Assembly (NCBI GenBank): GCA_910577515.1
Contig: CAJTLW010000006.1
Span: 46,799 to 110,798 of the forward strand
Source of the DNA: an uncultured Vampirovibrio sp.
GTDB taxonomy: Bacteria > Cyanobacteriota > Vampirovibrionia > Gastranaerophilales > Gastranaerophilaceae
Direction of reading: 5' to 3'
Length of the DNA stretch: 64,000 bases
Part shown: positions 1-64,000 of the stretch, piece by piece
How positions within the stretch are numbered: the first letter of the stretch is position 1
How the letters are laid out: every line of letters begins with the position of its first letter
The notes under the pieces: model-generated
Told to the model about the DNA's origin: nothing
Databases searched by the model: none
Seen by the model: only the letters and a program-made list of their open reading frames with translations
Position numbers and translations under genes: made by a program

Positions 1-428
1 AAATATACATCACCATCCGCCTCGTAAGCATAGCCATTTTCAATCAATTTTTTCACCATAGCAATCATTTCCCCGATTGTTTTGGTGGCAAATGGCTCTA
101 CATCCGGATTTAGGGCATTTAATCCTTTAAGAGAATTTTTAAAACTTTGATAAAATTCTTTTGTGATAACTTCAGGCAAAACGCCTGCTGCATCTGCTTT
201 TTTAAGAATTTTATCATCTACATCTGTTACATTTCTGCAATAGGTTACATTATATCCTGAAAATTTCAAATAACGGTATAAAACATCCCAGGTTATATAA
301 CATCTTGCATGCCCCAAATGTGCCTTGTCGTAGACCGTAGGGCCGCAAACATACATATTAACGGCGCCCTCTGTTTGGGGCTTAAATTCTTCTAATTTTT
401 TTGAAAGAGTATTAAAAAGTTTTAACAT
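1..428 (-). CDS. cysS: Cysteine--tRNA ligase, N-terminal portion (gene continues past window start)
   Basis: Manual reverse-strand translation from ATG at 428-426 gives MLKLFNTLSKKLEEFKPQTEGAVNMYVCGPTVYDKAHLGHARCYITWDVLYRYL... It has the class I HIGH motif (HLGH) in the CGPTVYD context typical of CysRS. It is not in the ORF track because the window edge cuts it. Confidence 0.85.
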   Translation of the reverse strand, partial: MLKLFNTLSKKLEEFKPQTEGAVNMYVCGPTVYDKAHLGHARCYITWDVLYRYLKFSGYNVTYCRNVTDVDDKILKKADAAGVLPEVITKEFYQSFKNSLKGLNALNPDVEPFATKTIGEMIAMVKKLIENGYAYEADGDVY

Positions 429-492
429 ACCTTTGATTTTACTACAAATTTTTTTATAGTAAAATAGCTAATGGAATAAATCAGAATTACAA

Positions 493-1800
493 ATGAAAGA
501 CGAGGAAAACGTGGAAAATACGGTGGTTGTAGGCGCACAATTCGGCGATGAAGGTAAAGCAAAAATTACAGACCTTTTAGCACAAAATGCAGATGTCGTA
601 ATCAGATATCAGGGCGGCTCAAATGCAGGCCACACGGTTGTTTACAACAACAAAAAATACAAATTCCACCTTATCCCTTCAGGAATTTTATATGAAAATA
701 AAATCTGTTTTTTAGGCGCAGGAGTAGTGATTAAGCCGGATGATTTTAAAAAAGAGCTTGACGAATTAATTGAAGAAGGCATCCCTGCTGAACGTTTTAA
801 AAAAGCGCTAAAAATCAACCCCTTAGCGCACATTACAATGCCGTGGCACACAGAGGTTGACGGATATTCTGAAAGCACTTTGGGCAAAAACAAAATCGGC
901 ACCACAAAAAAGGGTATAGGCCCTACTTACACTGATAAATACGCCCGCACGGGCATCCGCGTTGAAGATTTGTTTAACGAAGAAACCCTAAAAACCAAGC
1001 TGGATGTGATTTTACCCTTAAAAAACAAAACTCTTGAAAAAGTTTACAATCTTAAAACTTATACAAAAGAAGAAGCGCTTGAAATTTGCAGACAATACAG
1101 GGAAATTTTTGCACCTTATGTTTGTTTTGAATGGCAAAAAGTGCTTGATGACGCTAAAAGAAACAAAACAATCCTTTTCGAAGGCGCTCAGGGCGTGCTT
1201 TTAGACATAGACTACGGCACATATCCTTACGTTACAAGCTCAAACCCTGTAGGGGGCGGAGCAGGCGTCGGCGCTTCAATGGGGCCTCTTGCGATAAAAG
1301 AAGTTATAGGGGTGTTTAAAGCTTATATCACGCGTGTTGGCGAAGGCCCTTTTGTAACTGAATTAACCGATGAAACCGGCGCAAAAATTCAGAAAATCGG
1401 TGCTGAATTTGGCGCAACAACTGGCAGACCAAGGCGCTGCGGCTGGTTTGACGCTGTTATAGCAAAGTATAGTGTACTTGTTGGCGGAATAAGTTCAATC
1501 GCCCTTACAAAATTGGATGTTTTTGACACATTCGATGAAATTAAGCTCTGCACAGCCTATAAAAACAGGATAACAAATGAGGTTACGGAATTTTACCCGA
1601 CAAATGTTTACACACATAAAGACTATGAACCTGTTTACGAAATTTTTAAAGGCTGGATGTCAGATACTACAAACATAAAAGAATTTGATATGCTTCCAAA
1701 TGAAGCAAAAATCTACCTTAAACGCTTGGAAGAAGTGTGCGGCGCACCGATAAAAATAATAAGCACAGGCCCCGACCGCACCCAAACTATGTTTAGATAA
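493..1800 (+). CDS. purA: Adenylosuccinate synthetase
   Basis: 435 aa. Signature blocks GAQFGDEGKAKITD, GGSNAGHTV, TTKKGIGPTY and GTTGRPRRCGW are present. Confidence 0.95.
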   Translation: MKDEENVENTVVVGAQFGDEGKAKITDLLAQNADVVIRYQGGSNAGHTVVYNNKKYKFHLIPSGILYENKICFLGAGVVIKPDDFKKELDELIEEGIPAERFKKALKINPLAHITMPWHTEVDGYSESTLGKNKIGTTKKGIGPTYTDKYARTGIRVEDLFNEETLKTKLDVILPLKNKTLEKVYNLKTYTKEEALEICRQYREIFAPYVCFEWQKVLDDAKRNKTILFEGAQGVLLDIDYGTYPYVTSSNPVGGGAGVGASMGPLAIKEVIGVFKAYITRVGEGPFVTELTDETGAKIQKIGAEFGATTGRPRRCGWFDAVIAKYSVLVGGISSIALTKLDVFDTFDEIKLCTAYKNRITNEVTEFYPTNVYTHKDYEPVYEIFKGWMSDTTNIKEFDMLPNEAKIYLKRLEEVCGAPIKIISTGPDRTQTMFR

Positions 1801-1863
1801 ATTACACAATTTTGTAACAAAAAATTTTATTCAGGTGTTTTTAAACAACTGAGGATAAAATTT

Positions 1864-2508
1864 ATGAGAATAACAGGAATTTTTTCAAATTATACAAATA
1901 ATTTAAACTTAAACTTTGATGGAAGACACAAAAACAATGCAAGAAAACCGGTGTCTGAGCCGCAATATCAGGATGTATTCGTACAAGAAGCCGGTAACAT
2001 TACAAAATTTTATTGCGGTGATTCAAAGACAACCGAAGTTATCTATAAAAATAACAAACCATATAAAGATGTTTACTATGATACCTATGGAAAAGCACAA
2101 TGGGTAAGGACTGCTGACGGCTCTTTCGATATGGCAAGAAACCCTTGGCATGAATGGAAAAAAGCACCATATATAGAATTAACAAAAACAGAAGATGGTT
2201 CTACAACAAGAATGTATGTAAAACCGCCGGTTGAAGCAAAAGATGACGCGGATGGCGAAAGAGGTTCTTTTAACGTATCTATAACGGATGATGAAACAGG
2301 TATCTCAAAACGTGCTTCATTATACATTGAGCCGGATGGCACAATTGAAACCGATCATCAAGAAAATCTGCCGCTTCTGAAAAATGCACTTATAAGGCTT
2401 TTAATAATTATATTAGACGATGAATATAAAGAAGGTTTTGGAAGTTCAAATGTATTTAATGAAGGCGTTAAAAAGGCTATTAAAATTCTGGACGAATGGA
2501 ATTGTTAA
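1864..2508 (+). CDS. Hypothetical protein
   Basis: 214-aa ORF in a tight gene array. I recognised no motif. Confidence 0.5.
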   Translation: MRITGIFSNYTNNLNLNFDGRHKNNARKPVSEPQYQDVFVQEAGNITKFYCGDSKTTEVIYKNNKPYKDVYYDTYGKAQWVRTADGSFDMARNPWHEWKKAPYIELTKTEDGSTTRMYVKPPVEAKDDADGERGSFNVSITDDETGISKRASLYIEPDGTIETDHQENLPLLKNALIRLLIIILDDEYKEGFGSSNVFNEGVKKAIKILDEWNC

Positions 2509-2518
2509 GACAAGCTTT

Positions 2519-3133
2519 TTAAAGGGCTTCAAGGATTTCAAGAAACTTTTTAACATCGTTTGTGATAATTAAATCAGGGTTTTTTATAACAAAATTCTCT
2601 AAAATCCCTCTGGCGGGAATGATTTTACCTTCTTTAGCGTAAATTATTCCGATAATTATGGCGTTAAATGGGTTTGCATTGATATTTTTCAGTAAAAAAT
2701 CTCTCCTTGATGCTACTGTACCCAAAAGTTCGTATGTTCTAACCAGATTTTTATAATATTCAAACTTCATACAATCCAGTTGAATTGCCCTCTCGAAACA
2801 GCTTTCAGCCATCATAGTAAAATCTGCATCTGCTCTTGTTAAATTTCTTCCCCTTTGAATTTCCCCGAAAACAAGATACACTTTTCCTAAATTATTATAA
2901 TATACGGCAGTAGACTGGCTGTTTGGGTTTAGAGCAATTGCCATCTTAAATTCTTTAAGTGCTGCAAAATAATCTTGTTCTTTGAAATAATTTGCGCCAC
3001 GCCTGTTGTGCCAGTTGGCATTTTTTGCAGCATCTACAGGCGGAACAATTGAAACCTCTGTCAAATCTGCTTTTACAGGATTTACCCAAACAAAAGCTAG
3101 AAATGCCAAACATAAAATAAATATTTTCTTCAT
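2519..3133 (-). CDS. Secreted TPR-repeat protein
   Basis: N-terminal signal peptide MKKIFILCLAFLAFVWVNPVKA, followed by TPR-like A/Y/N-rich helical repeats (AIALNPNSQSTAVYYNNLGKVY). Confidence 0.6.
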   Translation of the reverse strand: MKKIFILCLAFLAFVWVNPVKADLTEVSIVPPVDAAKNANWHNRRGANYFKEQDYFAALKEFKMAIALNPNSQSTAVYYNNLGKVYLVFGEIQRGRNLTRADADFTMMAESCFERAIQLDCMKFEYYKNLVRTYELLGTVASRRDFLLKNINANPFNAIIIGIIYAKEGKIIPARGILENFVIKNPDLIITNDVKKFLEILEAL

Positions 3134-3135
3134 AT

Positions 3136-4062
3136 TTATATATTAATTTCCAAATTCTCTTTGGCAAATTCCGCTTCAGGCGCCAGCTTTGAAAACTCTT
3201 TTTCAAGCATATCCAAAATCCCATCATCATAATTCGGGTCATAATGGAAGAAGAACAACCTTTTTGCTTTTGCAAATTTTGCAGTTTCAAGTGCCATATT
3301 AAAGGTAGAATGCCCAAATCCCTGCTTTGGTAAAATTGGTGAAATGTAATCCTGGTGTGTATATTGGGCATCATGGATTAAAACATCGACACCATGCGCA
3401 AATTCAATAAATTTCTTATCACACCCGATATAACTTTCTTTATCTGTTGCATATACAAGGCTTTTTCCCATATATTGAATTTTTATAGCTAAAGAACCGT
3501 CTTTAGGATGTGCCGTTGTTTTATAAACAGAAATAACCACATCTTCTCTGTGTTCATCAATATTAAATTTGGAGGTTTCTATAAATTCTTTTTTGCCATC
3601 AGGCTGAATGATTAAAACATGCTTTAATTCAAAATCATAAACATTAAAATTTGAAGGAATTTCATTGATGGATACCGGAAAAACCCTCTCAAAAAGAACG
3701 TCATTCAAATTGTCTTTCAGGCTTTTTGAAGGATGTGAAAGCCCGTAAACATCAAGGGTTGTGGTCGGAATAAACAGAGGTGAAAAAAATTGCAGCCCCT
3801 GAATATGGTCCTGATGAATGTGGCTTAAAATCAAAGTAGCACTGATTGGCGTTCTTGAATATAAATCGGTGCCGGATAGAATATGTTCCTTTTGCAAATC
3901 CCGCCCCAAATCTATAATGCCTGTGCCTGCATCTAAAATAATAAGATTTCCGCCGGCAAAAACTTCAACACAGCTTGTGTTTCCGCCATATTTTAAATGG
4001 CTTTGCTTTGCTGTCGGGTGCGAACCGCGCACACCCCTGAATTTTACTTTAATTTCCTGCAT
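3136..4062 (-). CDS. MBL-fold metallo-hydrolase
   Basis: HxHxDH motif (LSHIHQDHIQG) with downstream His/Asp ligand positions. 308 aa. Confidence 0.75.
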   Translation of the reverse strand: MQEIKVKFRGVRGSHPTAKQSHLKYGGNTSCVEVFAGGNLIILDAGTGIIDLGRDLQKEHILSGTDLYSRTPISATLILSHIHQDHIQGLQFFSPLFIPTTTLDVYGLSHPSKSLKDNLNDVLFERVFPVSINEIPSNFNVYDFELKHVLIIQPDGKKEFIETSKFNIDEHREDVVISVYKTTAHPKDGSLAIKIQYMGKSLVYATDKESYIGCDKKFIEFAHGVDVLIHDAQYTHQDYISPILPKQGFGHSTFNMALETAKFAKAKRLFFFHYDPNYDDGILDMLEKEFSKLAPEAEFAKENLEINI

Positions 4063-5389
4063 TTTCTTGTAACTGTTTTTCTGCTTCTTTATTAATCTTT
4101 TCTTGTTTTTTAAGGTCTTCTCTTAAAGCTTTATCCTGCGCTTTTTCAAGCTTTTTTGCTTCTTTTTCTTGCTGTTTTAAAGCTTTTTCCTTAAGCTTTT
4201 GCTCTTTTTTAAATTCGTCAGCTTCAAGCTTTTCTTGTCTTTTTAGTTCTTGGGTTTTAAGCTTTTCTTGTTTTTGAATTTGAAGCGCATCTTGCCTCAA
4301 CTGCCTTTCAGCTTCTTTTTGCGCCTGTTTTTCTTCTTTTTGAATTTGCTTATCTTCTTTAGTGGGTTTTGGTGCCTTTTCTTTTAAATCATTGTTGTTA
4401 TCTTTTGATTTTCTAATTGTAATAACAGTTTCCTGATCAGAAGGCAGCCCCCTTAAAGTAGCTGATGCTATTACATTTAACTTGCTTTGTTTGCGCACAT
4501 CTTCTAAATTAGTAACCAAATATTTAAAATTAAATATAGTTCTATCATCATAATCTGTTATATTTACATACCGGAAAGCATTTGGATAAGTCACTAAAGA
4601 CGGTGTGCTAACATGGATAATATTACCTTGCTGTTTAATTTTTGCCGCATGGTAATGCCCTGAAAAGATTGCAATCGGCGTCTTTTTATACTGTTTAATG
4701 ATTTCCATATAGCTTTCATCATTAATAATTTTATGATGTTCAGATTTAAAAGGCTCCACCACGGGATGATGTTCAAAAATAAGAATAACTTTATCTTTAT
4801 GCCCTTCAATTTCATCTTTTAAAAATTGTGCCTGTTCATCGGTTAACCTGCCGTTTGATGTTATAACACCATCAATTGTTGTATCTAAAACTATAACCCT
4901 ATACTGGCGTCTTGGTGAAAAAGCATAGTAGCTTTTATCAAAGATATAAAAAGGGTTGCATTTTTTTATGATTGAAATTGCCGTATCTTTTGAAATATAA
5001 GGCGGTGCATCTGCTCCTAAATCCTTCATCTGCGCCATATCATGGTTTCCAAATGCAGATAATGAAGGGTATTTAAGCTTCGTTAAAAGTACAAAGAAAT
5101 CTCTATAAGAATTCTTTAATGGTTCATTTACAAGGTCACCTGTAAACATTACAAAATCAACATGTTTTATATTATTTACCTGCTCAATTGCATCTTTTAA
5201 AAGGGCTTTTGAGCTTGAAAGCACTTTATATGAAGTATCTTCACTATCTGAGATATGGGTATCCGAAATTTGAACAAAGTTCAATTCCATATCTTTAAAG
5301 GAAAAATCTGCAAACGCCTTTTCCCCTTGGGCAAATGTTATAAATGCAAAGAGGAAAAGTGCTAAAAATTTAACAACTATCTTTTTCAT
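4049..5389 (-). CDS. Secreted metallophosphoesterase with C-terminal Lys/Glu-rich tail
   Basis: Signal peptide, then calcineurin-like motifs (QISDTHI, TGDLVNE, GNHD, GHYH). The last ~110 aa are a K/E/Q-rich low-complexity, coiled-coil-like tail. Confidence 0.7.
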   Translation of the reverse strand: MKKIVVKFLALFLFAFITFAQGEKAFADFSFKDMELNFVQISDTHISDSEDTSYKVLSSSKALLKDAIEQVNNIKHVDFVMFTGDLVNEPLKNSYRDFFVLLTKLKYPSLSAFGNHDMAQMKDLGADAPPYISKDTAISIIKKCNPFYIFDKSYYAFSPRRQYRVIVLDTTIDGVITSNGRLTDEQAQFLKDEIEGHKDKVILIFEHHPVVEPFKSEHHKIINDESYMEIIKQYKKTPIAIFSGHYHAAKIKQQGNIIHVSTPSLVTYPNAFRYVNITDYDDRTIFNFKYLVTNLEDVRKQSKLNVIASATLRGLPSDQETVITIRKSKDNNNDLKEKAPKPTKEDKQIQKEEKQAQKEAERQLRQDALQIQKQEKLKTQELKRQEKLEADEFKKEQKLKEKALKQQEKEAKKLEKAQDKALREDLKKQEKINKEAEKQLQENAGN

Positions 5390-5404
5390 AACTTTTTATC
5401 TTTT

Positions 5405-7294
5405 TTATGCTATTGATTCAAGTTTTATTAATAACTCACTGTTTTTTGCAGCAAATTCTGCCCCTCTTGCCTTAATTGCATATATTAAAGCAAGCGGTAA
5501 ATTAAGCGCATCACCACATTCAAGGTGTCTTTCATAATAATCTTCAAAATTATCAGGGAGCCTTAGGGTCCAATTCGGGTCACCTGAAGTTCCCGGACGG
5601 TTGTACACTTCGTTTATTCCAAAGAAATCCGTAAAGAAAATTTGGATATTTTCATTCTTTGCAGCAAAGATTTCAACCAGTTTCGAAAATGCAAGGAATT
5701 TTTCATCTGTATAAAGTTTTTCCCTGATTTCATCCCTGTTTTGAACATTTGAGTATAAATCTTCCATTAAATTATCCACATGCGGTGTCAATTCAGGTTT
5801 TCCCATCATTGATTGCGCCCACATTCTAATCGGCTCATTGTCATGGGTTCCAACCATTGCCCATGAGTTTTCCGTAATATTAGAACATCTGTAGGCATGG
5901 TCTTTTTCTTCTGCTACAACAAACTGTACAAGCTTCATGCCTGCAAGCGCGTATTTTTCCATAACACGAACAACAGGATATGTAAGGGTTCCAAGGTCTT
6001 CAGCTACAATTGCATCTTTATCAAGACCTGCTTCAACTGCCGCTGCTATAACAATTTTCTCTATTGTTCTGCCATATTTTTCAACCTGAGCATCGTCAAG
6101 CTGTCTTATCCATTTTTCTTTATCAGGTTCAACAGAGCCATCTGTATCTTCGCATCTTGCAATTGAATATCTTGATAATTCAGGGTGAAATGGTGAAGAA
6201 TAAAGTCTTCCTGCCCCTTCTTCAACCTTTGGAAGAGCGCCTTTTTTGTAAACCCAAGGGTCAATAAGCCCTACAGTATGGTCGATTCTAACCCCGCCCG
6301 GGTTTTCTTTGAACATTTTTAAATAAAGTCTGTATAAGAGTTTGCCGGCTTCCCCTAAAGTGCCGTCTTCATTAAACATTTTATCAGGGTCAACTACAGA
6401 AAAGCCCCAAGCTTGTCCGTCTTCAGAAAAATAATCCGGAGGACAGCCAAGACACCAGCCATCTAAAAACAGGGATTTATAAGCCCAATTGTCACGGTCA
6501 GAAAATGCAACTTGTCTATCTGCAATCATTTTAAGGTTTTTAGATTTTGCATATTCTCTTGTTTTTTCGCTTTGAAGAGCGGTCAGAAATTGTGCAAGCT
6601 TATATTTTCCAATAACATCTTTATATTTTTCATTTAATTCTGCAATTCTTGCATTAGCTTTATCTCTATCCCAGGTTGAAAAAAGGTCGCGGTCAAGTTC
6701 GTTGTCCCATTGCGGCCAGTAATCCGAATTATGTTCAATGCTTAAAGCTTCATATAAAGCATCATTATCAAGCCAGTATGCATTTTCTTGTTTAAAGTTT
6801 TCAAAGTCTTCCTTGAATTTAGCAGAAGCATTTAAATTAAAGTTTTCATAAATTTCTTTCATTGCTTCATCCAATACTTCGATTGAATAGCAATAAGCCG
6901 CCTTATTTTCATAAATATTAGGATTTTCTTTAACAATTTTTTCCAAAGATACAGCAGATAAAAGGTTTTCATATTCTCTTGTTGTTAAGGAAACTAAATC
7001 CAAAAACAAAGGATTTTGTGAAAAAACAGTACCTGTATATGGTGAAGAGTCGCTTTTTTTGGTTTTGCCGTTTGGCCCTAATTGAATCGCATTAAACATA
7101 TCAGATGCAAAATCCATTAATTTTTTTGCCCCGTTTGAATTATATGTTCCAAAGCCTGTATTTTCACCTTTTGTGGAAGGGAAACTAACCCCGTGCAAAA
7201 TTAAAGCCATATTCTTTTTATTTAAAGCACATAAAGCTTCTTTAACGATTTCTTTATACCTTGAATTTATTTTCTTGTCTTCTGTGGTTTGCAT
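5405..7294 (-). CDS. malQ: 4-alpha-glucanotransferase (GH77 amylomaltase)
   Basis: 629 aa. GH77-like blocks are present (QLGPNG...SPY, RIDHTVGL, AEDLGT, GTHDN). Confidence 0.8.
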   Translation of the reverse strand: MQTTEDKKINSRYKEIVKEALCALNKKNMALILHGVSFPSTKGENTGFGTYNSNGAKKLMDFASDMFNAIQLGPNGKTKKSDSSPYTGTVFSQNPLFLDLVSLTTREYENLLSAVSLEKIVKENPNIYENKAAYCYSIEVLDEAMKEIYENFNLNASAKFKEDFENFKQENAYWLDNDALYEALSIEHNSDYWPQWDNELDRDLFSTWDRDKANARIAELNEKYKDVIGKYKLAQFLTALQSEKTREYAKSKNLKMIADRQVAFSDRDNWAYKSLFLDGWCLGCPPDYFSEDGQAWGFSVVDPDKMFNEDGTLGEAGKLLYRLYLKMFKENPGGVRIDHTVGLIDPWVYKKGALPKVEEGAGRLYSSPFHPELSRYSIARCEDTDGSVEPDKEKWIRQLDDAQVEKYGRTIEKIVIAAAVEAGLDKDAIVAEDLGTLTYPVVRVMEKYALAGMKLVQFVVAEEKDHAYRCSNITENSWAMVGTHDNEPIRMWAQSMMGKPELTPHVDNLMEDLYSNVQNRDEIREKLYTDEKFLAFSKLVEIFAAKNENIQIFFTDFFGINEVYNRPGTSGDPNWTLRLPDNFEDYYERHLECGDALNLPLALIYAIKARGAEFAAKNSELLIKLESIA

Positions 7295-7332
7295 AATGCA
7301 GCCTTCTCCTCCTAAATAATATATAATTTAAA

Positions 7333-8010
7333 TTAATAACTTGTTAAGCCCCGTTTTTGCAGATATTCTCTTACATTATTCAAGGCACTTTGCACAATTC
7401 TTGTAATTCTGGAGCTTGAAAGCCCGACCATTTGTGCAATCTGCTTCACCTGCATATTACGGTAAAATCTGTATTCCACAATTGTTCTGTCTTTTTGCGG
7501 CAATGTAGCAATGGCTTCTCTTATAACCCGCCCTAATTCCGTAATTTCAGCTTTTTCATCAGGCGTTGCAGATGTATCTTTAATAAAATCAAATGGTGAA
7601 TCTGTATCAGATGAAGCGGATGCTATTGAATCAATTGATAAAATTGTTTCATAAATGGCCTCACGCACCTTATTTGGCGACACATCAAGGCTTGAAACAT
7701 TGTCTCCTGAAACCTCTTCACCTTCTTCAGAGGCTTCTTTTTTATGCTTCAAAGTATACCATTTATATCTGTTTCTAAGCTCATTCCTTATTGCCCATCT
7801 TACAGCCGTTGCAATATAAGATGTATTATATTTTTCTAATTGTTCATCGGTTTTATTTTTAATTAAAGCTTGAATTGCAATAATGCCGATTGATACAAGC
7901 TCCTCACATTCAACCATGTGTGCAGGAATTCTTCTGTATTCAACCCTTGCAACTTTTTGAATTATATCAATATAATCTTTTAATCTGTTTGATTGCAATT
8001 TTAGCGCCAC
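7333..8010 (-). CDS. RNA polymerase sigma factor, sigma-70 family (FliA/sigma-28-like)
   Basis: 225 aa, GTG start. Region 2 (YIATAVRWAIRNELRN) and region 4 HTH (VKQIAQMVGLSSSRITRIVQSAL) are recognisable. Its size and the nearby flhB suggest the flagellar class. Confidence 0.6.
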   Translation of the reverse strand: MALKLQSNRLKDYIDIIQKVARVEYRRIPAHMVECEELVSIGIIAIQALIKNKTDEQLEKYNTSYIATAVRWAIRNELRNRYKWYTLKHKKEASEEGEEVSGDNVSSLDVSPNKVREAIYETILSIDSIASASSDTDSPFDFIKDTSATPDEKAEITELGRVIREAIATLPQKDRTIVEYRFYRNMQVKQIAQMVGLSSSRITRIVQSALNNVREYLQKRGLTSY

Positions 8011-8135
8011 ACTTTTACCACAGTATACAATTTTTCTATACTGATTTTACTATTTTTCTAACCTTTTTGCAAATACAAACCGGAGCATACCCACCGTATG
8101 GAGTAGTGTATTTTAACTATAAACACACTCGTTAA

Positions 8136-8885
8136 CTAATAAAGAAGGTGGTATGGCAGAAAATCTAAGTCGTAAGGGTCACCATTCACTCCCAAAGGAT
8201 TTTGAAAACCCATACCTAAATCACTTCCATAACCATAAATGCTCTTTGAATAATCATAACTTGGAATACCGCCTAAATCTGTTCCCTGATATGGAATAAA
8301 ATCATCATATTTAGGAGTAAACATTTGCTGTACTAATTTATCATCCATAAGCCCCTCGGCATCTGCTGTCATTCCTGTTGTTTGAATTGCAGCGCCTGGA
8401 TATGGCATATAAACATCATCTTTTAAAGGTGCAGTGCCGGATTTTGCTTGCGATACCTGTGCTGTTTTATCGGCAGTTCTATTTACTTTCATTCCTCCAA
8501 ATAATTTATACGCATCCATCTGTCTTTGAGATGTGGTACCTGCAGGAGATGTATTACTTGTTAAAACCATTGTAACAGGCTGTGTTTCAGATGTATTTTG
8601 AATATTTACGGCTGCACTTGAGCCTTTATCTTCAACTGCTTGCGCTGCAGCCGTAGTTGCTTTATTAACAGGAGCCTCACCTGAAGCAGCAACCTTAGAA
8701 TTTTTTCCTCTGTTTAATAACAATATTCCAGCACCTATAGCGGCAAGCCCGCCCAAAGCAAGAAGAATTTTGGAGGTATCAGTTTTATTATCTTTAACAT
8801 TATTTTGTTCTGAATTACCGGTTTTGTTGCCAAATCCAATGCTTCTTTGCACCGGCTGATTAAGATAAATTTTTTCAATATTCAT
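8136..8885 (-). CDS. Hypothetical single-pass membrane protein
   Basis: One TM segment (ILLALGGLAAIGAGILLL), then a Thr/Ala/Gly-rich region and a Tyr/Asp/Gly-rich C terminus. No recognised domain. Confidence 0.5.
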   Translation of the reverse strand: MNIEKIYLNQPVQRSIGFGNKTGNSEQNNVKDNKTDTSKILLALGGLAAIGAGILLLNRGKNSKVAASGEAPVNKATTAAAQAVEDKGSSAAVNIQNTSETQPVTMVLTSNTSPAGTTSQRQMDAYKLFGGMKVNRTADKTAQVSQAKSGTAPLKDDVYMPYPGAAIQTTGMTADAEGLMDDKLVQQMFTPKYDDFIPYQGTDLGGIPSYDYSKSIYGYGSDLGMGFQNPLGVNGDPYDLDFLPYHLLY

Positions 8886-8991
8886 ATTTTATTTCCAAAA
8901 TAGACTGTATTCATTTAAAACACCGAAATATATTTTTTAAATAACTAAAATTGCCAATTCACAATTATTTACAAAAGGATATGCCATTCTG

Positions 8992-10086
8992 TTATTTATC
9001 TTCATCCTTCACAACACCTTTAATATCAGGGGTTTTCTTTTTCAGCTTATATACAAAAATTAGAATTTCAGCAACTGCTTTATATAAATCCGGAGGAACT
9101 TCATGGTTTATTTCTACAAGCCTGAAAATTGCCCTTGCAACAGGCGGATTTTCAATTACAGGAATGTCATGCTCCTGCGCTATTTCTTTTATCCTCTTTG
9201 CAAATAACTCTGTACCTTTTGCAAGCAATTTCGGGGATTCCATAGTTTCGGCATCATATTTTAAGGCACAGGCTATATGTGTCGGGTTTGTAACGACAAA
9301 ATCAGATTCCGGCACCATATCCATCATAGATTTTTGCAATAATTGCTGCCTTTTTTGGCGAAGTGCTGCTTTTACATGCGGGTCGCCTTCAGAGTTTTTA
9401 TACTCATCCTTCACCTCTTTAAAACTCATTTTTTGATCCTGCATAAATTTCCACTTTGTAACCCCGTAATCTGCTGCAGCAATAATCAAAAAAGCAATCC
9501 CCGCCTTAATAATAAAATCTACAATTAATTTACCGAAGGCAATTAAGGTTGCAAACTGGTTATCCACAGCAGCCAGCATCAAAATGGAGGGAAAATGTTC
9601 CATATATACAAACCAGCCTATAAGACCCAAAATCAAAACCTTTGCAATGTTTTTAACAAGTTCAAACATAGTTTTTGGACTGATTAAGTTTTTAAAATAT
9701 TTTGTTGGGTTTAATTTATCAGGTTTTGGTATTAAAGGAGTAATTGTAAATAAAGGCCCTACCTGAATTAAATCTCCTAAAATTCCCATAAACCCGGCCA
9801 AAATTAATATCGGAAGAATAATTAAAAACGTAGGAATTAATGTGGAGGTTAAAATATACATATACCCTATTTTATCAAGATGGGCATTAGGAATTTGTTC
9901 ATAAAGCTTTGCATAAAGTATTGAAATTTGATTCCATATAAAAGGGCCAAGCGCATAAATAGCTGAAAACATCACAATAAGGGCAATTGCCATTGAAAAA
10001 TCCTTAGATTTTACAACCTGCCCTTCTTTTCTTGCTTTTTGAAGCTTCTGGTGCGATGCCTCAAACTGTTTATCTTCATCTCCCAT
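8992..10086 (-). CDS. flhB: Flagellar biosynthesis/type III export protein FlhB
   Basis: N terminus EASHQKLQKARKEGQVVKSKD, four TM segments, and the NPTH autocleavage motif (VVTNPTHIACALKY). Confidence 0.85.
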   Translation of the reverse strand: MGDEDKQFEASHQKLQKARKEGQVVKSKDFSMAIALIVMFSAIYALGPFIWNQISILYAKLYEQIPNAHLDKIGYMYILTSTLIPTFLIILPILILAGFMGILGDLIQVGPLFTITPLIPKPDKLNPTKYFKNLISPKTMFELVKNIAKVLILGLIGWFVYMEHFPSILMLAAVDNQFATLIAFGKLIVDFIIKAGIAFLIIAAADYGVTKWKFMQDQKMSFKEVKDEYKNSEGDPHVKAALRQKRQQLLQKSMMDMVPESDFVVTNPTHIACALKYDAETMESPKLLAKGTELFAKRIKEIAQEHDIPVIENPPVARAIFRLVEINHEVPPDLYKAVAEILIFVYKLKKKTPDIKGVVKDEDK

Positions 10087-10089
10087 TGA

Positions 10090-11049
10090 TTATACCTTTA
10101 TCATTTTTTTAATTTTTGAAAGCAGAGGATGCTTTTGCTGCCTTGATTTTGGAATATAAATATTTTTCATCTCTTTATTTAAAATATCATACTCTTTTAT
10201 TTTACTTATGATATTAAAAAAGAAATTATATTTATTTAATGCCAAATCCTTTGCAAGATTTAATTTATCAATGTTTTTTTCATAAAAATTATTTTGCACG
10301 GCTTCTTTTATAATATATTGTGCTTCATCAACATTTAAATTTTCAAGCTTAATTAACGAGCCTTCAGGAAAATATTCAAAAATATTCGTAGCACCAAAAT
10401 AAATTGGCATACAGTTACATAAAAACGCATCGGTTATTTTTTCTGTAAAATAATGGGGTTCAGAGGTATTTTCAATAGCAAGTGTGTATTTTGAAGGAAT
10501 TAAAATTTCATCTTTGGTTTTAATTTCAGATATTCCCCTGCCTTTTATCTCAAACTCAAGCTCTGTATCATTAAATTTATTTTTAAGGGCATATAAAAAT
10601 TCAAGCCTTTCTTTATGGCCCTTAAAGCTTGTTTTGGCGCTTGTTATGGCACAAAGATTATTGGTTTTCTGTGTTTTAAGATTTTTATAATAATCATACC
10701 CCATCGGGCATTGCCAGAAGATAGAACTTTGGGTTTGAACAAGATTTTTTCCACCATAAACAGATTTCTGCCAGCTTCCAAAAACTCTATCAGCATATTT
10801 ATAAGCAGATATCCAGTGAGAAAAGAATTTATAATTAGCAGGTTCCTGATGAAAAATCCACGCCTCTTTTGCCCTCATCTTTAATTCATAAGGCGAAAAA
10901 TTAACAATAACTGCTAAATCCGCTTCATCTGTTTTTTCTGTTGTAAAGGTAACACCGTCAATTGTAACGCTTGCACCGGTTTCAAACCCCGGTACATGCC
11001 TGAATGTATTATCCCATTTTTCAGGGTACACAAGCCTTACAACAAACAT
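10090..11049 (-). CDS. Glycosyltransferase family 10 (alpha-1,3-fucosyltransferase-like)
   Basis: KYTLAIENTSEPHYFTEKITDAFLCNCMPIYFG matches the GT10 FxxxFENSxxxxYxTEK motif block. Confidence 0.7.
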   Translation of the reverse strand: MFVVRLVYPEKWDNTFRHVPGFETGASVTIDGVTFTTEKTDEADLAVIVNFSPYELKMRAKEAWIFHQEPANYKFFSHWISAYKYADRVFGSWQKSVYGGKNLVQTQSSIFWQCPMGYDYYKNLKTQKTNNLCAITSAKTSFKGHKERLEFLYALKNKFNDTELEFEIKGRGISEIKTKDEILIPSKYTLAIENTSEPHYFTEKITDAFLCNCMPIYFGATNIFEYFPEGSLIKLENLNVDEAQYIIKEAVQNNFYEKNIDKLNLAKDLALNKYNFFFNIISKIKEYDILNKEMKNIYIPKSRQQKHPLLSKIKKMIKV

Positions 11050-11059
11050 TTAAAAGCCT

Positions 11060-11608
11060 TTAATATTTTGCCATTGAAACTATTTTAACATCTTTCGGCA
11101 GTTTTTCTCTGCCCTTTAATTCTTCAAGTTCAATAACAAAACCGATACCTGCAAGCTCGCCTACGCTTTGAATTAATTTACTTGCAGCAGCAGCCGTTCC
11201 ACCCGTAGCCAAAAGGTCATCAATCAATAATACTCTTTTTCCTTTTTCAATAGCATCTTTATGAATTTCAATTTTATCTGTACCATATTCAAGTTCATAT
11301 TCCATAGAAATGGTTTCAGCAGGCAATTTCCCGGGTTTTCTAATAGGAATAAATCCGCAGCCTAAAGAATATGCAACAGGCATGCCAAAGATAAATCCTC
11401 TTGATTCAATGCCAGCAACGTAATCTATTTTTGCATCTTTAAATTCATCAGCTATATAATCAATGATTTTTTTCATTGTAGACGGGTCTTTAACAGCAGT
11501 TGTAATATCTCTGAACATTATCCCCTTCTTTGGAAAATCAGGGATATTGCGTATCATTTTTTTAATGTCTTCCATTTCTTTACACTTCACTCCATAAGCT
11601 TTAAACAA
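11060..11608 (-). CDS. apt: Adenine phosphoribosyltransferase
   Basis: [15 protein letters not shown] and the PRPP-binding loop [13 protein letters not shown] are present. The track start at 11608 is TTG, and an ATG at 11575 (MEDIKK...) is an alternative start. Confidence 0.9.
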
Positions 11609-11656
11609 ACCTAAATAATCTTAACAAAAACAAATTAAAAAATACAGCTAAAGTTT

Positions 11657-11685
11657 TTGTCAAAATAACGGCAATTTTGTATAAT
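11657..11685 (+). promoter_or_regulatory. Sigma-70-like promoter (TTGTCA-17 nt-TATAAT) upstream of the mini-ORF
   Basis: TTGTCA at 11657-11662 and TATAAT at 11680-11685, with a 17-nt spacer. Confidence 0.45.
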
Positions 11686-11758
11686 TCATTTAAGGGTAAA
11701 CACCAAACCCTCCTTCAGCACACAATAGTGAAGAATTGACTGGAAAGGAGGTGAAATA

Positions 11759-11833
11759 ATGAACAAGATGGTAATAAAAATCGCCATCACAGCAATGATA
11801 GCGATTTTACAATTCATTTTATTGTTCTTATAG
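11759..11833 (+). CDS. 24-aa hydrophobic peptide (type I toxin-like / small membrane protein)
   Basis: Strong SD AAGGAGG at 11745-11751, 7 nt before the ATG. It encodes MNKMVIKIAITAMIAILQFILLFL. It falls below the ORF-track size cutoff and was translated by hand. Confidence 0.45.
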   Translation: MNKMVIKIAITAMIAILQFILLFL

Positions 11834-11843
11834 GGTGTGAAGT

Positions 11844-11878
11844 GAAGCCTCAATCAAGTTGCATTTGGTTGGGGCTTC
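11844..11878 (+). other. Stable 14-bp hairpin 3' of the mini-ORF (no U tract)
   Basis: GAAGCCTCAATCAA / TTGGTTGGGGCTTC with a 7-nt loop. Its two G.U pairs work only on the + strand RNA. Confidence 0.5.
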
Positions 11879-11957
11879 CCCCTATATTCATATTATAACC
11901 TGTTTAACACAAATTACAAGTATTAAAGTTTTTGTATTTTTATAGTAAAATTTTTTT

Positions 11958-13080
11958 ATGGAACAGGATAAAAAAGATACAAAAGAGCTTTTAAAAGAAG
12001 ACTTAAAAGAAAAAATAAATAAACTTGAGCAAAAAGTTAATGATGCTGTGAGGTATCTTTGACATTGAAAATTTAAAAAAGAAACTGGATTGCATAAATA
12101 AAGAGCTGGAAAGCCCTTCTGTTTGGGATAATCAGGACGAAGCTTCAAAGCTTTTAAAGGAACAAAAAGATTTAAAAAATGAGTTTGAAACAGCTCAAAT
12201 ATGGTTAAGCAAGATTGAAGATTCCAAAATAAGTCTTGAACTTGATGATAATTCACTTATGGAAGAAGGTTTAAAAACACTTTCAGCACTTGAAGATGAG
12301 CTTAATCAATTTGAAATTCAAAAAATGCTTTCGGGCGAATATGATGAAAACAGTGCAATTTTAAGCATAAATGCAGGAGCAGGCGGCGTGGATGCTATGG
12401 ATTGGGCAAATATGCTGCTTAGAATGTATTTAAGATGGGCAGAGCAAAGGGGATACAGCGCATCTTTAATCGATAAATCAGACGGCGATGAAGCGGGAAT
12501 AAAATCGGCAACAATCAAAATTGAAGGCAAATTTGCTTATGGCTATTTAAAGGCGGAAAAAGGGGTTCACAGGCTCGTTCGGATATCTCCATTTAATGCA
12601 AACGGAAAAAGACAGACAAGTTTTGCAAGTGTTGAAGCTATGCCTGTTATTGAAGATTTTGAGAAAAAAATTACAATTCCACCTGATGATATTGAAGTTG
12701 AAACCATGCGCTCAGGTGGCGCCGGCGGGCAAAATGTAAATAAGGTAGAAACTGCTGTGCGTATTTATCATAAACCCACAGGAATTGTTGTAAAATGCCA
12801 GCAGGAACGCTCTCAATTGCAAAATAAAGAAACCGCTCTTTCGATGCTTGCATCCAAACTTTTACTTATGCGGCAGGCTGAGCATGAAAAGAAATTATCC
12901 GATATCAAAGGCGAAAATATGGATATAAATTTCGGAAGCCAGATACGCTCATACGTTTTTCATCCCTATAAACTTGTTAAAGACCACAGAACAGGCGCTG
13001 AAATAGGCAACACGGATTCTGTTATGGATGGAAACATTGATAAATTTATTGATGAATATTTAAAGCAAATTTCTACGTAA
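11958..13080 (+). CDS. prfB: Peptide chain release factor 2 (programmed +1 frameshift at 12060)
   Basis: Frame 0 runs ATG 11958 ... CTT(12057-12059) TGA(12060-12062). Skipping T12060 gives GAC..., in frame with track ORF 12259..13080, which contains the SPF and GGQ motifs ([17 protein letters not shown]). Confidence 0.92.
12051..12063 (+). promoter_or_regulatory. RF2 autoregulatory +1 frameshift site (AGG TAT CTT TGA C)
   Basis: SD-like AGG lies 3 nt before the slippery CTT, followed by an in-frame TGA and then C. This is the same layout as the classical prfB site. Confidence 0.9.
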
Positions 13081-13141
13081 AAAATATGCTTTCTATCTTT
13101 ATAGTAAAATAAGACTGAAAAAGAATTTATAGGAATTTAAG

Positions 13142-14365
13142 ATGATTAAAGCACAAAGAGGCACAAAAGATATACTCCCTGAAAACGTTTTAACCTGGCA
13201 GTTTATTGAAAAAACAGCACGGGAATTGTTTCAAAATGCAAATTATAAGGAAATAAGAACCCCGATTTTTGAAGGAACAGAACTTTTTAAAAGAGGGGTG
13301 GGTGATTCAACAGATATTGTAAATAAAGAAATGTATACATTTTCCGTGGGCGGAATAAATAAGGATGAAAATTCCATCACTCTTCGCCCTGAAAATACCG
13401 CAGGCGTTGTAAGGGCATATATTGAACATGGCATGAATAAAGTTGCAGCTCCTGTAAAACTTTGGTATTTTGGCCCCATGTTCAGATACGAAAGACCGCA
13501 AAAAGGCCGCCAAAGGCAATTTCACCAGATAGGGGTTGAAATGTTCGGCATAGATAAACCATCAGCTGATGCCGAGGTTATAGCCCTTGCCTCTAATTTC
13601 TTATCTAAAATGGGTTTATCTGATTTAGTGGCAGAGATTAATTCTTTAGGCTGTACAGATTGCCGTAATAAATACAAAGAAAAAATTAAAAAAACTCTTA
13701 AACCTTATTTAGACAAACTTTGCGACGACTGCAAAGTGCGGTATGAAAAAAACCCTTTAAGAATGCTTGATTGCAAAAATGAAGATTGCATAAAAATATT
13801 TGAAAATGATGAAATTAAACGCGTTATCCTGTCTGATTTTATCTGTGAAGAATGTAAAAATCATTATGAAGAAGTTAAAAAATATTTAAGCCTTCTTGAT
13901 ATTAAATATGAAGAAAATAAAATGCTCGTAAGAGGCTTAGATTATTACAACAGAACAGTTTTTGAAATTAAAAGCAATGCTCTTGGCTCTCAAAATGCAA
14001 TAGCAGGGGGCGGCAGATACGATGGGCTTGTTGATATGCTTGGCGGCGAAAAAACCCCTGCTGTAGGTTTTGCGCTTGGGGTTGAAAGACTTTATGAACT
14101 TATAGAAAAACAACCTGTAGATTTACTGGATTATTTTGTAGTTTCAAACATGCCGGATATTGCAATAAAAACCGTTCAATATTTAAGGAACAAAGGTAAA
14201 AGCGCTGATTTTGATTTTCTAAACAGAAAATTCGGCAAACAAATTGAAAAAGCGGGAAAAACCGCAAAAAATGCCGTGATAATAGGTGAAGATGAAATAA
14301 AAGGCGGATACTACACCGTAAAAAACCTGATAACAGGCGAACAAACAAAGGTAAAAGAGCTTTAA
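13142..14365 (+). CDS. hisS: Histidine--tRNA ligase
   Basis: RGTKDILP, class II motifs (FRYERPQKGRQRQFHQ) and GGGRYDGL are present. Confidence 0.93.
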   Translation: MIKAQRGTKDILPENVLTWQFIEKTARELFQNANYKEIRTPIFEGTELFKRGVGDSTDIVNKEMYTFSVGGINKDENSITLRPENTAGVVRAYIEHGMNKVAAPVKLWYFGPMFRYERPQKGRQRQFHQIGVEMFGIDKPSADAEVIALASNFLSKMGLSDLVAEINSLGCTDCRNKYKEKIKKTLKPYLDKLCDDCKVRYEKNPLRMLDCKNEDCIKIFENDEIKRVILSDFICEECKNHYEEVKKYLSLLDIKYEENKMLVRGLDYYNRTVFEIKSNALGSQNAIAGGGRYDGLVDMLGGEKTPAVGFALGVERLYELIEKQPVDLLDYFVVSNMPDIAIKTVQYLRNKGKSADFDFLNRKFGKQIEKAGKTAKNAVIIGEDEIKGGYYTVKNLITGEQTKVKEL

Positions 14366-14369
14366 AAAA

Positions 14370-14390
14370 CAGCCTCGTAAAACGGGGCTG
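14370..14390. terminator. Hairpin between convergent hisS and 14414..14809
   Basis: CAGCCTCG taaaa CGGGGCTG, flanked by an A run on one side and TTT on the other. Confidence 0.55.
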
Positions 14391-14413
14391 TTTAAATAAT
14401 ATTAATTTTAATG

Positions 14414-14809
14414 CTATTTACCAGCTTTTTTATCGTTATTTAAATATTCCTCAATAGCAGGGAATATTAAGCCTTTAAATAAAGTAATACTTGCTATTGC
14501 AGCTGCAATTGGCCATGCGGCCTTTTTTAATCCTTTTAATGTTTGGTTTACAGCCTCTGAGTTTAATTTTTTAACACCCTTTTTAGCTTCTTTAATAGCT
14601 TCTTTGCCAAGGTTTTGTGCTTTTGCATCTTTTACCGCTTGTTTAGCAGATTTAAATTCATCTTTCATAGCATGTTTAGTTGCTAAAACATCAACACCAG
14701 TACCAATAGCTCCTGCAATTATGGCAGGAACCGCACCACCTATAATGCCGTGTTTTACGAAATAGTTTTTCTTATCTTCTGCAGTATTTAAACCAACTTT
14801 ATTTATCAT
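14414..14809 (-). CDS. Hypothetical small membrane protein
   Basis: Two hydrophobic segments flank a Lys/Ala-rich helix. 131 aa. Confidence 0.5.
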   Translation of the reverse strand: MINKVGLNTAEDKKNYFVKHGIIGGAVPAIIAGAIGTGVDVLATKHAMKDEFKSAKQAVKDAKAQNLGKEAIKEAKKGVKKLNSEAVNQTLKGLKKAAWPIAAAIASITLFKGLIFPAIEEYLNNDKKAGK

Positions 14810-14996
14810 TTATCCCTCCTTAAATCTTCGATATTTTTAAATGTGATATTTAAAGGTTCCTGAAAAAAATAATTTGCCACCTAACTTTAAAAAATTATAC
14901 AAAAGTTTTTAAAAAATTTCTTTTTGTAAAACTTTCCTTAAATAAAAAGTATGTAATAATGTTTTTATCAAAGGAAGTATTAAAAAGGATGAAGTT

Positions 14997-15758
14997 TTGA
15001 AGGATTTATTTTTTACATTTTCTAAAAGTTTTCGCACCGTTGTATACGGTTTATTGTGTCTTTTGTTTTTAAACACGCAAAGCGCTTTTGCCATAATGGA
15101 AGTACCGCAAAATAACGGTTTATCCGATGCAACATTAAGACAATATAGACAATCTACAAAAGATGAAAGATTAATCAGGGCTGCAGAAGCTCTGAAAGGT
15201 ACACTTGGAGATTATTCAAGACGCGCAATTTTAGGAGAAAATTTAACAGGAAAACCAATCAAAGTTGAATTTAAAGACCTTTCTGAGTTTAACCCTGCTT
15301 ATGCTGATTTTGATGCTTTGGGGTGGAAAAACAGAGGACGCCTTAATATTTTCATAAATAAAAAACATCAAAATGCACCAAAAGAAGCTCTTGCAGCAGT
15401 TCTTGCCCATGAAGCAATCCATCAGGATGAACTCAATTCACTAAACGAAGAAACCTACTGCTGGACACTGGAAGCTGCCGTTTGGACCCAATTAACGGAA
15501 GATAATCCCTCCTTAGAAAACATTTCACATGTTCTTGTAGATAGAGAAAACACTATAAAAAGGCTTTTTGTAAAAGGCGGATATACAAAAAAATATATTA
15601 GAAAATCAGTCATTTCAAACGCAGGATATCAAAACCTCCCATCCCGTTCCCCTGGTTTTGAAGATGATAATTCAAACGATTATGTTAACGGAAGACCGCT
15701 TCCAAATTTTAATCAACCGCAAACTCCTCCAAATGCCAATCCACCTCAGGATTTATAA
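14997..15758 (+). CDS. Secreted HExxH (zinc metallopeptidase-like) protein
   Basis: TTG start, signal peptide ending SAFA, and HEAIH in AAVLAHEAIHQDELNSLNEE. It is a paralog of 16374..17390. Confidence 0.55.
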   Translation: MKDLFFTFSKSFRTVVYGLLCLLFLNTQSAFAIMEVPQNNGLSDATLRQYRQSTKDERLIRAAEALKGTLGDYSRRAILGENLTGKPIKVEFKDLSEFNPAYADFDALGWKNRGRLNIFINKKHQNAPKEALAAVLAHEAIHQDELNSLNEETYCWTLEAAVWTQLTEDNPSLENISHVLVDRENTIKRLFVKGGYTKKYIRKSVISNAGYQNLPSRSPGFEDDNSNDYVNGRPLPNFNQPQTPPNANPPQDL

Positions 15759-15766
15759 CAAAAAAA

Positions 15767-15794
15767 GAGCCTTAAGAAATTTAAGGCTCTTTTA
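15767..15794. terminator. Bidirectional intrinsic terminator
   Basis: 10-bp stem AGAGCCTTAA / TTAAGGCTCT with a 5-nt loop. An A run precedes it and a T run follows. It lies between convergent genes. Confidence 0.7.
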
Positions 15795-15798
15795 ATTT

Positions 15799-16251
15799 TT
15801 ATATTGAACAAATCTGTCCTGCAATCGGCCTGCTTTGAATTAATAAAGGAGGAGTTTTAAAGTTTTCCTCTTCAACATTTTCCACCCACACTTTGGTTTC
15901 TGAACTATTTTCAAAATATGCATCTTCAAAGGAAAATTCTTCTTTTACCTCAATTGCATAATTAATATCAACAAGGTTTAATGTTTCATATTTTTCAACA
16001 TGAAATTCTTCCCCGCCGCAAACAGGGCAAAATTTTGATACAGGTATAATTTCGCCATTTTTGCCAAAAACAGCCCTTGCAGCTTCTCTTTTATGGTTAC
16101 AGCATCCGCATCTTAAGACATAGTAATATTTTTTAAGATATTTTCCACAATCAGGGCAATACCCTTCATTTGAATTTAAAAGTGCATTAGAGTGTCTGCA
16201 TTTGCTGCCATTTGATATTATAGAAAAAAGATAAAAAATAAAATTTTTCAT
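15799..16251 (-). CDS. Zinc-ribbon (multi-CxxC) protein
   Basis: CPDCG, CGCCNH and CPVCGG motifs, with a short hydrophobic N terminus. Confidence 0.5.
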   Translation of the reverse strand: MKNFIFYLFSIISNGSKCRHSNALLNSNEGYCPDCGKYLKKYYYVLRCGCCNHKREAARAVFGKNGEIIPVSKFCPVCGGEEFHVEKYETLNLVDINYAIEVKEEFSFEDAYFENSSETKVWVENVEEENFKTPPLLIQSRPIAGQICSI

Positions 16252-16373
16252 ATCCTGTTTTTAATAATGTTTAAAACAAAGTCAAGATAAATACACCATT
16301 TAACCTTATTTAAAGACAATTTAATAGACAATAAAAGAATAATTATTTATAATAAATCGTAGGAGTTTATTTT

Positions 16374-17390
16374 ATGAAAAAGATTGTTTTTAGTTTAATA
16401 TTATGCCTTGGTTTAATAGGTACGCTTTGCCCGTCTTATGCTGCGGATGACATTTTAAAGGAAAATGCAAAAAATAAAAAAGCGGAAGCTAAAGCCTTAA
16501 AAGCACAAACCAGAGCTGCAAACAAGGCAAAAAAAGCCAGAATAAGAGAGTTGAAAAAAACTTATAGAAAAAATACAAAAGAAATAAACATAATTTATGC
16601 ACTTGAACTTATGAAGGATTCACCGGCATCCGGTGCTTATGAAAAAATTATGGGGAATAACCCTACTTTAAACCCTATGAAAATAGAATATAAAAATTTG
16701 GCAGCAATAAAACCTGAATATAGAAACAATAATGCTATGTCAAAAATTAAAAGAAAAGAAATTAAAATTCTTTTAAATTCTAAACATAAAAATGCACCTT
16801 ATGAAGCACAAAGTGCAGCCCTTGCAGGAATGACAGCCCATGTGGATAAAAAGGAATCAGTAAACGAACTTGTTTATTCAAAAACTCTTGAGGCTTTTTT
16901 GTGGAACTATTATTTAAAGAAAAACCCAAATCTTAAACAAAATAAATCATCCCTTGTTGTAAGCGAAAACCGTAACTTAAGGCTTTATAAAAAATACCCG
17001 AGAAACTCAAAAGAAATTGTAACAAACATCAGAAAACAAAGAAACGATATTAAATATGTTTGGGAATCAACAGGCTATACCCATAAAGAATATACAGATA
17101 AAATGGCAAAAATTTATGAAGCATATCTTGCTGTTGAAGAGCTTCCTGGCGTTAATCAATCAGGAGATGTGCCTGTTTTAGATTTGAAAGAAGACACCAC
17201 TGTTGAAACAACCGAACCTCAAAGCGAAGAAGAAAAATACATACAAGAACATATAAGAAGCGATGTTAAAGCAAAACCAATGCCTGAAGAACATTATGAA
17301 CATCAGGTATCAAATACAAACAAAGAACGCTGTGATATTTGCGGATGCCCTATAGAAAATATTGAAAGCAACGAAGAAGAGGCGCAATAA
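16374..17390 (+). CDS. Secreted paralog of 14997..15758 lacking HExxH
   Basis: Signal peptide, then the homologous core MKIEYKNL...NSKHKNAPYEAQSAALAGMTAH, where GMTAH replaces HEAIH. It has Lys-rich N-terminal and acidic C-terminal extensions, and CDICGC near the end. Confidence 0.55.
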   Translation: MKKIVFSLILCLGLIGTLCPSYAADDILKENAKNKKAEAKALKAQTRAANKAKKARIRELKKTYRKNTKEINIIYALELMKDSPASGAYEKIMGNNPTLNPMKIEYKNLAAIKPEYRNNNAMSKIKRKEIKILLNSKHKNAPYEAQSAALAGMTAHVDKKESVNELVYSKTLEAFLWNYYLKKNPNLKQNKSSLVVSENRNLRLYKKYPRNSKEIVTNIRKQRNDIKYVWESTGYTHKEYTDKMAKIYEAYLAVEELPGVNQSGDVPVLDLKEDTTVETTEPQSEEEKYIQEHIRSDVKAKPMPEEHYEHQVSNTNKERCDICGCPIENIESNEEEAQ

Positions 17391-17424
17391 AACCACCCTG
17401 TAATAATTTTTACGGCAAAAAACA

Positions 17425-17862
17425 TTATTTTTCGATGTCTTTTTTAGAAAATGTCAAAAAATCTCCACTTGTATAAGTTTCAGGGGTTTCTTTAGGTTTT
17501 TCACCGTTTGCAATTTTCCAAACAAACCCTAAAAACTTGTCTTTCAAATTGTCGGTGTTTAGAGTTTCATCCCGATTTTCGTCCTTTTTATTGCCTGAAT
17601 CTTTTTTTTCAGTTTCATCTACTGATTTTGTTCCGTAGTAATCATCATCTTCCTCAAATTCAACTTCGGAACGTTCAAATTTATCTTCTCCATTGTCCGA
17701 TAAAATAGATGCATCAAATTCTTCTTCTTTTTTCTTTTTCTTTTTCCCGCGGGATTCCAAATATCCTGTGTTTCCGCCGCCTCCATTGTTCATCATATTC
17801 TGTGCTTCAGTCACCTGCGGCATTTTATTTGGCCCGTTAATGTTAAATGAGGTCATAATCAA
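17425..17862 (-). CDS. Hypothetical charged low-complexity protein
   Basis: 145 aa with a K6 run and D/E-rich stretches. No motif recognised. Confidence 0.4.
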   Translation of the reverse strand: MIMTSFNINGPNKMPQVTEAQNMMNNGGGGNTGYLESRGKKKKKKEEEFDASILSDNGEDKFERSEVEFEEDDDYYGTKSVDETEKKDSGNKKDENRDETLNTDNLKDKFLGFVWKIANGEKPKETPETYTSGDFLTFSKKDIEK

Positions 17863-18031
17863 ACCCTTTTTTGGTTAAAGTAAACCATCCTTAATTATGA
17901 ATTATTTTGTTTTGCATTTTATGCTTTATTTATATGACTTTTATGTATTATTAAAAACAAAAACTACTTAAAAATTGCCAAAACCCGATATTTTATGCTA
18001 AAATCCCTTTTTAGATAAGGAATTTTTATAA

Positions 18032-18763
18032 ATGAAAACAACGATAGTTCTGCCGACATACAATGAAAAAGAAAATATTAAAGATTTTTTGGATGCAGTT
18101 TTAGATGAATTAAACACAATTGAAGATTTTGATATCAATATTCTTGTTGTGGATGATTATTCTCCAGATGGCACCTCTGATATCGTAAAGACCATAATGG
18201 ATAAAGATAAGCGCGTAAATTTGCTTTTAAATAATACAAGAGGCTTAGGGCGCGCATACATCGCAGGGTTTAAATATGCAATAGAAAATTTTAACCCTGA
18301 TATTTTAATTGAGATGGATTCTGATTTTTCCCATGATGTAAAAAAGATAAAAGAGTTATTGGGTGCAATTAAAAACGGTGCAGATTTTGCCATAGGTTCA
18401 AGATATATTAAAGGCGGCTCCATCCCTTCCGATTGGCCGTTAATCAGAAAATTAAACAGCAGATGGGGAAATATCTTTGCACGCAATATTGCGGGACTTT
18501 ATAATATTAAAGACTGTACATCAGGCTTTAGAGCAATAAGAACAAGTATTTTAAAACAAGTTGACCTTGATAAGTTAAACGCAAACGGCTATTCTTTTCA
18601 AATGAATATTTTATTTGAATGCGTACAAAAAGGCGCAAAAACAGCCGAAATTCCTATTGATTTTATAGACAGAACAAAAGGAAAATCAAAACTCGGCCTT
18701 TCTGATGTTATGGAATTTATGATAAATTCTATAAAATTAAGATTAAAATTACTTTGCAAATAA
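18032..18763 (+). CDS. Polyprenol-phosphate mannosyltransferase-like GT2
   Basis: IVLPTYNEKENI, VVDDYSPDGT and EMDSDFSHD form the Dpm1-type GT-A blocks. Confidence 0.8.
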   Translation: MKTTIVLPTYNEKENIKDFLDAVLDELNTIEDFDINILVVDDYSPDGTSDIVKTIMDKDKRVNLLLNNTRGLGRAYIAGFKYAIENFNPDILIEMDSDFSHDVKKIKELLGAIKNGADFAIGSRYIKGGSIPSDWPLIRKLNSRWGNIFARNIAGLYNIKDCTSGFRAIRTSILKQVDLDKLNANGYSFQMNILFECVQKGAKTAEIPIDFIDRTKGKSKLGLSDVMEFMINSIKLRLKLLCK

Positions 18764-18765
18764 TA

Positions 18766-20556
18766 CTATTCTTTTAAAAATATAAAAATTCCCGTATTGT
18801 TATATTCTGCCTTTTTATCGGTAATTTTATAATATTTTATTTGTTTTAGATATTTATTTGATATCCGAAAAATATCAAAGGCTATTTTTGATGTAAGCAT
18901 ATAATATAAAGAGCCTTTATCATAAAGCTTGGATCGTTCTTCGTATGGCACTCCGTAAATTATGCCAATATCGTTTACGGCTCTAATATCATTAATTAGA
19001 ACAATAAATGCCTGGCCTTTTTGCATCTTATCAAAATATTGTGTTTTTAAATTGTTCTCAAGATGCTTGTTTATACTATCATTTATTACAAATTCTCTTA
19101 AAATTTCTCTTGCATTTTTTCTGTTTAATCTTTCTGTTGTATCTTTATCAAAAACGAAGGAAAAATATTTATTCCCGTTGTTTAAAAGCATATCGGTTGC
19201 TTCAAAATCAATATAAGTAATATTTTCAGGAAGATATCTTTTATATAGTTTCCCCATAATGGGGGCTATAATATAATCATCGGATTTGGTTTGGAACTGA
19301 TTAAACAAATTTCTTACAGGAGTACCAATGAGTGTTTGTTTTTTGATTGCTTCTTTTGAAAACACAAAATGCAGAATAGATATCGTATACAATATAAAAC
19401 AAACATACAAAATCTTTTTAAACCTTAAAAGCGAGAAACCATAAGCGCAAACAATTAAAATTACAGGATATACAATAAGGGTGTACCTTGCAATTAAAGA
19501 CATTTTTCCAAAGTGCGCCATTGTAAATTCAAATAAAAGGAATATTAAAGATGGAAAAAGAAACAACGCAAGATTTTTATTTTCTATGTTGCACGGCTTT
19601 AATTTTTCATCTTTAAATTTTAAAAAGTTTTGAATAATGGCTTCATATATCGCTCTAAAAAACCCCGTAAGGCAAAAAATAACAGGGAACAAAATTAAGA
19701 AAATCTGTTTAGGTTCAAAAATAGCAGAAATTATCTCATCATTGTATTCATAAGCGTTATTTAATGCATAATAAAAGTTTCCGGTAAAATAGCTTTGAAG
19801 AAAAATGCTTATAAAATCTGACTTATAGATAAAAATATCTTCTACAAAAGAGCAGATTGTATTCCTGTAAGCAAATATGCCATGCGCTGCCATTATAAAG
19901 CCCGGTATATAAAATATACCTGTAAGCAAATATGTTTTTAAGACTTTTATCCTGTCTTTTGAAAATATTATTCCGCACAAAAATTGGAAAAATATGAAAA
20001 TAAAACCAATATTAAAAGTATAAAGAAGCAGAAGGTTTGTTATAATAAGGGCTGTTTTATTTGTTTTATCCTCTTTATTTATAAATTCAACAAAAAAGAA
20101 TGAACTTAAAAGGGCAAGGAAGAAAAGTATCCCGTAAAATCTTAACTCTGTTGAATAATATATGGCAAAAGGGCTTATTGCAAGCATTATTGATGCAAAA
20201 TATCCACATTTTTTATTAAATAGTTTCTTTCCGATATAAAATGAAAAAGGAACAGCTAAAAACGAAGGTATAAACCCTAACAATCGCATCATTGTATCAT
20301 TTTGACCGAAAATTTTAATCCAAAAATGAAGGAGAATAAAATATAAAGGAGTATGTAAATCCTCAACATACAAAGATTTCACTACTTCAAACACGGAATC
20401 TTTGCTTGAAAAATAGAAGCTATATATTTCATCAAGCCACAAATCCCCCGCGCTAAACAGTGCAATGCATCTTAAAACAAGAGCAAAAAGCGATATTAAT
20501 AAAACAACCACCGCCTCTTTTTTGTTCTCTTCAATATATTTTTTTAAAACTTCCAT
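18766..20556 (-). CDS. Membrane GT-C glycosyltransferase (family 39/ArnT-like)
   Basis: 596 aa and polytopic. The N-terminal loop carries the DE motif (GDLWLDEIYSFYF), and the gene pairs with the adjacent Dpm1-like GT2. Confidence 0.65.
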   Translation of the reverse strand: MEVLKKYIEENKKEAVVVLLISLFALVLRCIALFSAGDLWLDEIYSFYFSSKDSVFEVVKSLYVEDLHTPLYFILLHFWIKIFGQNDTMMRLLGFIPSFLAVPFSFYIGKKLFNKKCGYFASIMLAISPFAIYYSTELRFYGILFFLALLSSFFFVEFINKEDKTNKTALIITNLLLLYTFNIGFIFIFFQFLCGIIFSKDRIKVLKTYLLTGIFYIPGFIMAAHGIFAYRNTICSFVEDIFIYKSDFISIFLQSYFTGNFYYALNNAYEYNDEIISAIFEPKQIFLILFPVIFCLTGFFRAIYEAIIQNFLKFKDEKLKPCNIENKNLALFLFPSLIFLLFEFTMAHFGKMSLIARYTLIVYPVILIVCAYGFSLLRFKKILYVCFILYTISILHFVFSKEAIKKQTLIGTPVRNLFNQFQTKSDDYIIAPIMGKLYKRYLPENITYIDFEATDMLLNNGNKYFSFVFDKDTTERLNRKNAREILREFVINDSINKHLENNLKTQYFDKMQKGQAFIVLINDIRAVNDIGIIYGVPYEERSKLYDKGSLYYMLTSKIAFDIFRISNKYLKQIKYYKITDKKAEYNNTGIFIFLKE

Positions 20557-20572
20557 TTAACAATCCTTTTTC

Positions 20573-22003
20573 TTATGCCCCAAGGGCGTCTTTATAAAGC
20601 GCAACATAACATTTAGCCGCATCATCCCATGTAAAACGGCATTTTATGGCATTATCCACCATTTTATTAAATTCATCCCTGCGGTCAATGTAAGTCCAAA
20701 CGCCTTTTTTAATTTCATCCACCATGCTGCGTGCATCATAGGTTAAAAATTTAAAACCGTTTGCCTTTTCATTTGGGTAAGCAACAACCGTATCATCCAA
20801 ACCACCTACAGCACGCACAATCGGGAGCGTTCCGTATTTCATTGCAACCATCTGGCTTATTCCGCAGGGTTCAAACAGTGAAGGCATTAAAAACATATCC
20901 GAGCCTTTATAAATAATCTCAGATAGTTCGGGCTTAAAATCAATCCAGGCACGGATATTTGATGAATTATTGCTGCTCCAGATAAGCATATTTTGATACC
21001 CGTCTTCACCCGTTCCTAAAAATACAAAATCAGCCGGAAGTCCCATTAAATCAAACTTTGCAAAATCAATTAAATCAAGCCCTTTTTGATATGTAAGGCG
21101 GGAAATCATTGAAATTAAAGGCCTATCAGGGTTAATTGGAAGCCCGAACATTTTTTGCACTTCTTCTTTAAATTTAGGCTTTTCTTTTTTGTTAAAATCA
21201 TGGCTGCCGTATGTTGTACCGTTTAATATGCCGCAAAGCTTATAAGTTTGCCCGCGAAGCGTATAATCCATTCCTTCACCGAATTCTCCACCCAAAATTT
21301 CCCTTGCATACCTTGGCGATACAGTTGTAATCTTATCAGCACAATATAATGCACCTTTCAGCCAGTTTACCCTGCCGTAATGTTCAACACAATTATCATG
21401 GTAAACGTTATCCCATCTCATATTTGAAAAATCAATTATAGCCTTATCACAAGAGCCTTGGTAGGCAAGATTATGGATTGTGAAAACGGATTTTGCATTT
21501 TTATAAAATTCATCATATTTATAGTTAGATTTTAAATAAACAGGTATCATTGCAGTGTGCCAATCATTAGCATGGATTATATCCGCCTTAAAATTTAAAA
21601 GCTTTGCATATTCTAAAACAGCAAGCGAAAAAGACACATATCTTTGCATCTCATACATTTCATCACACCACATCGGATACACAACATTAAAGCAGGAGAA
21701 ATATTTCGGGTTATCCACAAAAAATATGTTTACATTTTTGGATTTCGGGTGCTTGCACATTTTTAATTTAAAAATATGGCGGGAATTTCCCATATCAAGG
21801 GTAAGTTCTGAATTCGGAAGTTCTTTTATGCCCCATTTTTCTTCATCAATACACCCGTAAAGCGGTGTAAAAACGGCAACTTCCGTCCCTTCTTTTTCTA
21901 AATAAGGAGGCAATTCGCCAACAACATCAGCCAACCCCCCGACCTTTGAAAACGGTGCCACCTCAGCACTTGCAATCAGCACCTTTAATTTCTTTTCAAA
22001 CAT
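20573..22003 (-). CDS. glgA: Glycogen synthase
   Basis: KVLIASAEVAPFSKVGGLADVVG N terminus and C-terminal GT5 blocks (PSLFEPCGISQM). Confidence 0.92.
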   Translation of the reverse strand: MFEKKLKVLIASAEVAPFSKVGGLADVVGELPPYLEKEGTEVAVFTPLYGCIDEEKWGIKELPNSELTLDMGNSRHIFKLKMCKHPKSKNVNIFFVDNPKYFSCFNVVYPMWCDEMYEMQRYVSFSLAVLEYAKLLNFKADIIHANDWHTAMIPVYLKSNYKYDEFYKNAKSVFTIHNLAYQGSCDKAIIDFSNMRWDNVYHDNCVEHYGRVNWLKGALYCADKITTVSPRYAREILGGEFGEGMDYTLRGQTYKLCGILNGTTYGSHDFNKKEKPKFKEEVQKMFGLPINPDRPLISMISRLTYQKGLDLIDFAKFDLMGLPADFVFLGTGEDGYQNMLIWSSNNSSNIRAWIDFKPELSEIIYKGSDMFLMPSLFEPCGISQMVAMKYGTLPIVRAVGGLDDTVVAYPNEKANGFKFLTYDARSMVDEIKKGVWTYIDRRDEFNKMVDNAIKCRFTWDDAAKCYVALYKDALGA

Positions 22004-22032
22004 TTATCTTTTCTCCATCCATCAATTATTTT

Positions 22033-22659
22033 TTATCCCATTGATAATATTTTCAATGTTTCTTTTAATAATTCTTCGCTTGAATTATCCTCTATTGTTG
22101 CAGCACAGTGTTCTATTGCTGCCATATATTCATTCTGTGAATATCCTAAAGACTGCAAAATCGCCTGAACCTCTTTAATAGTTTCAGAAGACAGTTTTGT
22201 TTTAGAATTTTGAAGGCCTGAAACCCGATCTTCCATAATATTTGAAACTACATCATTATTTGTTAATTTGCCTTTTAACTCTAAAATAATCTTTTGTGCT
22301 AATTTTGGCCCTACACCTTTTGCACGGGAAATCAGCTTATAATCACCTTCTAATACGGCATTTATAAGTTCGCCCCCTGAAAATTCATCAAGTAAAACCA
22401 TCCCCACTTTGGTGCCAATCCCTGATACAGATGTTAAAATATCAAAAATTGCCCTGTCTTCTTTTTGTTTAAACCCGGTCAAATACATCGTATCTTCTTT
22501 GTGGATTAATTTTGAATAAATTTTAACCTCATCCCCTATTTCCCCAAGGGCAGAATGGGTTCTTGAATTAATCAAAAATTTATATCCGATGCCATTGTTT
22601 TCAACAACCACACATTCAGTGTTTTTAAAGGTTAAAATCCCTTTTATATAATCATACAT
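22033..22659 (-). CDS. ruvA: Holliday junction DNA helicase subunit RuvA
   Basis: MYDYIKGIL... OB domain, then HhH motifs (LTSVSGIGTKVGMVLL, AKGVGPKLAQKIILELK). Confidence 0.9.
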   Translation of the reverse strand: MYDYIKGILTFKNTECVVVENNGIGYKFLINSRTHSALGEIGDEVKIYSKLIHKEDTMYLTGFKQKEDRAIFDILTSVSGIGTKVGMVLLDEFSGGELINAVLEGDYKLISRAKGVGPKLAQKIILELKGKLTNNDVVSNIMEDRVSGLQNSKTKLSSETIKEVQAILQSLGYSQNEYMAAIEHCAATIEDNSSEELLKETLKILSMG

Positions 22660-23578
22660 ATAGTTTCTTCCCGAGTTTTTTTAATGTTTCAATATCTTCT
22701 TTAGGTTCAATCCCTATTGTTGTAAGGTAATTACCTATTAAAATGCCGTTAACGGTGTAATCCAAAGCCTTTTCCATATTTTCCTTGCTCAAACGGAGCT
22801 TCCTGCCGCCTGCAAAGCGTACAACAGAATCAGGGTTTGCAATTTTTATAATTGCAAGAGTTCTTAAAATCCCTTCTTCATCAATTTTATCCCCGTAGTT
22901 TTCAAAAGGAGTGCCTTCAATAGGGGTCAAGAAATTAACAGGAATAGAGTCTGGTTTAATTTCAGCGAGGTTTAGCGCCATCTCTACCCTTTGTTCAACA
23001 CTTTCACCCATCCCGATTATAACACCTGAGCATATTTCAATCCCCACATTTTTAATGTGGTTAATTGTATCAATTCTGTCTTGAAAACTATGAGTTGTTG
23101 TAATATAAGGATGATAGCTTCTTGAAGTATTGATATTATGGTGATATCGAACTAAGCCCGCTTCTTTAAATTGAAGTGTCTTTTGTTCATCTAAAAGCCC
23201 AAGCGAAGCACAACTTTTAAGCCCGAGTTTGTTGATTTCTTTTATCATCTCGCACATCACAGGCATATCTGCGTTGCTTGGCCCTCTGCCGGATGTCACT
23301 ATTGCAAACCTTACTGCACCATTTTCTTTCGCTTCTTTTGCCGTTTTTATAACATCTTCAATTTTTACCAGAGGATGAGTATAAATATCTGTCATATAAT
23401 GCGAGCTTTGTGCGCAATATCTGCAGCTTTCAGAACATTTTCCCGTTCTTGCGCTTATTAAAGAACAAAATTCAACCGTATCTGAATTATACTTTTTAGC
23501 CTCAGCTAAAAGCTTATCCAAAGGCATTTTATAAAGTTCAAGTAAACTTTTTTCATCAATCCCTGCTATAGCACTCAT
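22652..23578 (-). CDS. bioB: Biotin synthase
   Basis: Radical-SAM CxxxCxxC (GKCSESCRYCAQS) and BioB-like downstream blocks. It overlaps ruvA by 8 nt. Confidence 0.85.
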   Translation of the reverse strand: MSAIAGIDEKSLLELYKMPLDKLLAEAKKYNSDTVEFCSLISARTGKCSESCRYCAQSSHYMTDIYTHPLVKIEDVIKTAKEAKENGAVRFAIVTSGRGPSNADMPVMCEMIKEINKLGLKSCASLGLLDEQKTLQFKEAGLVRYHHNINTSRSYHPYITTTHSFQDRIDTINHIKNVGIEICSGVIIGMGESVEQRVEMALNLAEIKPDSIPVNFLTPIEGTPFENYGDKIDEEGILRTLAIIKIANPDSVVRFAGGRKLRLSKENMEKALDYTVNGILIGNYLTTIGIEPKEDIETLKKLGKKLYV

Positions 23579-23632
23579 ATTTAATAATTCCTTAAAAATC
23601 TTTTATAAGAATTATTATATTTCAAACAATAT

Positions 23633-24235
23633 TTATTTGCTGCTATTGTTATAAATTTCCAAAAGCTTTTTTGATTCTTTTTCTTTGCCTAAAAATTTAT
23701 AAGCATAGGCAAGGTTTATATAAAAATCTTTTTCATCCCCTTTAAGATAAATTGCTTTAATTAAATTTTTCTTTGCCTTTTCATATTTACCTGTGCGAAG
23801 GTATAATGTGCCTAAATTATAATAAGAATAGGCAAAATCTTTATTGTATTTAATAGCCAAAAGCAAATTTTTCTCTGCAAGTTCATAAGCTTTTTTGTTT
23901 AAAAATATACACCCTAAATTGTAATAAGCCTTGAAATATTCAGGATTAATCACAAGAGCTTTATTTAAATTTTCTACAGCTTTATTTAAATCAAGTTTAT
24001 CTTCATAAATATTTGCAATTAAAACAAAAACCTCTTCGTCTTTTTGTTCCAAAGGCAGATTTTCCAATAGTTTTAATGCTTCATTAATATTATTTGTATT
24101 ATAAAGAGCATAAGCTTCTGTTTTTACATCATTATCCTCAGCCCATGCCTTATCAAAATTTAAAAAAGAAATTCCAAAAATCAGGCAAAAGCAAGCAATT
24201 ATAGTATTTAATCGTAAAATTCCGTTCTTTCTCAT
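23633..24235 (-). CDS. Secreted TPR-repeat protein
   Basis: Signal/TM segment, then repeated AxxYYNLGxxY TPR motifs. Confidence 0.65.
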   Translation of the reverse strand: MRKNGILRLNTIIACFCLIFGISFLNFDKAWAEDNDVKTEAYALYNTNNINEALKLLENLPLEQKDEEVFVLIANIYEDKLDLNKAVENLNKALVINPEYFKAYYNLGCIFLNKKAYELAEKNLLLAIKYNKDFAYSYYNLGTLYLRTGKYEKAKKNLIKAIYLKGDEKDFYINLAYAYKFLGKEKESKKLLEIYNNSSK

Positions 24236-24288
24236 TTGATAAATTCCTTTTGTTTACATATAAAATGGTAACATTTAATTAATTTGTT

Positions 24289-24316
24289 TTGCAACTGATT
24301 ATTTTTAAAGTATAAT
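24289..24316 (+). promoter_or_regulatory. Sigma-70-like promoter (TTGCAA-16 nt-TATAAT)
   Basis: TTGCAA at 24289-24294 and TATAAT at 24311-24316, upstream of the LCP gene. Confidence 0.4.
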
Positions 24317-24375
24317 TTTTCCTATGAATAGTTTCTAACTTTCATAAAATTTCAAAAACAAGAGTATTAATAAAT

Positions 24376-25677
24376 ATGAATCAGTTATATGATCCTAAAA
24401 ACGCGTACAAGCCGGCAATAAAACCGGTGAGGAGGAGAACTTCAAATCAAACTGTAACAGGAAGCTTCTTTAAGTCTTTCTTTGGAAGCCTTCTAATCCT
24501 TTCTGTTATTGCTATTGTTTTATACAGAGCTGAAGTTATAAACTTTATAGGAGATGTTGGTACCTTTACACAACAGGTTACAGACCCGGATAAAAGGGTT
24601 GAATTTTCTCTGCCGTTTTCCCCAAAGAGACAAAATATTCTTGTTATGGGCGTAGATGCCGTTTCAAACGAAGGCGGAGACCCATTTAAAGGAAACCGTT
24701 CTGACGCTATGCTTCTTGTAAGTATTGCCCCGCATGGAAAAAATGTTAATGTAATTTCAATTCCAAGAGACAGCAAAGTATACATTGCAGACAGAACAAA
24801 ACCTGATAAAATCAACCACGCTTTTGCGTACGGCGGAATAAATTTAACCGTTAAAACCGTTGAAGAAACCTTCGGAGTTAGGGTTGACCATTATATAGTT
24901 CTATCAAACCAGGGGCTTGTTAAATTTATAGATACCATAGGCGGCCTCCCGATTTATATTGAAAAAGATATGTATTATAACGATATAAGCGGAGATTTAC
25001 ATATTAATTTACCTAAAGGAGACAGGGTTTTAACAGGTAAAGAAGCCGAAGGTTATATGCGCTTTAGAAAAGATGCACTTGGTGACATCGGAAGAATTCG
25101 CCGCCAGCAATGGTTTTTTAACGCTCTCGGTGCAAGAATGAAAGACTCGCAAGTGTTGGTTAAAATCCCTGAAGTTTTAAAGGTAATGCCAAAGTATATT
25201 TTAACAGACCTTTCTGTCTATGAATTATCCCAATATGCAGCCTTAGCTAAAAATATTGATATGGCAACCGTTCAGGTTGCAACATTGCCGGGGTCTCCAT
25301 CACAAAGAGGAAGTATCAGCTATTGGATTTTAGACCCTGAAAAAACTCAGGATATAATTAACAGGCTCGTTTACAGAGATAAACCAAAAGCCTTAAACGG
25401 CCCTGTTTCTGTAGGTATTTTATACACACCGGATATGCAAACTAAAGCTGAAGATTTAAAACAGGCGCTTGAAAATAACGGTTTAAATGTAAATATGAAA
25501 TCGGCCGCAAAATTAGGTCACGACCATATTGCTATTCACAATCTTGATTTGCCTACAGAAGTTATCGCAAGCCTTAAAAAACATATCCCCGATATGAAAA
25601 ACAAACAAACCGTTTATGACCCCATCGGCTTAAATAAAGCCGGAAGAGATTTCACCATCATCCTCGCCGGTTCTTAA
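24376..25677 (+). CDS. LytR-CpsA-Psr (LCP) family cell-envelope phosphotransferase
   Basis: N-terminal TM segment, then LCP blocks (ILVMGVD, RSDAMLLVSI, SIPRDS, INHAF) and a C-terminal LytR_C-like extension. Confidence 0.8.
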   Translation: MNQLYDPKNAYKPAIKPVRRRTSNQTVTGSFFKSFFGSLLILSVIAIVLYRAEVINFIGDVGTFTQQVTDPDKRVEFSLPFSPKRQNILVMGVDAVSNEGGDPFKGNRSDAMLLVSIAPHGKNVNVISIPRDSKVYIADRTKPDKINHAFAYGGINLTVKTVEETFGVRVDHYIVLSNQGLVKFIDTIGGLPIYIEKDMYYNDISGDLHINLPKGDRVLTGKEAEGYMRFRKDALGDIGRIRRQQWFFNALGARMKDSQVLVKIPEVLKVMPKYILTDLSVYELSQYAALAKNIDMATVQVATLPGSPSQRGSISYWILDPEKTQDIINRLVYRDKPKALNGPVSVGILYTPDMQTKAEDLKQALENNGLNVNMKSAAKLGHDHIAIHNLDLPTEVIASLKKHIPDMKNKQTVYDPIGLNKAGRDFTIILAGS

Positions 25678-25679
25678 AA

Positions 25680-25883
25680 TTAATCCGGTATATATTTGAA
25701 AATATCGTTGGTATCACATTCAAGTGCGTAGCATAATTTATTCAGCGTTTCTAAATCAATACGTGTATAGTTGCCTTTGTAGATTTTAAGAATTATATGA
25801 CTGTCAAGACCTGTTAATTTTACAATGTCGCGTCTATCCAGTTTCTTTTCACCTAAAATTTTTGCAAACCTGTTTTCTATCAT
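25680..25883 (-). CDS. Small XRE-family HTH transcriptional regulator
   Basis: 67 aa. The pattern FAKILGEKKLDRRDIVKLTGLDSHIILKIYKG...LETLNKLCYALECDTNDIFKY is Cro/C1-like. Confidence 0.75.
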   Translation of the reverse strand: MIENRFAKILGEKKLDRRDIVKLTGLDSHIILKIYKGNYTRIDLETLNKLCYALECDTNDIFKYIPD

Positions 25884-25983
25884 TTAATCATAATAATACC
25901 TGCGTAGCTATATATCTTATTTAGTAGTTTACATAACTAAACAGTATATTTACATACTATTTTTTTTAATATATTGTAATATT

Positions 25984-26300
25984 ATGAACAATCAATTAAA
26001 CATAAGAATAGAACTTGATGGCATATTAAATATAGACAGACGAAGAAAAAAATATGACAATACTGCACCCCAAAATAAAAATGCTTTAAAATTTATTGAA
26101 AAATTATCAAAAAAATTTAATGTAATTCTAAAAACAAAACATAATAAAATTTAGCTGCAAAATGGCTTGCGGATAATGATATGTCAACTCTAATCCCTTG
26201 CCTTTTAAATAAAGAAGAAACCTTTACTCTATATATTGATGCCAAATGTTTAAACAACTGCAAAGATTTTGATGAATTTTATAATGTGCTTATAAGTTAA
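25984..26300 (+). pseudogene. Frameshifted, degenerate HAD/NT5C-like phosphatase remnant
   Basis: ATG 25984 to TAG 26152-26154 encodes MNNQLNIRIELDGIL...FNVILKTKHNKI. The sequence continues in the -1 frame from 26148 to TAA 26298-26300 (NLAAKWLADNDM...YIDAKCLNN...). HAD-like spacing is present, but the catalytic Asp positions read ELDG and IDAK. Confidence 0.3.
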
Positions 26301-26325
26301 ACAGAGTGCATTTTAAGTCTATTAT

Positions 26326-26677
26326 CCCGTCATGCTGAACTATTTTCGGCATCTATCCGACATTAGATTTATGCAGAAGCTTAGATATTAAAAATTTATA
26401 GCAGTTTTAGCAACACTCATAGAATTTCTAAGCTTTTTGGTTTTTAGTTTAATAAGTTAACTAAAGTATGTATTTTCTTGTAGAAAATTTCTTTATAAAA
26501 AAAAGACCGTTAAAAATTCGCGTCGCAATATTAATTGTGAACTTCTTAGCTGGTTTTCGGCCGGGCGAATCCCCGTGTCTTTTTTTTATAAAGAAATTTT
26601 AGAAGAGAAAATCCAAAAAATAGCGAGGTTTTAATCCAATGCTAATTAGATGCCAAAACTAGTTCAGTATGACAGGG
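26326..26677. repeat. 352-nt nested-hairpin element R1 (MITE-like or large structured RNA)
   Basis: The closing helix pairs 26326-26369 with 26633-26677. Inside are hairpins at 26377-26436 and 26444-26466, and a long hairpin pairing 26471-26507 with 26577-26612 (24 perfect bp plus an extension) that caps a GC-richer core. Confidence 0.6.
26376..26434. repeat. 59-nt conserved module, copy 1
   Basis: GAAGCTTAGATATTAAAAATTTATAGCAGTTTTAGCAACACTCATAGAATTTCTAAGCT. About 51 of 59 positions match 29449-29507 (hand count, ungapped). Confidence 0.8.
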
Positions 26678-26880
26678 TTAAGTTTAAGATGACAAGTTTC
26701 TATTGGCAATGTTTTATTGGCTTTCAAGAGTTTTTACTTTAAGTTTACTACCGTCTGCCCCAAGGGAGATTTTCGCACCTGTTATCAATACAATACATCC
26801 TCCATCCGGTTTATTAATGGTGCTTAAAATTATCCTAAACGGTTGATTTTTAATTTTAAAAAATATAAGACAATAAGTTT

Positions 26881-27081
26881 ATGAACACAAACGAAAAATG
26901 TCTTTTAAATTATTTAGCTTGCCTGAACACAGCATCTGGTGCGGCAGAGCATCTTATGAAATTTCTAAATCTGCACAACAGGAAAATTGAATTTCATAAT
27001 TTAAACCCTATATTTGACATTATTGATGAAATGGAATTTTCAAACTATAATATAGCCTATGAACAAGAAAATTTGGGTTAA
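26881..27081 (+). CDS. Hypothetical small protein (doubtful)
   Basis: 66-aa ORF with no obvious SD. It overlaps the cyclase gene start by 23 nt. Confidence 0.3.
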   Translation: MNTNEKCLLNYLACLNTASGAAEHLMKFLNLHNRKIEFHNLNPIFDIIDEMEFSNYNIAYEQENLG

Positions 27082-28870
27082 AGTTTCTTATATTTTAGCA
27101 TCCCTGTTGGTTTTTGGGGTGTTTTTGTATTTAATTCAAATCCCTTCTGCAAAAGATTTTTTAACAAAAATTGAAAACACTACTTTTGATTTGAGGCAAA
27201 ATATCGTTTCAAAACATAAAAAAACATCCGATAAAATCGTGATTATCGATGTAAACGATGCAAGTTATGAATATATTGTGGATAAATATGGTAGCTGGCC
27301 TGCCCCAAGAGCTTTTTGGGCAGATTTAATCACAAACCTTGAGCCTGTTCATCCTGATATGATAATTTTTGATATGCTCTTTTTAAAAAAACATAAGGCA
27401 GACGGGGCTTCGGATTTTGAACTCATAAAAGCAGTAAACACCAATAAAAACGTTTACATTTCAATGAATTTGGATAATTACCCTCCTGAAGTCAGAATTC
27501 CGCCACAATTGCCGGATGCCTTAAAAAACACAATAGAAAATGATTTTTTGATAAAACAAAACCCTGATTTATCATATTCAAACTGCCGCCCTGTAATTGA
27601 TGAAATATTAAACGGCACAAAAAATATAGGTTTAATCAATGTTCAAAGAGATAAAGACGGCATTTTAAGAACTATGCCCCCGTTTTCATATTATAAAGGC
27701 GCTTATTATAAGCACCTTACAATCCTTGCAGGGCTTGATTATTTGAATATCGATAAAAATTCTTTCAAAATGAACCGCAACGGAAATATCGCGCTTGATA
27801 AAAAGCATACGCTCCCCTTAACAAAAGAAGGCAAAGTAATTTTAAATTGGTATGGCCCTGAATGGAGCTTTAATTATGTTCCTTTGTGGAGAACGGTGGA
27901 AGCCATCAAAAAGAACGACAGGAAATTTTTAGAAGATAATTTTAAAGATAAAATTGTATTCGTTGGCGTTACCGCAAACAGTCTTTCTGATATTAAAAGC
28001 ACCCCTGTTTCCTATATGTTCCCGGGCGTTGAAGTTCAGGCAACGTTTTTAAACAATCTTCTTGATAACAATTTTATTAAAAAAACGAGCGTATTTTTTG
28101 ATATATTAATTGCCCTTTTGCTTGCCGTATTAACGGGTTTTGGGGTTATGAATTTTAAAGCGCCGATGAAAGCTGTTTTATTGTTCTTCGGGCTTCAGGC
28201 GGCATATTTTGTAATCTCAATACTTCTTATGGGCTTTTTCAACATCTGGACAGGTTTAATTGCGCCTTTCGTATTGAGTATTTTAACCTTTATTGCAGCT
28301 TACGTTGTTAAATATTTATTAACATCGCGCGATTATGAACACACCTATAAGCTTGCTGTCACAGACGGTTTAACCGAAATGTTCAACCACAGATATTTTC
28401 AAGAACAAATGACCAATAATATAGGAAACGCAAAAAGGTATAATAGCGTATTCTCTTTAATTATGGTAGATATTGATTTCTTTAAAAAGTTTAATGATAC
28501 ATACGGACACCAATCAGGCGATGCTGTTTTAAGGCAGGTAGCCCAAACCATAAAAAGAAATATCCGCTCAACCGATATCCCCTGTAGATATGGCGGCGAA
28601 GAAATGTCTGTCATCTTAACAAACACAAACAAAGAAGATGCAGTTAAAACTGCAATTAAAATTTGCGAAGCGGTAAGAAACAAAGAATTTGAGCTTGCAA
28701 CCGGCGATTGGACACATGTTACAATAAGCCTTGGGGTTGCTGCAATGCCTGAAAACGGCGACACAACAGAAAAATTAATTGAATATGCCGATAAATGCTT
28801 ATACATAGCAAAAAGAAACGGCAGAAATCAAGTCGTATCCGAAGCCCCCGAAGACACTCCGACAGAGTAG
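27059..28870 (+). CDS. CHASE2-domain membrane diguanylate cyclase (GGDEF)
   Basis: N-terminal TM segment, a periplasmic CHASE2-like region, three TM segments, then a GGDEF domain with GGEEM at the active site and an RxxD I-site (RSTDIPCRYGGEEM). Confidence 0.85.
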   Translation: MNKKIWVKVSYILASLLVFGVFLYLIQIPSAKDFLTKIENTTFDLRQNIVSKHKKTSDKIVIIDVNDASYEYIVDKYGSWPAPRAFWADLITNLEPVHPDMIIFDMLFLKKHKADGASDFELIKAVNTNKNVYISMNLDNYPPEVRIPPQLPDALKNTIENDFLIKQNPDLSYSNCRPVIDEILNGTKNIGLINVQRDKDGILRTMPPFSYYKGAYYKHLTILAGLDYLNIDKNSFKMNRNGNIALDKKHTLPLTKEGKVILNWYGPEWSFNYVPLWRTVEAIKKNDRKFLEDNFKDKIVFVGVTANSLSDIKSTPVSYMFPGVEVQATFLNNLLDNNFIKKTSVFFDILIALLLAVLTGFGVMNFKAPMKAVLLFFGLQAAYFVISILLMGFFNIWTGLIAPFVLSILTFIAAYVVKYLLTSRDYEHTYKLAVTDGLTEMFNHRYFQEQMTNNIGNAKRYNSVFSLIMVDIDFFKKFNDTYGHQSGDAVLRQVAQTIKRNIRSTDIPCRYGGEEMSVILTNTNKEDAVKTAIKICEAVRNKEFELATGDWTHVTISLGVAAMPENGDTTEKLIEYADKCLYIAKRNGRNQVVSEAPEDTPTE

Positions 28871-28872
28871 AG

Positions 28873-29118
28873 TTATTTTCTTTTAACGGGAATTAAATCA
28901 TACCCCAAAGCATCTGCCAAAATGCAGGCTTCTTCGTATGTAAAAGTATTTCTGGTCAATTTACCTTGTAAAGATTGATAAGTATAGTTCTTATTCGTCT
29001 TATCAGATAAAATTCTGACAACATCCTCATATTTAATATCTTCGGAATTACAAAATGCTCTTACGTACTTTTTACTATTCATTCTGTAATAGTAAAATTG
29101 TTTGCAATTTTTAGCCAT
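28873..29118 (-). CDS. Small HTH protein (XRE-like), paralog of 33923..34177
   Basis: The C-terminal LTRNTFTYEEACILADALGYDLIPVKRK aligns with FSRKRIRFETVQEILDFLGYELQIVKKK of the paralog. An internal Met13 is an alternative start in both. Confidence 0.6.
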   Translation of the reverse strand: MAKNCKQFYYYRMNSKKYVRAFCNSEDIKYEDVVRILSDKTNKNYTYQSLQGKLTRNTFTYEEACILADALGYDLIPVKRK

Positions 29119-29137
29119 ATTTGATAATATTTATTCG

Positions 29138-29168
29138 TATACAAATAATTTTATTTATATACAAATAA
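29138..29168. promoter_or_regulatory. Direct-repeat candidate operator (TATACAAATAA x2, 20-nt period)
   Basis: Copies at 29138-29148 and 29158-29168, in the divergent intergenic region between 28873..29118 and 29204..29404. Confidence 0.4.
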
Positions 29169-29203
29169 AATAACTTTACAAAAAGATACAAAAGAGGTTT
29201 ATA

Positions 29204-29404
29204 ATGTCTGCAAAAATGTCAGATTTAGAAAAATTGGAAGAAATGGAATTTTATTTTACGGATTTGCTTGATTCGATAAGAGTTATAAAAAAATGCTTAA
29301 AGGAAAATTTCGACGGCGACATAAGCGAATATGTATGTAATGTACATAAAAAAGTAGATGCAATATATGAAATTCTTTACGCACAAAAGCCGTCAAAACG
29401 TTAA
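29204..29404 (+). CDS. Hypothetical small helical protein
   Basis: 66 aa. SD AGAGG lies about 7 nt upstream of the ATG, and the gene is divergent from the HTH gene. Confidence 0.5.
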   Translation: MSAKMSDLEKLEEMEFYFTDLLDSIRVIKKCLKENFDGDISEYVCNVHKKVDAIYEILYAQKPSKR

Positions 29405-29448
29405 ACTGCACGCTTGAAGCACAATTTGCTATATCTCTATTGTTTTTG

Positions 29449-29644
29449 GAAGCTTAGATATTTAAATTTATTGGCGGTTTTAGCAACGTTCATAGAATTT
29501 CTAAGCTCACTTTTTATTGTTCGCAAACTCGTTGGCATTTTAAGCTAAAGGAAATGCCAACTCAAACATGCTCACTTTATATGTTCGCTAACAAATTCTT
29601 ATTCTCTTATGCTTGACGCCAATAAATTTAAACATCCGAGCTTC
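29449..29644. repeat. 196-nt hairpin element R2 containing module copy 2
   Basis: The 28-nt arms 29449-29476 and 29617-29644 pair at 25 of 28 Watson-Crick positions. The apical 10-bp hairpin 29531-29561 is flanked by imperfect direct repeats at 29505-29528 and 29570-29592. Confidence 0.65.
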
Positions 29645-29762
29645 TTATCCATAGAACTCATTAAGCCGCAAATTTTTCCTGTGTCCTTTTTTATGAAATA
29701 ATTTTATGAAGGGAAAATCTAAAACCCCATAAACCGGCTACACAATTAAAAATCCTCAAAAG

Positions 29763-29791
29763 TTGCGCTAATTTTTTTTTAATAATATAAT
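29763..29791 (+). promoter_or_regulatory. Sigma-70-like promoter for ssb (TTGCGC-17 nt-TATAAT)
   Basis: TTGCGC at 29763-29768 and TATAAT at 29786-29791. Confidence 0.45.
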
Positions 29792-29824
29792 CATCCTTGA
29801 ATATTAAAAAGGAAGGCAAGAAAA

Positions 29825-30166
29825 ATGGCAAATTCAGTTGTTATAGTAGGGCGCGTAGGGCAAGACCCCGAAATGAAATATTATGACAGCGGAAAAATCA
29901 GAACCACTTTTTCTGTTGCCGTAAACCGCTGGGACTCAAGAACTAAAGAACAGGTTACAGACTGGTTTAATATTGAAGTTTGGGATAAACAGGCAGAAAT
30001 TGCAGGCGAATGGGTGAAAAAAGGAAGCCTTGTCGGTGTTGAAGGAAGAGTTGCTTCAAGCAAATGGCAAACTCCTGAAGGTGAAATGGCCGAAAGATTT
30101 TTAATAAGATGTTCAAATTTAAGACTTATGAACTCCAAAAAGGATGAAAACCAAGGGATTGCTTAG
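29825..30166 (+). CDS. ssb: Single-stranded DNA-binding protein (short form)
   Basis: OB-fold blocks NSVVIVGRVGQDPEMKY, TDWFNIEVWDKQAE and GSLVGVEGRV. Only 113 aa, ending ...KKDENQGIA. Confidence 0.85.
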   Translation: MANSVVIVGRVGQDPEMKYYDSGKIRTTFSVAVNRWDSRTKEQVTDWFNIEVWDKQAEIAGEWVKKGSLVGVEGRVASSKWQTPEGEMAERFLIRCSNLRLMNSKKDENQGIA

Positions 30167-31480
30167 ATGTTAATTTCTAATTCCATAGGCATTGTAGCAG
30201 ATGATTTAACCGGCGCAAACGATACAGCCCTTCAGTTTTTTATGAAAGGCTCAAATACGGAAATCATTCTTGATGTAAATTCGCTGAATGAAAACCACCT
30301 GAATGTTGAAACCTGGGCGCTTTGCAACGAAACAAGAAACATAGCACCTGAAGATGCAGGAAAAATCGTATTTGAAGCCACAAGGGTTCTAAAAGAAAAA
30401 TTCGGTATAGAATATTTTTATAAAAAAATTGATTCAACCCTAAGGGGCAATATATCCGTTGAAATTCTTGCCATGCTTGAAGCTACAGGATATGATGCAG
30501 CAATTGTGGCACCGGCTTTTGTGCAGGAAGGAAGAATTACAATCGGCGGATACCAGCTTTTAAAAGGCATACCGATAGAAAGAACCGATGCCGCACGAGA
30601 TCCGAAAGCACCGATTTATGAATCTTATATCCCCGATATCTTAAAAAGGGGCTTATCTGAAAACGCCCATAACCTTGTTGCATCAATTGAAATGAAAACC
30701 ATTGCAAAAGGTGCAGGCCCTATCGCTCTAAAATTAAATGAACTTATTTCAGAGGGTAAAAAATTAATAGTTATGGATTCCGTTTCCACTGTTGATTTTG
30801 AACAGATTGTGCTTGCAATGCAAAAAAGTTCTTATAATATTCTACCCGCTGGCTCTGCAGGTCTTGCGCATGCCCTTGGCGCCGTCTGGCTTTCTGAAAT
30901 TAAACCCCCGCTTCAAAAACAGATACCAAACCTGCCAAAGTTAATCCTTTCAGGCTCTGCAACCTCTTTAACCGCCTTACAAATGAAAAAGCTTGAAATG
31001 GATATGGATATTGATAAAACATATTTCATTTCGCTCTCGCTTGATGACGTTTTAAAAGAGCCGGATAGCATCTTAATCGATAGAATTGCTTCAAACCTTG
31101 TTAAAGATAATATTGTTGCTGTACATGTTTGTGATTTAGAAGAAGAATTAACCAATGAAGAAGCTAAAAGCAGACTAATTGATGAAGGCATTACTAAAGA
31201 AGATTTAGCAACAAGAATAACCGATTACCTTGCAAAACTTGCAAATAATGTTAAACAGAAATCCGAATTTATTTTAATCACAATCGGCGGAGAAACATCA
31301 TACAGATGCTCTAAAGCCATAAATTGTGAATATTTTCAGGTAGTAGATGCTATTTTACCATCTATTCCTTTATGTATGGATTCAAACGCACAACTAATTG
31401 TTACAAAATCAGGCAATTTGGGTACATCTTCTACCCTAATTGATATAGTAAAATATTTTGAGCATCACATTAATGAATAA
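30167..31480 (+). CDS. Four-carbon acid sugar kinase family protein (DUF1537)
   Basis: N-terminal IVADDLTGANDTALQF motif. It is partnered with an overlapping PdxA-family gene, as in tetronate catabolic pairs. Confidence 0.7.
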   Translation: MLISNSIGIVADDLTGANDTALQFFMKGSNTEIILDVNSLNENHLNVETWALCNETRNIAPEDAGKIVFEATRVLKEKFGIEYFYKKIDSTLRGNISVEILAMLEATGYDAAIVAPAFVQEGRITIGGYQLLKGIPIERTDAARDPKAPIYESYIPDILKRGLSENAHNLVASIEMKTIAKGAGPIALKLNELISEGKKLIVMDSVSTVDFEQIVLAMQKSSYNILPAGSAGLAHALGAVWLSEIKPPLQKQIPNLPKLILSGSATSLTALQMKKLEMDMDIDKTYFISLSLDDVLKEPDSILIDRIASNLVKDNIVAVHVCDLEEELTNEEAKSRLIDEGITKEDLATRITDYLAKLANNVKQKSEFILITIGGETSYRCSKAINCEYFQVVDAILPSIPLCMDSNAQLIVTKSGNLGTSSTLIDIVKYFEHHINE

Positions 31481-32366
31481 AATTGCAATAACAACAGGTG
31501 ATATTAAAGGCATTGGCGAAGAAATTACAATCAAAGCTTTAAATGCCTTAAATTTGCCTGAAAATAAAGTTTTAATAATAGGGAAAAACCTGAACAATAT
31601 CTTAAATAAATCTTATGAAACAATTGAAGTTGACCCTTCAGACAACGGAAAATTTTGTTTCACCACCTTAAAAATTGCTTCATCTCTTGCAAATGAAGGT
31701 AAAATCAAGGCCATAGTCACAGCACCAGTTTCAAAAGAGACACTTTTTAAATCAGGATATAAATATTCAGGCCAAACAGAAATTTTGCAGGAATTTTTAG
31801 GGGATAAAAACTCTAAAGCAGAGATGATGTTTATTTCAAACGATTTAAGAGTTCTACTTTTAACCCGCCACCTAGCGCTTAAAGACATAAAACTAACCAA
31901 GGATTTAATTATAGAAAAAGTTTTAAGGACAAATAAATTTTTAATTGAAAAATGCAATATTAAAAAACCGAAATTTGCCCTTTGCGCCTTAAACCCTCAT
32001 GCTGGCGAAAACGGCATTTTAGGCAAAGAAGAGATTGATATAATGAACCCTGCAGTCGATTACCTTAAAAGCCTCGGCATAGATATCACCCCGCCATTAA
32101 GTGCAGACGGGCTTTTTGCGCATGTCGGGGAAAAATATTTAAACAACCAAAAACAAGACTATGATTGTATTTTAGCAGCATATCACGACCAGGGGCTTTG
32201 CCCTGTTAAAGCTTTATGCTTTAAAAAAGTTGTAAATACAACAATAGGTTTGAAAGTAATAAGAACATCCCCCTCTTCAGGCACAGCCTATGATATTGCA
32301 GGAAAAAACATTGCAGACCCCTCAGGTATGATTGAAGCTGTAAAATTAGCCGTAAAATTGTCTTAA
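31473..32366 (+). CDS. pdxA: PdxA-family 4-hydroxythreonine-4-phosphate dehydrogenase-like oxidoreductase
   Basis: IAITTGDIKGIGEEI, NPHAGENG, YHDQGL and RTSPSSGTAYDIAGK are present. The track start at 31458 is TTG. I prefer ATG 31473, which overlaps the upstream stop. Confidence 0.8.
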   Translation: MNKIAITTGDIKGIGEEITIKALNALNLPENKVLIIGKNLNNILNKSYETIEVDPSDNGKFCFTTLKIASSLANEGKIKAIVTAPVSKETLFKSGYKYSGQTEILQEFLGDKNSKAEMMFISNDLRVLLLTRHLALKDIKLTKDLIIEKVLRTNKFLIEKCNIKKPKFALCALNPHAGENGILGKEEIDIMNPAVDYLKSLGIDITPPLSADGLFAHVGEKYLNNQKQDYDCILAAYHDQGLCPVKALCFKKVVNTTIGLKVIRTSPSSGTAYDIAGKNIADPSGMIEAVKLAVKLS

Positions 32367-32434
32367 CTATCCACCTGAATATTGATTTAAGGGGCGATTT
32401 TTTTCTTATGGCTTAAGAATAAAATATTTTCATT

Positions 32435-33907
32435 ATGGCAAACAATTTTTTTAACGAATTTCAAAACGGAAACTGCAACAGCACAGATGCAATCGCAGGC
32501 GGCTGCTCAATTGACCCTTCAACTTATGCACTTGAAGAATTATTATTAAATGAAATAAAGCAAATTGCATTTTATGTAACCAAACTTTCAGAATTTAACT
32601 TAAAAAATGACGACATTATGCAAAAAACAATAAAAGCATTGTCTGTCATCCTTATAAATACTGCTTTTCGGCTTGAAGATTATATAAAACTTTTATATGA
32701 AATCGAAGCTAGTAAACTTGAGGTTAAAGAAAAATATTTAAAAACCGCAAAAGAAAAAAGTATAAAGTATGAGCTTGTTGAAAACGCAATAAAGTTACCT
32801 GAAAACCCAACGCTCACAAACCTTTTAAGATTGGGAGAGACTCTTGTTGCTGAAAAAAGGAAAGGCTATGAACCAAAAAAGCTTGATTTAATTGAGCTTA
32901 TAGCATTTTTCGCAAGAACAACAAGTATTAATTTAGAAAAACTTTCACACCTTGGATATCAAAACCCTGAGTGGAACTTTCAGGTTTTAAAATTTTTAAA
33001 TTTAATTAATATTACATCCAAAAAAACCGAAAAATTAAAACAAAATATTTGCGATTTTTCACAAATTTCTTTTGAAATATGGCAAAAATTAATGGAAATC
33101 CTTGAAAAAACCTATGGCAAAAGGATTGAAACCGACATAAATTTTGAAATAAAGGAAGGAAAATCCATCCTTGTTTCAGGCTCTGATTTGGATGAACTTG
33201 ATAAACTGCTTCAAGCACTTGAAGGGCAGGATATAAATGTATACACAAATTCAAGTCTTTTTAACGCTTTCAGCTACCCGCATTTTTCAAAATATAAAAA
33301 CCTGATAGGCCACTTTGGGGGAGAAAATGCAGAAATTGATTTTACAAATTTTAAAGGCCCTGTTTTTGCAACCCAAAATTTCCTTCAAAGGGTAGACAAT
33401 CTCCGCCACGGAACAATTTATACAACAAAAATAATTGCTCCTGAAAAAATGGTAAGAATTAAAGATAATAATTTCACTTCATTAATTGAAAACGCCTTAA
33501 AATCAAAAGGTTTTACCAAAGAAGACATTACAAAACCTGAAAAAATTACTTTAAAATACAACCTTAAAGACATTAATGAGATTATCAAAAAAGCCAATGG
33601 TAAAGATATTACAATCATTGTAGGTTCTTATAAAAAATCTGAAATTACCAAAAAATTTGAAAACGGTTTATTAATCGAACTTGATTCACCTGTTGAAATA
33701 CAGCTTTTAATTTACATTTTAAAAGAAACAAATTGCAAAAATATAAATCTTGTAATCACACACTGCTCGCCAAACACAGTTAATATTCTTTTAAGCACGC
33801 TCTTTAGCGACCCTGAAAAACTTTATTTTGCAAAATGTCCTAATTCAATAATTAATCCGCACATAATAAACGCACTGACAGAACATTTTGGGGTAGAAAT
33901 TTTATAA
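32435..33907 (+). CDS. Hybrid-cluster-protein (Hcp/prismane)-like protein, divergent
   Basis: ILVSGSDLDELDKLLQALEGQDINVYTNSSLFNAFSYPHFSKYKNLIGHFGG parallels the Hcp core block as I recall it (ILVSGHDL...INVYTHGEMLPA...YP..KKY.HL.GNYG). The N-terminal Cys cluster is reduced to 2 Cys. Confidence 0.45.
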   Translation: MANNFFNEFQNGNCNSTDAIAGGCSIDPSTYALEELLLNEIKQIAFYVTKLSEFNLKNDDIMQKTIKALSVILINTAFRLEDYIKLLYEIEASKLEVKEKYLKTAKEKSIKYELVENAIKLPENPTLTNLLRLGETLVAEKRKGYEPKKLDLIELIAFFARTTSINLEKLSHLGYQNPEWNFQVLKFLNLINITSKKTEKLKQNICDFSQISFEIWQKLMEILEKTYGKRIETDINFEIKEGKSILVSGSDLDELDKLLQALEGQDINVYTNSSLFNAFSYPHFSKYKNLIGHFGGENAEIDFTNFKGPVFATQNFLQRVDNLRHGTIYTTKIIAPEKMVRIKDNNFTSLIENALKSKGFTKEDITKPEKITLKYNLKDINEIIKKANGKDITIIVGSYKKSEITKKFENGLLIELDSPVEIQLLIYILKETNCKNINLVITHCSPNTVNILLSTLFSDPEKLYFAKCPNSIINPHIINALTEHFGVEIL

Positions 33908-33922
33908 AAAAGGGCGTAAAAG

Positions 33923-34177
33923 CTAATTTTCTTTTTTCTTTACAATTTGTAACTCATATCCAAGAAAATCCAAAATTTCCTGAACTGTTTCAAACCTTAT
34001 TCTTTTTCTTGAAAAAAGCACGGAAAGACCGCTTGAAGCAGGCATTTTATGCCCTGCATTATTCATTTTTAAGATAAGCTTTCTCATTGAAAGACCGCAT
34101 CTTAAAAGAATTATTTGTATTTCCTGCTTGATATTTAACATCGTAACAATGCTACCTTTATTTATATCAATTGACAA
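33923..34177 (-). CDS. Small HTH protein (XRE-like), paralog of 28873..29118
   Basis: TTG start at 34177, or Met13. HTH-like LLRCGLSMRKLILKM...FETVQEILDFLGYEL. It is divergent from the glycine-rich gene. Confidence 0.6.
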   Translation of the reverse strand: MSIDINKGSIVTMLNIKQEIQIILLRCGLSMRKLILKMNNAGHKMPASSGLSVLFSRKRIRFETVQEILDFLGYELQIVKKKEN

Positions 34178-34189
34178 TTTAATAAAATT

Positions 34190-34230
34190 TTGCTATTCAT
34201 GTTTTATTATTGCTAATTAATAAGTAGCAA
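34190..34230. promoter_or_regulatory. Candidate operator: TTGCTA half-sites
   Basis: TTGCTA at 34190 and 34210 (20-nt period), with an inverted TAGCAA at 34225-34230. The sites overlap a possible promoter (TTGACA 34171-34176, TGcTATTCA 34191-34199). Confidence 0.4.
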
Positions 34231-34241
34231 ATATTAAGGAG

Positions 34242-36887
34242 ATGAATATGCAATTAAAAAATTATAATTTTAAAGCCGCCGCCTGTATATTGCCCAACAG
34301 GATAACCTCCTGTCATTGCAAACACATCCGGAAAAACGATGGTGCAGTAATTCGCCACATTCTGTCATTGCGAGGGACCGAAGGGAGCGAAGCAATCCGG
34401 AAGAAAAATAAATGCAACTGGATTGCCACAGTCACTTCGTTCCTTCGCAATGACATTCATATTCCTGCCTTTTCACTCGTTGAAATGCTTATGGCACTGC
34501 TTGTGGCATCATTGCTGCTTGCAGCCCTTGCCCCTGTCATGACTAAAAGATTATCGGGTGAAAACATTATGGTAGGAGCAGTATCAAAAAATAACGGAAA
34601 CGAAACCCATGGGGTTGAAATTATTGAATATGACACAATAAATGATTCTGATAAAAATTTTACTAAAAAAAGTTTTACAGTACCTCAGGGAGTTCATACT
34701 TTAAGTTTAATTATTCAAGCAGGCGGTGGAGGCGGAGCGGGAGCAACATCAGGATATACAAAATACAATCAGGTATTTGATACATCAACAAAAGCTTCTG
34801 ATTCAATTGTAATAGAAGGTGATTTAGTGGGTATTAAAAATGTAAGGGTGGATTTAACAGGTGGCGGCGGGGGCGGAGGAGGTGCCGTTGCTACTGTTAT
34901 AGATTGTAAAGAACCAAACAAACATAAGTATATTAATCCGACACAGGGAAATGGAAACCAACAGTGTGTTAATAAATTCAATGTAGGGGATGCAAACGGC
35001 CCTGCTATTGCAAGCGGAGCAAGAAAATGTACACAAGGTGTGGATACTCCAGAATGCAGGGAGTGTGGCGACAGCACAAAAGCAATTTATGGAAAATGCT
35101 ATTTTGTCGGAAATTACACAGATTGCAGCGAAGACCCTGCAGGCGGCTGGACAGGATGCAACAGAACAGGGCTTCAAAAGCCTATAGGTAAAACTTCCTG
35201 TGCAAATTATACAGGAGCCGGGCTTGCAAAGGGTAAATGGAGAATGCCCAAGGTTGCAGATGTTTCAAAATATAAAACATATATAAAACAGCTCAACTTT
35301 GGGCAAGGAGCAAACGGGCTTCAAGTATGTCAATTTGAAACAGAAGCAGCCTCGACAAATAAAATAGCATTGTGTACAGGTAATTCTCAAAAATGTTATG
35401 GGGTACCCCAAAACGATTGCGATATCCATGGCGTTCATTTGGATGAAGCAACAGGTGGCGTGTTTTATGGAACTGGCAGCGTTAATTCAGGTTGTAGCGC
35501 AGATTACTTAGGTTGCATAGAAAATGTTCAATCTGCCCGTTGCCTCACCACAGATAATGGTGCCTTCACCTTTGCTTACAAAACAGGCGGAGGCGGAGGA
35601 GCAGGCGCAAGAGTATATAACTACACTCTCCCTGAAACATACAATGGGAAAAAATTATTTGAAAAAGGAAACAGGATAAATATACAAAGGGGCGAAGCTG
35701 GTGCAGGAGGTGAAGCTGGTGTAAACGGAAGTGCAGGAACCCCAAGCTGCTTACAGGTACAGGATAGCGAAGGAAACGGTATATTCTTTTTCTGTGCAAT
35801 GGGAGGAAACTTTGGTAAAGCAGCAACAACATCAGCCTGTGGCACAGCAGGCGGTACCAATGCAACTTGTGCAATAGGAACAAATTCTACAGATTATACT
35901 GCCGTAAATTGTTCAAACTATGGAACAGTGGTTTCAAAAGGTGGAAGCAATGGAGTTTCAAAAACCGTTTCATACAATGAAACAGTAAACGGGGGAAATG
36001 GTGCAGCTTCAACATATAATACAAGCCTTGCAGGGGGAAGCGGAGGAAGCGGAATAGCAACATCTACTGCAACACAAAATTCAATAAACGGTAAATCTCC
36101 TTCAGTATCAGGAACAAACTATCCTTATGGTGCAGGAGGCGGAGGAGGAAGTGCAGGAAGAGGTGCAAATTCATCAGCTGTTTTAACAGGTAAAGGCGGA
36201 GGTGGATATATAGGATATGCAAAATTAACTTATGATGTTGAAAGAACAGGTGCTTCAGGGGGCGGTGGAGGTGGTGGTTCTATGGCAGCCATTGCATCGC
36301 TTGAAGTAGATGCAGGCAAAAGTTATGAAGTAATTGCAGGAAAAGGTGGTAAAGGTGGAAATGTAAATGCTGATGGGGAAGACGGGTATAAAAGCAGCTT
36401 TAAATATTCAAGTTCAAAGGTTATAGAAGCAAACCCGGGGCTTGGAGGAAAAACAGGTACCCATACAGATGTATATTCAATAGGAGGGCTTGCAGGAAAC
36501 GGAGGAAATAAGGTAAACCCCGGAGTTGGTTTTGGAATAACAATAAAAGAAGGGTTAAAAGGAACTAACGGATACAACTACGATAGTACAAAAACTAAAA
36601 AGAGTATGGGAGGTAATGGTGGTAAATCGGGAATTGGAACTGATGGCGGCTGTGGAGGGTTAAGTTCATATTATGAAACAAGCTCTTTTGTATCAAATAC
36701 TGACAAAAATGAATGTAAAATTACCAATATTAATGCAGAATCCGGTCTTTATCTTTTAAATACATTGTATATGGGGACAGACTATGGAAGAGCAGGCTCA
36801 GGCGGAGGAGGCGGAGGCTTTGAAAGTTTCTCCCTCTATGGCGTAGGCGGAAATGGAGGAAATGGATATGTATTCATTAAATGGTAA
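34242..36887 (+). CDS. Giant glycine-rich / cysteine-rich protein with prepilin-type N-terminal motif
   Basis: SD AAGGAG at 34236-34241, with ATGs at 34242 and 34248. The class III signal-like motif A|FSLVEMLMALLVASLLLAALAP has Glu at +5 (residues 76-98). Twelve or more Gly-run motifs are present, from FTVPQGVHTLSLIIQAGGGGGAG to GGGGGGFESFSLYGVGGNGGNGYVFIKW. A segment of about 220 aa holds more than 20 Cys. Confidence 0.7.
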   Translation: MNMQLKNYNFKAAACILPNRITSCHCKHIRKNDGAVIRHILSLRGTEGSEAIRKKNKCNWIATVTSFLRNDIHIPAFSLVEMLMALLVASLLLAALAPVMTKRLSGENIMVGAVSKNNGNETHGVEIIEYDTINDSDKNFTKKSFTVPQGVHTLSLIIQAGGGGGAGATSGYTKYNQVFDTSTKASDSIVIEGDLVGIKNVRVDLTGGGGGGGGAVATVIDCKEPNKHKYINPTQGNGNQQCVNKFNVGDANGPAIASGARKCTQGVDTPECRECGDSTKAIYGKCYFVGNYTDCSEDPAGGWTGCNRTGLQKPIGKTSCANYTGAGLAKGKWRMPKVADVSKYKTYIKQLNFGQGANGLQVCQFETEAASTNKIALCTGNSQKCYGVPQNDCDIHGVHLDEATGGVFYGTGSVNSGCSADYLGCIENVQSARCLTTDNGAFTFAYKTGGGGGAGARVYNYTLPETYNGKKLFEKGNRINIQRGEAGAGGEAGVNGSAGTPSCLQVQDSEGNGIFFFCAMGGNFGKAATTSACGTAGGTNATCAIGTNSTDYTAVNCSNYGTVVSKGGSNGVSKTVSYNETVNGGNGAASTYNTSLAGGSGGSGIATSTATQNSINGKSPSVSGTNYPYGAGGGGGSAGRGANSSAVLTGKGGGGYIGYAKLTYDVERTGASGGGGGGGSMAAIASLEVDAGKSYEVIAGKGGKGGNVNADGEDGYKSSFKYSSSKVIEANPGLGGKTGTHTDVYSIGGLAGNGGNKVNPGVGFGITIKEGLKGTNGYNYDSTKTKKSMGGNGGKSGIGTDGGCGGLSSYYETSSFVSNTDKNECKITNINAESGLYLLNTLYMGTDYGRAGSGGGGGGFESFSLYGVGGNGGNGYVFIKW
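34363..34455. repeat. Palindromic repeat TGTCATTGCGAG...GCAATCC...GGATTGC...TCGCAATGACA, copy A (inside the CDS leader)
   Basis: An imperfect hairpin of about 93 nt, with a partial extra half-copy at 34311-34331. It translates in frame as ...SLRGTEGSEAIRKKNKCNWIATVTSFLRND... Confidence 0.8.
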
Positions 36888-36929
36888 ATACTTAAACTTT
36901 TAATCAAATTTTTAGATGAACAACTTTTC

Positions 36930-36968
36930 AAGGAGTGCTTATTGTAACCTTAGCACTCCTTTTTTTTA
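36930..36968 (+). terminator. Intrinsic terminator of the glycine-rich gene
   Basis: 10-bp stem AAGGAGTGCT / AGCACTCCTT followed by a T9 run. Confidence 0.8.
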
Positions 36969-36989
36969 TTGAAATTTAGAATAAAATTC

Positions 36990-37086
36990 TGTCATTGCGA
37001 GTGTATGCAAAGCAATCCAGTAAAAATCATAATTAGTTGATTATGGCTGGATTGCCGCGGTCGTCTAAAACCCCCTCGCAATGACA
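36990..37086. repeat. Palindromic repeat, copy B
   Basis: TGTCATTGCGAG...AGCAATCCAG...CTGGATTGCC...CTCGCAATGACA, in the same orientation as copy A. Confidence 0.8.
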
Positions 37087-37222
37087 ATACAATGATTTTG
37101 GGAGTTGAAATAGTAATTTTTAGCTTAATTGAAAATACAAAATTTTTCTTTCCTTTAATCCATCTTTATTATAAAATTAAGGAAAATAAAGAAGTGTAGA
37201 AATTTAAAGAAAGAAAAGAAAA

Positions 37223-39364
37223 ATGGAAAACATGCCAGAATCTAAAAAAATGCAAATTACAATCGGCGGGAAGATTGTAGAAATTGAAACAGGAAAATAC
37301 GCACAAAGTGCTACTTCATCTGTTACCGTAAGATGTGAAGACACAATGCTTTTTATTCACTCAACAGTTAGTAAAGAGCCTCGTGTTGGAATAGATTTTT
37401 TCCCATTATTAATTGATTATGAAGAAAGAATGTCCGCAATAGGAAGAATCCCCGGCGGTTTCACAAGAACTGAAGGAAAATCTTCTGAAAAAGCAATATT
37501 GGTTTCAAGATTAATTGACCGTCCTATCCGTCCTTTATGGCCTAAAGGATATAGAAACGATGTTCAGGTTGTTGTTCAGCTATTCAGCTATGACCAGAAA
37601 AACCAGCCTGATACACTTGCAATTTTAGGTGCATCAACCGCTTTAATGCTTTCAGGCGCTCCTTTTGAAGGGCCTGTAGGTGCTGTTAGAGTCGGCAGAA
37701 TTGACGGCAATTTCGTTGCAAACCCAACCCATCAGGAAGCTCTTGAATCAGATATGGATATCGTTGTAGCAGGTACAATGGAATCTGTTATTATGGTTGA
37801 AGCAGGCTGCAAATTCGTAACAGAAGACGATATAATGGCAGCTGTTGAATTTGCACAAGTTGAAATTAAAAAACAATGCGAAGCACAGATTGAATTTGCA
37901 AACCGCTGCGGCATTGTAAGAGAAGAATTTGTTAACCCTTACGATACATCTGAACTTGCAGCGATTATTAAAGACAATTGCTACGATATGATTGTTGATG
38001 CTTATCATAACTTTGACCGTGATTACAGAAAAAACAAGCTTGATGAAGCAAAGCAAATCGTAAAAGACAAAGTAACAGCGCTTGATGATACCCATCCTAT
38101 TAAAGCTATGATGGAAGAAACAGGTATTGATTTTGTAGCAGAAGAATTTAAAGCTCTTGAAAAGAAAATCATGAGAGCAATGATTGTAAATGAAGGTGTC
38201 AGAGCTGACGGCAGAAAAACTTTTGAAGTACGTCCCATCTGGTGTGAAGTAGGGGTTATCCCAAGAGCGCACGGTAGTGCTGTATTTACAAGAGGCCAAA
38301 CCCAAATTTTATCCTGTGCAACTCTTGCAGGCCCTGCTATGGCTCAGGAATTAGACGGCGTTGACCCGCTAACCAAAAAAAGCTATATGCACAAATACAT
38401 ATTCCCTGGCTTTTCAGTTGGTGAAGTAAAACCATTAAGAGGTCCGGGCAGACGTGAAATCGGCCACGGCAACCTTGCCGAACGCGCCAATGTTCCGGCT
38501 TTACCTGATGAAAAAGATTTCCCTTACACAATAAGAGTAACTTCGGATGTACTTGAATCAAACGGTTCAACTTCAATGGGTTCAACTTGTGCAAGCTCTA
38601 TGGCTTTGATGAATGCAGGCGTTCCTGTTAAATGTATGATAGGCGGCGTTGCAATGGGTCTTATTAAAGAAGGTGACACAGACGTTGTTTTAACTGATAT
38701 TCAAGGTATTGAAGACTTCCTTGGTGATATGGACTTTAAAGTAACAGGTAACGATACAGGAATTACTGCTCTTCAAATGGATATGAAAATTAAAGGCATT
38801 TCAAATGAAACTTTAAGAAGAGCTTTATATCAGGCAAAAGACGGCAGAATTTACATTATGGGCAAAATGAGAGAAGCAATCTCTGAACCTAATAAAGATT
38901 TGTCAGAATTTGCACCAAGATTATATTCTATGACTATTCCAACTGAAGACATCGGAACAGTAATCGGGCCTGGCGGCAAAATGATTAGAAGCATCATTGA
39001 TGCCTCAGGTGCTGAAATTGACATTAAAGATGACGGTACAGTTACAATCACATCAAATGATAAAGAAGGCGCAGATATTGCAATCAAAATGATTAAAGAT
39101 TTAACCTTCAAGGCAGAGCCGGGGCAAGTTTATAAAGGTAAAGTCGTTAGAATTATCCCGATTGGTGCATTTGTTGAATTAGCTCCAGGAAAAGACGGTA
39201 TGGTGCATATTTCACAAGTATGCAACGAAAGAATTGACACCGTTGAATCCCGCTTAAATATAGGCGACAATGTTATCGTTAAAGTTGTAAAAATTGACGA
39301 CAAAGGAAGAGTAAACCTTACAATTAAAGGAGTAAGCGATGAAGAAAAATGCCGCTTTAACTAA
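37223..39364 (+). CDS. pnp: Polyribonucleotide nucleotidyltransferase (PNPase)
   Basis: 713 aa with two RNase PH domains, a KH domain (IGTVIGPGGKMIRSI) and an S1 domain (GQVYKGKVVRIIPIGAFVEL). Confidence 0.95.
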   Translation: MENMPESKKMQITIGGKIVEIETGKYAQSATSSVTVRCEDTMLFIHSTVSKEPRVGIDFFPLLIDYEERMSAIGRIPGGFTRTEGKSSEKAILVSRLIDRPIRPLWPKGYRNDVQVVVQLFSYDQKNQPDTLAILGASTALMLSGAPFEGPVGAVRVGRIDGNFVANPTHQEALESDMDIVVAGTMESVIMVEAGCKFVTEDDIMAAVEFAQVEIKKQCEAQIEFANRCGIVREEFVNPYDTSELAAIIKDNCYDMIVDAYHNFDRDYRKNKLDEAKQIVKDKVTALDDTHPIKAMMEETGIDFVAEEFKALEKKIMRAMIVNEGVRADGRKTFEVRPIWCEVGVIPRAHGSAVFTRGQTQILSCATLAGPAMAQELDGVDPLTKKSYMHKYIFPGFSVGEVKPLRGPGRREIGHGNLAERANVPALPDEKDFPYTIRVTSDVLESNGSTSMGSTCASSMALMNAGVPVKCMIGGVAMGLIKEGDTDVVLTDIQGIEDFLGDMDFKVTGNDTGITALQMDMKIKGISNETLRRALYQAKDGRIYIMGKMREAISEPNKDLSEFAPRLYSMTIPTEDIGTVIGPGGKMIRSIIDASGAEIDIKDDGTVTITSNDKEGADIAIKMIKDLTFKAEPGQVYKGKVVRIIPIGAFVELAPGKDGMVHISQVCNERIDTVESRLNIGDNVIVKVVKIDDKGRVNLTIKGVSDEEKCRFN

Positions 39365-40067
39365 AAATTCAATCAAAAACCTGTTTTTAACAATGGTTTT
39401 AGGAGGCGCCATGGTTCTTTTATCAGGCTGCACCTCTTTAAGCTACGTTGGGGATGATTTTGATGCTAAAAAAAGCGCATCGCTCCAAACAAGTGAACTC
39501 TTCACTTTTTCAACATATACAAAAACATCAGATGAAGAAAACATTAATATGAAGTTAGGGGTTGCAAAAACCCCTCTTCCTGATGCACTTGTAGTTTATA
39601 TAAATATTAAAAATAATTCTACAGCATCTGATTATGTTTTCTATCTGAAAGATTTTGTAATTAAAGCAGGGAACGAAACCCTAAAACCTATTCCGCCTTC
39701 AAGCTATTTGAATGCTTATCAAAGCTATGAAACAGGAACATATAACGGCTTATCAAACATTGCACCTACTTTAGGCGCTTTTGCAGATATTCAAAATGCT
39801 TATCAAAATGTTAACAATATGGTAAATGCAGCTTCTAATCAAAACACTGTAAACAATGCTGCAACAAGCCAAATAGGCTCTATTGCAAAAGGCATATCAT
39901 CTCACACAATATCTTCTGCAGGTGTCATCAAAACAGGAAGCTCTGATTTCTTTTATATCTTCTTAAAAGACCCGGGGTATTTGCCTATTGATATTACCTA
40001 CAAAGATTTAAATTATTCCTTTGGCAATGCTAAGGAAGCTGCAAAAGAAGCCAAGGAAAACAAATAA
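39339..40067 (+). CDS. Lipoprotein, function unknown
   Basis: Lipobox LLSGC after a signal peptide. It overlaps the pnp 3' end by 26 nt. Confidence 0.6.
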   Translation: MKKNAALTKNSIKNLFLTMVLGGAMVLLSGCTSLSYVGDDFDAKKSASLQTSELFTFSTYTKTSDEENINMKLGVAKTPLPDALVVYINIKNNSTASDYVFYLKDFVIKAGNETLKPIPPSSYLNAYQSYETGTYNGLSNIAPTLGAFADIQNAYQNVNNMVNAASNQNTVNNAATSQIGSIAKGISSHTISSAGVIKTGSSDFFYIFLKDPGYLPIDITYKDLNYSFGNAKEAAKEAKENK

Positions 40068-40107
40068 AGTTTTATAAAACTTAAAATATAAACTTAAGGG
40101 GCAAACC

Positions 40108-40770
40108 TTGAAGCAAACGAAAATATGTGGTTTTAAATTTAAAAAAGCTCAACATATTGTGGAGTTAGCTCTTCTTGCCCCTTTTGTTATGTTTTTTGTA
40201 GGAATAGTTTATCAAATTGCAATTACAATCCACACAAATTATAAATTTAATTCTTCCCTTTATGAAGCAATAAGTTTCATAGCACTTACAAATAAAATTA
40301 CACCAGAAACTGATTTAGACAAAGACTCCGTTGAATTAAAAAATGAAACTGTAAATGATATTAAGCGCTATGCTATTATTCTTCTGAACGAAAGACATGC
40401 CCCGGCCAGAGATTCGCTTGAACTAAAGCTTGTAAGTGCAGGCGATATAGATTTTTTAATAGGGATGTATAGATACACATCCACCTTTAAAATTTTTAAC
40501 GGCATAGATAATTTTAACCCGGAAAGCTACAATTATCTAACAATAATCCCTATAAACAGTGCTATATTAAGAAAAAATTCATACGATATTTCAAACAATT
40601 TCTTTGAAAATTCTTATACCATAGCACCAAAAGAAGTATCTGCACCGGATGTTGAAGAAAATACTGATAATGATGAAGATGAAGCTTTGGATGCAGACAA
40701 TTTTGAACAAAAAACAGAAGAGGCTGAAGAAAATAACAACATAGAAATTCCGGAGGCACAAATTCAGTGA
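40108..40770 (+). CDS. TadE-like pseudopilin-family protein with acidic C-terminal tail
   Basis: TTG start with SD AAGGGG. The N-terminal KKAQHIVELALLAPFVMFFVGIVYQIAI matches the TadE N-terminal pattern (xxVEFALxxPxxxxL). Confidence 0.55.
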   Translation: MKQTKICGFKFKKAQHIVELALLAPFVMFFVGIVYQIAITIHTNYKFNSSLYEAISFIALTNKITPETDLDKDSVELKNETVNDIKRYAIILLNERHAPARDSLELKLVSAGDIDFLIGMYRYTSTFKIFNGIDNFNPESYNYLTIIPINSAILRKNSYDISNNFFENSYTIAPKEVSAPDVEENTDNDEDEALDADNFEQKTEEAEENNNIEIPEAQIQ

Positions 40771-41669
40771 AGATTTTAAATCCAAAATGTAATGCCTTTA
40801 GAAAATCACGCGCCTCTCTTACAGGCTCTATCATCATTTTTATGATGGCATTTCTTGTATTTTGCATATGTGCCATAGATGTCGGATATACCGTAACATC
40901 AAGATATAAAACCCAAAAAATAACAGAAACCATTGCCCTTTATATGGCATCATATTTAAATTCCCTTCCTGAAACCAAAAAAACAAAAGAAAGCTTAAAC
41001 CCTCTTAAAGAACGCTTCGAAAGCCTTTATTCAGATTATAATATAGCTGGAAACTACCGCTTTGAAATAACAGAGATTGATGCAAAGGTTGATAGTTCAT
41101 CTTCCGTTAAAATAAAAATTGCAACCCAAGCTTCAATCCCAACACTATTTTTGCGGTATGCAGGAATAGGTGTAATAAAAATCATCCAAACCTCTTACGC
41201 CTCCACTTATCAATTTTCTTTAGATGAAATTGGAAACGATGAAAATTCTTATACCTTTAAGGCAAAAGAAATAATAACTGATAAAAACGGAAACGACCTT
41301 GAAATCTCATACAACAGACCCTATCTTATTTTTGCAGGCTTAAAACAGGGAAATTCCACAGGAGATGATAACATTAAATGGATTGAAATAGGTTCAATGA
41401 GCGATGACGTTGAAAGAACACATTTTACAATCTCAAACATTGATAAAACTTATGATGCGGCCTGCATATCAAAAGAAAATACTAAATATGATTTTTCAGC
41501 TGACAACAATAAAACCTTAGGACTTATTCAATACATTAAAATAATTAAAACAGACACCTGTAATGTGGATGGTACAATTGAAACTCCTGCAGCCTTGGAA
41601 ACAAATCCGGTTGCAACCGCCCTGAATTCTGTCAAAATAATAAGCAGGCAAACATTTTTAAAAGATTAA
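40767..41669 (+). CDS. TadG/Tad_N-like pilus-assembly protein
   Basis: GSIIIFMMAFLVFCICAIDVGYTVTSRYKTQK matches the Flp pilus-assembly TadG N-terminal pattern. There is a GTGA start/stop overlap with the upstream gene. Confidence 0.5.
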   Translation: MKILNPKCNAFRKSRASLTGSIIIFMMAFLVFCICAIDVGYTVTSRYKTQKITETIALYMASYLNSLPETKKTKESLNPLKERFESLYSDYNIAGNYRFEITEIDAKVDSSSSVKIKIATQASIPTLFLRYAGIGVIKIIQTSYASTYQFSLDEIGNDENSYTFKAKEIITDKNGNDLEISYNRPYLIFAGLKQGNSTGDDNIKWIEIGSMSDDVERTHFTISNIDKTYDAACISKENTKYDFSADNNKTLGLIQYIKIIKTDTCNVDGTIETPAALETNPVATALNSVKIISRQTFLKD

Positions 41670-41721
41670 TATTTGATGTAAAATTGTATTAAAGATGCTT
41701 TTTATATGCGAGGGGAGTTTA

Positions 41722-44433
41722 ATGGAAGATAATAAATCAAAAACACTGCTTTTAATAGACGGGCATGCTCTCGCATTTAGAATGTTTTTTGCTCTTGAGC
41801 GCACAAATATGCAAACCACGGAACACACTCCTACATGGGCTGTTTACGGGTTTTTTAAATCAATTTTTGACCTTTTAAAACAGAATAACGGGCTTGATAA
41901 CATAAAACCTGATTCTATAGCTGTAGCCTTTGATGTTTCAAGACACACCTTCCGTTTGGAAAAATATGAATGCTATAAAGCAAACAGGGAAGCCATGCCA
42001 GATAGCCTCCGCCCGCAACTAGGACTTATTATGGAAGGCTTAAAAGCATTAAGTATCCCGATTTACACAAAAGAAGGCTTTGAAGGGGATGATATTATAG
42101 GCACCATCTCAAAACAAGCAACCGCCCTTCATCATAAAACCTACATTTTAACAGGCGACAGAGATAGTTTCCAGCTCATTGATAAAGAAGGAACAGTAAA
42201 AGTATTAATCCCAGGCAAAGGTGAAATTTTAACCTACGATTGGAACAAAGTTTATGAAAAAATGGAAGTATACCCAAATCAGGTTATAGATTATAAAGCA
42301 CTTTGCGGCGATACATCAGATAACATCCCGGGCGTTAAAGGTATAGGGCCAAAAACCGCCTCCAGTCTTTTAAATGAATATAAAACGCTTGAAAATATTT
42401 ATGAAAATATAGAAAATATTTCAAAAAAATCCGTCAAAGAAAAATTGATTGAAAATAAAGAAACTGCCTATCTTTCACAGTTTCTTGCAACAATAAAAAC
42501 TGATGTTGATATTGATTTTAATTTTGATACCACCTGCCTTGAGGTTGAAAAGAAAAGCAATGTTGTTGAATTTTTCAATAAAGTTCAGTTCTTTAGCTTT
42601 GTAAAAAATATTAATAACCTTCTAAAACCTTTCCTTTGTAAGGATGAAAACACCACGGCACCAAACACTGTTTTGCAGGATACTGCACAAGAAGAAACCC
42701 CGATTGTAAAATTCAAAGAAGAAAAGGATGGTATAGAGCTTGAATCTCCTCTTCAAGGTTCGCTGTTCGGGATAATTGAACCTCAAACCCAATCTACACC
42801 AAGTTTTCAAGAAATAGATTTTAACACCTTTAAAAAAGAGCTTAAAGAAAATGAAATTATTTCTTTTTTAATTGATACAAACACCGCATACTTTGCAAAA
42901 GAAGGCTTTTCAACATCTTGCTCTCTTGAAAACCTGCCTGCAAAAGAAATTCTCTCTAATCCCGCAATTAAAAAAATAACCTTTGATATTAAAGGCACTC
43001 TTGAAAAAATACCTGAAAACATTGTAATTTCAGGCGTTATAGATGATGTTATGCTTTCAAGCTATGTAAAAGATTCATCACGCCGTCATGATTTAATGAG
43101 CCAAATTCAAAGCTATTTAAAATTTATGCCGGATGAAGCCAATAAAAACGAGCTTGTATCCTGTATTTTAAAACTTCACAATTTTTATCAACAAACTTTC
43201 ACAGATGCTGAAAAAAAGCTTCTGAATGATATTGAATTACCTTTAGCATTTGTATTATCCAAAATGGAAAAAACAGGTGTCTGTCTTGATACAGCCTATT
43301 TAAAGGAACTATCCGATGAAATAAACGGAAAAGTTTCAAATTTCGAAAACGATATTTACGCACAGGCTGGCAGAATTTTCAATATAAATTCTCCAAAACA
43401 GGTGGGGGAAGTGCTTTTTGACACACTAAAAATTAAACCCGGCAAAAAAAATAAAACAGGGTATTCAACAAATGCTAAAATCCTTGAAGACCTTGCCCTT
43501 GAACATAAAATTGCCAGCAATATTCTGGAACACCGCACCTTGATGAAGCTAAAAACAACGTACGTTGATAATCTTCCAAAACTCTTAGGAAAAGATAACA
43601 AGCTGCATACACATTTTAATCAAATTGTAACCACAACAGGGCGCCTTTCAAGCTCTGACCCTAATTTGCAGAATATTCCCGTTAGAACTGAATTTTCAAA
43701 CAGAATAAGAGCCGCCTTTATCCCCTGCAATAGCGATTATTCCATAATTGCAGCAGATTATTCCCAAATAGAATTAAGACTTTTGGCTCATATATCAGAA
43801 GATAAAGCCCTGATAGATGCTTTTTATCATAATATAGATGTCCACACCCTCACAGCTTCAAGAATTTTCGATATTCCCCCCGAAGATGTTACAAAAGAGA
43901 TGAGAAGAAAAGCAAAAGCGGTAAATTTTGGCATTGTATACGGCCAAACCCGCTATGGCTTGGCTTCAGCCCTCGGTATCACACCGATTGAAGCACAAAC
44001 CTTCATTGATAAATACTTCAGGCAATACCCGAAAATCAACACCTATATTACAAATACGCTAATTCAAGCCCATGATACAGGATATGTAGAAACAATGTAT
44101 GGCAGAAGACGTTATTTAGGGGAAGAATTAAATTCAAGAAACTCTAAAATAAGAGAATTTGCGGAACGCGCCGCAATAAATGCTCCGCTTCAAGGCTCTG
44201 CCGCAGATTTGATTAAAATGGCAATGATTAGGCTGGATAAGGATTTAACCGCAAAAAATATTCCTGCAAAAATGCTTTTACAGGTGCATGATGAACTTGT
44301 GCTTGAAGTACAGAATGATTACCTTGATGAAGCTTCAAAAATCATCACAAAAGCAATGGAATTAGACCAGCCTTTAAAAGTGCCTTTGGTTGCAGATGTT
44401 AAAATCGGGAAAACCTGGAAGGATAGCAAATAA
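41722..44433 (+). CDS. polA: DNA polymerase I
   Basis: 5' nuclease domain (LLLIDGHALAFR, GDRDSFQL) and polymerase motifs (DYSQIELRLLAH, NFGIVYG, QVHDELV). I prefer the start at ATG 41722, preceded by SD AGGGGAG. Confidence 0.93.
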   Translation: MEDNKSKTLLLIDGHALAFRMFFALERTNMQTTEHTPTWAVYGFFKSIFDLLKQNNGLDNIKPDSIAVAFDVSRHTFRLEKYECYKANREAMPDSLRPQLGLIMEGLKALSIPIYTKEGFEGDDIIGTISKQATALHHKTYILTGDRDSFQLIDKEGTVKVLIPGKGEILTYDWNKVYEKMEVYPNQVIDYKALCGDTSDNIPGVKGIGPKTASSLLNEYKTLENIYENIENISKKSVKEKLIENKETAYLSQFLATIKTDVDIDFNFDTTCLEVEKKSNVVEFFNKVQFFSFVKNINNLLKPFLCKDENTTAPNTVLQDTAQEETPIVKFKEEKDGIELESPLQGSLFGIIEPQTQSTPSFQEIDFNTFKKELKENEIISFLIDTNTAYFAKEGFSTSCSLENLPAKEILSNPAIKKITFDIKGTLEKIPENIVISGVIDDVMLSSYVKDSSRRHDLMSQIQSYLKFMPDEANKNELVSCILKLHNFYQQTFTDAEKKLLNDIELPLAFVLSKMEKTGVCLDTAYLKELSDEINGKVSNFENDIYAQAGRIFNINSPKQVGEVLFDTLKIKPGKKNKTGYSTNAKILEDLALEHKIASNILEHRTLMKLKTTYVDNLPKLLGKDNKLHTHFNQIVTTTGRLSSSDPNLQNIPVRTEFSNRIRAAFIPCNSDYSIIAADYSQIELRLLAHISEDKALIDAFYHNIDVHTLTASRIFDIPPEDVTKEMRRKAKAVNFGIVYGQTRYGLASALGITPIEAQTFIDKYFRQYPKINTYITNTLIQAHDTGYVETMYGRRRYLGEELNSRNSKIREFAERAAINAPLQGSAADLIKMAMIRLDKDLTAKNIPAKMLLQVHDELVLEVQNDYLDEASKIITKAMELDQPLKVPLVADVKIGKTWKDSK

Positions 44434-44807
44434 TGAAAAAAATAATATTGTCTGCTTTACTGTTAATAGCGCTAAATATGATAAATACGGAGGTAAGCGC
44501 CGCCACATATCTTGATGATTCTTCTAAAAATTTCGGAGTTTCAGCCGATAATATGTATTTAACATCACTTTCGGTTTTAAACAGTCTTAATTATGAAATA
44601 ATTGAAATACAATCTAAAAGCGGTTATATCCTTTTTAGAACAGGTGCAAAGGATTATATTATGACAGTAACCGCCCTATCACCTGTCACATCAAATATCA
44701 AAATTCTTCCTGCAAACAGCGTTTATTCAACAGGTACCGCCGTTCAAAAAACAATCTTTGAGCAGCTTGAACTAAACAAATTAAACATATTAAAAAAACA
44801 GGGCTAA
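44433..44807 (+). CDS. Small secreted protein
   Basis: Signal peptide MKKIILSALLLIALNMINTEVSA. 124 aa. Confidence 0.55.
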   Translation: MKKIILSALLLIALNMINTEVSAATYLDDSSKNFGVSADNMYLTSLSVLNSLNYEIIEIQSKSGYILFRTGAKDYIMTVTALSPVTSNIKILPANSVYSTGTAVQKTIFEQLELNKLNILKKQG

Positions 44808-44814
44808 ATTAAAG

Positions 44815-46869
44815 ATGCAGGAAGAAACTGTTCAAAATACTTATAAATACGCCTTGTGCCTTGTTGATATAACAAAGCTTGGCACAAAAACTTTTTCATA
44901 CCTCATCCCAGATGATATGAAAGATGTTATAAAAATAGGGCAGCCTGCAACCTTGCCCTTCGGCAAAGGCACACGTAAAATAAAAGGCTACGTTGTCGGG
45001 TTTTCAAACTATCTTGAAGAAAGCATCAAAGCAAAATATATTGATGAACTTTTGGATACAGAGCCTATGTTTACCCTTGAATACCTTAAAATGCTTGAAT
45101 GGGTTGCAAATTATTATTTTTCAGACCTTCCTACCGTTTTAAAAACGGCTTTGCCTGAAAAATTTTTTCAGAAAAATCTAAAAAATTACAGAAAACCAAA
45201 CAAAGAATTGAAGGTGCTTCAGGTTGAAAAATCCAAAAATAAAAATACCCTTACACCTGAGCAGCAAAAGATTTACGACGATATTAAAAAAGTTAACGCT
45301 AAAACATCACTTTTATACGGTATTACAGGCTCCGGCAAAACGGAAATTTATTTTAAACTGATTGAAGATACAATTAAAGAGGGTAAAAACGTCCTTTTTC
45401 TGGCACCTGAAATTGCTCTTGTGTCGCAGCTAACCTCTCGTACCATAAAACGTTTCGGCAAAGATATAGTAGGTATCTGGCACAGCACGATTTCTGAAGC
45501 CGAAAAATATAAAGTATGGCAAAAATTAAGAAACGATGAAATAAAAATCCTGCTTGGCGCCCGCTCTTCCGTGTTTGCACCGGTAAAAAATTTGGGGCTT
45601 ATAATAATAGATGAAGAAAACGATTCTTCCTACAAACAAACCATGCCATCGCCAAGATATTCTGCTATTGAAGTTGCCAAAAAATTAACTGAATTAAATC
45701 AGGGTGCAAAATTAATATTAGGAAGCGCCACCCCTGATATTCAAAGCTATTATGAAGCAAAAAATTCTAATTCACTCTTTGTTTTAAATAAAAGATTTAA
45801 TAATGCAGAACTTCCCAAGGTAAAAATTGTCGATATGCGTATGGAAAGAGGCTTTGGCAACAACGGCATTTTTTCTCAATATTTAACCGATGAAATACAT
45901 AAAACCGTCCAAAATAAAAATCAGGTCATCCTTTTAATCAATAGACGCGGCTTTTCAAGCTACACACAGTGCATGGAATGTTCTACAGTAATTGAATGCC
46001 CAAAATGCGCAATTCCTCTGATTTATCATTCCCAAACACAATCTCACCGCTGTCACTATTGTAATTATGAGATTAAAAATTTAACAAAATGCCCAAAATG
46101 TGAAACTGAAGGCACTTTGGAAAACTTCGGCACAGGTACCCAAAGGGTAGAAGAAATTGCAGGAAAACTTTTCCCTGATTATAAAATCCAAAGGCTTGAT
46201 TCAGACAGTTTAACCAAAAAAAACGAACATTTTGAAATATTGGAAGCCTTTTCAAGTGGCGATATTGATATTTTAATCGGCACGCAAATGATTGCAAAAG
46301 GGCTTGATAACCCGAATGTCACGCTTGTTGGCGTTATAAACGCTGATTTAAGCTTTAATCTGCCTGATTTTCGAAGCTCAGAACGCGGTTTCTCGCTTCT
46401 CTGCCAGGTTGCAGGACGCTCCGGGCGCGGAAAGAATGAGGGCAAGGTAATTTTTCAAACCTTTAATAATTCAAATATTTTCCTTGATAAGGCCCGCGAG
46501 CAGGATTACGAAAGCTTTTTTGAAAATGAAATTGAAATCCGTGAAGCCTTTGATTATCCGCCATTTGCAAAAATTATAAGAATAATCTTAAGCTCCGGTA
46601 ATAATTTCCGTGCCGAAAAATCGGCACTTGAAATCACTATGCGCCTGAAAAATTGGATTAACAAGCAAAGCTTATCGGAAAGACTTATTGTAATGGGACC
46701 TGCGGCTTGTGTTGTGGAAAAAATCAAGGGCGAATTCCGCTTCAATATAATCGTAAAAAACAAACTTGAAGAAAAAGGTCACAATATCATCCTTTCTTTT
46801 TTAAGAAAAATTATACTTCCAAACGATATAAAAATGGTTGTAGATGTTGACCCTATGGATATTTTATAA
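44815..46869 (+). CDS. priA: Primosomal replication restart helicase PriA
   Basis: Walker A GITGSGKTE, DEEN box, a Cys-rich zinc insert (CMECSTVIECPKCAIPL...HRCHYCNY) and QVAGRSGRG. Confidence 0.92.
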   Translation: MQEETVQNTYKYALCLVDITKLGTKTFSYLIPDDMKDVIKIGQPATLPFGKGTRKIKGYVVGFSNYLEESIKAKYIDELLDTEPMFTLEYLKMLEWVANYYFSDLPTVLKTALPEKFFQKNLKNYRKPNKELKVLQVEKSKNKNTLTPEQQKIYDDIKKVNAKTSLLYGITGSGKTEIYFKLIEDTIKEGKNVLFLAPEIALVSQLTSRTIKRFGKDIVGIWHSTISEAEKYKVWQKLRNDEIKILLGARSSVFAPVKNLGLIIIDEENDSSYKQTMPSPRYSAIEVAKKLTELNQGAKLILGSATPDIQSYYEAKNSNSLFVLNKRFNNAELPKVKIVDMRMERGFGNNGIFSQYLTDEIHKTVQNKNQVILLINRRGFSSYTQCMECSTVIECPKCAIPLIYHSQTQSHRCHYCNYEIKNLTKCPKCETEGTLENFGTGTQRVEEIAGKLFPDYKIQRLDSDSLTKKNEHFEILEAFSSGDIDILIGTQMIAKGLDNPNVTLVGVINADLSFNLPDFRSSERGFSLLCQVAGRSGRGKNEGKVIFQTFNNSNIFLDKAREQDYESFFENEIEIREAFDYPPFAKIIRIILSSGNNFRAEKSALEITMRLKNWINKQSLSERLIVMGPAACVVEKIKGEFRFNIIVKNKLEEKGHNIILSFLRKIILPNDIKMVVDVDPMDIL

Positions 46870-46871
46870 AA

Positions 46872-49800
46872 ATGCTCATCAAAGGAAACATAAATTCAAA
46901 TAAAACCGAAATTTTGTTAAAAAAATGCGCACAGCTTTTAAATGAAGGAATTAGCGCGGATAAAATTCTTGTAATTGTGCAAAATTCAAAGAAAAAAAAT
47001 GAATTTATAAAAAAAATAAAAAAGAACCTTGAAGTTGATGCAGTGACAAACCTTAATGTATATACGTTTTTCGGGCTTATCTACAATAAAATTCTGGAAA
47101 ATTGGGTATTAATAGAAAATCAAATTAAAGATGATAATGCAAAAATTTCTCCAAACCTTTCTGGGCTTGAAGTGAGCCAGTATATTTTTAAAAAGGCGAT
47201 AGATGAAATTCAATTTCTTGGGTACAATTCGAAAGTAAACCTGCTCCACCAGCTTTTAAGGCGATATTCTCTCTGTGTTTTAAACGCACTTTCAGCAGAT
47301 GAAATCAAAGAAAAATCAAAAATTTTACTTGACCCGTTTTATTCAGATATCAAAAATGCACTGAATTTGTACAGGAAAAAAACTCTCTCCCTTCGGGCTT
47401 TTGACTATCTTCGCCAGACTGATATATTTAAATTTGTTTATGAAAATTCCACAAATCCCTTTGAATACGTTTTTTTAGATGATGCAGATGAAATCACCCC
47501 CGCCCTTTTTCAATATTTAAGCCACATTAAAAAGGATATTAAAGAATTTTTTATAGCATACGATGAATACGGAAGCTCAAGAAAGGGTTTTTTAGGTGCT
47601 ATTGAATACAATTTTGAACATTTTTTAAATGAAAAACCTCTTATTTTGCCTCAAATGCAAAAAGATAAAAAAGCGGATGAAATTTTCCATAACATAAAAA
47701 ATAATGCCCCTGTTTTAATTGAAAATTCAATAATAAAAAGCTTTATCAGGGAAGATGAGATGATAGATGAAGTTATTCAAAATATAAATTCGCTTCTCTC
47801 AAACCCCAAAAACAGGCTTAATCCAAAGGATATAGCAATTGTTACCCCAAATATTGATAATTATCTTAAAATCCAATTAGAAAAAATAAACGCAAAAGTA
47901 AGGTTTATTTCAGGCAGCGAAAAATTATCCCAAAATCCTTTCATAGGTTCAATTTTGGAAATTTTAAAGCTTCTAAACAACAAAAACCTTAAAATTTCTC
48001 CATATATCTTGCGCGGAATTCTTGCAAATATTTTAAAACTCGATTTCAACCTCACTTTAAAAATTGCGGATGATTATGAAATAAATTCCGAGAATTCGGG
48101 CGAGAATATTTTTCAATGTTTTGAAAAATACAGGGAAAATAAAGATATAGAAGAATTTTTGGAATTAAACGACGATATTAAAGAAAAACCTTTATCAGAG
48201 CAGCTTTATACCCTTTCAAATAAATATGTTAAATTAAAACCAGAAAATAAAGATGTAATAAGAAAAATTAACCAGCTTTTAAAACAGATAAGAGATTTTG
48301 AAGAAATTTTTAACGCAAACACACAAACCAATACAGAGGTGCAAACCGTTTCAAATAAAGATTTAATCATACAGCTTGAAAATACCATAATTTCAGAAAA
48401 CCCTCTTGATAGTGAAATTAAAGAAGAAGATGCCGTTATAGTGTCTACAGCACAAAAATTAATCGATAATTCAATAAAATCAAAACACACGTTTTTAATT
48501 GATACCACAAGTTCAAATTGGGTAAAACAGGATATAGGCCCCCTGTATAATGCATGGGTTTTTCAAAAAAGCTGGAATAAAAAGAGTTTCGAGCTTGAAG
48601 ACAATATAAATTGCACCCTTGATAAAACGGCAAGAATTTTAAGAAAAATTTTCCTTTTAAATGATTCATCCCCTGATACGCCCGCCTGTACATCTTCTGA
48701 AAATGACAGCAAAATCTATATTTATTCAAGCATCTACGATTTTTTAGGCACGGAAAATTTTAAAGGCATCAACCATTTCTTTATTGAGCCAAACCCCGTT
48801 TTAAAAACCAAATCCGAAAAAGAATTTAAGATTGTTCCCCGTCCGGATCAGGCTCCTGTTTTAGAATATAAAGAGGGTAAAATGGCTGTAAATGCCGTTG
48901 CAGGAGCAGGCAAAACTACAATAATGCTTGCGCTTATTATGAAACTTTTAGATGAAAATATTGCCCCGCAGAATATTTTCGTTCTCACTTTTATGGATTC
49001 TGCCGCAAGAAATTTTAAGGAAAGAATAAAATCCAATTTTAAAAACCTTACGGAACTTCCGCATATATCAACAATCCACGGCCTTGCACTAAGAATTTTA
49101 AGAGAAAATAATAACCACGTTAAAATCAATCTTGATGTGGATTTTGAAATAGTAGATGAAATAAAAAGAAGTGCAATCATAAAGGAAATTACCTATAATT
49201 TAGGCCTAGATACTATGAAGGCAGAGCTTTATGAACGCTCAATAAGCGCCTATAAAAACCAGAAAATAAAAGATGAAGATAGGCTCTCACCCCTTTTTAA
49301 AAGGATTTATCTGAATTATAAAACCACCCTTTTATCAAACAATTTAATAGATTACGATGACCTTTTATCCCTTTCTTTAAGCCTTCTTCAGATGGATAAA
49401 GGTGTTAGAGAATATTATCAAAATTTGATGCAATATATTATCGAAGATGAAGCGCAGGATTCAAGCGAAATTCAGCAGGAATTAATAAAAATTTTATCAG
49501 ACAACCATAAAAACCTGATAAGATGCGGAGATGTCAATCAGGCAATAACCACAACCTTTTCAAATGCCGATGTTAAAGGGTTTAAAAAATTCATTGAAGA
49601 AAATCAAAATGTTACAATGAATTATTCAAACAGAAATTCAACTGGCGTTATAAATTTAGCAAATAACCTTATTAAATTCGGTGAAAGTGTCTCAAAAAGC
49701 GCATTTTATCCCGTTGAAACAAAACCTGTTGAAGGAAAAAATATTATAGATAATAAAAGTGCTAAAACATTCATTTTCAAAACCGAGGCGGAAGAAAAGA

Positions 49801-50744
49801 AATTTATTTTGGATAACATAAATAAAATCCAAAAAGAAGACCCAAATGCAACCATTGCAATACTTTTAAGGAGCAACCGCGCTGTAAGCCTTTGGGGAGA
49901 ACATATAACGGAATTCTCAAACATTAAATTTACAACAAATTCTGATACACTAAACCTAAACCCTGTATTTCGCACCGTTTTAGCCATCTTAAACTTTATA
50001 AACAACCCCTTAAACAACAAAAATGTAAAAAATTGCGCTAAAACCCTCTATGAACTTGGCTTTTATAAAAATGACTTTGAAATTTTTGAATTTTTAGAGA
50101 AACAAAATTCTCCTTTCATCTTAGGAAACAATGAATATTTCGGTTTATTTTGGGATTTAAAATATTTTCTTTCATTCTGGAATGTTCCGATTTATGAAAT
50201 TGCTTATAAAACAGGTGAATTTTATTTTTCAAATGACCTACTTCAAAAAGCAAATGTGCCGCTTGTTTCAGGTATAGTTTCAAAAATATTCAGCCAGTAT
50301 AAAACCTTTGAAGATACCGTTGAAAGATTAAACATTCTTTCTGATAAAATAAACAGAACAGGAATTAAGCTTATTCAGGATGAAAATAAAAAATCAGACG
50401 GCTCTGTAAAAATTTTAACCCTGCATAAATCCAAAGGAGATGAATTCGACCACGTCTTTATCCCCGAATTGTATAAAGATAATCTGTCTTTAAACCTTGA
50501 AGATATTAAACTTAAAGAAAATTCAAAACTGATTGAAAGCGTAAAAACAAATCCTAAAGGTGAGAGTGAATTAAAAAAAGAAATTTTGGATGAAAACTTC
50601 CGCCTGATGTATGTTGGCATCACAAGGGCTAAAAACAAGCTGTATTTAAGTTCTGCGCTTGAATATAAAATATTCAATAAAGTTAAAGAAAAAACCCCGA
50701 ATGAACTTTTTGAATTGAAAGATATTAAGGGAGGCAGAATATGA
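46872..50744 (+). CDS. Tandem SF1 (UvrD/AddA-like) helicase: degenerate N-terminal module plus intact C-terminal module
   Basis: Residues 1 to about 640 carry degenerate motifs (GNINSNKTE, ILVIVQNSKKKNEF, VFLDDADEI). Residues from about 670 carry AVAGAGKTT, IIEDEAQDS, TLHKSKGDEFD and YVGITRAK. There is no nuclease domain. Confidence 0.7.
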   Translation: MLIKGNINSNKTEILLKKCAQLLNEGISADKILVIVQNSKKKNEFIKKIKKNLEVDAVTNLNVYTFFGLIYNKILENWVLIENQIKDDNAKISPNLSGLEVSQYIFKKAIDEIQFLGYNSKVNLLHQLLRRYSLCVLNALSADEIKEKSKILLDPFYSDIKNALNLYRKKTLSLRAFDYLRQTDIFKFVYENSTNPFEYVFLDDADEITPALFQYLSHIKKDIKEFFIAYDEYGSSRKGFLGAIEYNFEHFLNEKPLILPQMQKDKKADEIFHNIKNNAPVLIENSIIKSFIREDEMIDEVIQNINSLLSNPKNRLNPKDIAIVTPNIDNYLKIQLEKINAKVRFISGSEKLSQNPFIGSILEILKLLNNKNLKISPYILRGILANILKLDFNLTLKIADDYEINSENSGENIFQCFEKYRENKDIEEFLELNDDIKEKPLSEQLYTLSNKYVKLKPENKDVIRKINQLLKQIRDFEEIFNANTQTNTEVQTVSNKDLIIQLENTIISENPLDSEIKEEDAVIVSTAQKLIDNSIKSKHTFLIDTTSSNWVKQDIGPLYNAWVFQKSWNKKSFELEDNINCTLDKTARILRKIFLLNDSSPDTPACTSSENDSKIYIYSSIYDFLGTENFKGINHFFIEPNPVLKTKSEKEFKIVPRPDQAPVLEYKEGKMAVNAVAGAGKTTIMLALIMKLLDENIAPQNIFVLTFMDSAARNFKERIKSNFKNLTELPHISTIHGLALRILRENNNHVKINLDVDFEIVDEIKRSAIIKEITYNLGLDTMKAELYERSISAYKNQKIKDEDRLSPLFKRIYLNYKTTLLSNNLIDYDDLLSLSLSLLQMDKGVREYYQNLMQYIIEDEAQDSSEIQQELIKILSDNHKNLIRCGDVNQAITTTFSNADVKGFKKFIEENQNVTMNYSNRNSTGVINLANNLIKFGESVSKSAFYPVETKPVEGKNIIDNKSAKTFIFKTEAEEKKFILDNINKIQKEDPNATIAILLRSNRAVSLWGEHITEFSNIKFTTNSDTLNLNPVFRTVLAILNFINNPLNNKNVKNCAKTLYELGFYKNDFEIFEFLEKQNSPFILGNNEYFGLFWDLKYFLSFWNVPIYEIAYKTGEFYFSNDLLQKANVPLVSGIVSKIFSQYKTFEDTVERLNILSDKINRTGIKLIQDENKKSDGSVKILTLHKSKGDEFDHVFIPELYKDNLSLNLEDIKLKENSKLIESVKTNPKGESELKKEILDENFRLMYVGITRAKNKLYLSSALEYKIFNKVKEKTPNELFELKDIKGGRI

Positions 50745-51370
50745 CAAATTTAAACCCGAAAAATAAACAGCTAAGCGTTTTTGATACATTCAGCGCAAAT
50801 TCTCTAAAACTTTTAGAAAAAGATGTTGAAGAATTTAAGCTAAAATACATTGAAAATCTTTATTTTGCCCCCGATAACAAAAAGGCAAAGGCAGGGCAAA
50901 ATCTGCACAATTTTTTATGTTTTTACCTAAAAAATTTTGATACATCAAAAATTGAAACCTCACTTGCACAAAAAGATAGAGAATTTATAGAAAAAATTAA
51001 AGAATTTGATGAAATTCAATCATTAAAACAGGCAGATAAAAAATATATAGAGCAGCCGTTTTTAATAAAATGCACAACAGATATAATGCCTGTATTCTAC
51101 CTCACAGGAAGGTTTGATGCAGTTTTAATTAAAGAAGATAAGGTTCAAATTTATGATTGGAAAACTTTAAATATTCCAAAAGACCCTGAAAATGACATTC
51201 AAACCATTGTTTATCTTTATTGCGCCTCAAAACTTTATAAATCTTATGAGACACAGAACATTTCAATTACATACATTTCGCTAACAAAAAATGAAAGTAT
51301 TGAAATTAAATATAACAACACTTACGGCTATTTTGAAAAAATCACAAGTCTTATATCTAAAATTTTATAA
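50741..51370 (+). CDS. PD-(D/E)XK (RecB/Cas4-like) nuclease, stand-alone
   Basis: GRFDAVLIKEDKVQIYDWKT (D...D-x-K) and QTIVYLY (QxxxY). Only 3 Cys, so there is no 4-Cys Fe-S pattern. ATGA overlap with the helicase gene. Confidence 0.6.
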   Translation: MTNLNPKNKQLSVFDTFSANSLKLLEKDVEEFKLKYIENLYFAPDNKKAKAGQNLHNFLCFYLKNFDTSKIETSLAQKDREFIEKIKEFDEIQSLKQADKKYIEQPFLIKCTTDIMPVFYLTGRFDAVLIKEDKVQIYDWKTLNIPKDPENDIQTIVYLYCASKLYKSYETQNISITYISLTKNESIEIKYNNTYGYFEKITSLISKIL

Positions 51371-52156
51371 TTATTCAAGCGCCGTTAAAATCAAAGGGCC
51401 GTCATCAGTCGCTGCAACCGTATGTTCAAAATGCGCGGAAGCCTTATTATCCGCCGTGGAAACACACCAGTTGTCTTGAGCAGAAACCACGACTTCATCC
51501 ACCCCTAAATTTATCATAGGCTCAATTGCAATAACATATCCTTGCTTAATTTTTGTATTATTTTTTACCCTGTAATTAAACAAAAACGGGTCTTCATGCA
51601 TATTCCGCCCGACGCCATGCCCGCCATATTGGCGCACAATTCCATATTTTTTACCTTGAAGTTCCTCAGGAATATTTGAGGCAACCCCGAGCGCCGTATC
51701 TTCAACGGCCCCTGAAATATCATCCAAAACATTACCAGGGCGCATTTTATCAATACCGTTAAATAGCGCAAGTTCTGTTATTTTAAGCAAATCTTCATAT
51801 TCTTTTGAAATTTTTCCAACAGGATAAGTCCAGGCAGAATCTCCCACCATACCGCGATATGTCGCCCCTACATCAATTGAGATTATATCCCCCTCTTTTA
51901 AAATACGGTCACGCGACGGAATTCCATGCACCACCTCGTCGTTTATTGAAGCACAAATGCACCCAGGGAAACCGTTATATCCTAAAAACGTTGGAATACA
52001 TTTATTCTCTTTTATAACCTTCGCCGCAATTTCATCTAGCTCATAAGTTGAAATACCAGGTACTACAGCCTCTTTCATTGCCTTATGCACAAGCGCCACA
52101 ACCCCGCCTGCATGGCGCATCAGTTTCAATTCTTCTCTTGATTTTTTATTAATCAT
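51371..52156 (-). CDS. map: Type I methionyl aminopeptidase
   Basis: Metal-ligand blocks (VHGIP, DIISIDVG, GHGVG, EPM). Confidence 0.92.
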   Translation of the reverse strand: MINKKSREELKLMRHAGGVVALVHKAMKEAVVPGISTYELDEIAAKVIKENKCIPTFLGYNGFPGCICASINDEVVHGIPSRDRILKEGDIISIDVGATYRGMVGDSAWTYPVGKISKEYEDLLKITELALFNGIDKMRPGNVLDDISGAVEDTALGVASNIPEELQGKKYGIVRQYGGHGVGRNMHEDPFLFNYRVKNNTKIKQGYVIAIEPMINLGVDEVVVSAQDNWCVSTADNKASAHFEHTVAATDDGPLILTALE

Positions 52157-52811
52157 TTATTGCCTTCTTTAATTCAAGATAAACTTCATCTATGCCTTTA
52201 TTTGCATCAATTTGAACCAGAATGCCTTCATTTTTATAAAAATCAAGCAAAGGCATTGTTTCATTGTTGTAGGTTTCAAACCTTAGCACTGCCGTTTCTT
52301 TGGTATCGTCTTTTCTTTGAACAAGGTCAACATTACAGATATCACATTTGCCTTCTGTTTTTGGAGCAGAGCTTTTAAGGTTGTAAATTTTTCCACATTT
52401 TGGACAAGAACGTCTGTTTACAAGCCTTTCAACCAAAACATCCATCGGAATATCAAAATAAACTGCAACCTTTTCGCTTTTTTCAAATTTAAAAGGTGAA
52501 TTTTCCCACATCTTTTTAAGTGCTTCAGCCTGCTCTAAGCTTCTTGGAAAACCGTCTAAAATATATCCGTTCTTACAATCTTCTCTTGAAATTCTTTCAT
52601 TTATAACAGATTGCACAACTTCAATCGGCACTAATTGCCCTTTATCAATAAAACTTTTTGCAACTTTACCAAATTCAGTTTCGTTTTTAATATTTTCCCT
52701 TAAAAGCGAACCTGTATCTACGTGTGGAATTTTTAATTCTTTAGATAATCTATCTGTCTGTGTTCCTTTACCGCAGCCCGGAGGTCCTAAAAAAATAAAT
52801 ACTTTTTTCAT
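52149..52811 (-). CDS. adk: Adenylate kinase (Cys4 zinc lid)
   Basis: P-loop GPPGCGKGTQ, with lid CPKCGKIYN...CDICNVDL. Confidence 0.93.
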   Translation of the reverse strand: MKKVFIFLGPPGCGKGTQTDRLSKELKIPHVDTGSLLRENIKNETEFGKVAKSFIDKGQLVPIEVVQSVINERISREDCKNGYILDGFPRSLEQAEALKKMWENSPFKFEKSEKVAVYFDIPMDVLVERLVNRRSCPKCGKIYNLKSSAPKTEGKCDICNVDLVQRKDDTKETAVLRFETYNNETMPLLDFYKNEGILVQIDANKGIDEVYLELKKAIND

Positions 52812-52904
52812 AAAAACTACTCTTTTCTTTTTAAAAATATTAAAAACTTGTTTTTAAAATTTTAAAGGCACCTGAGTCAAAATATCCAAGCGCCCTTTAA
52901 AACT

Positions 52905-54248
52905 TTATTGTTCCTGCTTTAGGAAGCTTTCATAATTTTTAGCAAGCATGTGTGTTTTTATCTGATTGATAAAATCAAGCGCAACACCCACCATAATGAT
53001 AAGAGATGTGGCCCCTAGCCCTTGAAGGGTCGTAATACCTGTTAAACCTGATGCAACAGTCGGCACCATTGCGATAATACCAAGCGCAATAGCACCTATA
53101 AACATCAATCTTGATAAAATTTCATCCAGTTTTTCTGCCGTCGGCTTGCCCGGCTTCACACCAGGAATTGCAGAACCGTATTTTTTAAGGTTGTTTGCAA
53201 TTTCCTTTGGCTGCATATTAGGCATAATTGAAGCATAGAAAAATGTCAAAGCTACAATCAACAAGAAATAAATCACATAATAACTTACACTTGAAGGGCT
53301 TAAAAAATTACTCATTGATGTTAAAACATTTTTAAGTGCAGGGTTTGCAATATTCATTTGATGAACAAACCCCAAAATTGTTGCAGGGAACAACAAAATT
53401 GCAACAGCAAAGATAATCGGCATAACCCCGCCCGGATTTAATTTAAACGGAATATTTGAATTTTGCCCGCCATAAACTTTATTCCCAACCTGACGTCTTG
53501 CTGAAACTATAGGCACTTTTCTAACGGCATCATGAAGCACAATAATGAAAATAATTGTTGCAACAAAAATCAAAAGCAAAGCCATAATTCCAAGCTGCAA
53601 TCTCGGATCCTGTGATACAAGGGTAGCTGTTCTTTGTGTATATAAAGGAATTCCTGAAATAATACCAACAAAGATTAAAAGCGAACCGCCATTACCTATC
53701 CCTTTTTCTGTTATTAATTCTGCAAGCCACATAACCATAACAGCCCCTGCAGTTAAAGCTATCATAGACCCGATGAAAAACATAACAGGATTTACCGTGT
53801 GCATAATAGAACCCGGCAATTTTGATAAAATAGTAACAAATACAAATGATTGGAAAAATGCCAAAATAACAGTAAACTGTCTTGTTAATTGCTGAATTTT
53901 ACGGCGCCCCGCTTCCCCTTCTTCTTTTTGAAGATTTTCCAAATAGGGAATTATTACTGCTAAAAGCTGCATAATAATTGAAGCCGTAATATATGGCCCG
54001 ATACCAAGTGCAAAAATTGAAACTTTACCTAACGCACCGCCTGAAAACAAATCAAGAAAACCTATCATATTATTTCCGGCTGCAAGTGCCTGAAAAACCT
54101 CATTGTTAATACCAAAAATCGGTAATTGCGCTCCAAAACGGAATAGTGCAATGATTATAAACGTAAAAATTAATTTTCGCTTTAAGCCGCTTGCCTGAAT
54201 ATTCGAAACCAAGCTTTGAAGCATTTGTTCACTGTTTGCCTGTTGCAT
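52905..54248 (-). CDS. secY: Preprotein translocase subunit SecY
   Basis: 447 aa and 10 TM segments, with SecY blocks (LGIGPYITASIIMQLL, GGSLLIFVGI). Confidence 0.93.
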   Translation of the reverse strand: MQQANSEQMLQSLVSNIQASGLKRKLIFTFIIIALFRFGAQLPIFGINNEVFQALAAGNNMIGFLDLFSGGALGKVSIFALGIGPYITASIIMQLLAVIIPYLENLQKEEGEAGRRKIQQLTRQFTVILAFFQSFVFVTILSKLPGSIMHTVNPVMFFIGSMIALTAGAVMVMWLAELITEKGIGNGGSLLIFVGIISGIPLYTQRTATLVSQDPRLQLGIMALLLIFVATIIFIIVLHDAVRKVPIVSARRQVGNKVYGGQNSNIPFKLNPGGVMPIIFAVAILLFPATILGFVHQMNIANPALKNVLTSMSNFLSPSSVSYYVIYFLLIVALTFFYASIMPNMQPKEIANNLKKYGSAIPGVKPGKPTAEKLDEILSRLMFIGAIALGIIAMVPTVASGLTGITTLQGLGATSLIIMVGVALDFINQIKTHMLAKNYESFLKQEQ

Positions 54249-54337
54249 TTAATTTTACTTGACCTTTCCTTTTATTTTAAATAAAAGATACCAAACCGCG
54301 CTAAATCAGGCAGCTTAGTATCTTTTTATTTATTAAA

Positions 54338-54781
54338 TTAAACTAATTCTACTTTGCCGCCCGCTTTTTCAATTTTTTCTTTAGCAGATTCTGTAACATA
54401 GCTGGCTTTCACGGTGATTGCTTTTGAAATTTCACCGTTTCCGAGAACTCTTAAAATTTCACTTGATGAATGAACAAGTTTATTTTCTTTTAAATAAGCT
54501 AAATCAATTTCTTTTGTATCAAGTTTTTCAAGAGCTGAAACATTAATTACAGCAGCATTTAGAGCGTGGATATTGTTAAACCCTTTTAATTTGGGTAAAC
54601 GTCTGAAAGCTGGCATCTGTCCGCCTTCAAAACCTCTTTTAGCTGTTCTTCCGCTTCTTTGGCCTTCACCGTTGTTACCGCGGCAAGATGTTTTACCATG
54701 TCCTGATGATCTGCCTCTGCCTACTCTTTTGGATTTTTTAACTGATCCTTCAGCAGGTTTTAAATCTTCTAATGTTATCAT
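54338..54781 (-). CDS. rplO: 50S ribosomal protein L15
   Basis: KRVGRGRSSGHGKTSCRG N-terminal block. Located in the spc-operon context. Confidence 0.92.
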   Translation of the reverse strand: MITLEDLKPAEGSVKKSKRVGRGRSSGHGKTSCRGNNGEGQRSGRTAKRGFEGGQMPAFRRLPKLKGFNNIHALNAAVINVSALEKLDTKEIDLAYLKENKLVHSSSEILRVLGNGEISKAITVKASYVTESAKEKIEKAGGKVELV

Positions 54782-54854
54782 AATTATTTTATTCCTTATA
54801 TTTTACTTTAACTGTTTTAAAAATGCCAAACCCCAAACTGGGTATGTTTTATGG

Positions 54855-55040
54855 CTATTTCACAACTTCAACAAGATGAGGGATTTTATTTACCATTCCC
54901 ATAATAATATCTGTTTTATTGTGTTCTACAACCTGATTTCTTTTTGTTAAGCCAAGAGCTTTAACAATTTTTGTATGTTTTTCAGGCGCACCGATTGTGC
55001 TTTTTTTCAAAGTTATTTTAACTGTTTCTGTCTTTGCCAT
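54855..55040 (-). CDS. rpmD: 50S ribosomal protein L30
   Basis: 61 aa, VKITLKKSTIGAPEKHTKIVKALGL. Confidence 0.88.
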   Translation of the reverse strand: MAKTETVKITLKKSTIGAPEKHTKIVKALGLTKRNQVVEHNKTDIIMGMVNKIPHLVEVVK

Positions 55041-55077
55041 TTTATTTACCTTTTTCTTTTTTTTCTTAAAATCTAAA

Positions 55078-55737
55078 CTATTTTGAACCTAAAAGTTGAT
55101 TCATTGAAATTCCTCTTTGTGCTGCAACATCTTTGAATGTTCTTAAAGATTTCAAAGCGTTTAATGTAGCATTTGCAGCATTCAATGGAGATTTTGAACC
55201 TAAAGATTTAGATAAAATGTTTTCAATACCTGATAATTCAAGCACTGCACGAACTGCACCACCTGCAATTACACCGGTACCTTGAGAAGCAGGTTTTAAA
55301 ACAACAGAACCCGCACCTGATCTTCCTGTAATCATGTGAGGAATTGTGGTTTTAAAAATAGGAACACTGATAAGGTTTTTTCTGCCATCAGCCACTGCTT
55401 TTTGAATAGCAACGATAACTTCAGCAGCCTTAGCCACGCCCATTCCAACCTGACCTTTTTTATTACCAACAATAACAATTGCTCTGAAGCTCAGTTTTTT
55501 ACCACCTTTTACAACCTTTGTTACACGGCGGATTTGAACAACTTGTTCTTTCCATTCTGATTCAACAGGTTCAACTGTTTCGATTTTTCTTCTTCTTTGA
55601 CCCTTTCTTTGGGGTTTTAATTGTTGAACTTCAACATTTTCTTCTACTTCAGCCTTCACTTCAACAGCTTCTTCAACAACTTCCACTGTTTCAACTTTTT
55701 CAGCTTCGCCGGCTTGAATTTCTTTTTCTTCGCTCAC
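55078..55737 (-). CDS. rpsE: 30S ribosomal protein S5 with an acidic N-terminal extension of about 60 aa
   Basis: S5 core [27 protein letters not shown]..., preceded by the Glu/Val-rich [37 protein letters not shown]... GTG start. Confidence 0.9.
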
Positions 55738-55852
55738 GTTTTTATTACCTTTCGTCTTTTATTATTTTTTACCCTTAAAAATTTAAAAATACCAAAAAAC
55801 CTTATTTTAAAGGCTATTTTCGATATTTGAGATGTTGGGCTGCCAAATATAT

Positions 55853-57370
55853 TTATTGGCTTGTTTTTTCTGACATCTTCATAATACATGCTGAAATATT
55901 TTTTGCAACCCTTGCATCCAATGCATCTGGAATTATATAATTTTCACTAAGCTCTTCTTCATTTACAATTTCAGCCAGAGCAAGCGCCGCTTCAATTTTC
56001 ACCCTGCCATCAATCTTTTTCATTCCGCTTTCTAAAACCCCACTAAAAAGCCCCGGAAAAACAAGCGAATTGTTTATCTGGTTGTTAAAATCGCTTCTGC
56101 CTGATGCCGCAATTTTTGCACCTGCTTTAAGCGCCTCATCCGGCAATATTTCAGGTTCAGGGTTTGCAATTGCAAACACCACAGCATCTTTTGCCATAGA
56201 AGATACCATTTCAGGGCTTAAAACCCCCTTGGCACTTACCCCTATAAAAATATCAGCACCTTTGATACCATCTTTTAAACTGCCCTTAAAATCTTCAAAA
56301 TTAGTTATTTCGGCCATTTTTTCAAGCGATGGGTCGTTTTCTTTTCTGCCTCTGTATACAACACCAAATTTATCAAACATTAAAATCCCATTCCCGCCTT
56401 TTTTTTCAGGATTGATAAATTCTCTCATTTTAATTAAAAGCTTGCAAATGGCTTGCCCTGCAGCACCTGCGCCTGAAAAAACAATCTTTACACAAGCTAA
56501 ATCTTTACTAACAACCTTCATGGCATTTAAAAGCCCCGCCAACACTACAATTGCCGTCCCGTGCTGGTCGTCATGGAATACAGGAATATTAAGCGAATTA
56601 ATTAAATTTTCTTCAATCCCAAAGCACCTTGGCGCACTGATATCTTCAAGGTTTACCCCTGAAAAAGAATTTTCCAATAAATATACAATCCGCTCAATTT
56701 CAGACGCTGTCTGTGTTTTCAGGCAAAGAGGCATGGCGTTCACACACCCTAAATCCTTGAATAATACGGCCTTCCCCTCCATCACAGGAAGCCCTGCTTC
56801 AGCCCCGATGTTTCCCAAACCAAGAACTGCACTGCCATCTGATATTATAGCAACAGGTTTCATGGAATTAGAAAACATGCCGGGTATTTCAACTACTTTG
56901 GTTTCTATCACCCCGCCAAGAAGCCGTCTTAATTCAACAGGCTCCATTGTTTCAAACTTCATATCATCTGATAAAAGGCATCCTTTGCTTCTTTTCGGGA
57001 TATCAAAAGCGCTATCATAGGCTCTGCCTTCAATAAGTGCTGTATCTACCCCCATAAAATTCGGCATAATATTTTGAATTACAAAATCAATCTCGCCTTC
57101 TTTAAGCTCTTTTTCTTTAATAGCAAGGGGATAGACGTCAACCCCGTATGTTTCTTTCAAATATATAGCGCGCTTCAAGCTTTCAAAATAGTCAAAAGAT
57201 AATACGCCAACAGAATTTGACCTGTTTGTTAAATCAAAAACCTTATCATAGTCTTCATAAATTGCACTGCTGCTTTTTGCAACTCCGGGAGTATAAACAA
57301 GTGCCAGAAGCTTTTTACTGTCAACTTTAACCTTTGAAACTATCTCAAGCGTTTTCATCTTTTGCTCCAA
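55853..57370 (-). CDS. NAD(P)-dependent malic enzyme with an inserted degenerate duplicate segment
   Basis: YTPGVA, SDGSAVLGLGNIGAEAGLPVMEGKAVLFK, FHDDQHGTAIV, GAGAAG and ANPEPEI are present. An extra ~110 aa lies between YTPGVA and the SDG...GLGNIG block. Confidence 0.88.
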   Translation of the reverse strand: MEQKMKTLEIVSKVKVDSKKLLALVYTPGVAKSSSAIYEDYDKVFDLTNRSNSVGVLSFDYFESLKRAIYLKETYGVDVYPLAIKEKELKEGEIDFVIQNIMPNFMGVDTALIEGRAYDSAFDIPKRSKGCLLSDDMKFETMEPVELRRLLGGVIETKVVEIPGMFSNSMKPVAIISDGSAVLGLGNIGAEAGLPVMEGKAVLFKDLGCVNAMPLCLKTQTASEIERIVYLLENSFSGVNLEDISAPRCFGIEENLINSLNIPVFHDDQHGTAIVVLAGLLNAMKVVSKDLACVKIVFSGAGAAGQAICKLLIKMREFINPEKKGGNGILMFDKFGVVYRGRKENDPSLEKMAEITNFEDFKGSLKDGIKGADIFIGVSAKGVLSPEMVSSMAKDAVVFAIANPEPEILPDEALKAGAKIAASGRSDFNNQINNSLVFPGLFSGVLESGMKKIDGRVKIEAALALAEIVNEEELSENYIIPDALDARVAKNISACIMKMSEKTSQ

Positions 57371-57384
57371 AACCTCTATAGTAT

Positions 57385-58014
57385 TTATCTTACCTTGTTT
57401 TCTTCACCCTTCATAAGACGTTTAATATTTTCCCTGTGAAGATAAGTCACATAAATAGCTGCAATAGCGCAATAAATAACATACGCAGCCGGTGCTTTAA
57501 ACAGATACATTAAAACCGGCGATAAAAGAAGCGTAATTATTGAACCTACTGAAACGTATTTTGTAAAATAAGTAATAATACTCCAGATTATAGCTAAAAT
57601 TAGCCCCACTTGCCAGTTTAGCGCTAAAATTGTACCAACACCGCTTGCAACTGATTTTCCGCCTTTCCCGCCTAAAAACACAGGCTTAGAATGCCCTATT
57701 ATTACAAAAACAGCCGCAATAACAGGATAAATGCCAAATACATTATAATCAGATGAAAAATACCCAGCTGCAACAACAGGCAAAGCCCCTTTTATGGCAT
57801 CTAGAAGCATTACAATAAAAAACCATTTTTTGCCCAAGACCCGCTTGACATTAGTGGCTCCTGTAGAGCCTGAGCCTACTTCTCTGATATCTTGTCCTGT
57901 TTTTGCTTTTACTATCAAATATCCTGTCGGAATTGACCCTATCAAATATGCTGTAACTGCATAAATTGCACCCAAAATAGCTGATATGCCTATCATTCCT
58001 AAAGAATTAAACAT
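57385..58014 (-). CDS. plsY: Glycerol-3-phosphate acyltransferase PlsY
   Basis: GSIPTGYLIVK, GSGSTGATNV and GGKGGKSVA are present. Confidence 0.9.
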   Translation of the reverse strand: MFNSLGMIGISAILGAIYAVTAYLIGSIPTGYLIVKAKTGQDIREVGSGSTGATNVKRVLGKKWFFIVMLLDAIKGALPVVAAGYFSSDYNVFGIYPVIAAVFVIIGHSKPVFLGGKGGKSVASGVGTILALNWQVGLILAIIWSIITYFTKYVSVGSIITLLLSPVLMYLFKAPAAYVIYCAIAAIYVTYLHRENIKRLMKGEENKVR

Positions 58015-59342
58015 TATTTATCACCTTTCTCTTTTCTCTCCCTGAAAGACAGGCGTATCGGCGTTCCGAAAAATCCAAAAGCCTCTCTCAGTTTCTTTAA
58101 AAGATACCTTTTATAAGAATCTTTGATTAAATCTTTATTATTCACAAACAAAACAAATGTAGGCGGTCTGTTTTTCACCTGTGTAGAGTAATAAATTTTT
58201 GCAAATTTTCCTTTGATTGAATTTGGAGGATTAAGCGCCACTGCCTCATTTATAACCTTATTTAAAAGCCCGGTTTGAACACGTTTATCTCTCTGTTCGG
58301 CCACTTCTGTTGCTGTTTCAAAAATCTGGTTAAGCCTTTGCCCTGTTTTTGCACTTATAAATATTTTCTTTGCATAGTTTAAGAAGGGTGCATCCTCTTC
58401 AATTTGCTTTTCAAGCTTATGCGTCTGCACGTTTTTAATCAAATCCCATTTATTAAACGCTACAATCAGCCCACAGCCTGCTTCTTCAATAGTTTGCGCT
58501 ATCTTTTTATCCTGGTCAGTCATCCCCTCAACCGCATCAATCACCAAAAGCGCCACATCTGCTTCCCTTATTGCCCTTATAGCGCGGTCAACAGCAAACG
58601 CCTCCACCCCGTAATCCACCTTGGATTTCTTTCTAATGCCCGCTGTATCTATTAAAATAAACTCTTTATCTTTATAAATAACTTCAGAATTTATACTATC
58701 CCTTGTGGTGCCTGAAACAGGCGATACTATTGCTCTGTTTTCATTTAATAAATTATTCAAAATAGAACTTTTTCCGGCGTTCGGTTTCCCTACGATTGCT
58801 ATTTTTACAGCGCCTTCATCCTCGTTTTGGTCTGATTTTTTTTCAATATCTTTTGTAACCAAATCAAGTAAATCTCCAACCCCGCCCGAGCCATGAAGAG
58901 CTGATAAACCTAAGGGTTCCCCTATACCAAGTGCGTAAAAATCAGATATATTACCAATTTCAGACATACTATCCATTTTATTTGCAACAAGAATAACTTC
59001 TTTGCCTGATTGTCTTAAAATATTTGCTATATCTCTGTCATAAGGACTTAAGCCGGCTTTTGCATCCACCACAAATAAAATAGTATCTGCTTCTTCAACT
59101 GCAAGCTTGGCTTGAGAAAATATATTGTTAACAAATTCATCTTCATCATTTGTCACAATCCCGCCCGTATCAATCAATACAAACTCTCTATCCTGCCAGA
59201 CCGCATCAAAATATATCCTATCGCGCGTAACACCCGGCATATCATCAACAATAGAGCGTCTCTCCCCTAAAATTCTATTAATAAGGGTGGATTTTCCAAC
59301 ATTCGGCCTGCCTACAACAGCTATAAATTTACTCTTTTTCAT
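58014..59342 (-). CDS. der: Ribosome-associated GTPase Der (EngA)
   Basis: Two G domains (GRPNVGKST / GKPNAGKSS, DTGG / DTAG, NKMD / NKWD) and a KH-like C terminus. One-nt overlap with plsY (TAATG). Confidence 0.93.
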   Translation of the reverse strand: MKKSKFIAVVGRPNVGKSTLINRILGERRSIVDDMPGVTRDRIYFDAVWQDREFVLIDTGGIVTNDEDEFVNNIFSQAKLAVEEADTILFVVDAKAGLSPYDRDIANILRQSGKEVILVANKMDSMSEIGNISDFYALGIGEPLGLSALHGSGGVGDLLDLVTKDIEKKSDQNEDEGAVKIAIVGKPNAGKSSILNNLLNENRAIVSPVSGTTRDSINSEVIYKDKEFILIDTAGIRKKSKVDYGVEAFAVDRAIRAIREADVALLVIDAVEGMTDQDKKIAQTIEEAGCGLIVAFNKWDLIKNVQTHKLEKQIEEDAPFLNYAKKIFISAKTGQRLNQIFETATEVAEQRDKRVQTGLLNKVINEAVALNPPNSIKGKFAKIYYSTQVKNRPPTFVLFVNNKDLIKDSYKRYLLKKLREAFGFFGTPIRLSFRERKEKGDK

Positions 59343-59372
59343 AAAACCGATTTTACCATAGAAAAAGAAAAA

Positions 59373-59402
59373 TTAAAAAAAGGGTGCTATAAAACACCCT
59401 TT
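59373..59402 (-). terminator. Intrinsic terminator after 59422..60246
   Basis: On the minus strand: AAAGGGTG ttttatag CACCCTTT followed by a T run. Confidence 0.6.
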
Positions 59403-59421
59403 AATCAATATGCAATTTGTT

Positions 59422-60246
59422 TCAATATTCTTTTTTGTTCACAGAACCGTCAGAACCCGTCACAGTCGAGGAAGTTTTCTTTCCGGCTTCATTATAAAAT
59501 TCTTCAGTTTTTCTGCCGCTTGTATCGTTTTGCATTATTTTTGAATGTACTCTTGTACCAGCTTCATCATAATACAAAGTTTTTATAGTTTGTCCATTAA
59601 TATATTCAGTTTTTGCCCAATACATACCAGCCTTTGTAAGTCCTTTTTCTTTTGGTATAACATCAACCGTTGCATCTGTTTCGGGTTCCACAGGAGCTTG
59701 TGGCTCTTTTATGGGTGCAGTAGTTCCAATTGGTTTTGGCGTTTCTACAGGTGCAGTCTCTTTATTAAGTGCCTCATCTTTTTGTGGTATCGGCTGTACC
59801 TCAATAGGAGCAGTTGTAGTTTCAGGTACAGGAGCTTCTTCAGCTTTTTTTACAAGCACACCTGTTGAATCATATTGGTTTCCTGTCACATCATAACGGT
59901 TCAATTCTCTGCCATCTTTATCAAACACCATAATAAAAATTTCATCAGATGCACCTATACCCTCTCTTTTTACAGGCACATTATATCTTCCGTTTGCATC
60001 AATAGTTGCCTTGCCTGCAGCTTTAAGTATGCTTTTTTCGCCATTTGGAGCAGTCCATACCTTTTCATAGTTTCGAAAATTTGCTTCCCATTTCTCTGTC
60101 ACGTTATCATTTATGGTGTAGCCATCAGCTTTATATGTGGTTTTTGTAGTCACACCATCTGTTGTTTCTAAACTATGCGTGTTTTTAATTATGCCATTTG
60201 TGTCCATTGTTGTGAAAATAGATTGCGAAGTGGAAGATGCAGACAC
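59422..60246 (-). CDS. Hypothetical protein with central Pro/Thr/Glu-rich linker
   Basis: 274 aa, GTG start. Two Lys/Thr/Gly-rich beta-like halves are joined by PVPETTTAPIEVQPIPQ...KEPQAPVEPE. Confidence 0.5.
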   Translation of the reverse strand: MSASSTSQSIFTTMDTNGIIKNTHSLETTDGVTTKTTYKADGYTINDNVTEKWEANFRNYEKVWTAPNGEKSILKAAGKATIDANGRYNVPVKREGIGASDEIFIMVFDKDGRELNRYDVTGNQYDSTGVLVKKAEEAPVPETTTAPIEVQPIPQKDEALNKETAPVETPKPIGTTAPIKEPQAPVEPETDATVDVIPKEKGLTKAGMYWAKTEYINGQTIKTLYYDEAGTRVHSKIMQNDTSGRKTEEFYNEAGKKTSSTVTGSDGSVNKKEY

Positions 60247-60304
60247 TTTATCTTCTTTTTACCCATAGAGCCTAAAACCTTTAAAGCAATACTGAAAAAA
60301 CCGG

Positions 60305-60552
60305 TTAAAAACCTTCTGGTTCAAATTCTTCAATATTTTCATCCAAAAGCTCATTATTCGACACATTATTGTCATCTGTATCAAATAAACCACCACTATT
60401 GTTTACTTTTTTGTATCATTATCCCCACTAAATAAATCGGTTGATTTTTCAGCTCTATTTGCCTTGTTTCCTTCTGATGATTTTTCAGCAGGTGCATTTT
60501 TTGTTTCAATACTCTTTAATAAGTCCGATAAAAGTGTAGTTAATCCTTTCAC
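60305..60552 (-). CDS. Small ORF split by a stop right after an A_AAA_AAG heptamer (possible -1 frameshift or pseudogene)
   Basis: GTG at 60552 with SD-like AAGGAA. The 49 codons end ...GAT ACA AAA AAG TAA (stop at 60403-60405). The -1 frame stays open for 33 more codons to TAA at 60305-60307. Confidence 0.3.
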
Positions 60553-60665
60553 TTTGTTTCCTTTCTAAAGTAATATTCTATATAAATGAGTCAACGGCTC
60601 TTTTTATTATTTTACTGAGAATTTGAAAAAACCAAAGTTACAAAACTTTACTAAAAATCTAAAAT

Positions 60666-61529
60666 TTACAATAATTTTTTTAAAATAAAATAAATAAATT
60701 TATGAAAAATATTCGGGTTTTTATATTGTATTACAGGGCGTTTCCAGTTCCCATTCAAAATTATCCCGACATATTCTTTTTTATAATTTTCAAATTTTAT
60801 ATTTCTAAACCTTGCAAAATGATATTCCACCCTTGAATGAAATGTTTTAAAGAAAGGCTCCACTGCCATTTCAGGCACAAGACCGCATTTTTGAAACCAC
60901 GCATTATACCAGGTAAATTCAAGCGGTGAAATTTTTATTAAATCCTTATAAGACAGGTCTTTTGGCGCCATAAAATCATTTTTTAAAGATTTCATTACTT
61001 TTGAATTTATAACCTGCATCCCCTGACATGTGCGAAACCGCCTATCTTCAAGCCCAACAGCCATAAATATTTTTTCAATCCACTCTTTCCTTTTTGCGGT
61101 AAATCTTCTGTAAAATTTTTCACAGAAAAGTTCTTTTTCCATAACAAGCACTGTATAAGGGGTTTTGGAGTCAGCCATAAAATCTTTTATATAAAAATCT
61201 CTGATAAACTGCACATCAGAATCCAAACAAAGATAATTTTCCGCATATCCCGCTTCAAAAAAGGCTAATTTGCAAATCTCTTGATTAATATATCCAATCG
61301 AATATCTTGAATATTTTTCGGTTTCAAAGTATTGTCCGGCAAAGCTTTCATCCGTTATCAATTTAACATTGCCGCCATCAAATTCCTTAAACAGTTCAAA
61401 ATCCGCTTCAGGAACGCTTACAAAAAATTTTATATTATCTTTATTAAATTTTTCAAAAGACGCCAAAAGCCTTTTAAAGCTTTTAAAATCTTTGTTATAG
61501 GTTTTGCAATATAAAGAGAAGTTTTCCAC
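60666..61529 (-). CDS. Putative GT-A-like glycosyltransferase (DxD: CLDSD)
   Basis: 287 aa, GTG start at 61529. The N-terminal beta-alpha pattern (FFVSVPEADFELF) and LCLDSDVQF resemble nucleotide-sugar transferases. This assignment is tentative. Confidence 0.45.
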   Translation of the reverse strand: MENFSLYCKTYNKDFKSFKRLLASFEKFNKDNIKFFVSVPEADFELFKEFDGGNVKLITDESFAGQYFETEKYSRYSIGYINQEICKLAFFEAGYAENYLCLDSDVQFIRDFYIKDFMADSKTPYTVLVMEKELFCEKFYRRFTAKRKEWIEKIFMAVGLEDRRFRTCQGMQVINSKVMKSLKNDFMAPKDLSYKDLIKISPLEFTWYNAWFQKCGLVPEMAVEPFFKTFHSRVEYHFARFRNIKFENYKKEYVGIILNGNWKRPVIQYKNPNIFHKFIYFILKKLL

Positions 61530-61534
61530 TTTTA

Positions 61535-61545
61535 CCCCCCCCCCC
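61535..61545 (-). repeat. Homopolymeric G11 (C11 on + strand) tract 5 nt upstream of the GTG start
   Basis: The + strand reads tttaCCCCCCCCCCCgg. On the gene strand it reads GGGGGGGGGGG TAAAA GTG. Confidence 0.95.
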
Positions 61546-61641
61546 GGTTAAAACCGGAGTTTGAGGTAAATTATTAATAAATTTCATAAAACCATTTTAT
61601 AACAAAAAATTTTATTGCGCGGTTTTTAAACAGCAAACCTA

Positions 61642-61670
61642 TTGACAATAATAATTGTTTCTATTACAAT
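61642..61670 (+). promoter_or_regulatory. Near-consensus sigma-70 promoter (TTGACA-17 nt-TACAAT)
   Basis: TTGACA at 61642-61647 and TACAAT at 61665-61670, upstream of the small ORF 61724..61921. Confidence 0.6.
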
Positions 61671-61723
61671 TGTAGGGCTGAACTTGGCAAAAGTACAGCA
61701 AAACTAAGGAACAGGGAGGTTTT

Positions 61724-61921
61724 ATGATACAACCTATCACCTCACATCAAGCTATAGCAGGCGCTACCAGAGTAACAAACCCTGTAACTTTCGGTAACAG
61801 AAGTCAACTTGCCTATCAAAACCAAATGAACCGTTTTGAAAAAGGCGAAAAACTTGATATTAACTGCTGCGGCACGAGAGAATACAGTCTTTGCGGGCAA
61901 AAACTTAATTATCTTGCCTAA
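61724..61921 (+). CDS. Hypothetical 65-aa protein
   Basis: SD GGGAGG lies 5 nt before the ATG. The ORF has its own promoter and terminator. Confidence 0.55.
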   Translation: MIQPITSHQAIAGATRVTNPVTFGNRSQLAYQNQMNRFEKGEKLDINCCGTREYSLCGQKLNYLA

Positions 61922-61946
61922 AAAGTACTGTGTTTAAAGGAAATTC

Positions 61947-61983
61947 GGCGTTTTGTAATTTTTAATTGCAAGGCGCCTTTTTT
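61947..61983 (+). terminator. Intrinsic terminator
   Basis: 12-bp stem GGCGTTTTGTAA / TTGCAAGGCGCC (three G.U pairs), a 7-nt loop and a T6 run. Confidence 0.7.
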
Positions 61984-62000
61984 AATGCTACATTTTACTT

Positions 62001-62660
62001 ATGTTTACAGGCATTATTCAACATATAGGAAGAATTTCCGATATAAAAACTTCAACATCGGGAAAAACAATCAGCGTATCTGTTGATATTAAAGAGTTTC
62101 CAGCATTTAATAGTGTTAAAACAGGCGATTCTATAGCACTAAACGGGGTATGCACAACAGTAATATCCTTATCTGATAACGTTTTTACTGTAAATTTAAT
62201 GAATGAAAGCTTGAAACGCAGTAATTTAGATGCTTTAGAACGTAAAAACCCTGTAAACCTTGAATTGGCAATGAAAGCAGATGGCAGATTTGACGGACAT
62301 ATAGTACAGGGGCATATTGATACCGTTGGTAAAATCCAAAAGATAGCCACAGACGGATTTTCAAAGGTTTTTTCAATAGAGGCTGATACAAAGTATATTG
62401 TTGAAAAGGGGTCAATCACCCTTAACGGCGTAAGTTTAACCGTATCAAAATCTGAAAACCTGTATTTTGAGGTTAGTTTAATCCCGCACACGCTTCAAAA
62501 TACAACTTTTCAATTTTTGAAAGAGGGCGATTTTTTAAACATAGAATATGATATTCTGGCAAAATATATTGAAAAATTTACACTTTTTAAAGATAATAAT
62601 TTTACAGGCAGTTCTTCAAAAAAAATTGATGAGAAATTTTTGCTTGAAAATGGGTTTTAA
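62001..62660 (+). CDS. ribE: Riboflavin synthase (alpha chain)
   Basis: MFTGIIQHIGRI start and duplicated lumazine-binding repeats (GDSIALNGVCTTV / GSITLNGVSLTV). Confidence 0.92.
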   Translation: MFTGIIQHIGRISDIKTSTSGKTISVSVDIKEFPAFNSVKTGDSIALNGVCTTVISLSDNVFTVNLMNESLKRSNLDALERKNPVNLELAMKADGRFDGHIVQGHIDTVGKIQKIATDGFSKVFSIEADTKYIVEKGSITLNGVSLTVSKSENLYFEVSLIPHTLQNTTFQFLKEGDFLNIEYDILAKYIEKFTLFKDNNFTGSSSKKIDEKFLLENGF

Positions 62661-62705
62661 TCCTTTAATAATAGGGGGTTTTACCTCTTTTAAAGGGAGG
62701 AATAA

Positions 62706-63968
62706 ATGACAGAAATTAAATTTAACACAATAGATGAGGCTATAGAAGATTTTAAAGCCGGAAAACCGGTCATAGTAGCGGATGACGAGGACAGAGAAAA
62801 CGAAGGCGATCTGATTTTACCGGCAGATTTTGCAGCGCCAAAATGGATAAACTTTATGGCAACCCATTGCAGGGGGCTGATTTGCCACGCAATAACGCCT
62901 GAAATTGCAGACAGAATAGGTATTTCGCCTATGGTTGAACACAACACTGACGTTAAAGGCACAAACTTCACGGTTTCAGTGGATGCAGACCCCAAATTCG
63001 GCACTACAACAGGAATTTCAGCCTTTGATAGAGCAAAAACAATTGAAGTAATTATCAATAAAGCAGCGACACCAGCGGATTTACGCCGCCCTGGGCATAT
63101 TTTCCCGCTTATTGCAAGGGAAGGCGGGGTTTTAAAGCGCGCAGGCCATACTGAAACTGCCGTAGATTTAGCTCGCCTTGCTGGTTTAACACCATCCGGA
63201 GTAATTTGTGAAATCTTAAACCCCGATGGCACAATGGCAAGAAGAGATGCGCTCTTTGAATTCGCCAAAACCCACAATATAAAGCTAATCACGGTAGCAG
63301 ACCTGATTAAATATCGCATGAAGACTGAACGTCACGTCAAAAGAATGGTTGAAGCACACTTGCCAACTGAATTTGGCGATTTTAAAATTTACGGCTACCT
63401 TGATGAATTAACGGGAGTAGAGCATGTTGCTCTGATTAAAGACACGAAACCCGATAAAACTCCGATTGTTAGAATGCACTCACAGTGCCTCACAGGGGAT
63501 ATTTTTCACAGTTTAAAATGCGACTGCAACCAACAGCTTTTAGACTCGCTAAAGCTTATTAATGATTACGGAAATGGCGCTGTAGTATACATTACAGACC
63601 ATGAAGGCCGGGGAATAGGGCTTATCAACAAGCTTAAGGCGTATAACTTACAGGAAAACGGGCAGGATACCATTGAAGCAAATATTTCCTTAGGGTTTAA
63701 AAGCGATTTAAGAGATTATGGTACAGGGGCGCAAATCCTTGTAGATATTGGCTATCGAGAATTTAAGCTTATTACAAATAACCCGACAAAAATAATAGGC
63801 CTTGAAGGCTATGGGTTAAAAATCATTGATAGAGTAGGTCTGGCACCGAAAATTAACGAATTTAACAAAAGGTATATTGAAACCAAAAAAGAAAAAATGC
63901 ACCATCTATACACTGCACCTGCCACAGAGGATACCGCATCCATAAAACCGGCTTGCAGCTTGAATTAG
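62706..63968 (+). CDS. ribBA: Bifunctional 3,4-dihydroxy-2-butanone-4-phosphate synthase / GTP cyclohydrolase II
   Basis: DDEDRENEGDL and HTE blocks (RibB half), then RMHSQCLTGD...CDC...HEGRGIGL (RibA half). Confidence 0.93.
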   Translation: MTEIKFNTIDEAIEDFKAGKPVIVADDEDRENEGDLILPADFAAPKWINFMATHCRGLICHAITPEIADRIGISPMVEHNTDVKGTNFTVSVDADPKFGTTTGISAFDRAKTIEVIINKAATPADLRRPGHIFPLIAREGGVLKRAGHTETAVDLARLAGLTPSGVICEILNPDGTMARRDALFEFAKTHNIKLITVADLIKYRMKTERHVKRMVEAHLPTEFGDFKIYGYLDELTGVEHVALIKDTKPDKTPIVRMHSQCLTGDIFHSLKCDCNQQLLDSLKLINDYGNGAVVYITDHEGRGIGLINKLKAYNLQENGQDTIEANISLGFKSDLRDYGTGAQILVDIGYREFKLITNNPTKIIGLEGYGLKIIDRVGLAPKINEFNKRYIETKKEKMHHLYTAPATEDTASIKPACSLN

Positions 63969-64000
63969 CAGAATATTTGTTAATTTATAAGTGTTTATGA

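Follow-up and report, generated by a model that had tools for sequence, protein, structure and literature searches.

Known MITE-like or terminator-like palindromic repeats include the Correia elements of Neisseria, ERIC, RUP and BOX, many of which lie at the 3' ends of genes. Another group is the superfamily of CGTC-tagged REPs, which in the part of its description drawn on here includes dRS3 of Neisseria and RPE-4 and RPE-6 of Rickettsia (Di Nocera, De Gregorio & Rocco 2013, PMC3733652). As set out in that part, its members have an unpaired CGTC or TGTC end tag, an 8–9-bp stem starting from A-T, a 4–5-nt loop and a short unpaired tail, are present in many copies per genome, and often form inverted dimers with spacers of 20–100 bp (PMC3733652). 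The SRM/Ssn system is defined by hairpin repeats flanking GIY-YIG genes together with genome-wide co-occurrence of the two, and the Ssn nucleases are marked by membership of CDD cd10448 and by cleavage of the repeat as single-stranded DNA (Chenal et al. 2025, PMC11893778).

These systems were compared with a 352-nt region (positions 26326–26677) of a 64,000-nt window, the whole stretch of DNA analysed here, from a Candidatus Gastranaerophilales MAG representing an uncultured mouse-gut bacterium. With a probability of about three in four, we consider the region to be a mosaic, assembled in a variable intergenic islet from small palindromic repeats that belong to three independent families. Each of its segments was found to be a member of a dispersed, multi-copy repeat family: in BLAST searches against the genome itself three segments matched three different sets of loci, and the same was seen in relatives. 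The near-total self-complementarity of the region is explained by every piece being palindromic and by the outermost two being inverted copies of one repeat. The element is thus largely ordinary, a pile-up of unrelated repeats, and with its striking fold accounted for by three stacked palindromic repeats a false lead is removed from this locus. The features are collected in Table 1.

Table 1. Coordinates of the variable islet, of the repeats composing the 352-nt region and of a second repeat cluster in the window
Feature	Position	Strand	Description
Variable islet with the element	25678–26795		XRE gene, small remnant ORF, 352-nt mosaic and ~120 nt of other sequence
XRE gene	25680–25883	-	HTH_26, E = 4e-15
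Left arm, H1 unit	26326–26369	+	tag CGTC 26328–26331, stem ATGCTGAA 26332–26339, loop CTATT, stem TTCGGCAT 26345–26352
Truncated 5' end of repeat B (59-nt module)	26376–26436	+	left closing-stem arm and first ~30 nt of the conserved core
Linker with 7-bp hairpin TTTAGTT/AACTAAA	26437–26467	+	homologous to the linker before L in G003:C22
Long-hairpin repeat L	26468–26617	+	arms 26469–26507 and 26577–26615; ~147-nt repeat
Right arm, second H1-type unit, inverted	26633–26676	-	TGTC tag on the - strand, TGTCATACTGAACTAGTTTTGGCATCTAATTAGCAT
Second cluster	29449–29724	+	full B 29449–29644, then 3' half of L 29678–29724

The nested helices described in an earlier note on this DNA were all present. 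The closing helix, put there at about 34 bp, pairs the two outer arms through 34 Watson-Crick and 2 G-T pairs out of 44. Within it, AAGCTTAGA (26377) pairs with TCTAAGCTT (26427), the hairpin that the note had equated with a 59-nt module and that lies inside the B fragment, and the proposed 7-bp hairpin joins TTTAGTT (26443) to AACTAAA (26459). The long hairpin, given as 24 perfect bp plus an extension, contains 34 Watson-Crick pairs in 39 with an unbroken run of 24. Its apex (26508–26576) is indeed richer in G+C, with 46% compared to 19% in the arms, and has its own inner pairing between ATTCGC (26516) and GCGAAT (26565). The folding was far beyond that of shuffled sequence, with an MFE of -113.8 kcal/mol for the + strand (z = -8.55) and of -111.1 kcal/mol for the - strand (z = -10.84), and in both cases none of 100 shuffles was as stable; that both strands fold equally well is expected of DNA palindromes. 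The claim that no ORF explains the region also held, as the sole ORF of at least 40 aa inside it is a 44-aa frame in the AT-rich hairpin.

The islet lies between a LytR/LCP gene and a putative 603-aa CHASE2-GGDEF gene, the C-terminal part of which (residues 406–598) is matched by GGDEF-type relatives throughout the genus. The XRE regulator of the earlier note was recovered by its HTH_26 domain, whereas the degenerate HAD-like remnant was not confirmed by Pfam. In two sister species (G001 and G002) the LytR/LCP stop codon is followed within ~30 nt by the sequence that starts at window position ~26796 (ATCCTCCAT...TTAAAATTATCCTAAACGGTTGATTTTTAATTT), and these sites are considered empty since the stop nearly adjoins that sequence. 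The orthologous loci of two other sister species (G003 and G009) hold different islets, each ending with L, which begins 10–20 nt past the stop of a small ORF, and neither has the arms; L is thereby the only part of the element shared at the same locus. The LytR/LCP–CHASE2-GGDEF interval thus presents itself as a hot spot for variable islets composed of an XRE gene plus cargo. Strain variants of ~99% identity carry the whole element, differing inside it by one A>G change and one A fewer in an A-run; the complete element was present in four of four DNA runs, these variants included, and no insertion polymorphism among strains was found.

The closing helix arises from a (C/T)GTC-tagged hairpin repeat (CGTCATGCTGAAC..TTCAGCATC), here called H, that is present twice in opposite orientations, with the tags of both arms facing outward. 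In the left arm the stem halves form 7 Watson-Crick and 1 G-T pairs, followed by CTA, and the hairpin is succeeded by ~17 nt of the conserved inner flank of the family (TATCCGACATTAGATT). The arm fits the family consensus CGTCATGCTGAACTTGTTTCAGCATCTATCCAAYAT of eight relatives (G003, G014, G024, G025, G027, G031, G035 and G037), and the canonical H1 unit reads ATGCTGAA / CTTGT / TTCAGCAT. In an alignment of 12 units the core GTCAT.CTGAA...TTC.GCATC was invariant, and the position before it was C or T. H units were found in 27 of 41 relatives across the order, with 0–48 copies per genome and none for a reversed-pattern control. They are also seen as 46–89-nt doublets in relatives, where gene-less H1/H2 doublets of ~100 nt are abundant. 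The present genome encodes only ~4 units, the pair in the element being 263 nt apart. A generic genome-wide scan for (C/T)GTCAT-tagged short hairpins gave mostly chance matches, the genome being A+T-rich, and no further family.

The outer arms would accordingly be placed among REP-type hairpins composed of CGTC, an AT-initiated 8-bp stem, a 5-nt loop and a tail. The tag is CGTC in the left arm, TGTC in the right arm and (C/T)GTC in 12 of 12 aligned units, and the left arm and the canonical H1 both agree in stem, loop and short unpaired tail with the superfamily as far as it is described in the part of PMC3733652 used here. Further likenesses to that description are the intergenic location, the inverted pairs able to form a larger hairpin, and stem variants that covary (GCTGAA, CCTGAA, TCTGAA). 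Compared to the same part of the source, the element differs in its spacer of 263 nt, filled by other repeats, where 20–100 nt is usual, in its host, which with ~4 units is not REP-rich, and in its A+T-rich stems; Melainabacteria (Gastranaerophilales) are not among the phyla named there.

In relatives, tags-outward H pairs were found to bracket a nuclease gene whose 95-aa product consists of a single GIY-YIG domain (Pfam E = 1e-17 and 8e-19), the protein of the G003:C54 type having 98 aa. Five such H(+)...GIY-YIG...H(-) cassettes occur in four relatives (G003:C54, G014:C15, G037:C28, G037:C41 and G031:C10) with a start-to-start spacing of 346–379 nt, compared to 321 nt for the arms of the element. 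Across 41 genomes H units and the GIY-YIG gene co-occur, with an odds ratio of 14 (Fisher p = 9e-4) and a Spearman rho of 0.57, values that are uncorrected for phylogeny. Both the flanking and the co-occurrence that define SRM/Ssn are thus seen in relatives, but not for the H subtype in this genome, which is without the nuclease subtype that goes with H; the one GIY-YIG gene it has lies between TGTC-tagged repeats of the TGTCATTGCGAGG type instead of H, and the pair of H units in the element encloses no nuclease gene. For these reasons the arms are most likely inert relics in this genome. A further difference from SRM/Ssn is that H units miss the published pattern HGTCWYN(0-2)YYVSBRHN(0-5)WNVSBRGN(0-2)RNCYNB (PMC11893778): neither arm, nor canonical H1, H2 or the nuclease-flanking repeat of this genome matched it, while the NTS control did. 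As A+T-rich stems escape the pattern, surveys based on it will undercount. By analogy with SsnA and NTS, the H hairpins are probably recognised by the cassette GIY-YIG nuclease as folded single-stranded DNA. No named relative of the small GIY-YIG protein was found in PDB or NCBIfam, and the literature gave nothing directly relevant on GIY-YIG mobile hairpin elements or on peptide-like translations of these repeats. The association of CGTC-tagged REP hairpins with a small, Ssn-like GIY-YIG gene is hereby extended into Melainabacteria.

The H units also resemble REP/REPIN-RAYT systems, where short hairpin repeats likewise occur in inverted pairs that give a larger hairpin, and the genome does encode a RAYT (NF047646, 153.7 bits). 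The RAYT was nevertheless rejected as the mobiliser of the arms, because the RAYTs of this genome and of three relatives (G002, G009 and G024) are flanked by REPs of other sequence, GTAG-tagged and of the GTAGGTCAGGC or GTAGGTTGG type, and because two H-rich genomes (G014 and G035) are without a Y1 transposase (Y1_Tnp).

The second family, B, is a ~200-nt repeat with cores of 134–141 nt, as judged from 22 aligned copies in 10 genomes of the genus. The 59-nt module is 86% identical to window positions 29449–29507, the start of a full B copy, and the family match stops at about 26436; the module is a dead remnant of the 5' end of B. The linker that follows connects the element to a composite at a non-syntenic locus in a sister species (G003:C22), the BLAST match to which starts from query position 136 (window 26435), compared to 26462–26472 for most other L copies. 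Since the element shares with this composite both the linker and the order H1-B-linker-L, its left part was probably derived from such a composite, and a deletion of ~165 nt within B would account for the truncation. A different copy of L is followed after 34 nt by an inverted H1 unit in G009:C30. The placement of the repeats is therefore not wholly independent, and the whole may have moved together.

The third family, L, has six full copies in the genome; of 60 genera of the taxonomic family, this genus was the only one in which it was found. The copy in the element scored 142.9 bits against the covariance model. Its sequence follows the scheme A8-GACCG...CGTGTC-T8, with the conserved apex (GACCGTTAAAAATTCGCGTCG...GGGCGAATCCCCGTGTC) having the A8 run and the T8 run on either side. 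The earlier note had called for a search for compensatory changes in homologous copies; for L, 14 copies showed 97.2% of cells paired and 9 pairs with such changes, values reached by 0 of 500 shuffles. L copies lie behind unrelated genes, in one case antisense to the upstream gene. Outside the element, every one of the five remaining full copies of the genome follows a stop codon at a distance of at most 90 nt, which makes L terminator-like, and two are located between convergent genes. A consensus terminator scan did not flag L, as the loop, enclosing an apex of ~60 nt, is far longer than the scan allows. Position and shape (A-run, G+C apex, T-run) suggest that L is a bidirectional transcription terminator or a 3'-end stabiliser, in which capacity it may keep the XRE-controlled islet and the CHASE2-GGDEF operon downstream of it apart. 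Both L and B are undescribed repeat families of the genus, and L may behave like a portable terminator. They are like Correia, ERIC, RUP and BOX repeats in being lineage-specific, multi-copy intergenic hairpins of 150–200 nt, in the case of L at gene 3' ends. They are unlike them in that neither a cognate transposase nor a target-site duplication was found, and in that the closing stem of B is hypervariable and not a conserved TIR.

Of the readings offered by the earlier note, a MITE with a nested palindrome came closest to the mosaic of repeats favoured here. Its nested palindromic repeats are real and the outer arms are a dispersed repeat in inverted orientation, but three families are involved and not two, the unit is single-copy, and no target-site duplication accompanies it. 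A classical MITE was rejected on the same grounds: terminal inverted repeats are present, but this genome, 40 relatives and the phage and plasmid collections yielded no second copy of the complete 352-nt unit, the collections giving no match to the element in distant-mode BLAST, and no direct repeat flanks the ends of the element.

An alternative that we hold to be unlikely is that the 352-nt unit is a non-autonomous mobile cassette, a miniature of the hairpin-bounded GIY-YIG element that carries non-coding cargo (the B fragment and L) and uses a nuclease supplied in trans. The arm geometry equals that of the five nuclease cassettes, with similar spacing, and the ~100-nt gene-less doublets are plentiful in relatives, as would be expected if they were shortened forms of an autonomous element. 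In some genomes the nuclease gene exists in several copies and is in decay; of 12 copies in G020, 6 contain in-frame stops. The composite at another locus in G003 has the same order and linker. Against this, the complete unit is single-copy and without a target-site duplication, the G003:C22 composite has no right arm, and L is present at the locus in the sister species where the arms are absent. Both arms are of the H1 type, whereas common doublets combine H1 and H2, and tblastn with three GIY-YIG proteins found no degenerate GIY-YIG gene inside the element, even at E = 100. Transposition by Ssn-type nucleases is also undemonstrated, their published role being cleavage of single-stranded DNA that modulates transformation (PMC11893778). 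Less likely still is the broader proposal that (C/T)GTC hairpin pairs in Gastranaerophilales are the ends of a mobile element whose sole gene is the 95-aa GIY-YIG nuclease, and that the 352-nt unit is its non-autonomous derivative with non-coding cargo. If it were true, Ssn-type nucleases would not only cut but also mobilise whatever DNA lies between two hairpins. The "orphan" CGTC REP superfamily would then gain a mobilising enzyme, and the transposition system so defined would belong to none of the recognised transposase classes.

It appears very unlikely that selection on RNA folding maintains the helices and that the region, or at least L and the sequence around it, works as a structured RNA, such as a cis-acting 3' UTR or regulatory RNA serving the islet or the GGDEF operon. 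The very strong z-scores, the conserved apex sequence and the pairing and compensatory changes of L speak for such an RNA, as do several conserved G-U pairs in the apex helix, possible on the + strand only. However, both strands fold equally well, the apex helix that contains the G-U pairs is without double-sided changes, and in DNA inverted repeats templated quasi-palindrome correction can also yield compensatory change, so that the changes in L can be explained in this way too. The genus-restricted, multi-copy distribution of L behind unrelated genes, once antisense, likewise argues against it. Contigs from two libraries labelled as transcriptomic match L exactly (26461–26612) and also cover 26161–26311, at a depth of 2–3, without strand information and with neighbouring genes uncovered in the run; the region may therefore be transcribed, leaving room for a role at the RNA level, though DNA carry-over could also account for these two contigs. 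The single large structured RNA suggested earlier is not supported, given that the 352-nt unit is not conserved across species and that Rfam gave no match in the whole window at gathering thresholds. At permissive E-values, positions 25500–27500 and 29100–29900 gave only chance matches to miRNA and snoRNA hairpins, the best for the element being a plant miRNA hairpin model at 29.8 bits, compared to a gathering score of 87.

The resemblance to a retron msr-msd ncRNA, in which the closing repeats would be a1/a2, the short hairpins the msr and the long hairpin the msd, is one of drawing only and this reading can practically be dismissed. The 64-kb window holds no RT gene, the earlier note having stated that none is nearby. 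The one RT of the genome lies on another contig (C1:3566–4843) and reaches 46.5 bits with the retron St85 model, for which the cut-off is 235, and 92 bits with a group II model, for which it is 300. All segments are dispersed repeats behind unrelated genes in a unit that is not conserved, and the repeat that supplies the closing pair is one found around nuclease genes at other loci.

The second cluster of the window, in which a full copy of B precedes half a copy of L, is located downstream of a 66-aa ORF (29204–29404). The closing stem of B, of ~28 bp, is hypervariable and encloses a conserved core of 135 nt, an unusual combination that deserves an analysis of its own.

The 352-nt element at 26326–26677 is an ordinary pile-up of repeats, and its outer arms add new members to a repeat superfamily already described. 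It lies inside a 1.2-kb gap with a LytR/LCP gene on one side and a 66-aa ORF and a CHASE2-GGDEF gene on the other, in a genome of 1.93 Mb and 34% G+C (the window is contig C6:46799-110798). The genome has its relatives among MAGs of Candidatus Gastranaerophilales (Melainabacteria), and the closest of these come from mouse gut. A HAD-like remnant that had been placed next to the element received no confirmation from Pfam.

Genes neighbouring the repeat element (window coordinates)
Feature	Position	Strand
LytR/LCP gene	24376-25677	
XRE gene	25680-25883	-
66-aa ORF + CHASE2-GGDEF gene	26881-28870	

Every helix described for the element in the earlier note was found to be present, and the observation itself is real. 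The outer arms (26326-26369 with 26633-26676, 44 nt each) form 34 Watson-Crick and two G-T pairs, AAGCTTAGA (26377) base-pairs with TCTAAGCTT (26427), TTTAGTT (26443) base-pairs with AACTAAA (26459), and the arms of the long-hairpin repeat L (26469-26507 with 26577-26615) contain an unbroken 24-bp run. The apex of L has a G+C content of 46%, compared to 19% in its arms, and holds an internal ATTCGC/GCGAAT pairing. RNA folding of the element gave -113.8 kcal/mol (z = -8.55) for the + strand and -111.1 kcal/mol (z = -10.84) for the - strand; as no shuffled control folded as well on either strand, the structure is far beyond chance. Equal fold quality on both strands is what DNA palindromes yield. 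Strain variants of ~99% identity carry only two changes inside the element, A>G at 26365 and one A fewer in the A8 run of L (26497).

When compared to its own genome by BLAST, the 352-nt sequence splits into three segments, each with a separate set of copies elsewhere, and relatives carry the same three repeat families: the hairpin units H, the ~200-nt family B and L. The fold of the element is the sum of these three palindromic repeats. At a non-syntenic locus in a related genome (G003:C22), H1 is followed by a complete B, then by a linker homologous to 26437-26467, then by L, in the order seen here, suggesting that the present mosaic descended from a composite of this kind via a ~165-nt deletion within B. 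In another relative (G009:C30), L is followed 34 nt on by an inverted H1, a distance equal to that in the element. The pieces are not wholly independent, which points to either block-wise copying of composites or a preference of H units for sites beside these hairpins.

The closest of the readings first proposed was a MITE with a nested palindrome; neither a second copy of the complete unit (own genome and relatives) nor a target-site duplication at the element's ends was found, and none of the strain variants examined lacked the element. A single large RNA was rejected, as conservation does not extend to the 352-nt stretch as a whole, and an Rfam search of the element region and the whole window returned no family for it. 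A retron was dismissed, since the window holds no reverse transcriptase, all parts of the element are multi-copy, and the sole reverse transcriptase of the genome (C1:3566-4843, - strand, outside the window, a 426-aa frame) scores below all curated NCBIfam cut-offs (46.5 bits vs 235 for retron St85; best match group II, 92 vs 300 bits). This enzyme carries an IGNLTSQ motif, which is typical of reverse transcriptases of diversity-generating retroelements.

Both outer arms are copies of CGTCATGCTGAAC-TTGT-TTCAGCATC, each with ~17–19 nt of conserved inner flank. This H unit is present in 27 of 41 related genomes, reaching other families of the order, at 0–48 copies per genome (0 matches for a reversed control pattern), and is frequently located at contig ends. 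Its commonest form is a ~100-nt doublet, in which the inverted partner has a covarying stem, GATCCYGAA..TTCRGGATGAC. In G003:C54, an H(+)/H(-) pair encloses a 98-aa ORF, and in the relative G037 H units adjoin a similar ORF of 95 aa; Pfam places a GIY-YIG domain in both products (E = 1e-17 and 8e-19). Five H(+)-GIY-YIG-H(-) cassettes were found in four genomes from three families, with a start-to-start spacing of 346–379 nt; the H pair in the window is spaced by 321 nt. The small GIY-YIG gene is patchily distributed, multi-copy and partly pseudogenised. The genome G020 of the same family encodes 12 copies, six with in-frame stops, spread over many contigs, together with 41 H units, and looks like the site of a recent burst and subsequent decay of a hairpin-bounded nuclease element. 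Across genomes, H units and the GIY-YIG gene co-occur (odds ratio 14, p = 9e-4; rho 0.57; statistics that ignore kinship). The arms belong to a repeat family bracketing GIY-YIG nuclease genes.

H units follow the grammar of the CGTC-tagged REP superfamily, combining a (C/T)GTC tag with an 8-bp stem that begins with AT, a loop of 5 nt and a tail (PMC3733652). Chenal et al. 2025 described Ssn nuclease genes flanked by NTS/SRM repeats that are cleaved as single-stranded DNA (PMC11893778). The way H units flank a small GIY-YIG gene agrees with this arrangement, but the published degenerate SRM pattern gives no match to the A+T-rich H units (PMC11893778). The own genome has only ~4 H units, and its one GIY-YIG gene (C2:151541-151828, outside the window; 96 aa, Ssn-like) has inverted units of a second, distinct TGTC-tagged repeat type on its flanks (TGTCATTGCGAGG...; TGTCATTGCGAGGGAGCAAAGCGACCGCAGCAATCCAG). 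This repeat type also occurs in the window at 34311-34455 and 36990-37086, inside and after a pilin-like gene. No GIY-YIG remnant was found inside the element. The H arms are probably relics of ssDNA nuclease target hairpins, the matching enzyme being absent from this genome. A RAYT was rejected as partner of the H units: GTAG REPs that differ from H in sequence flank the own RAYT (NF047646, 153.7 bits; C9:73430-74060, outside the window; inverted GTAGGTCAGGCATTGCCTGAC REPs) as well as the RAYTs of three relatives. A longer open frame appears to lie in two halves, one on either side of the C9 RAYT.

Remaining interest lies in the hairpin-bounded GIY-YIG cassettes, which are possibly mobile, and in the odd B family. 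The 59-nt module at 26376-26434 shares 86% identity with 29449-29507, where a 196-nt B element (29449-29644) begins. An alignment of 22 B copies from ten genomes of the genus (29449-29644 and 21 copies in loci L169-L188 and L031) revealed a constant core of 134–141 nt with a completely covarying 7-bp inner hairpin, and B had no match in Rfam. The closing stem is near-perfect (25–33 bp), its sequence almost wholly different between copies, even inside one genome (G009). A pattern of this kind is unusual for a TIR bound by a transposase; an RNA with a processing stalk would account for it, as would insertion into palindromes already present. Of B, the element keeps no more than the left stem arm and the initial ~30 nt of core sequence, with the AAGCTTAGA/TCTAAGCTT hairpin wholly within this piece, which is a dead fragment and presumably inert.

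A covariance model of L, built from 18 copies, found six full copies in the own genome; in a sample of 60 genera from the family, its matches were confined to this genus. BLAST found 6–10 copies apiece in G002, G003 and G009. In 14 copies, 97.2% of cells were paired, with double-sided changes at nine pairs (equalled in 0/500 shuffles; slid controls gave 44–56% pairing), and the apex sequence was well conserved. In the own genome, a stop codon lies at most 90 nt upstream of each of the five full copies besides the element's; two of the five sit between convergent genes, and one runs antisense to its upstream gene. L is a hairpin of conserved position at gene 3' ends. Its structured apex is bracketed by A8 and T8, a layout with which it could terminate transcription in both directions, or stabilise 3' ends, where the XRE-controlled islet gives way to the GGDEF operon. 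RNA evidence for the region is weak: in a library labelled transcriptomic, 26161-26311 and 26461-26612 were the sole contigs on a 5.2-kb stretch (depth 2–3, strandless).

Each of the 13 genomes of the genus has an ortholog of the GGDEF gene. In G001 and G002, sequence that matches the window from ~26796 onward begins no more than ~30 nt after the LCP stop codon; these sites are empty, the upstream islet being absent. In G003 and G009 the islet holds different HTH genes and a 66–75-aa ORF, with L beginning 10–20 nt past the ORF stop; H arms and the B fragment are absent from both islets, so that positional conservation within the 352-nt unit is limited to L. At 29204-29404 the window has a paralog of this ORF, with a complete B copy and half of an L behind it. 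This conserved family (also in the orthologous islets of G003:C9 and G009:C8) has the pattern M..KM.DLEK.EE.EFY.TDLLDSI.VIKK.LK... and no Pfam match; it is always divergent from a small HTH gene, with L or B repeats directly after, and may represent cargo carried by a small module of mobile or toxin-antitoxin-like type. On either side of the CHASE2-GGDEF gene lies a variable islet (25678-26795 and 28871-29790); in each, the - strand encodes a small HTH protein and the cargo is on the + strand.

Follow-up and report, generated by a model that had tools for sequence, protein, structure and literature searches.

The locus considered here raises the question of what is encoded by an open reading frame of 881 aa that carries a prepilin-type motif as far in as residue 76 and is otherwise rich in glycine and cysteine. 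It occupies 34242-36887 on the + strand of the window, which is the whole 64,000-nucleotide stretch of DNA that was analysed. The explanation that best joins the results, and which we consider reasonably probable, is that the gene encodes a modular type-IV-pilin-like adhesin of a Gastranaerophilales (Melainabacteria) gut bacterium. The source is an uncultured bacterium of the human or animal gut, and the protein is a large one that probably binds at the cell surface.

The open reading frame is real. Its translation start region (34236-34250, + strand) is as given in a preliminary description of this DNA, with AAGGAG at 34236-34241 as ribosome-binding site and ATG at 34242 and 34248 as start codons. 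Every peptide string quoted there was also found in the protein. ATG 34248 has the better spacing to the Shine-Dalgarno (SD) sequence and is the start assigned by gene callers in a 99% identical family member, P0001. The preliminary description had found no ATG, GTG or TTG ahead of the motif. This is true of the last 33 codons; however, in-frame TTG codons occur at 34290 and 34368, neither preceded by an SD. Glycine makes up 20% of the mature protein, which has seven runs of at least four Gly, and Cys residues number 27 in the open reading frame and 23 in the mature protein. In four strain haplotypes, all with the leader insertion described below, 2.6 kb are free of indels and stops and the dN/dS of the mature part is 0.08-0.13, or about 0.1. 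As judged from this substitution pattern, purifying selection acts on the gene.

The mature protein begins with a pilin-type alpha1N segment (34470-34550, + strand) that runs from F1-SLVE5 to P22-VMTKR27. The motif is PA|FSLVEM (A76, F77, E81), and together with the hydrophobic helix that follows it covers residues 76-103. The stretch after the cleavage site, with Glu at +5, is FSLVEMLMALLVASLLLAALAPVMTKR and has the hydrophobic length expected of a 20-25-residue helix. A hydrophilic leader precedes it, with Ala76 directly before Phe77. Class III signal peptide (SPIII) leaders end in Gly or Ala and vary in length (PMC10191384). By its residues, the protein starts with a class III (prepilin-type) signal, made up of a leader ending in Ala, then F1, E5 and P22 in a helix of about 25 residues. 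The family bears this out. The pattern [AG]|F[ST]L.E is carried by 241 of 264 family proteins, with A (182; 76%), G (57; 24%) or S (2) at position -1, and F1, L3, E5 and P22 vary little or not at all. In the FSLVEM clade, identity is 89% in alpha1N and 36% in the remainder. The family profile also aligns from F1 with mature Thermus PilA (6xxd, E 0.003). For the protein itself, Pfam N_methyl (14.1 against a cut-off of 21.2 bits) and TIGR02532 (11.1 against 16.3) stay below cut-off, and the sub-threshold profile matches of the segment are N_methyl, ComGC and HpsB. Relatives exceed the N_methyl cut-off, for example P0060 (26.0), P0143 (26.6) and P0134 (23.4).

In the AF2 model (pLDDT 83.6) the helix comprises mature residues ~3-25. 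The basic residues TKR directly follow it, on the presumed outer side, and a linker of low predicted order comes next (residues ~104-124; 34551-34613, + strand; pLDDT 34-38). No globular pilin head, that is, alpha1C on a beta-sheet, is predicted in this model. With a helix that stops near residue 25 and runs into a disordered linker, the protein falls short of a complete pilin module. Type IV pilus machinery genes were absent near the 10 loci examined and among the 20 largest open reading frames of the window; pilA, pilB, pilC, pilT and pilD have been reported from a Gastranaerophilus genome (PMC5877343).

The region coding for the leader peptide (34248-34469, + strand) specifies 74 aa from ATG 34248 to the last residue, Ala76, with 13 K+R and 4 D+E. 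Whether so long a leader is conserved had been left to an alignment of orthologs, and it is not: the leaders of relatives have 4-30 aa (for example, MKKPA|F), and the family median of the called leaders is 18 aa. The leader is unusually long because about 150 nt of a palindromic repeat element have been inserted in frame (34305-34458, + strand). The element comprises a partial 5' copy (~34305-34357) and a full hairpin (34358-34458) with stems at 34363-34455 and the termini TGTCATTGCGAG and TTCGCAATGACA. Its RNA fold has -47.1 kcal/mol (z -7.6). A hairpin of -47 kcal/mol in the translated leader could lower expression. The N-terminal motifs MNMQ.KN and LPNR(I/L) of this leader recur in the element-free leaders of two other family members, P0091 and P0105. 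The insertion lies behind the original leader (MNMQLKN...ILPNRI) and ahead of the cleavage site.

A second copy in the same orientation lies about 100 nt past the stop codon (36985-37089; 77.9 bits on the + strand; fold -41.5 kcal/mol, z -7.1). Thus, the repeat does occur twice, as the preliminary description had noted, but it does not flank the gene, as the upstream copy is inside the open reading frame. The 12-mer termini of the element occur four times, against 0.14 expected by chance, and half-copies are found at the equivalent 3' position of paralogs in L006 and L009. The frame through the element is open, stop-free and without indels in the four haplotypes, where the ratio of leader dN to mature dN is about 1-5, with a median of about 3. 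Leaders of other paralogs also hold the element. For example, one reads MKKAFSL-[element]-SFKPAFSLVEM, and the frame is open through the element in the independent paralogs L005, L132 and L131 (more than 80 codons in L131). At least one paralog has two copies of the AFS(L)-coding target, one on each side of the element. The distribution of the element is extremely broad and includes metagenome contigs of 31-69% GC.

The passenger behind the linker is built of receptor-binding-type modules: two homologous Gly_rich_2 repeats, an N-terminal Gly-rich segment and an Lcl_C/DUF1566 insert. The C-terminal Gly_rich_2 domain (Pfam, residues 649-881; 36204-36887 with the stop codon, + strand) matches PF21722 (cut-off 24.3) at 30.2 bits with the full-length protein as query and at 37.6 bits with residues 647-881. 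The middle Gly-rich repeat (residues ~441-654; 35562-36203, + strand) matches Gly_rich_2 weakly (E 0.3) and, by hhalign, is a homolog of the C-terminal domain (probability 91.8%, E 7e-7). The beta-rich, Gly-rich N-terminal segment (34614-34892, + strand), which includes FTVPQGVHTLSLIIQAGGGGGAG and VRVDLTGGGGGGGG, is weakly similar to these later repeats (hhalign E 3e-4 to 9e-4, probability 24-41%). Foldseek searches returned the cyanophage Pam3 fibre 7ypx_A (probability 1.0, E 9.5e-3), the Bxb1 tail tip 9d93_Qa (E 6.4e-3) and, in BFVD, 73 viral glycine-rich proteins at E<=1e-3; TM-scores are low because the query was the whole multi-domain model. A relation to Gly_rich and to the ALK/LTK glycine-rich domain had been proposed. 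Its first half is supported by Gly_rich_2 and the phage fold matches, whereas the second is weak: ALK structures 7nx4 and 7mzy were matched by Foldseek at E 2-3 and TM 0.07-0.18, and Pfam Gly_rich/ALK has no match in the protein itself. The family profile matched the Gly-rich domain of Obg at E 0.017. Long, confident segments of the model are neither helix nor strand in DSSP, and the Gly runs may adopt a PGII conformation.

Inside the N-terminal Gly-rich part sits the Cys-rich module (residues ~218-440; 34893-35561, + strand), which contains GKWRMPKVADV. It has 16 Cys, not the more than 20 first described. The protein has no match to Lcl_C (PF07603, cut-off 34.9 bits) at E<=1, and the aligned insert region of homologs reaches 25-28 bits. 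However, relatives carry two to six tandem insert-type modules behind the same pilin-like N terminus, and these score 60-101 bits against Lcl_C, above the cut-off. Positions ~150-393 of the family profile align to these tandem modules, and a WRLP/WRMP motif is conserved. By this comparison through relatives, the insert is a module in its own right and a homolog of Lcl_C/DUF1566, as its likeness to DUF1566 had suggested. The Fibrobacter paralogous domain, IPR011871, is related to DUF1566.

A small regulator-like gene is present in divergent orientation (33923-34177, - strand). It encodes 84 aa from TTG 34177, and ATG 34141 (72 aa) is the more likely start by comparison with homologs, most of which begin there. 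Its 128 homologs have 70-85 aa. The small protein has no sequence match in Pfam, NCBIfam or the PDB, and the 128 homologs have none in Pfam. Its AF2 model (pLDDT 90.7) has four helices and a predicted XRE-like fold, and the Foldseek PDB matches listed are dominated by HipB, XRE, SinR, 434 repressor and C.Esp1396I (TM 0.55-0.65 and E 0.2-1.5 for the top matches, of which the best have TM 0.6-0.65). The model thus predicts a lambda-repressor-like helical fold, and a candidate palindromic target lies near the gene's own promoter. This candidate operator, the imperfect palindrome TTGCTAATT-AAT-AAGTAGCAA (34210-34230), lies in the intergenic region that both divergent genes share, with 5 nt between it and the SD downstream; another half-site, TTGCTA, is at 34190. 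A different genome (L137, L138, 3933-3953) has the same palindrome (TTGCTAATTATAAAATAGCAA) about 50 nt ahead of a homolog of the small gene that is 63% identical. Of 10 distinct loci, 8 have a small HTH-type gene next to the family gene and divergent from it. Thus, such a gene is a recurrent neighbour of the family, but it is not strictly dedicated to the Gly-rich gene, as had been proposed, for the 63% identical homolog has a different gene context: its neighbours are ftsY and spoIID, and no Gly-rich gene is close by. Downstream of the large gene, the reported terminator was confirmed as an intrinsic-terminator-like hairpin followed by a T run (36930-36968, + strand). The hairpin (36930-36961; -14.9 kcal/mol, z -4.3) has a 10-bp stem, AAGGAGTGCT/AGCACTCCTT, and a loop of 12 nt; a consensus terminator scanner did not call it because the loop exceeds 8 nt.

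The family is large, with 1873 cluster representatives at 50% identity (E<=1e-3) and 415 homologs in a further count, almost all of ~780-880 aa. Candidatus Gastranaerophilales was its sole match in the genome collection. The family is unnamed and uncharacterised and its domains are already covered by Pfam. Thus, with more than 1800 clusters in public data, the protein type is not new.

Three other explanations have to be weighed. A somewhat unlikely one is that the pilin-like segment is a signal-anchor alone, and that the passenger is periplasmic, tethered to the inner membrane or released, and never enters a filament. Class III signal peptides are also found on non-pilin substrates, such as archaeal sugar-binding proteins. 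The lack of a predicted head domain and of pilus genes near the examined loci is in favour of this explanation, as are the related proteins with tandem Lcl_C modules, since one N terminus placed before different passengers suggests a generic device for targeting or anchoring. However, the near-identity of alpha1N across paralogs, E5 and P22 included, exceeds what a membrane anchor needs and fits helices that pack into one shared filament core or are recognised by one shared machinery. In addition, an extracellular location is the most sensible one for modules of lectin-like and phage-receptor-binding type.

It is very unlikely that the element destroyed the original start or leader and inactivated the gene, so that the long reading frame is an accident of an open frame. 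Such an event would agree with the strong hairpin in the reading frame, with the lack of ATG, GTG or TTG between the element and the motif, and with family members whose start is called from an internal Met. It disagrees with the low dN/dS and intact 2.6 kb of four insertion-bearing haplotypes, with the strong SD and ATG ahead of the open frame, and with the frames open through the element in the independent paralogs. That the gene belongs to a phage or prophage remnant, as a tail-fibre or receptor-binding protein gene, and does not encode a cellular surface protein is extremely improbable. The best structural matches are indeed phage fibre, tail-tip and minor tail proteins. However, tail fibres lack a prepilin-type N terminus, the gene is surrounded by housekeeping genes (hcp, pdxA, pnp, polA, priA, secY) with no phage genes among those examined, and the paralogs stand singly, scattered among core genes in many genomes.

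If the gene encodes a pilin-like adhesin, the precursor would enter the inner membrane with its leader facing the cytoplasm, and a prepilin peptidase would cut off the whole 74-aa leader, including the part encoded by the element. Such removal would account for insertions being tolerated and recurring in the family. The alpha1N segment would then either anchor the protein in a type IV filament, where a place near the tip is the most plausible, or keep it held in the membrane. The passenger would bind glycans or other ligands at gut surfaces. The divergent XRE-like protein may bind the palindrome at 34210-34230 and control both promoters. Counting against this explanation are the lack of a predicted head and of machinery genes near the examined loci, the N_methyl score below cut-off, the TKR residues behind the helix and the strong hairpin in the leader. 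A broader reading, which we regard as unlikely, joins a multi-paralog repertoire of filament-displayed adhesins, an XRE-type switch for each copy and a leader that serves as a landing pad. If this were true, a bare, headless alpha1N would display glycine-rich (possibly PGII) domains of phage-receptor-binding type and disulfide-rich lectin modules, and through their own XRE-type switches the binding specificities displayed in the gut could vary or exclude one another. The leader-coding region would be a safe landing pad, because the prepilin peptidase removes the leader, for a cross-phylum palindromic element that is translated and then discarded.

The closest known systems are the modular type IV pilins. 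Streptococcus sanguinis PilB has a vWA module and PilC a lectin module, and IPR012902 with IPR011871 was among the most frequent modular-pilin architectures in an InterPro survey (PMC8179133). Since pilins with grafted lectin or adhesin modules are established (PMC8179133), the statement that such a protein is not a described pilus component was too strong. As in PilB and PilC, a class III signal with Glu5 precedes grafted binding modules, and a lectin-type module is present. However, in PilB and PilC the graft follows a complete small pilin module (alpha1 and beta-sheet), whereas here alpha1N and a linker are predicted alone. The passenger here is Gly_rich_2 and Lcl_C, and the host is a diderm Melainabacterium. 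The glycine-rich domains of phage fibres (Pam3 7ypx, Bxb1 9d93) are shared through Gly_rich_2, above cut-off, and many viral "glycine-rich domain-containing" matches; the PGII-domain protein gp38 of Salmonella phage S16 was absent from the Foldseek matches. Unlike those of phages, the gene here is cellular, chromosomal and fused to a pilin-type N terminus, and the domain occurs two or three times, interrupted by a lectin-like insert. The TNF-like and glycine-rich (TG) domain of ALK/LTK also has Gly runs in a beta-rich domain and its structures are in the Foldseek list, but only with the weak values given above.

[quoted passage not shown] The insert is related to it (DUF1566/PF07603) through family relatives and the WR(L/M)P motif. 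Lcl-CTD lacks disulfides, trimerises on a collagen stalk and is exported by type II secretion, whereas the module here has 16 Cys in ~220 aa and is set within another domain. Lastly, Rickettsia palindromic elements (RPE) insert in frame within protein-coding genes. The element described here is likewise a palindromic repeat of ~100-150 nt that is in frame and stop-free in an open reading frame and recurs across several genes. It differs from RPE in its sequence family, in its extremely broad distribution and in its position within a leader peptide, with which it is probably cleaved off.

The region contains a single long ORF, 34242-36887 on the forward strand, which encodes 881 amino acids. 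The SD sequence AAGGAG (34236-34241, forward strand) is followed by ATG 34242 and ATG 34248, and the second of these has the proper 6-nt SD spacing and was the gene callers' choice in a relative of 99% identity. The preliminary description reported a prepilin-like motif in this ORF, which was confirmed as ...IHIPA76/F77-S-L-V-E81-M followed by LMALLVASLLLAALAPVMTKR. It also stated that no ATG, GTG or TTG occurs between the start and the motif, which is incorrect, as in-frame TTG codons are present at 34290 and 34368. Both lack an SD, and the final 33 leader codons contain no start-type codon of any kind. The strong terminator was also found downstream, as a hairpin at 36930-36961 (-14.9 kcal/mol, z -4.3) with a T run after it; its 12-nt loop kept it from being detected by the consensus terminator scan. 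Start sites were also problematic in other family members. In P0007, P0139, P0149, P0161 and P0178, a Met inside alpha1N, the pilin-type helix that begins at F1 (Phe77), is called as the start (MALLVASLL...), and F1 and E5 are lost. The DNA encoding P0007 contains the motif M-A/FSLVEL in a frame that is open far upstream, and thus the starts inside alpha1N are mis-calls.

The motif [AGS]/[F/W..][ST]L.E was identified in the first 160 residues of 241 of the 264 family proteins compared, with Ala (182), Gly (57) or Ser (2) at position -1. The called leaders have a median length of 18 aa (range 4-139 aa), and many are classic, such as MKKPA/FTLAELL and MKKYA/FTLAELL. E5 and P22 were invariant and F1 nearly invariant in an alignment of 37 sequences. 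The N_methyl model (PF07963) scored 14.1 bits for this protein, below the cut-off of 21.2, and relatives exceed the cut-off. In addition, the family profile aligned with mature Thermus PilA starting at PilA residue 1 (E 0.003). Class III signal peptides have a leader of variable length that ends in Gly or Ala, followed by 20-25 hydrophobic residues, often with Glu at position 5 (PMC10191384). Judged from its sequence, this N terminus has all four of these features, and after prepilin processing the mature protein would begin with (N-methyl-)FSLVEMLMALLV....

Proteins of the FSLVEM clade have a mean identity of 89% over the 27 residues that follow the cleavage site, as opposed to 36% in their passengers. 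This contrast points to a partner shared by alpha1N, which may be the machinery or a filament core, and gene conversion is an alternative source of the near-identity. In the AF2 model built from the 37-sequence alignment (mean pLDDT 83.6), the helix stops at about mature residue 25 and is followed by a linker with pLDDT below 40 and then by beta-rich domains. No globular pilin head is present in this model. Only eight short fragments were retrieved with the 45-aa N-terminal segment as query, and these were uninformative on other passengers behind the same helix.

The displaced position of the motif is explained by a palindromic element that is translated in frame as part of a leader that is probably then discarded. 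The stretch between start and motif contains a partial copy of this element (about 34305-34357) and a full copy (34358-34458), whose hairpin has a predicted energy of -47.1 kcal/mol (z -7.6). The element termini are TGTCATTGCGAG and (C/T)TCGCAATGACA. Repeat copies had been described on both sides of the gene; the two copies are real (the other at 36985-37089), but the first lies inside the ORF, so that in the window both flank the mature coding region. The long leader itself is not a conserved feature, as in the closest element-free relatives, which are 77% and 64% identical, an SD is immediately followed by leaders of only 27 and 17 aa. The part of the leader before the element, MNMQLKN...ILPNRI, resembles element-free leaders elsewhere in the family, such as MNMQFKNN...ALPNRL in P0091 and ...LLPNRIFA/FSLVEM in P0105, which places the insertion point between LPNRI and the cleavage site. 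An ATT start at 34455 or 34461, just 5' of the motif, was considered and rejected because an SD is absent there and the paralogs have no start-like codon 3' of the element.

Element-derived peptides were present in 8 of the 241 N termini. For example, an ORF of contig L005 reads MKKAFSL-[element]-SFKPA/FSLVEM, in which the element separates a short start of typical prepilin form from a second AFSL-coding site. In L132 a short version of the element is translated as MVIASVSEAIQ...PRND-STKKA/F, and in L131 more than 80 codons are open through element fragments that include LPNR, RHCE and KAAFS. AFS(L)-coding sites occur on both flanks of the element in L005 (20190-20370, reverse strand; MKKAFSL...element...PAFSLVEM) and, around an element fragment, in L131 (180-250; KAAFSH...element fragment...MAFSLVEL). 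These arrangements suggest target-site duplication or favoured insertion at the codons of the prepilin cleavage site.

The insertion is in frame and without indels in all four haplotypes of the gene, which were drawn from five other contigs from five samples (L001, L133, L134, L135 and L136). In the comparison of haplotypes, dN/dS of the mature part was 0.08-0.13. Thus, the gene is functional, and its translation must pass through the element. Leader dN was approximately 1-5 times mature dN (median approximately 3 times), and seven of eight leader substitutions were non-synonymous. This indicates that the amino acid sequence of the leader is essentially unconstrained, as would be expected of a leader that is removed.

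The element is extremely widespread and not specific to this lineage, as a metagenome scan identified it in at least 120 contigs of 31-69% GC, which come from numerous unrelated samples, JGI and other. The same termini, TGTCATTGCGAG...TCGCAATGACA, thus recur in genomes of very different GC. Neither the hairpin element nor the region matched Rfam. A general link between the element and prepilin genes was rejected, because none of the 116 copies among the matches listed in unrelated metagenome contigs lies near a pilin-like motif. The link would therefore be limited to this lineage or reflect a local hotspot. In the Gastranaerophilales DNA compared, a sample biased to family loci except for the window, all copies and half-copies were located in the leader of a family gene or just 3' of one.

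The mature part contains 20% Gly and seven runs of at least four Gly. Its assignment to a glycine-rich family was borne out by Pfam Gly_rich_2 (PF21722), which matched residues 649-881 with 30.2 and 37.6 bits (cut-off 24.3). Residues 441-654 are homologous to this C-terminal segment (hhalign 91.8%, E 7e-7), and the N-terminal Gly-rich segment is weakly similar to the later ones. With the whole model, Foldseek identified the mycobacteriophage Bxb1 tail tip (E 6e-3), the cyanophage Pam3 fibre (probability 1.0) and 73 predicted structures of viral proteins at E<=1e-3, most of them annotated as 'glycine-rich domain-containing', minor tail or tail fibre. The proposed relation to ALK/LTK and phage adhesins thus held for the phage glycine-rich proteins, but ALK TG structures appeared only at E 2-3. 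The family profile matched the Obg glycine-rich domain with E 0.017. Bundles of the PGII or PPII type are known from Obg, ALK and phage S16 gp38 (PMC12227593), and a PGII lattice in the Gly runs of the passenger is plausible.

The insert had been credited with more than 20 Cys; there are 16 at approximately residues 218-440 and 23 in the mature protein. It is a discrete module that other proteins have in 2-6 tandem copies behind the same pilin-like N terminus, and these tandem modules score 60-101 bits on Lcl_C/DUF1566 (PF07603). The region aligned with the insert in full-length homologs scores 25-28 bits. Thus, the likeness to DUF1566 is supported by module homology through relatives, but this protein itself gave no Lcl_C score. 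The C-type-lectin-like Lcl-CTD binds glycosaminoglycans (PMC11162425). A sister set (P0130, P0134, P0143, P0182 and P0197) shares the pilin-like N terminus (e.g. MRIKGFSLIELLISLVIISLLVAAFAPIITKK) and has 2-6 tandem Cys-rich Lcl_C/DUF1566 modules as passenger, without Gly_rich_2.

Residues 70-881 identified 415 homologous proteins, and a profile search of 1.84 billion representatives identified 1873 clusters at E<=1e-3, of which 309 reached E<=1e-30. No functional name for the family was found in public sources, where one fragment is titled 'competence protein ComGC' and all the rest are hypothetical. The single genome-collection match is titled Candidatus Gastranaerophilales; the scan of genome contigs with the family alignment picked poly-Gly patterns and yielded one locus, so the taxonomic breadth rests on few names. 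In ENA sample ERZ13404987, one contig is identical to the window across the 2.9 kb compared and a second (L005) encodes three further paralogs within 22 kb. If both contigs belong to one genome, that genome would contain at least four family copies. The L005 paralogs (2-1168, 9736-12276 and 17286-20357) each have their own divergent XRE-type HTH gene and are interleaved with fliO, fliP, fliQ, fliR and a fliM/N-like gene.

The small divergent gene (33923-34177, reverse strand) encodes one of a family of proteins that are 70-85 aa long and have no Pfam match. Its homologs mostly begin at the position of Met13, so that its likely length is 72 aa. The AF2 model has four helices (pLDDT 90.7), and the Foldseek matches listed were mainly lambda-repressor-like HTH proteins (HipB, XRE, SinR, 434 repressor and C.Esp1396I), the best with TM 0.6-0.65 yet E 0.2-1.5. 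A homolog was also found in Candidatus Galligastranaerophilus. The candidate operator is the palindrome TTGCTAATT-N3-AAGTAGCAA at 34210-34230, with the putative target TTGCTAATTAATAAGTAGCAA inside 34178-34241, and it recurs in another genome, where it precedes a homolog of 63% identity. That homolog neighbours ftsY and spoIID and no Gly-rich gene. The candidate operator therefore accompanies the regulator, which is not confined to loci of this gene family. Thus, of the proposed "dedicated" HTH gene, the divergent regulator-type gene is usual at family loci, but the dedication does not hold. An XRE HTH_3 gene of 98-112 aa is divergent at L002-L005, L007 and L009, a type of 82-84 aa is found in the window, L001 and L010, and L008 lacks a small divergent regulator-type gene. 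Kinship of the small gene with the 107-aa XRE genes adjoining the closest homologs was rejected, as there is no similarity, and the regulator partner is thus not one conserved family. In other Gastranaerophilales (L137/L138, 3708-4219), small XRE-like homologs lie between ftsY and spoIID-murJ with the same upstream palindrome and adjoin an unannotated 64-aa divergent ORF.

The reading that these sequences support best is that of a pilin-like, modular protein of the surface or of adhesion. A helix that serves only as a membrane anchor is an unlikely reading that still carries appreciable weight; the 20 largest ORFs of the window include no pilus machinery, and the conservation of alpha1N bears on the other side. 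An element within an ORF might suggest a pseudogene, but selection on the gene makes this very improbable. The viral matches of the passenger might likewise suggest a phage gene, but the gene context makes that reading scarcely credible. The window is a housekeeping region with pdxA, hcp, pnp, polA, priA, a UvrD-like helicase, secY, hisS, purA, der, flhB and a GGDEF protein. The presence of flhB (8995-10086) and a CHASE2-GGDEF diguanylate cyclase (27059-28870) is consistent with a motile lifestyle in which cells may alternate between attachment to surfaces and a free state. A 242-aa ORF (39339-40067) immediately 3' of pnp, with a 26-nt overlap at the end of that gene, has a lipoprotein-type N terminus (...LSGC) and no Pfam match. 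A 1290-aa protein (46872-50744) has UvrD-type helicase domains only from residue 660, and its N-terminal 650 residues had no Pfam match at E<=1e-5.

Human and animal guts harbour the Gastranaerophilales, an uncultured lineage that is related to cyanobacteria and does not photosynthesize, and we know of no described mode by which its members attach to anything. The family (more than 1800 clusters at 50% identity) is a concrete candidate for such attachment. Of the new points, the most useful is that the element accounts for the displaced prepilin motif, as an example of a probably cleaved leader that can absorb an in-frame mobile hairpin with function kept. Gene callers, which start genes of this family wrongly or extend them too far, would also benefit from it. 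Current understanding is not overturned; the value lies in a testable example and an annotation fix.

The preliminary description regarded a pilin-anchored adhesin of this kind as new. Its observations were partly confirmed and its interpretation is partly supported, but modular pilins are already an established category (PMC8179133). The protein described here differs from them in several respects. It has no predicted pilin head, its passenger consists of phage-fibre-type glycine-rich domains with a disulfide-rich lectin-like insert, and it belongs to a large paralogous family of Melainabacteria. It would thus extend the modular-pilin idea to a head-less design with receptor-binding modules common to phage fibres.

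Follow-up and report, generated by a model that had tools for sequence, protein, structure and literature searches.

The window, a stretch of 64,000 nucleotides from an uncultured Vampirovibrio sp., contains on its minus strand a gene for a 287-aa DUF6492 protein (60666-61529, GTG start at 61529), which Pfam, its homologues, and a structural model point to as a putative nucleotide-sugar-dependent transferase. On one side, the gene is neighbored by a divergent ORF of 65 codons and then by ribE and ribBA; on the other side, two small ORFs precede der and plsY. The gene is placed outside any glycan cluster. The 65-codon ORF upstream of ribE was considered as an FMN riboswitch and rejected, as it went undetected in an Rfam scan of 60300-62300 that gave no riboswitch or leader RNA and only sub-threshold snoRNA noise.

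The match to Pfam DUF6492 (PF20102) reaches 40 bits against a gathering cut-off of 22.9 (E 3.3e-10) and covers residues 9-126 only. A total of 154 homologues was found, most of them 281-295 aa long, and PF20102 is present in most of the 120 that were listed. The enzyme carries a DxD motif (D103-S-D105): across an alignment of 50 homologues, D103 never varies, and conservation of S104 and D105 is 90% or higher. The AlphaFold2 model built on a 50-sequence alignment (mean pLDDT 95.8, pTM 0.92) takes on a Rossmann-like α/β/α GT-A fold. Searching the PDB with Foldseek gave 249 structural matches with E<=1e-3. The 50 listed consist of GT-A enzymes and Stealth phosphotransferases, with a TM of ~0.45-0.55 at 9-14% identity. 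They comprise the Stealth proteins CpsY (8j2n) and GNPTAB, the GT6 enzymes BoGT6a and human GTA/GTB, and the GT8-type enzymes LgtC (1ss9), glycogenin, XXYLT1, and LARGE1.

The original prediction of a GT-A-like, DxD-containing ORF is borne out by the Pfam family, the conserved D103/S104/D105, and the resemblance of the model to GT-A transferases; at the fold level, the model supports the assignment as a GT-A-like DxD transferase. Classification by HMM, also foreseen in that prediction, succeeded in part: Pfam places the ORF in DUF6492, whereas an NCBIfam scan of the 287-aa protein gave no match and no characterized family was reached at the sequence level. A profile search of PDB sequences with the enzyme likewise yielded 0 matches at E<=10. 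Membership of CAZy GT6, GT8, or Stealth (CpsY/GNPTAB) is not supported by these three results. Literature searches found no paper on DUF6492. The gene appears to be transcribed, as low-depth contigs from four runs that were guessed as RNA by the tool cover the gene body (60649-61459), with DNA carry-over being possible in such runs; the interval with the tract and the 5′ end (61460-61600) has no coverage in these contigs.

The G11 tract and its reading frames

Sequence reading of the minus strand gives ...ATGAAATTTATTAATAATTTACCTCAAACTCCGGTTTTAACC-G11-TAAAA-GTGGAAAAC..., in which the G11 homopolymer occupies 61535-61545 and the GTG (61529-61527) follows 5 nt 3′ of it. The full minus-strand layout is ATG(61587)-AAATTTATTAATAATTTACCTCAAACTCCGGTTTTAACC-G11(61545-61535)-TAAAA-GTG(61529)-GAAAACTTC... 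and comprises two further features. The ATG at 61587 opens a uORF of 30 codons (61495-61587, minus strand) that runs through the tract and, in the G11 state, ends at the TAA at 61497-61495, 35 nt inside the enzyme ORF. A second TAA (61532-61534, minus strand) abuts the 3′ end of the tract and halts the ATG frame at tract lengths of 3n (e.g., G12), 2 nt before the GTG. The tract doubles as the Gly-run codons of a long isoform and as a G-rich Shine-Dalgarno (SD)-like element of the GTG. Both the spacing of 5 nt between the tract and the GTG and the upstream ATG reading through the tract had been noticed before; the coordinates were reproduced on the minus strand, and the 30-aa uORF is contained in the ORF list.

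Homopolymers were counted over the whole assembly (1.93 Mb, 16 contigs, 34.2% GC). G/C runs of length 5, 6, 7, and 8 number 754, 72, 5, and 4, respectively, a drop of ~10-fold per extra base, and runs of length 9-10 are absent from the 1.93-Mb assembly. Beyond this gap stand four outliers with lengths of 11, 12, 13, and 13, where extrapolation would expect <0.01 runs of at least 11. The G11 tract, first noticed as the lone long G/C homopolymer, is the only G/C run of at least 7 on its 131-kb contig. Simple sequence repeat (SSR) contingency loci are characterized by an uninterrupted poly-G/C repeat of ~8 or more that is statistically unexpected for the genome, and G11 is such a repeat in both its length and its unexpectedness.

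The other three outliers lie elsewhere in the assembly. A C13 tract at ~codons 22-26 of an unknown 279-aa protein is currently in frame, another C13 forms the last codons of an HNH-domain protein, and a G12 tract in a prophage tail fibre marks the point where the fibre N-domain meets the collar domain. The ORF of the 279-aa protein shares the design of ATG, ~20-codon leader, tract, and protein body. All three are also contig-break points in further samples, and the tail-fibre tract is a G13 in one mouse-gut run (X10). Of 37 related genomes, 29 contain G/C runs of at least 10, frequently with several such sites each.

The consequences of tract length for the reading frame were followed by replacing the tract in silico by G8 to G17. 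With G7, G10, G13, and G16, the ATG at 61587 is fused to the enzyme, and the products of the latter three are 306, 307, and 308 aa long. G9, G12, and G15 lead to a stop at the TAA directly 3′ of the tract, and a peptide of 29-32 aa terminating within the enzyme ORF results from G8, G11, G14, and G17. The window, with its G11 tract, is in a nonfused state. The predicted frame table (short peptide for G11, fusion for G7, G10, and G13, TAA for G12) was reproduced in every entry.

The predicted fusion products with an N-terminal extension also exist as gene calls. The 90% cluster of the closest homologue holds proteins of 306 aa (TGGGVKVE), 307 aa (TGGGGVKVE), and 308 aa (TGGEGGVKVE), next to proteins of 287 aa (GTG start) and 266 aa (a later TTG start). 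In the 306-308-aa calls, which come from independent assemblies with G10, G13, and 16-nt alleles, the gene callers chose the ATG at 61587 as the start. The N-terminus of the long form reads MKFINNLPQTPVLTGGG(G)VK, compared to (M)ENFSLYCK for the form starting at the GTG.

Tract length among strains and samples

Tract lengths were read from assembled contigs, both from conspecific assemblies and from Logan contigs, so that heterogeneity within a sample is visible only indirectly. The locus was found as Logan contigs in 31 public runs, and the contigs of 16 mouse-gut runs were examined at the tract; runs with an organism label are mouse gut metagenomes, and the remaining runs have a coded label or none. 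Invariance of the tract, against which the original prediction had been staked, was not found in either source. Among conspecifics the lengths are 10, 11, 12, 13, 14, and 17, plus an interrupted G7AG8. They are distributed as G10 (L018), G11 (the window), G12 (L020, L021, L022, and L024), G13 (L015, L016, and L017), G14 (L025 and L026), G17 (L023, at a poor contig end), and G7AG8 (L019). The Logan contigs harbor G11 (X1 and X2), G12 (X4, X6, X7, and X10), and G13 (X3, X5, X8/X9, X14, and X20), with zero further differences over the 301 nt around the tract.

The sequence surrounding the tract hardly changes. In the main haplotype, the 55 nt before and the 40 nt after the tract are identical, and the window differs from the G7AG8 strain by 1 SNP in the flanks. 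Unusually clean natural evidence is provided by L018 (G10), L020 (G12), and L015 (G13), which show 0 SNPs and 0 gaps in ~3.8 kb of flanking sequence (1.4-1.5 kb upstream, 2.36 kb downstream). Since the flanks are identical while the tract length differs, the mutation rate of the tract exceeds that of the surrounding sequence by orders of magnitude. Lengths also differ within single studies (11, 11, and 13 in P1; 12, 13, and 12 in P2; 13, 12, and 13 in P5). All three frames are common among the samples and none is visibly favored. At the genotype level, the candidacy for phase variation is thus supported by a tract that varies in length between otherwise identical strains.

The comparison among relatives, which had been proposed along with it, gave a divided result: the length varies in conspecific assemblies, but the tract is absent from the orthologues of other species. 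No equivalent tract was found in the orthologues of 60 relatives and 120 family members, and the cross-species comparison is therefore uninformative on function.

Origin of the tract and the proposed switch

The orthologues of other species start with an ATG that is positioned 2-7 codons before a conserved NF..(Y/F)CK motif, at approximately the position of the GTG in the window. A G-rich gggcgggcaagATG without a tract is seen in the closest sister species. One conspecific strain, L027, lacks the tract; over 3.9 kb it shares 97.8% identity with the window, and the differences are concentrated in the 5′ and 3′ portions of the gene. Where the other strains have the tract, L027 has CCAGGGAGGGAGGGGG-AAA-ATGGAAAAC, which provides an SD and start of the form GGGAGGGAGGGGG-AAA-ATG at the ancestral start. 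Three differences set all tract alleles apart from this allele: G stands at both A positions of the SD, an additional T forms the TAA, and the ATG start has become GTG. Given this tract-less conspecific allele, the tract had its origin, as read from the aligned alleles, in the G-rich ribosome-binding site that served the ancestral start. The frame of the upstream ATG is present in L027 as well but out of frame, and a leader ORF that overlaps the enzyme start exists in this tract-less allele, too. The G14 strains L025 and L026 combine an upstream region of the window type and the tract with a coding sequence of the L027 type, a mosaic which indicates that the region recombines.

The 19-20-aa N-terminal extension is, by these comparisons, dispensable and lies outside the conserved enzyme, because the orthologues of other species and the tract-less allele start near or at the GTG position. 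When the leader codons of the two alleles are compared, 5 of 14 differ nonsynonymously and 2 synonymously. The nonsynonymous differences give no sign of purifying selection on the leader peptide.

The signals for initiation are unevenly developed at the two starts. A −10-like box TGTTATAAAAT, identified by sequence reading only (61594-61604, minus strand), ends 6-8 nt upstream of the ATG at 61587, so that the mRNA may have only a very short leader or none at all, i.e., be leaderless. A scan with the sigma-70 consensus gave no −35/−10 pair for the gene, and sequence reading revealed no recognizable SD before this ATG. SD motifs precede 37% of the long ORFs in this genome compared to 5% in the background; a regular-expression search of the assembly for the 16S rRNA 3′ end (anti-SD) gave no match. 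For the mRNA around the tract, a hairpin CUCCGGU-UUUA-ACCGGGG is predicted (61534-61568, minus strand; MFE −25.4 kcal/mol, z −1.96), which is extended by UACCUC:GGGGGU pairing and sets the anti-SD-like CCUC/CUCC against the G tract. The probability of the SD window being unpaired is predicted as 0.20-0.34 for G10-G14 and as 0.23 in L027. The stem of the tract-less allele contains one compensatory change (CCGG/CCGG to CCUG/CAGG).

Taken together, the G tract is probably a slipped-strand contingency locus that sets the access of ribosomes from the ATG at 61587 to the GT-A transferase. Slippage in the tract would determine, heritably and reversibly, how these ribosomes reach the DUF6492 enzyme, and two routes can be distinguished. 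In the first route, translation would be initiated at the ATG at 61587, and the enzyme would be reached only with tracts of 3n+1. In the second route, initiation would take place at the GTG at 61529, with the 3′-terminal part of the G run serving as SD at a fixed spacing of 5 nt. With 3n+1 tracts (10, 13, and 16), the ATG frame would enter the enzyme and yield the long isoform of 306-308 aa, the ON state. With 3n tracts (12), the ATG frame would halt at the TAA that lies 2 nt short of the ancestral start, and with 3n+2 tracts (11, 14, and 17), it would produce a 30-32-aa peptide ending 35 nt inside the gene; in both classes, the enzyme would be low or OFF. The nonfused classes would obtain enzyme only from the weak internal GTG, whose SD is predicted to be paired with the upstream CCUC/CUCC.

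A weak GTG together with a sequestered SD would render the second route poor and favors a real expression switch. At the ancestral start, every tract allele has a GTG and the tract-less allele an ATG, and a weakened internal start is what a switch operated from an upstream ATG would need. The gene class, with its GT-A fold, DxD motif, and LgtC-type GT8 structural neighbors, is typical of phase-variable loci. The ATG at 61587 would then presumably be the start in use, the nonfused states would lower the enzyme output, perhaps as a strict ON/OFF control, and the phenotype would be expected to be an altered glycan, either on the surface or secreted. The start at the GTG complicates this reading. 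The family N-terminus falls at the GTG, with most homologues being 286-291 aa long, and the tract-less allele has an SD and ATG there, so that the GTG, with the G run 5 nt upstream, is on its sequence context a plausible start in every tract state and could bypass the switch.

The main alternative, which follows from this complication, is that translation of the enzyme starts at the GTG whatever the tract length. The tract would then be a hypermutable, nearly neutral SD that drifted from GGGAGGGAGGGGG to pure G, the spacing between the GTG and the 3′ end of the tract would stay constant, and the in-frame fusion would be an accident of gene calling. This is rather unlikely, even though it agrees with the tract-less conspecific allele that has an SD and ATG at the same site, the G-rich gggcgggcaagATG of the sister species, the match of the family N-terminus to the GTG, the ATG at 61587 without SD, the unconserved leader peptide, and the frequency of all three frames in nature. 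It is at odds with the fact that all tract alleles carry both the ATG-to-GTG change and the added T that makes the TAA, with the predicted sequestration of the SD, and with an upstream frame that, if translated, crosses the GTG in two of the three states. The presence of four long G runs in the genome, all in or abutting coding frames, also fits maintained tracts better than drift.

A contingency locus born from a ribosome-binding site, in which the tract then acts as a three-state translational dimmer through the SD-sequestering hairpin, which ribosomes coming from the upstream ATG would have to open, is an unlikely though conceivable reading of the same alleles. Two A-to-G changes would have made the pure G run, the start would have been weakened to GTG, and the TAA would have been created. 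Regardless of such a history, a graded output over the three tract classes, with the long isoform from 3n+1, an intermediate level from 3n, and the lowest level from 3n+2, is a doubtful proposition. With 3n tracts, the leader stop 2 nt before the GTG would open the SD hairpin and allow termination-reinitiation to the short isoform, and with 3n+2 tracts, the leader ORF would run 35 nt past the GTG and occlude it. The stop-to-start geometry speaks for such a gradation, as do the predicted hairpin, which is kept in the tract-less allele through one compensatory pair, and the leader ORF that overlaps the start in that allele too. The argument is one of sequence and thermodynamic prediction, however, in which the z of the hairpin is just −1.96 and a single covarying pair is weak evidence.

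If the differences in length were an artefact of sequencing or assembly, such as polymerase stutter or two-colour poly-G trouble, the true tract would be fixed. Homopolymers of at least 11 are indeed error-prone, and an Illumina consensus at G11 or longer may be off by one at low depth. Many contigs are only 4-15x deep and broken at the tract, and the sequence beside the G17 of L023 is obviously corrupted. An artefact is nevertheless very improbable, because the range of 10-14 goes beyond plus or minus one and particular lengths are shared by several independent samples (G13 in L015-17; G12 in L020-22 and L024). In addition, the deepest sample (X10, 34x) shows a clean G12, and three different assembly sources agree that the lengths differ. 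Contigs end exactly in the tract in 6 of the 16 runs (X3, X11, X12, X13, X14, and X18). Such breaks are suggestive of mixed lengths inside samples, yet they are also expected from sequencing trouble. A switch at the RNA level, in which the polymerase or ribosome slips on the G run so that all genotypes make some in-frame product and the DNA length tunes its share, is scarcely credible, since variation at the DNA level is enough to explain the data, even if long homopolymers can in general cause transcriptional slippage.

Comparison with known contingency loci

Slippage switches in surface-glycan genes are textbook knowledge for Campylobacter, Neisseria, Haemophilus, and Helicobacter. The mechanism proposed here, slippage in the G tract upstream of the DUF6492 transferase, is itself the known poly-G contingency switch. 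Less ordinary are the visible origin from an SD, the ancestral allele that is still extant, and the architecture with two starts. The coexisting tract-less allele offers a rare view of a switch arising from an ordinary ribosome-binding site. Literature searches on phase variation or homopolymeric tracts in Gastranaerophilales or Melainabacteria found nothing of relevance. In a lineage where G/C runs of at least 10 are widespread, the locus contributes a target of the glycosyltransferase type, and uncultured gut commensals may in this way vary a glycan stochastically, which is of relevance to phage and host immune pressure. For annotation, it follows that 266-aa, 287-aa, or “frameshifted” calls of the DUF6492 gene should not be taken as pseudogenes or errors.

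In Neisseria, the LOS glycosyltransferase genes lgtA, lgtC, lgtD, and lgtG contain poly-G/C tracts. The two systems share a homopolymer in the 5′ coding part of a gene for a GT-A retaining-type transferase (putative here), with the likeness to LgtC (GT8) being at the fold level only. The DUF6492 enzyme differs in that it has no sequence-level relation to such enzymes (0 PDB sequence matches).

In Haemophilus influenzae, lic1 and lic2 reportedly carry CAAT repeats with alternative upstream starts and graded expression (Weiser et al. 1989). The repeat is likewise located between the upstream start codon(s) and the enzyme body, and the frames may give different levels beyond on and off, a graded output that is hypothesized for the present gene. 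The repeat of lic1 and lic2 is a tetranucleotide, in contrast to the homopolymer here. The comparison with these genes also draws on a survey of SSRs (PMC2651432).

In Bifidobacterium breve, the sortase-dependent pili are switched ON and OFF by replication slippage in an intragenic G tract, the length plasticity of which was shown in mice by Maximum Depth Sequencing (PMC9187656). Both organisms are gut commensals with a variable G tract. The switch in B. breve concerns a pilus gene and is experimentally proven, whereas the present locus is a candidate transferase switch.

In Campylobacter jejuni, poly-G/C contingency loci are found in the transferase genes for capsule, LOS, and flagellin glycosylation (PMC3025981, PMC3068675, PMC539331). 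The resemblance to the present locus is threefold: an AT-rich genome contains a handful of outlier long G/C runs, the tract is located at the 5′ end of a gene for a sugar-modifying enzyme (putative here), and its length differs in near-identical isolates with a shift of the frame. The differences are that the host here is an uncultured gut commensal of the Gastranaerophilales/Melainabacteria, that its genome has only four tracts, and that the gene is isolated between the rib genes and der instead of lying in a glycan cluster. Moreover, the tract in the present locus doubles as the SD of an internal start.

Mosaic structure of the transferase gene

The gene encoding the 287-aa DUF6492 transferase (60666-61529, minus strand) is mosaic within the species, as illustrated by the alleles at the conspecific loci L025 and L026, at L027 and in the window. 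Differences from L027, which has no poly-G tract, are concentrated in two stretches, one of about 400 nt around the transferase start and the other of about 200 nt towards the 3′ end, and the flanks of the gene are nearly identical to those of L027. In L025, an upstream region and tract of the window type are joined to a coding allele of the L027 type. This hybrid arrangement indicates recombination at the transferase locus.

Genes flanking the transferase

On the upstream side, a 65-codon ORF (MIQPITSHQAIAGATRV...; 61724-61921, plus strand) that is kept in all conspecific loci lies before ribE. It has a predicted promoter at 61642-61670 (11/12 match to sigma-70) and a strong Shine-Dalgarno sequence (GGGAGG), and a terminator-like hairpin at 61947-61977 separates it from ribE, just ahead of the latter. 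The ORF has no match in Pfam, NCBIfam or Rfam. An FMN riboswitch was looked for in this region ahead of ribE, and none was detected.

Downstream of the transferase, a small ORF (60403-60552, minus strand) comes in two lengths, set by an A6/A7 run difference near 60406: the window, L019 and L025 have a 49-aa version, and L015, L018, L020 and L027 one of 121 aa. A second short-homopolymer difference (T5/T6, minus strand) is located near ~60306. The two differences reflect either strain variation in short homopolymers or decay of the small ORF. Another gene on this side of the transferase (59422-60246, minus strand) encodes a protein of 261-274 aa with a linker rich in Pro, Thr and Glu (…APVPETTTAPIEVQPIPQ…PKPIGTTAPIKEPQAPVEPE…) and a Big-domain match that stays below threshold. 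A role as glycosylation substrate or surface protein is conceivable, though purely speculative.

Long G/C tracts in the genome and its relatives

A search of 37 genomes (36 relatives, G001-G022 and G037-G050, plus the genome that holds the window) found runs of G or C of at least 10 nt in 29 of them, frequently at numerous separate sites per genome (e.g., at least eight each in G006 and G007). Such runs are less frequent in other families of the order.

The window's own genome carries other long tracts. A C13 tract at C1:318448-318460 (gene strand; locus L036) spans approximately codons 22-26 of a 279-aa protein (MTEIKFFPQASLSGKITNSTSFTPPPPNS...) that has no match in Pfam or PHROG, and is presently in frame. 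Contigs from the mouse-gut runs X1, X4 and X5 stop at this tract, and it is read through at unchanged length in X10. A 373-aa protein with an HNH-endonuclease domain ends in a further C13 tract (C1:178459-178471; locus L037), which supplies its final four codons (PPPP-stop) and directly precedes a hairpin that the convergent gene shares. A length change there would alter only the C-terminal tail of the protein; contigs break at the tract in all four runs examined.

Outside the window, a G12 tract (gene strand; C5:83078-83089, L038:679-690) marks the exact boundary between a 368-aa prophage tail-fibre N-terminal ORF (Phage_tail_fib) and a 186-aa Collar-domain ORF, which has its own ATG and reads through the tract in a different frame. 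With G11 or G14, the two ORFs would be fused. The tract is G13 in X10, and contigs of other runs end at it. The locus may encode a phase-variable tip of the phage receptor-binding apparatus.
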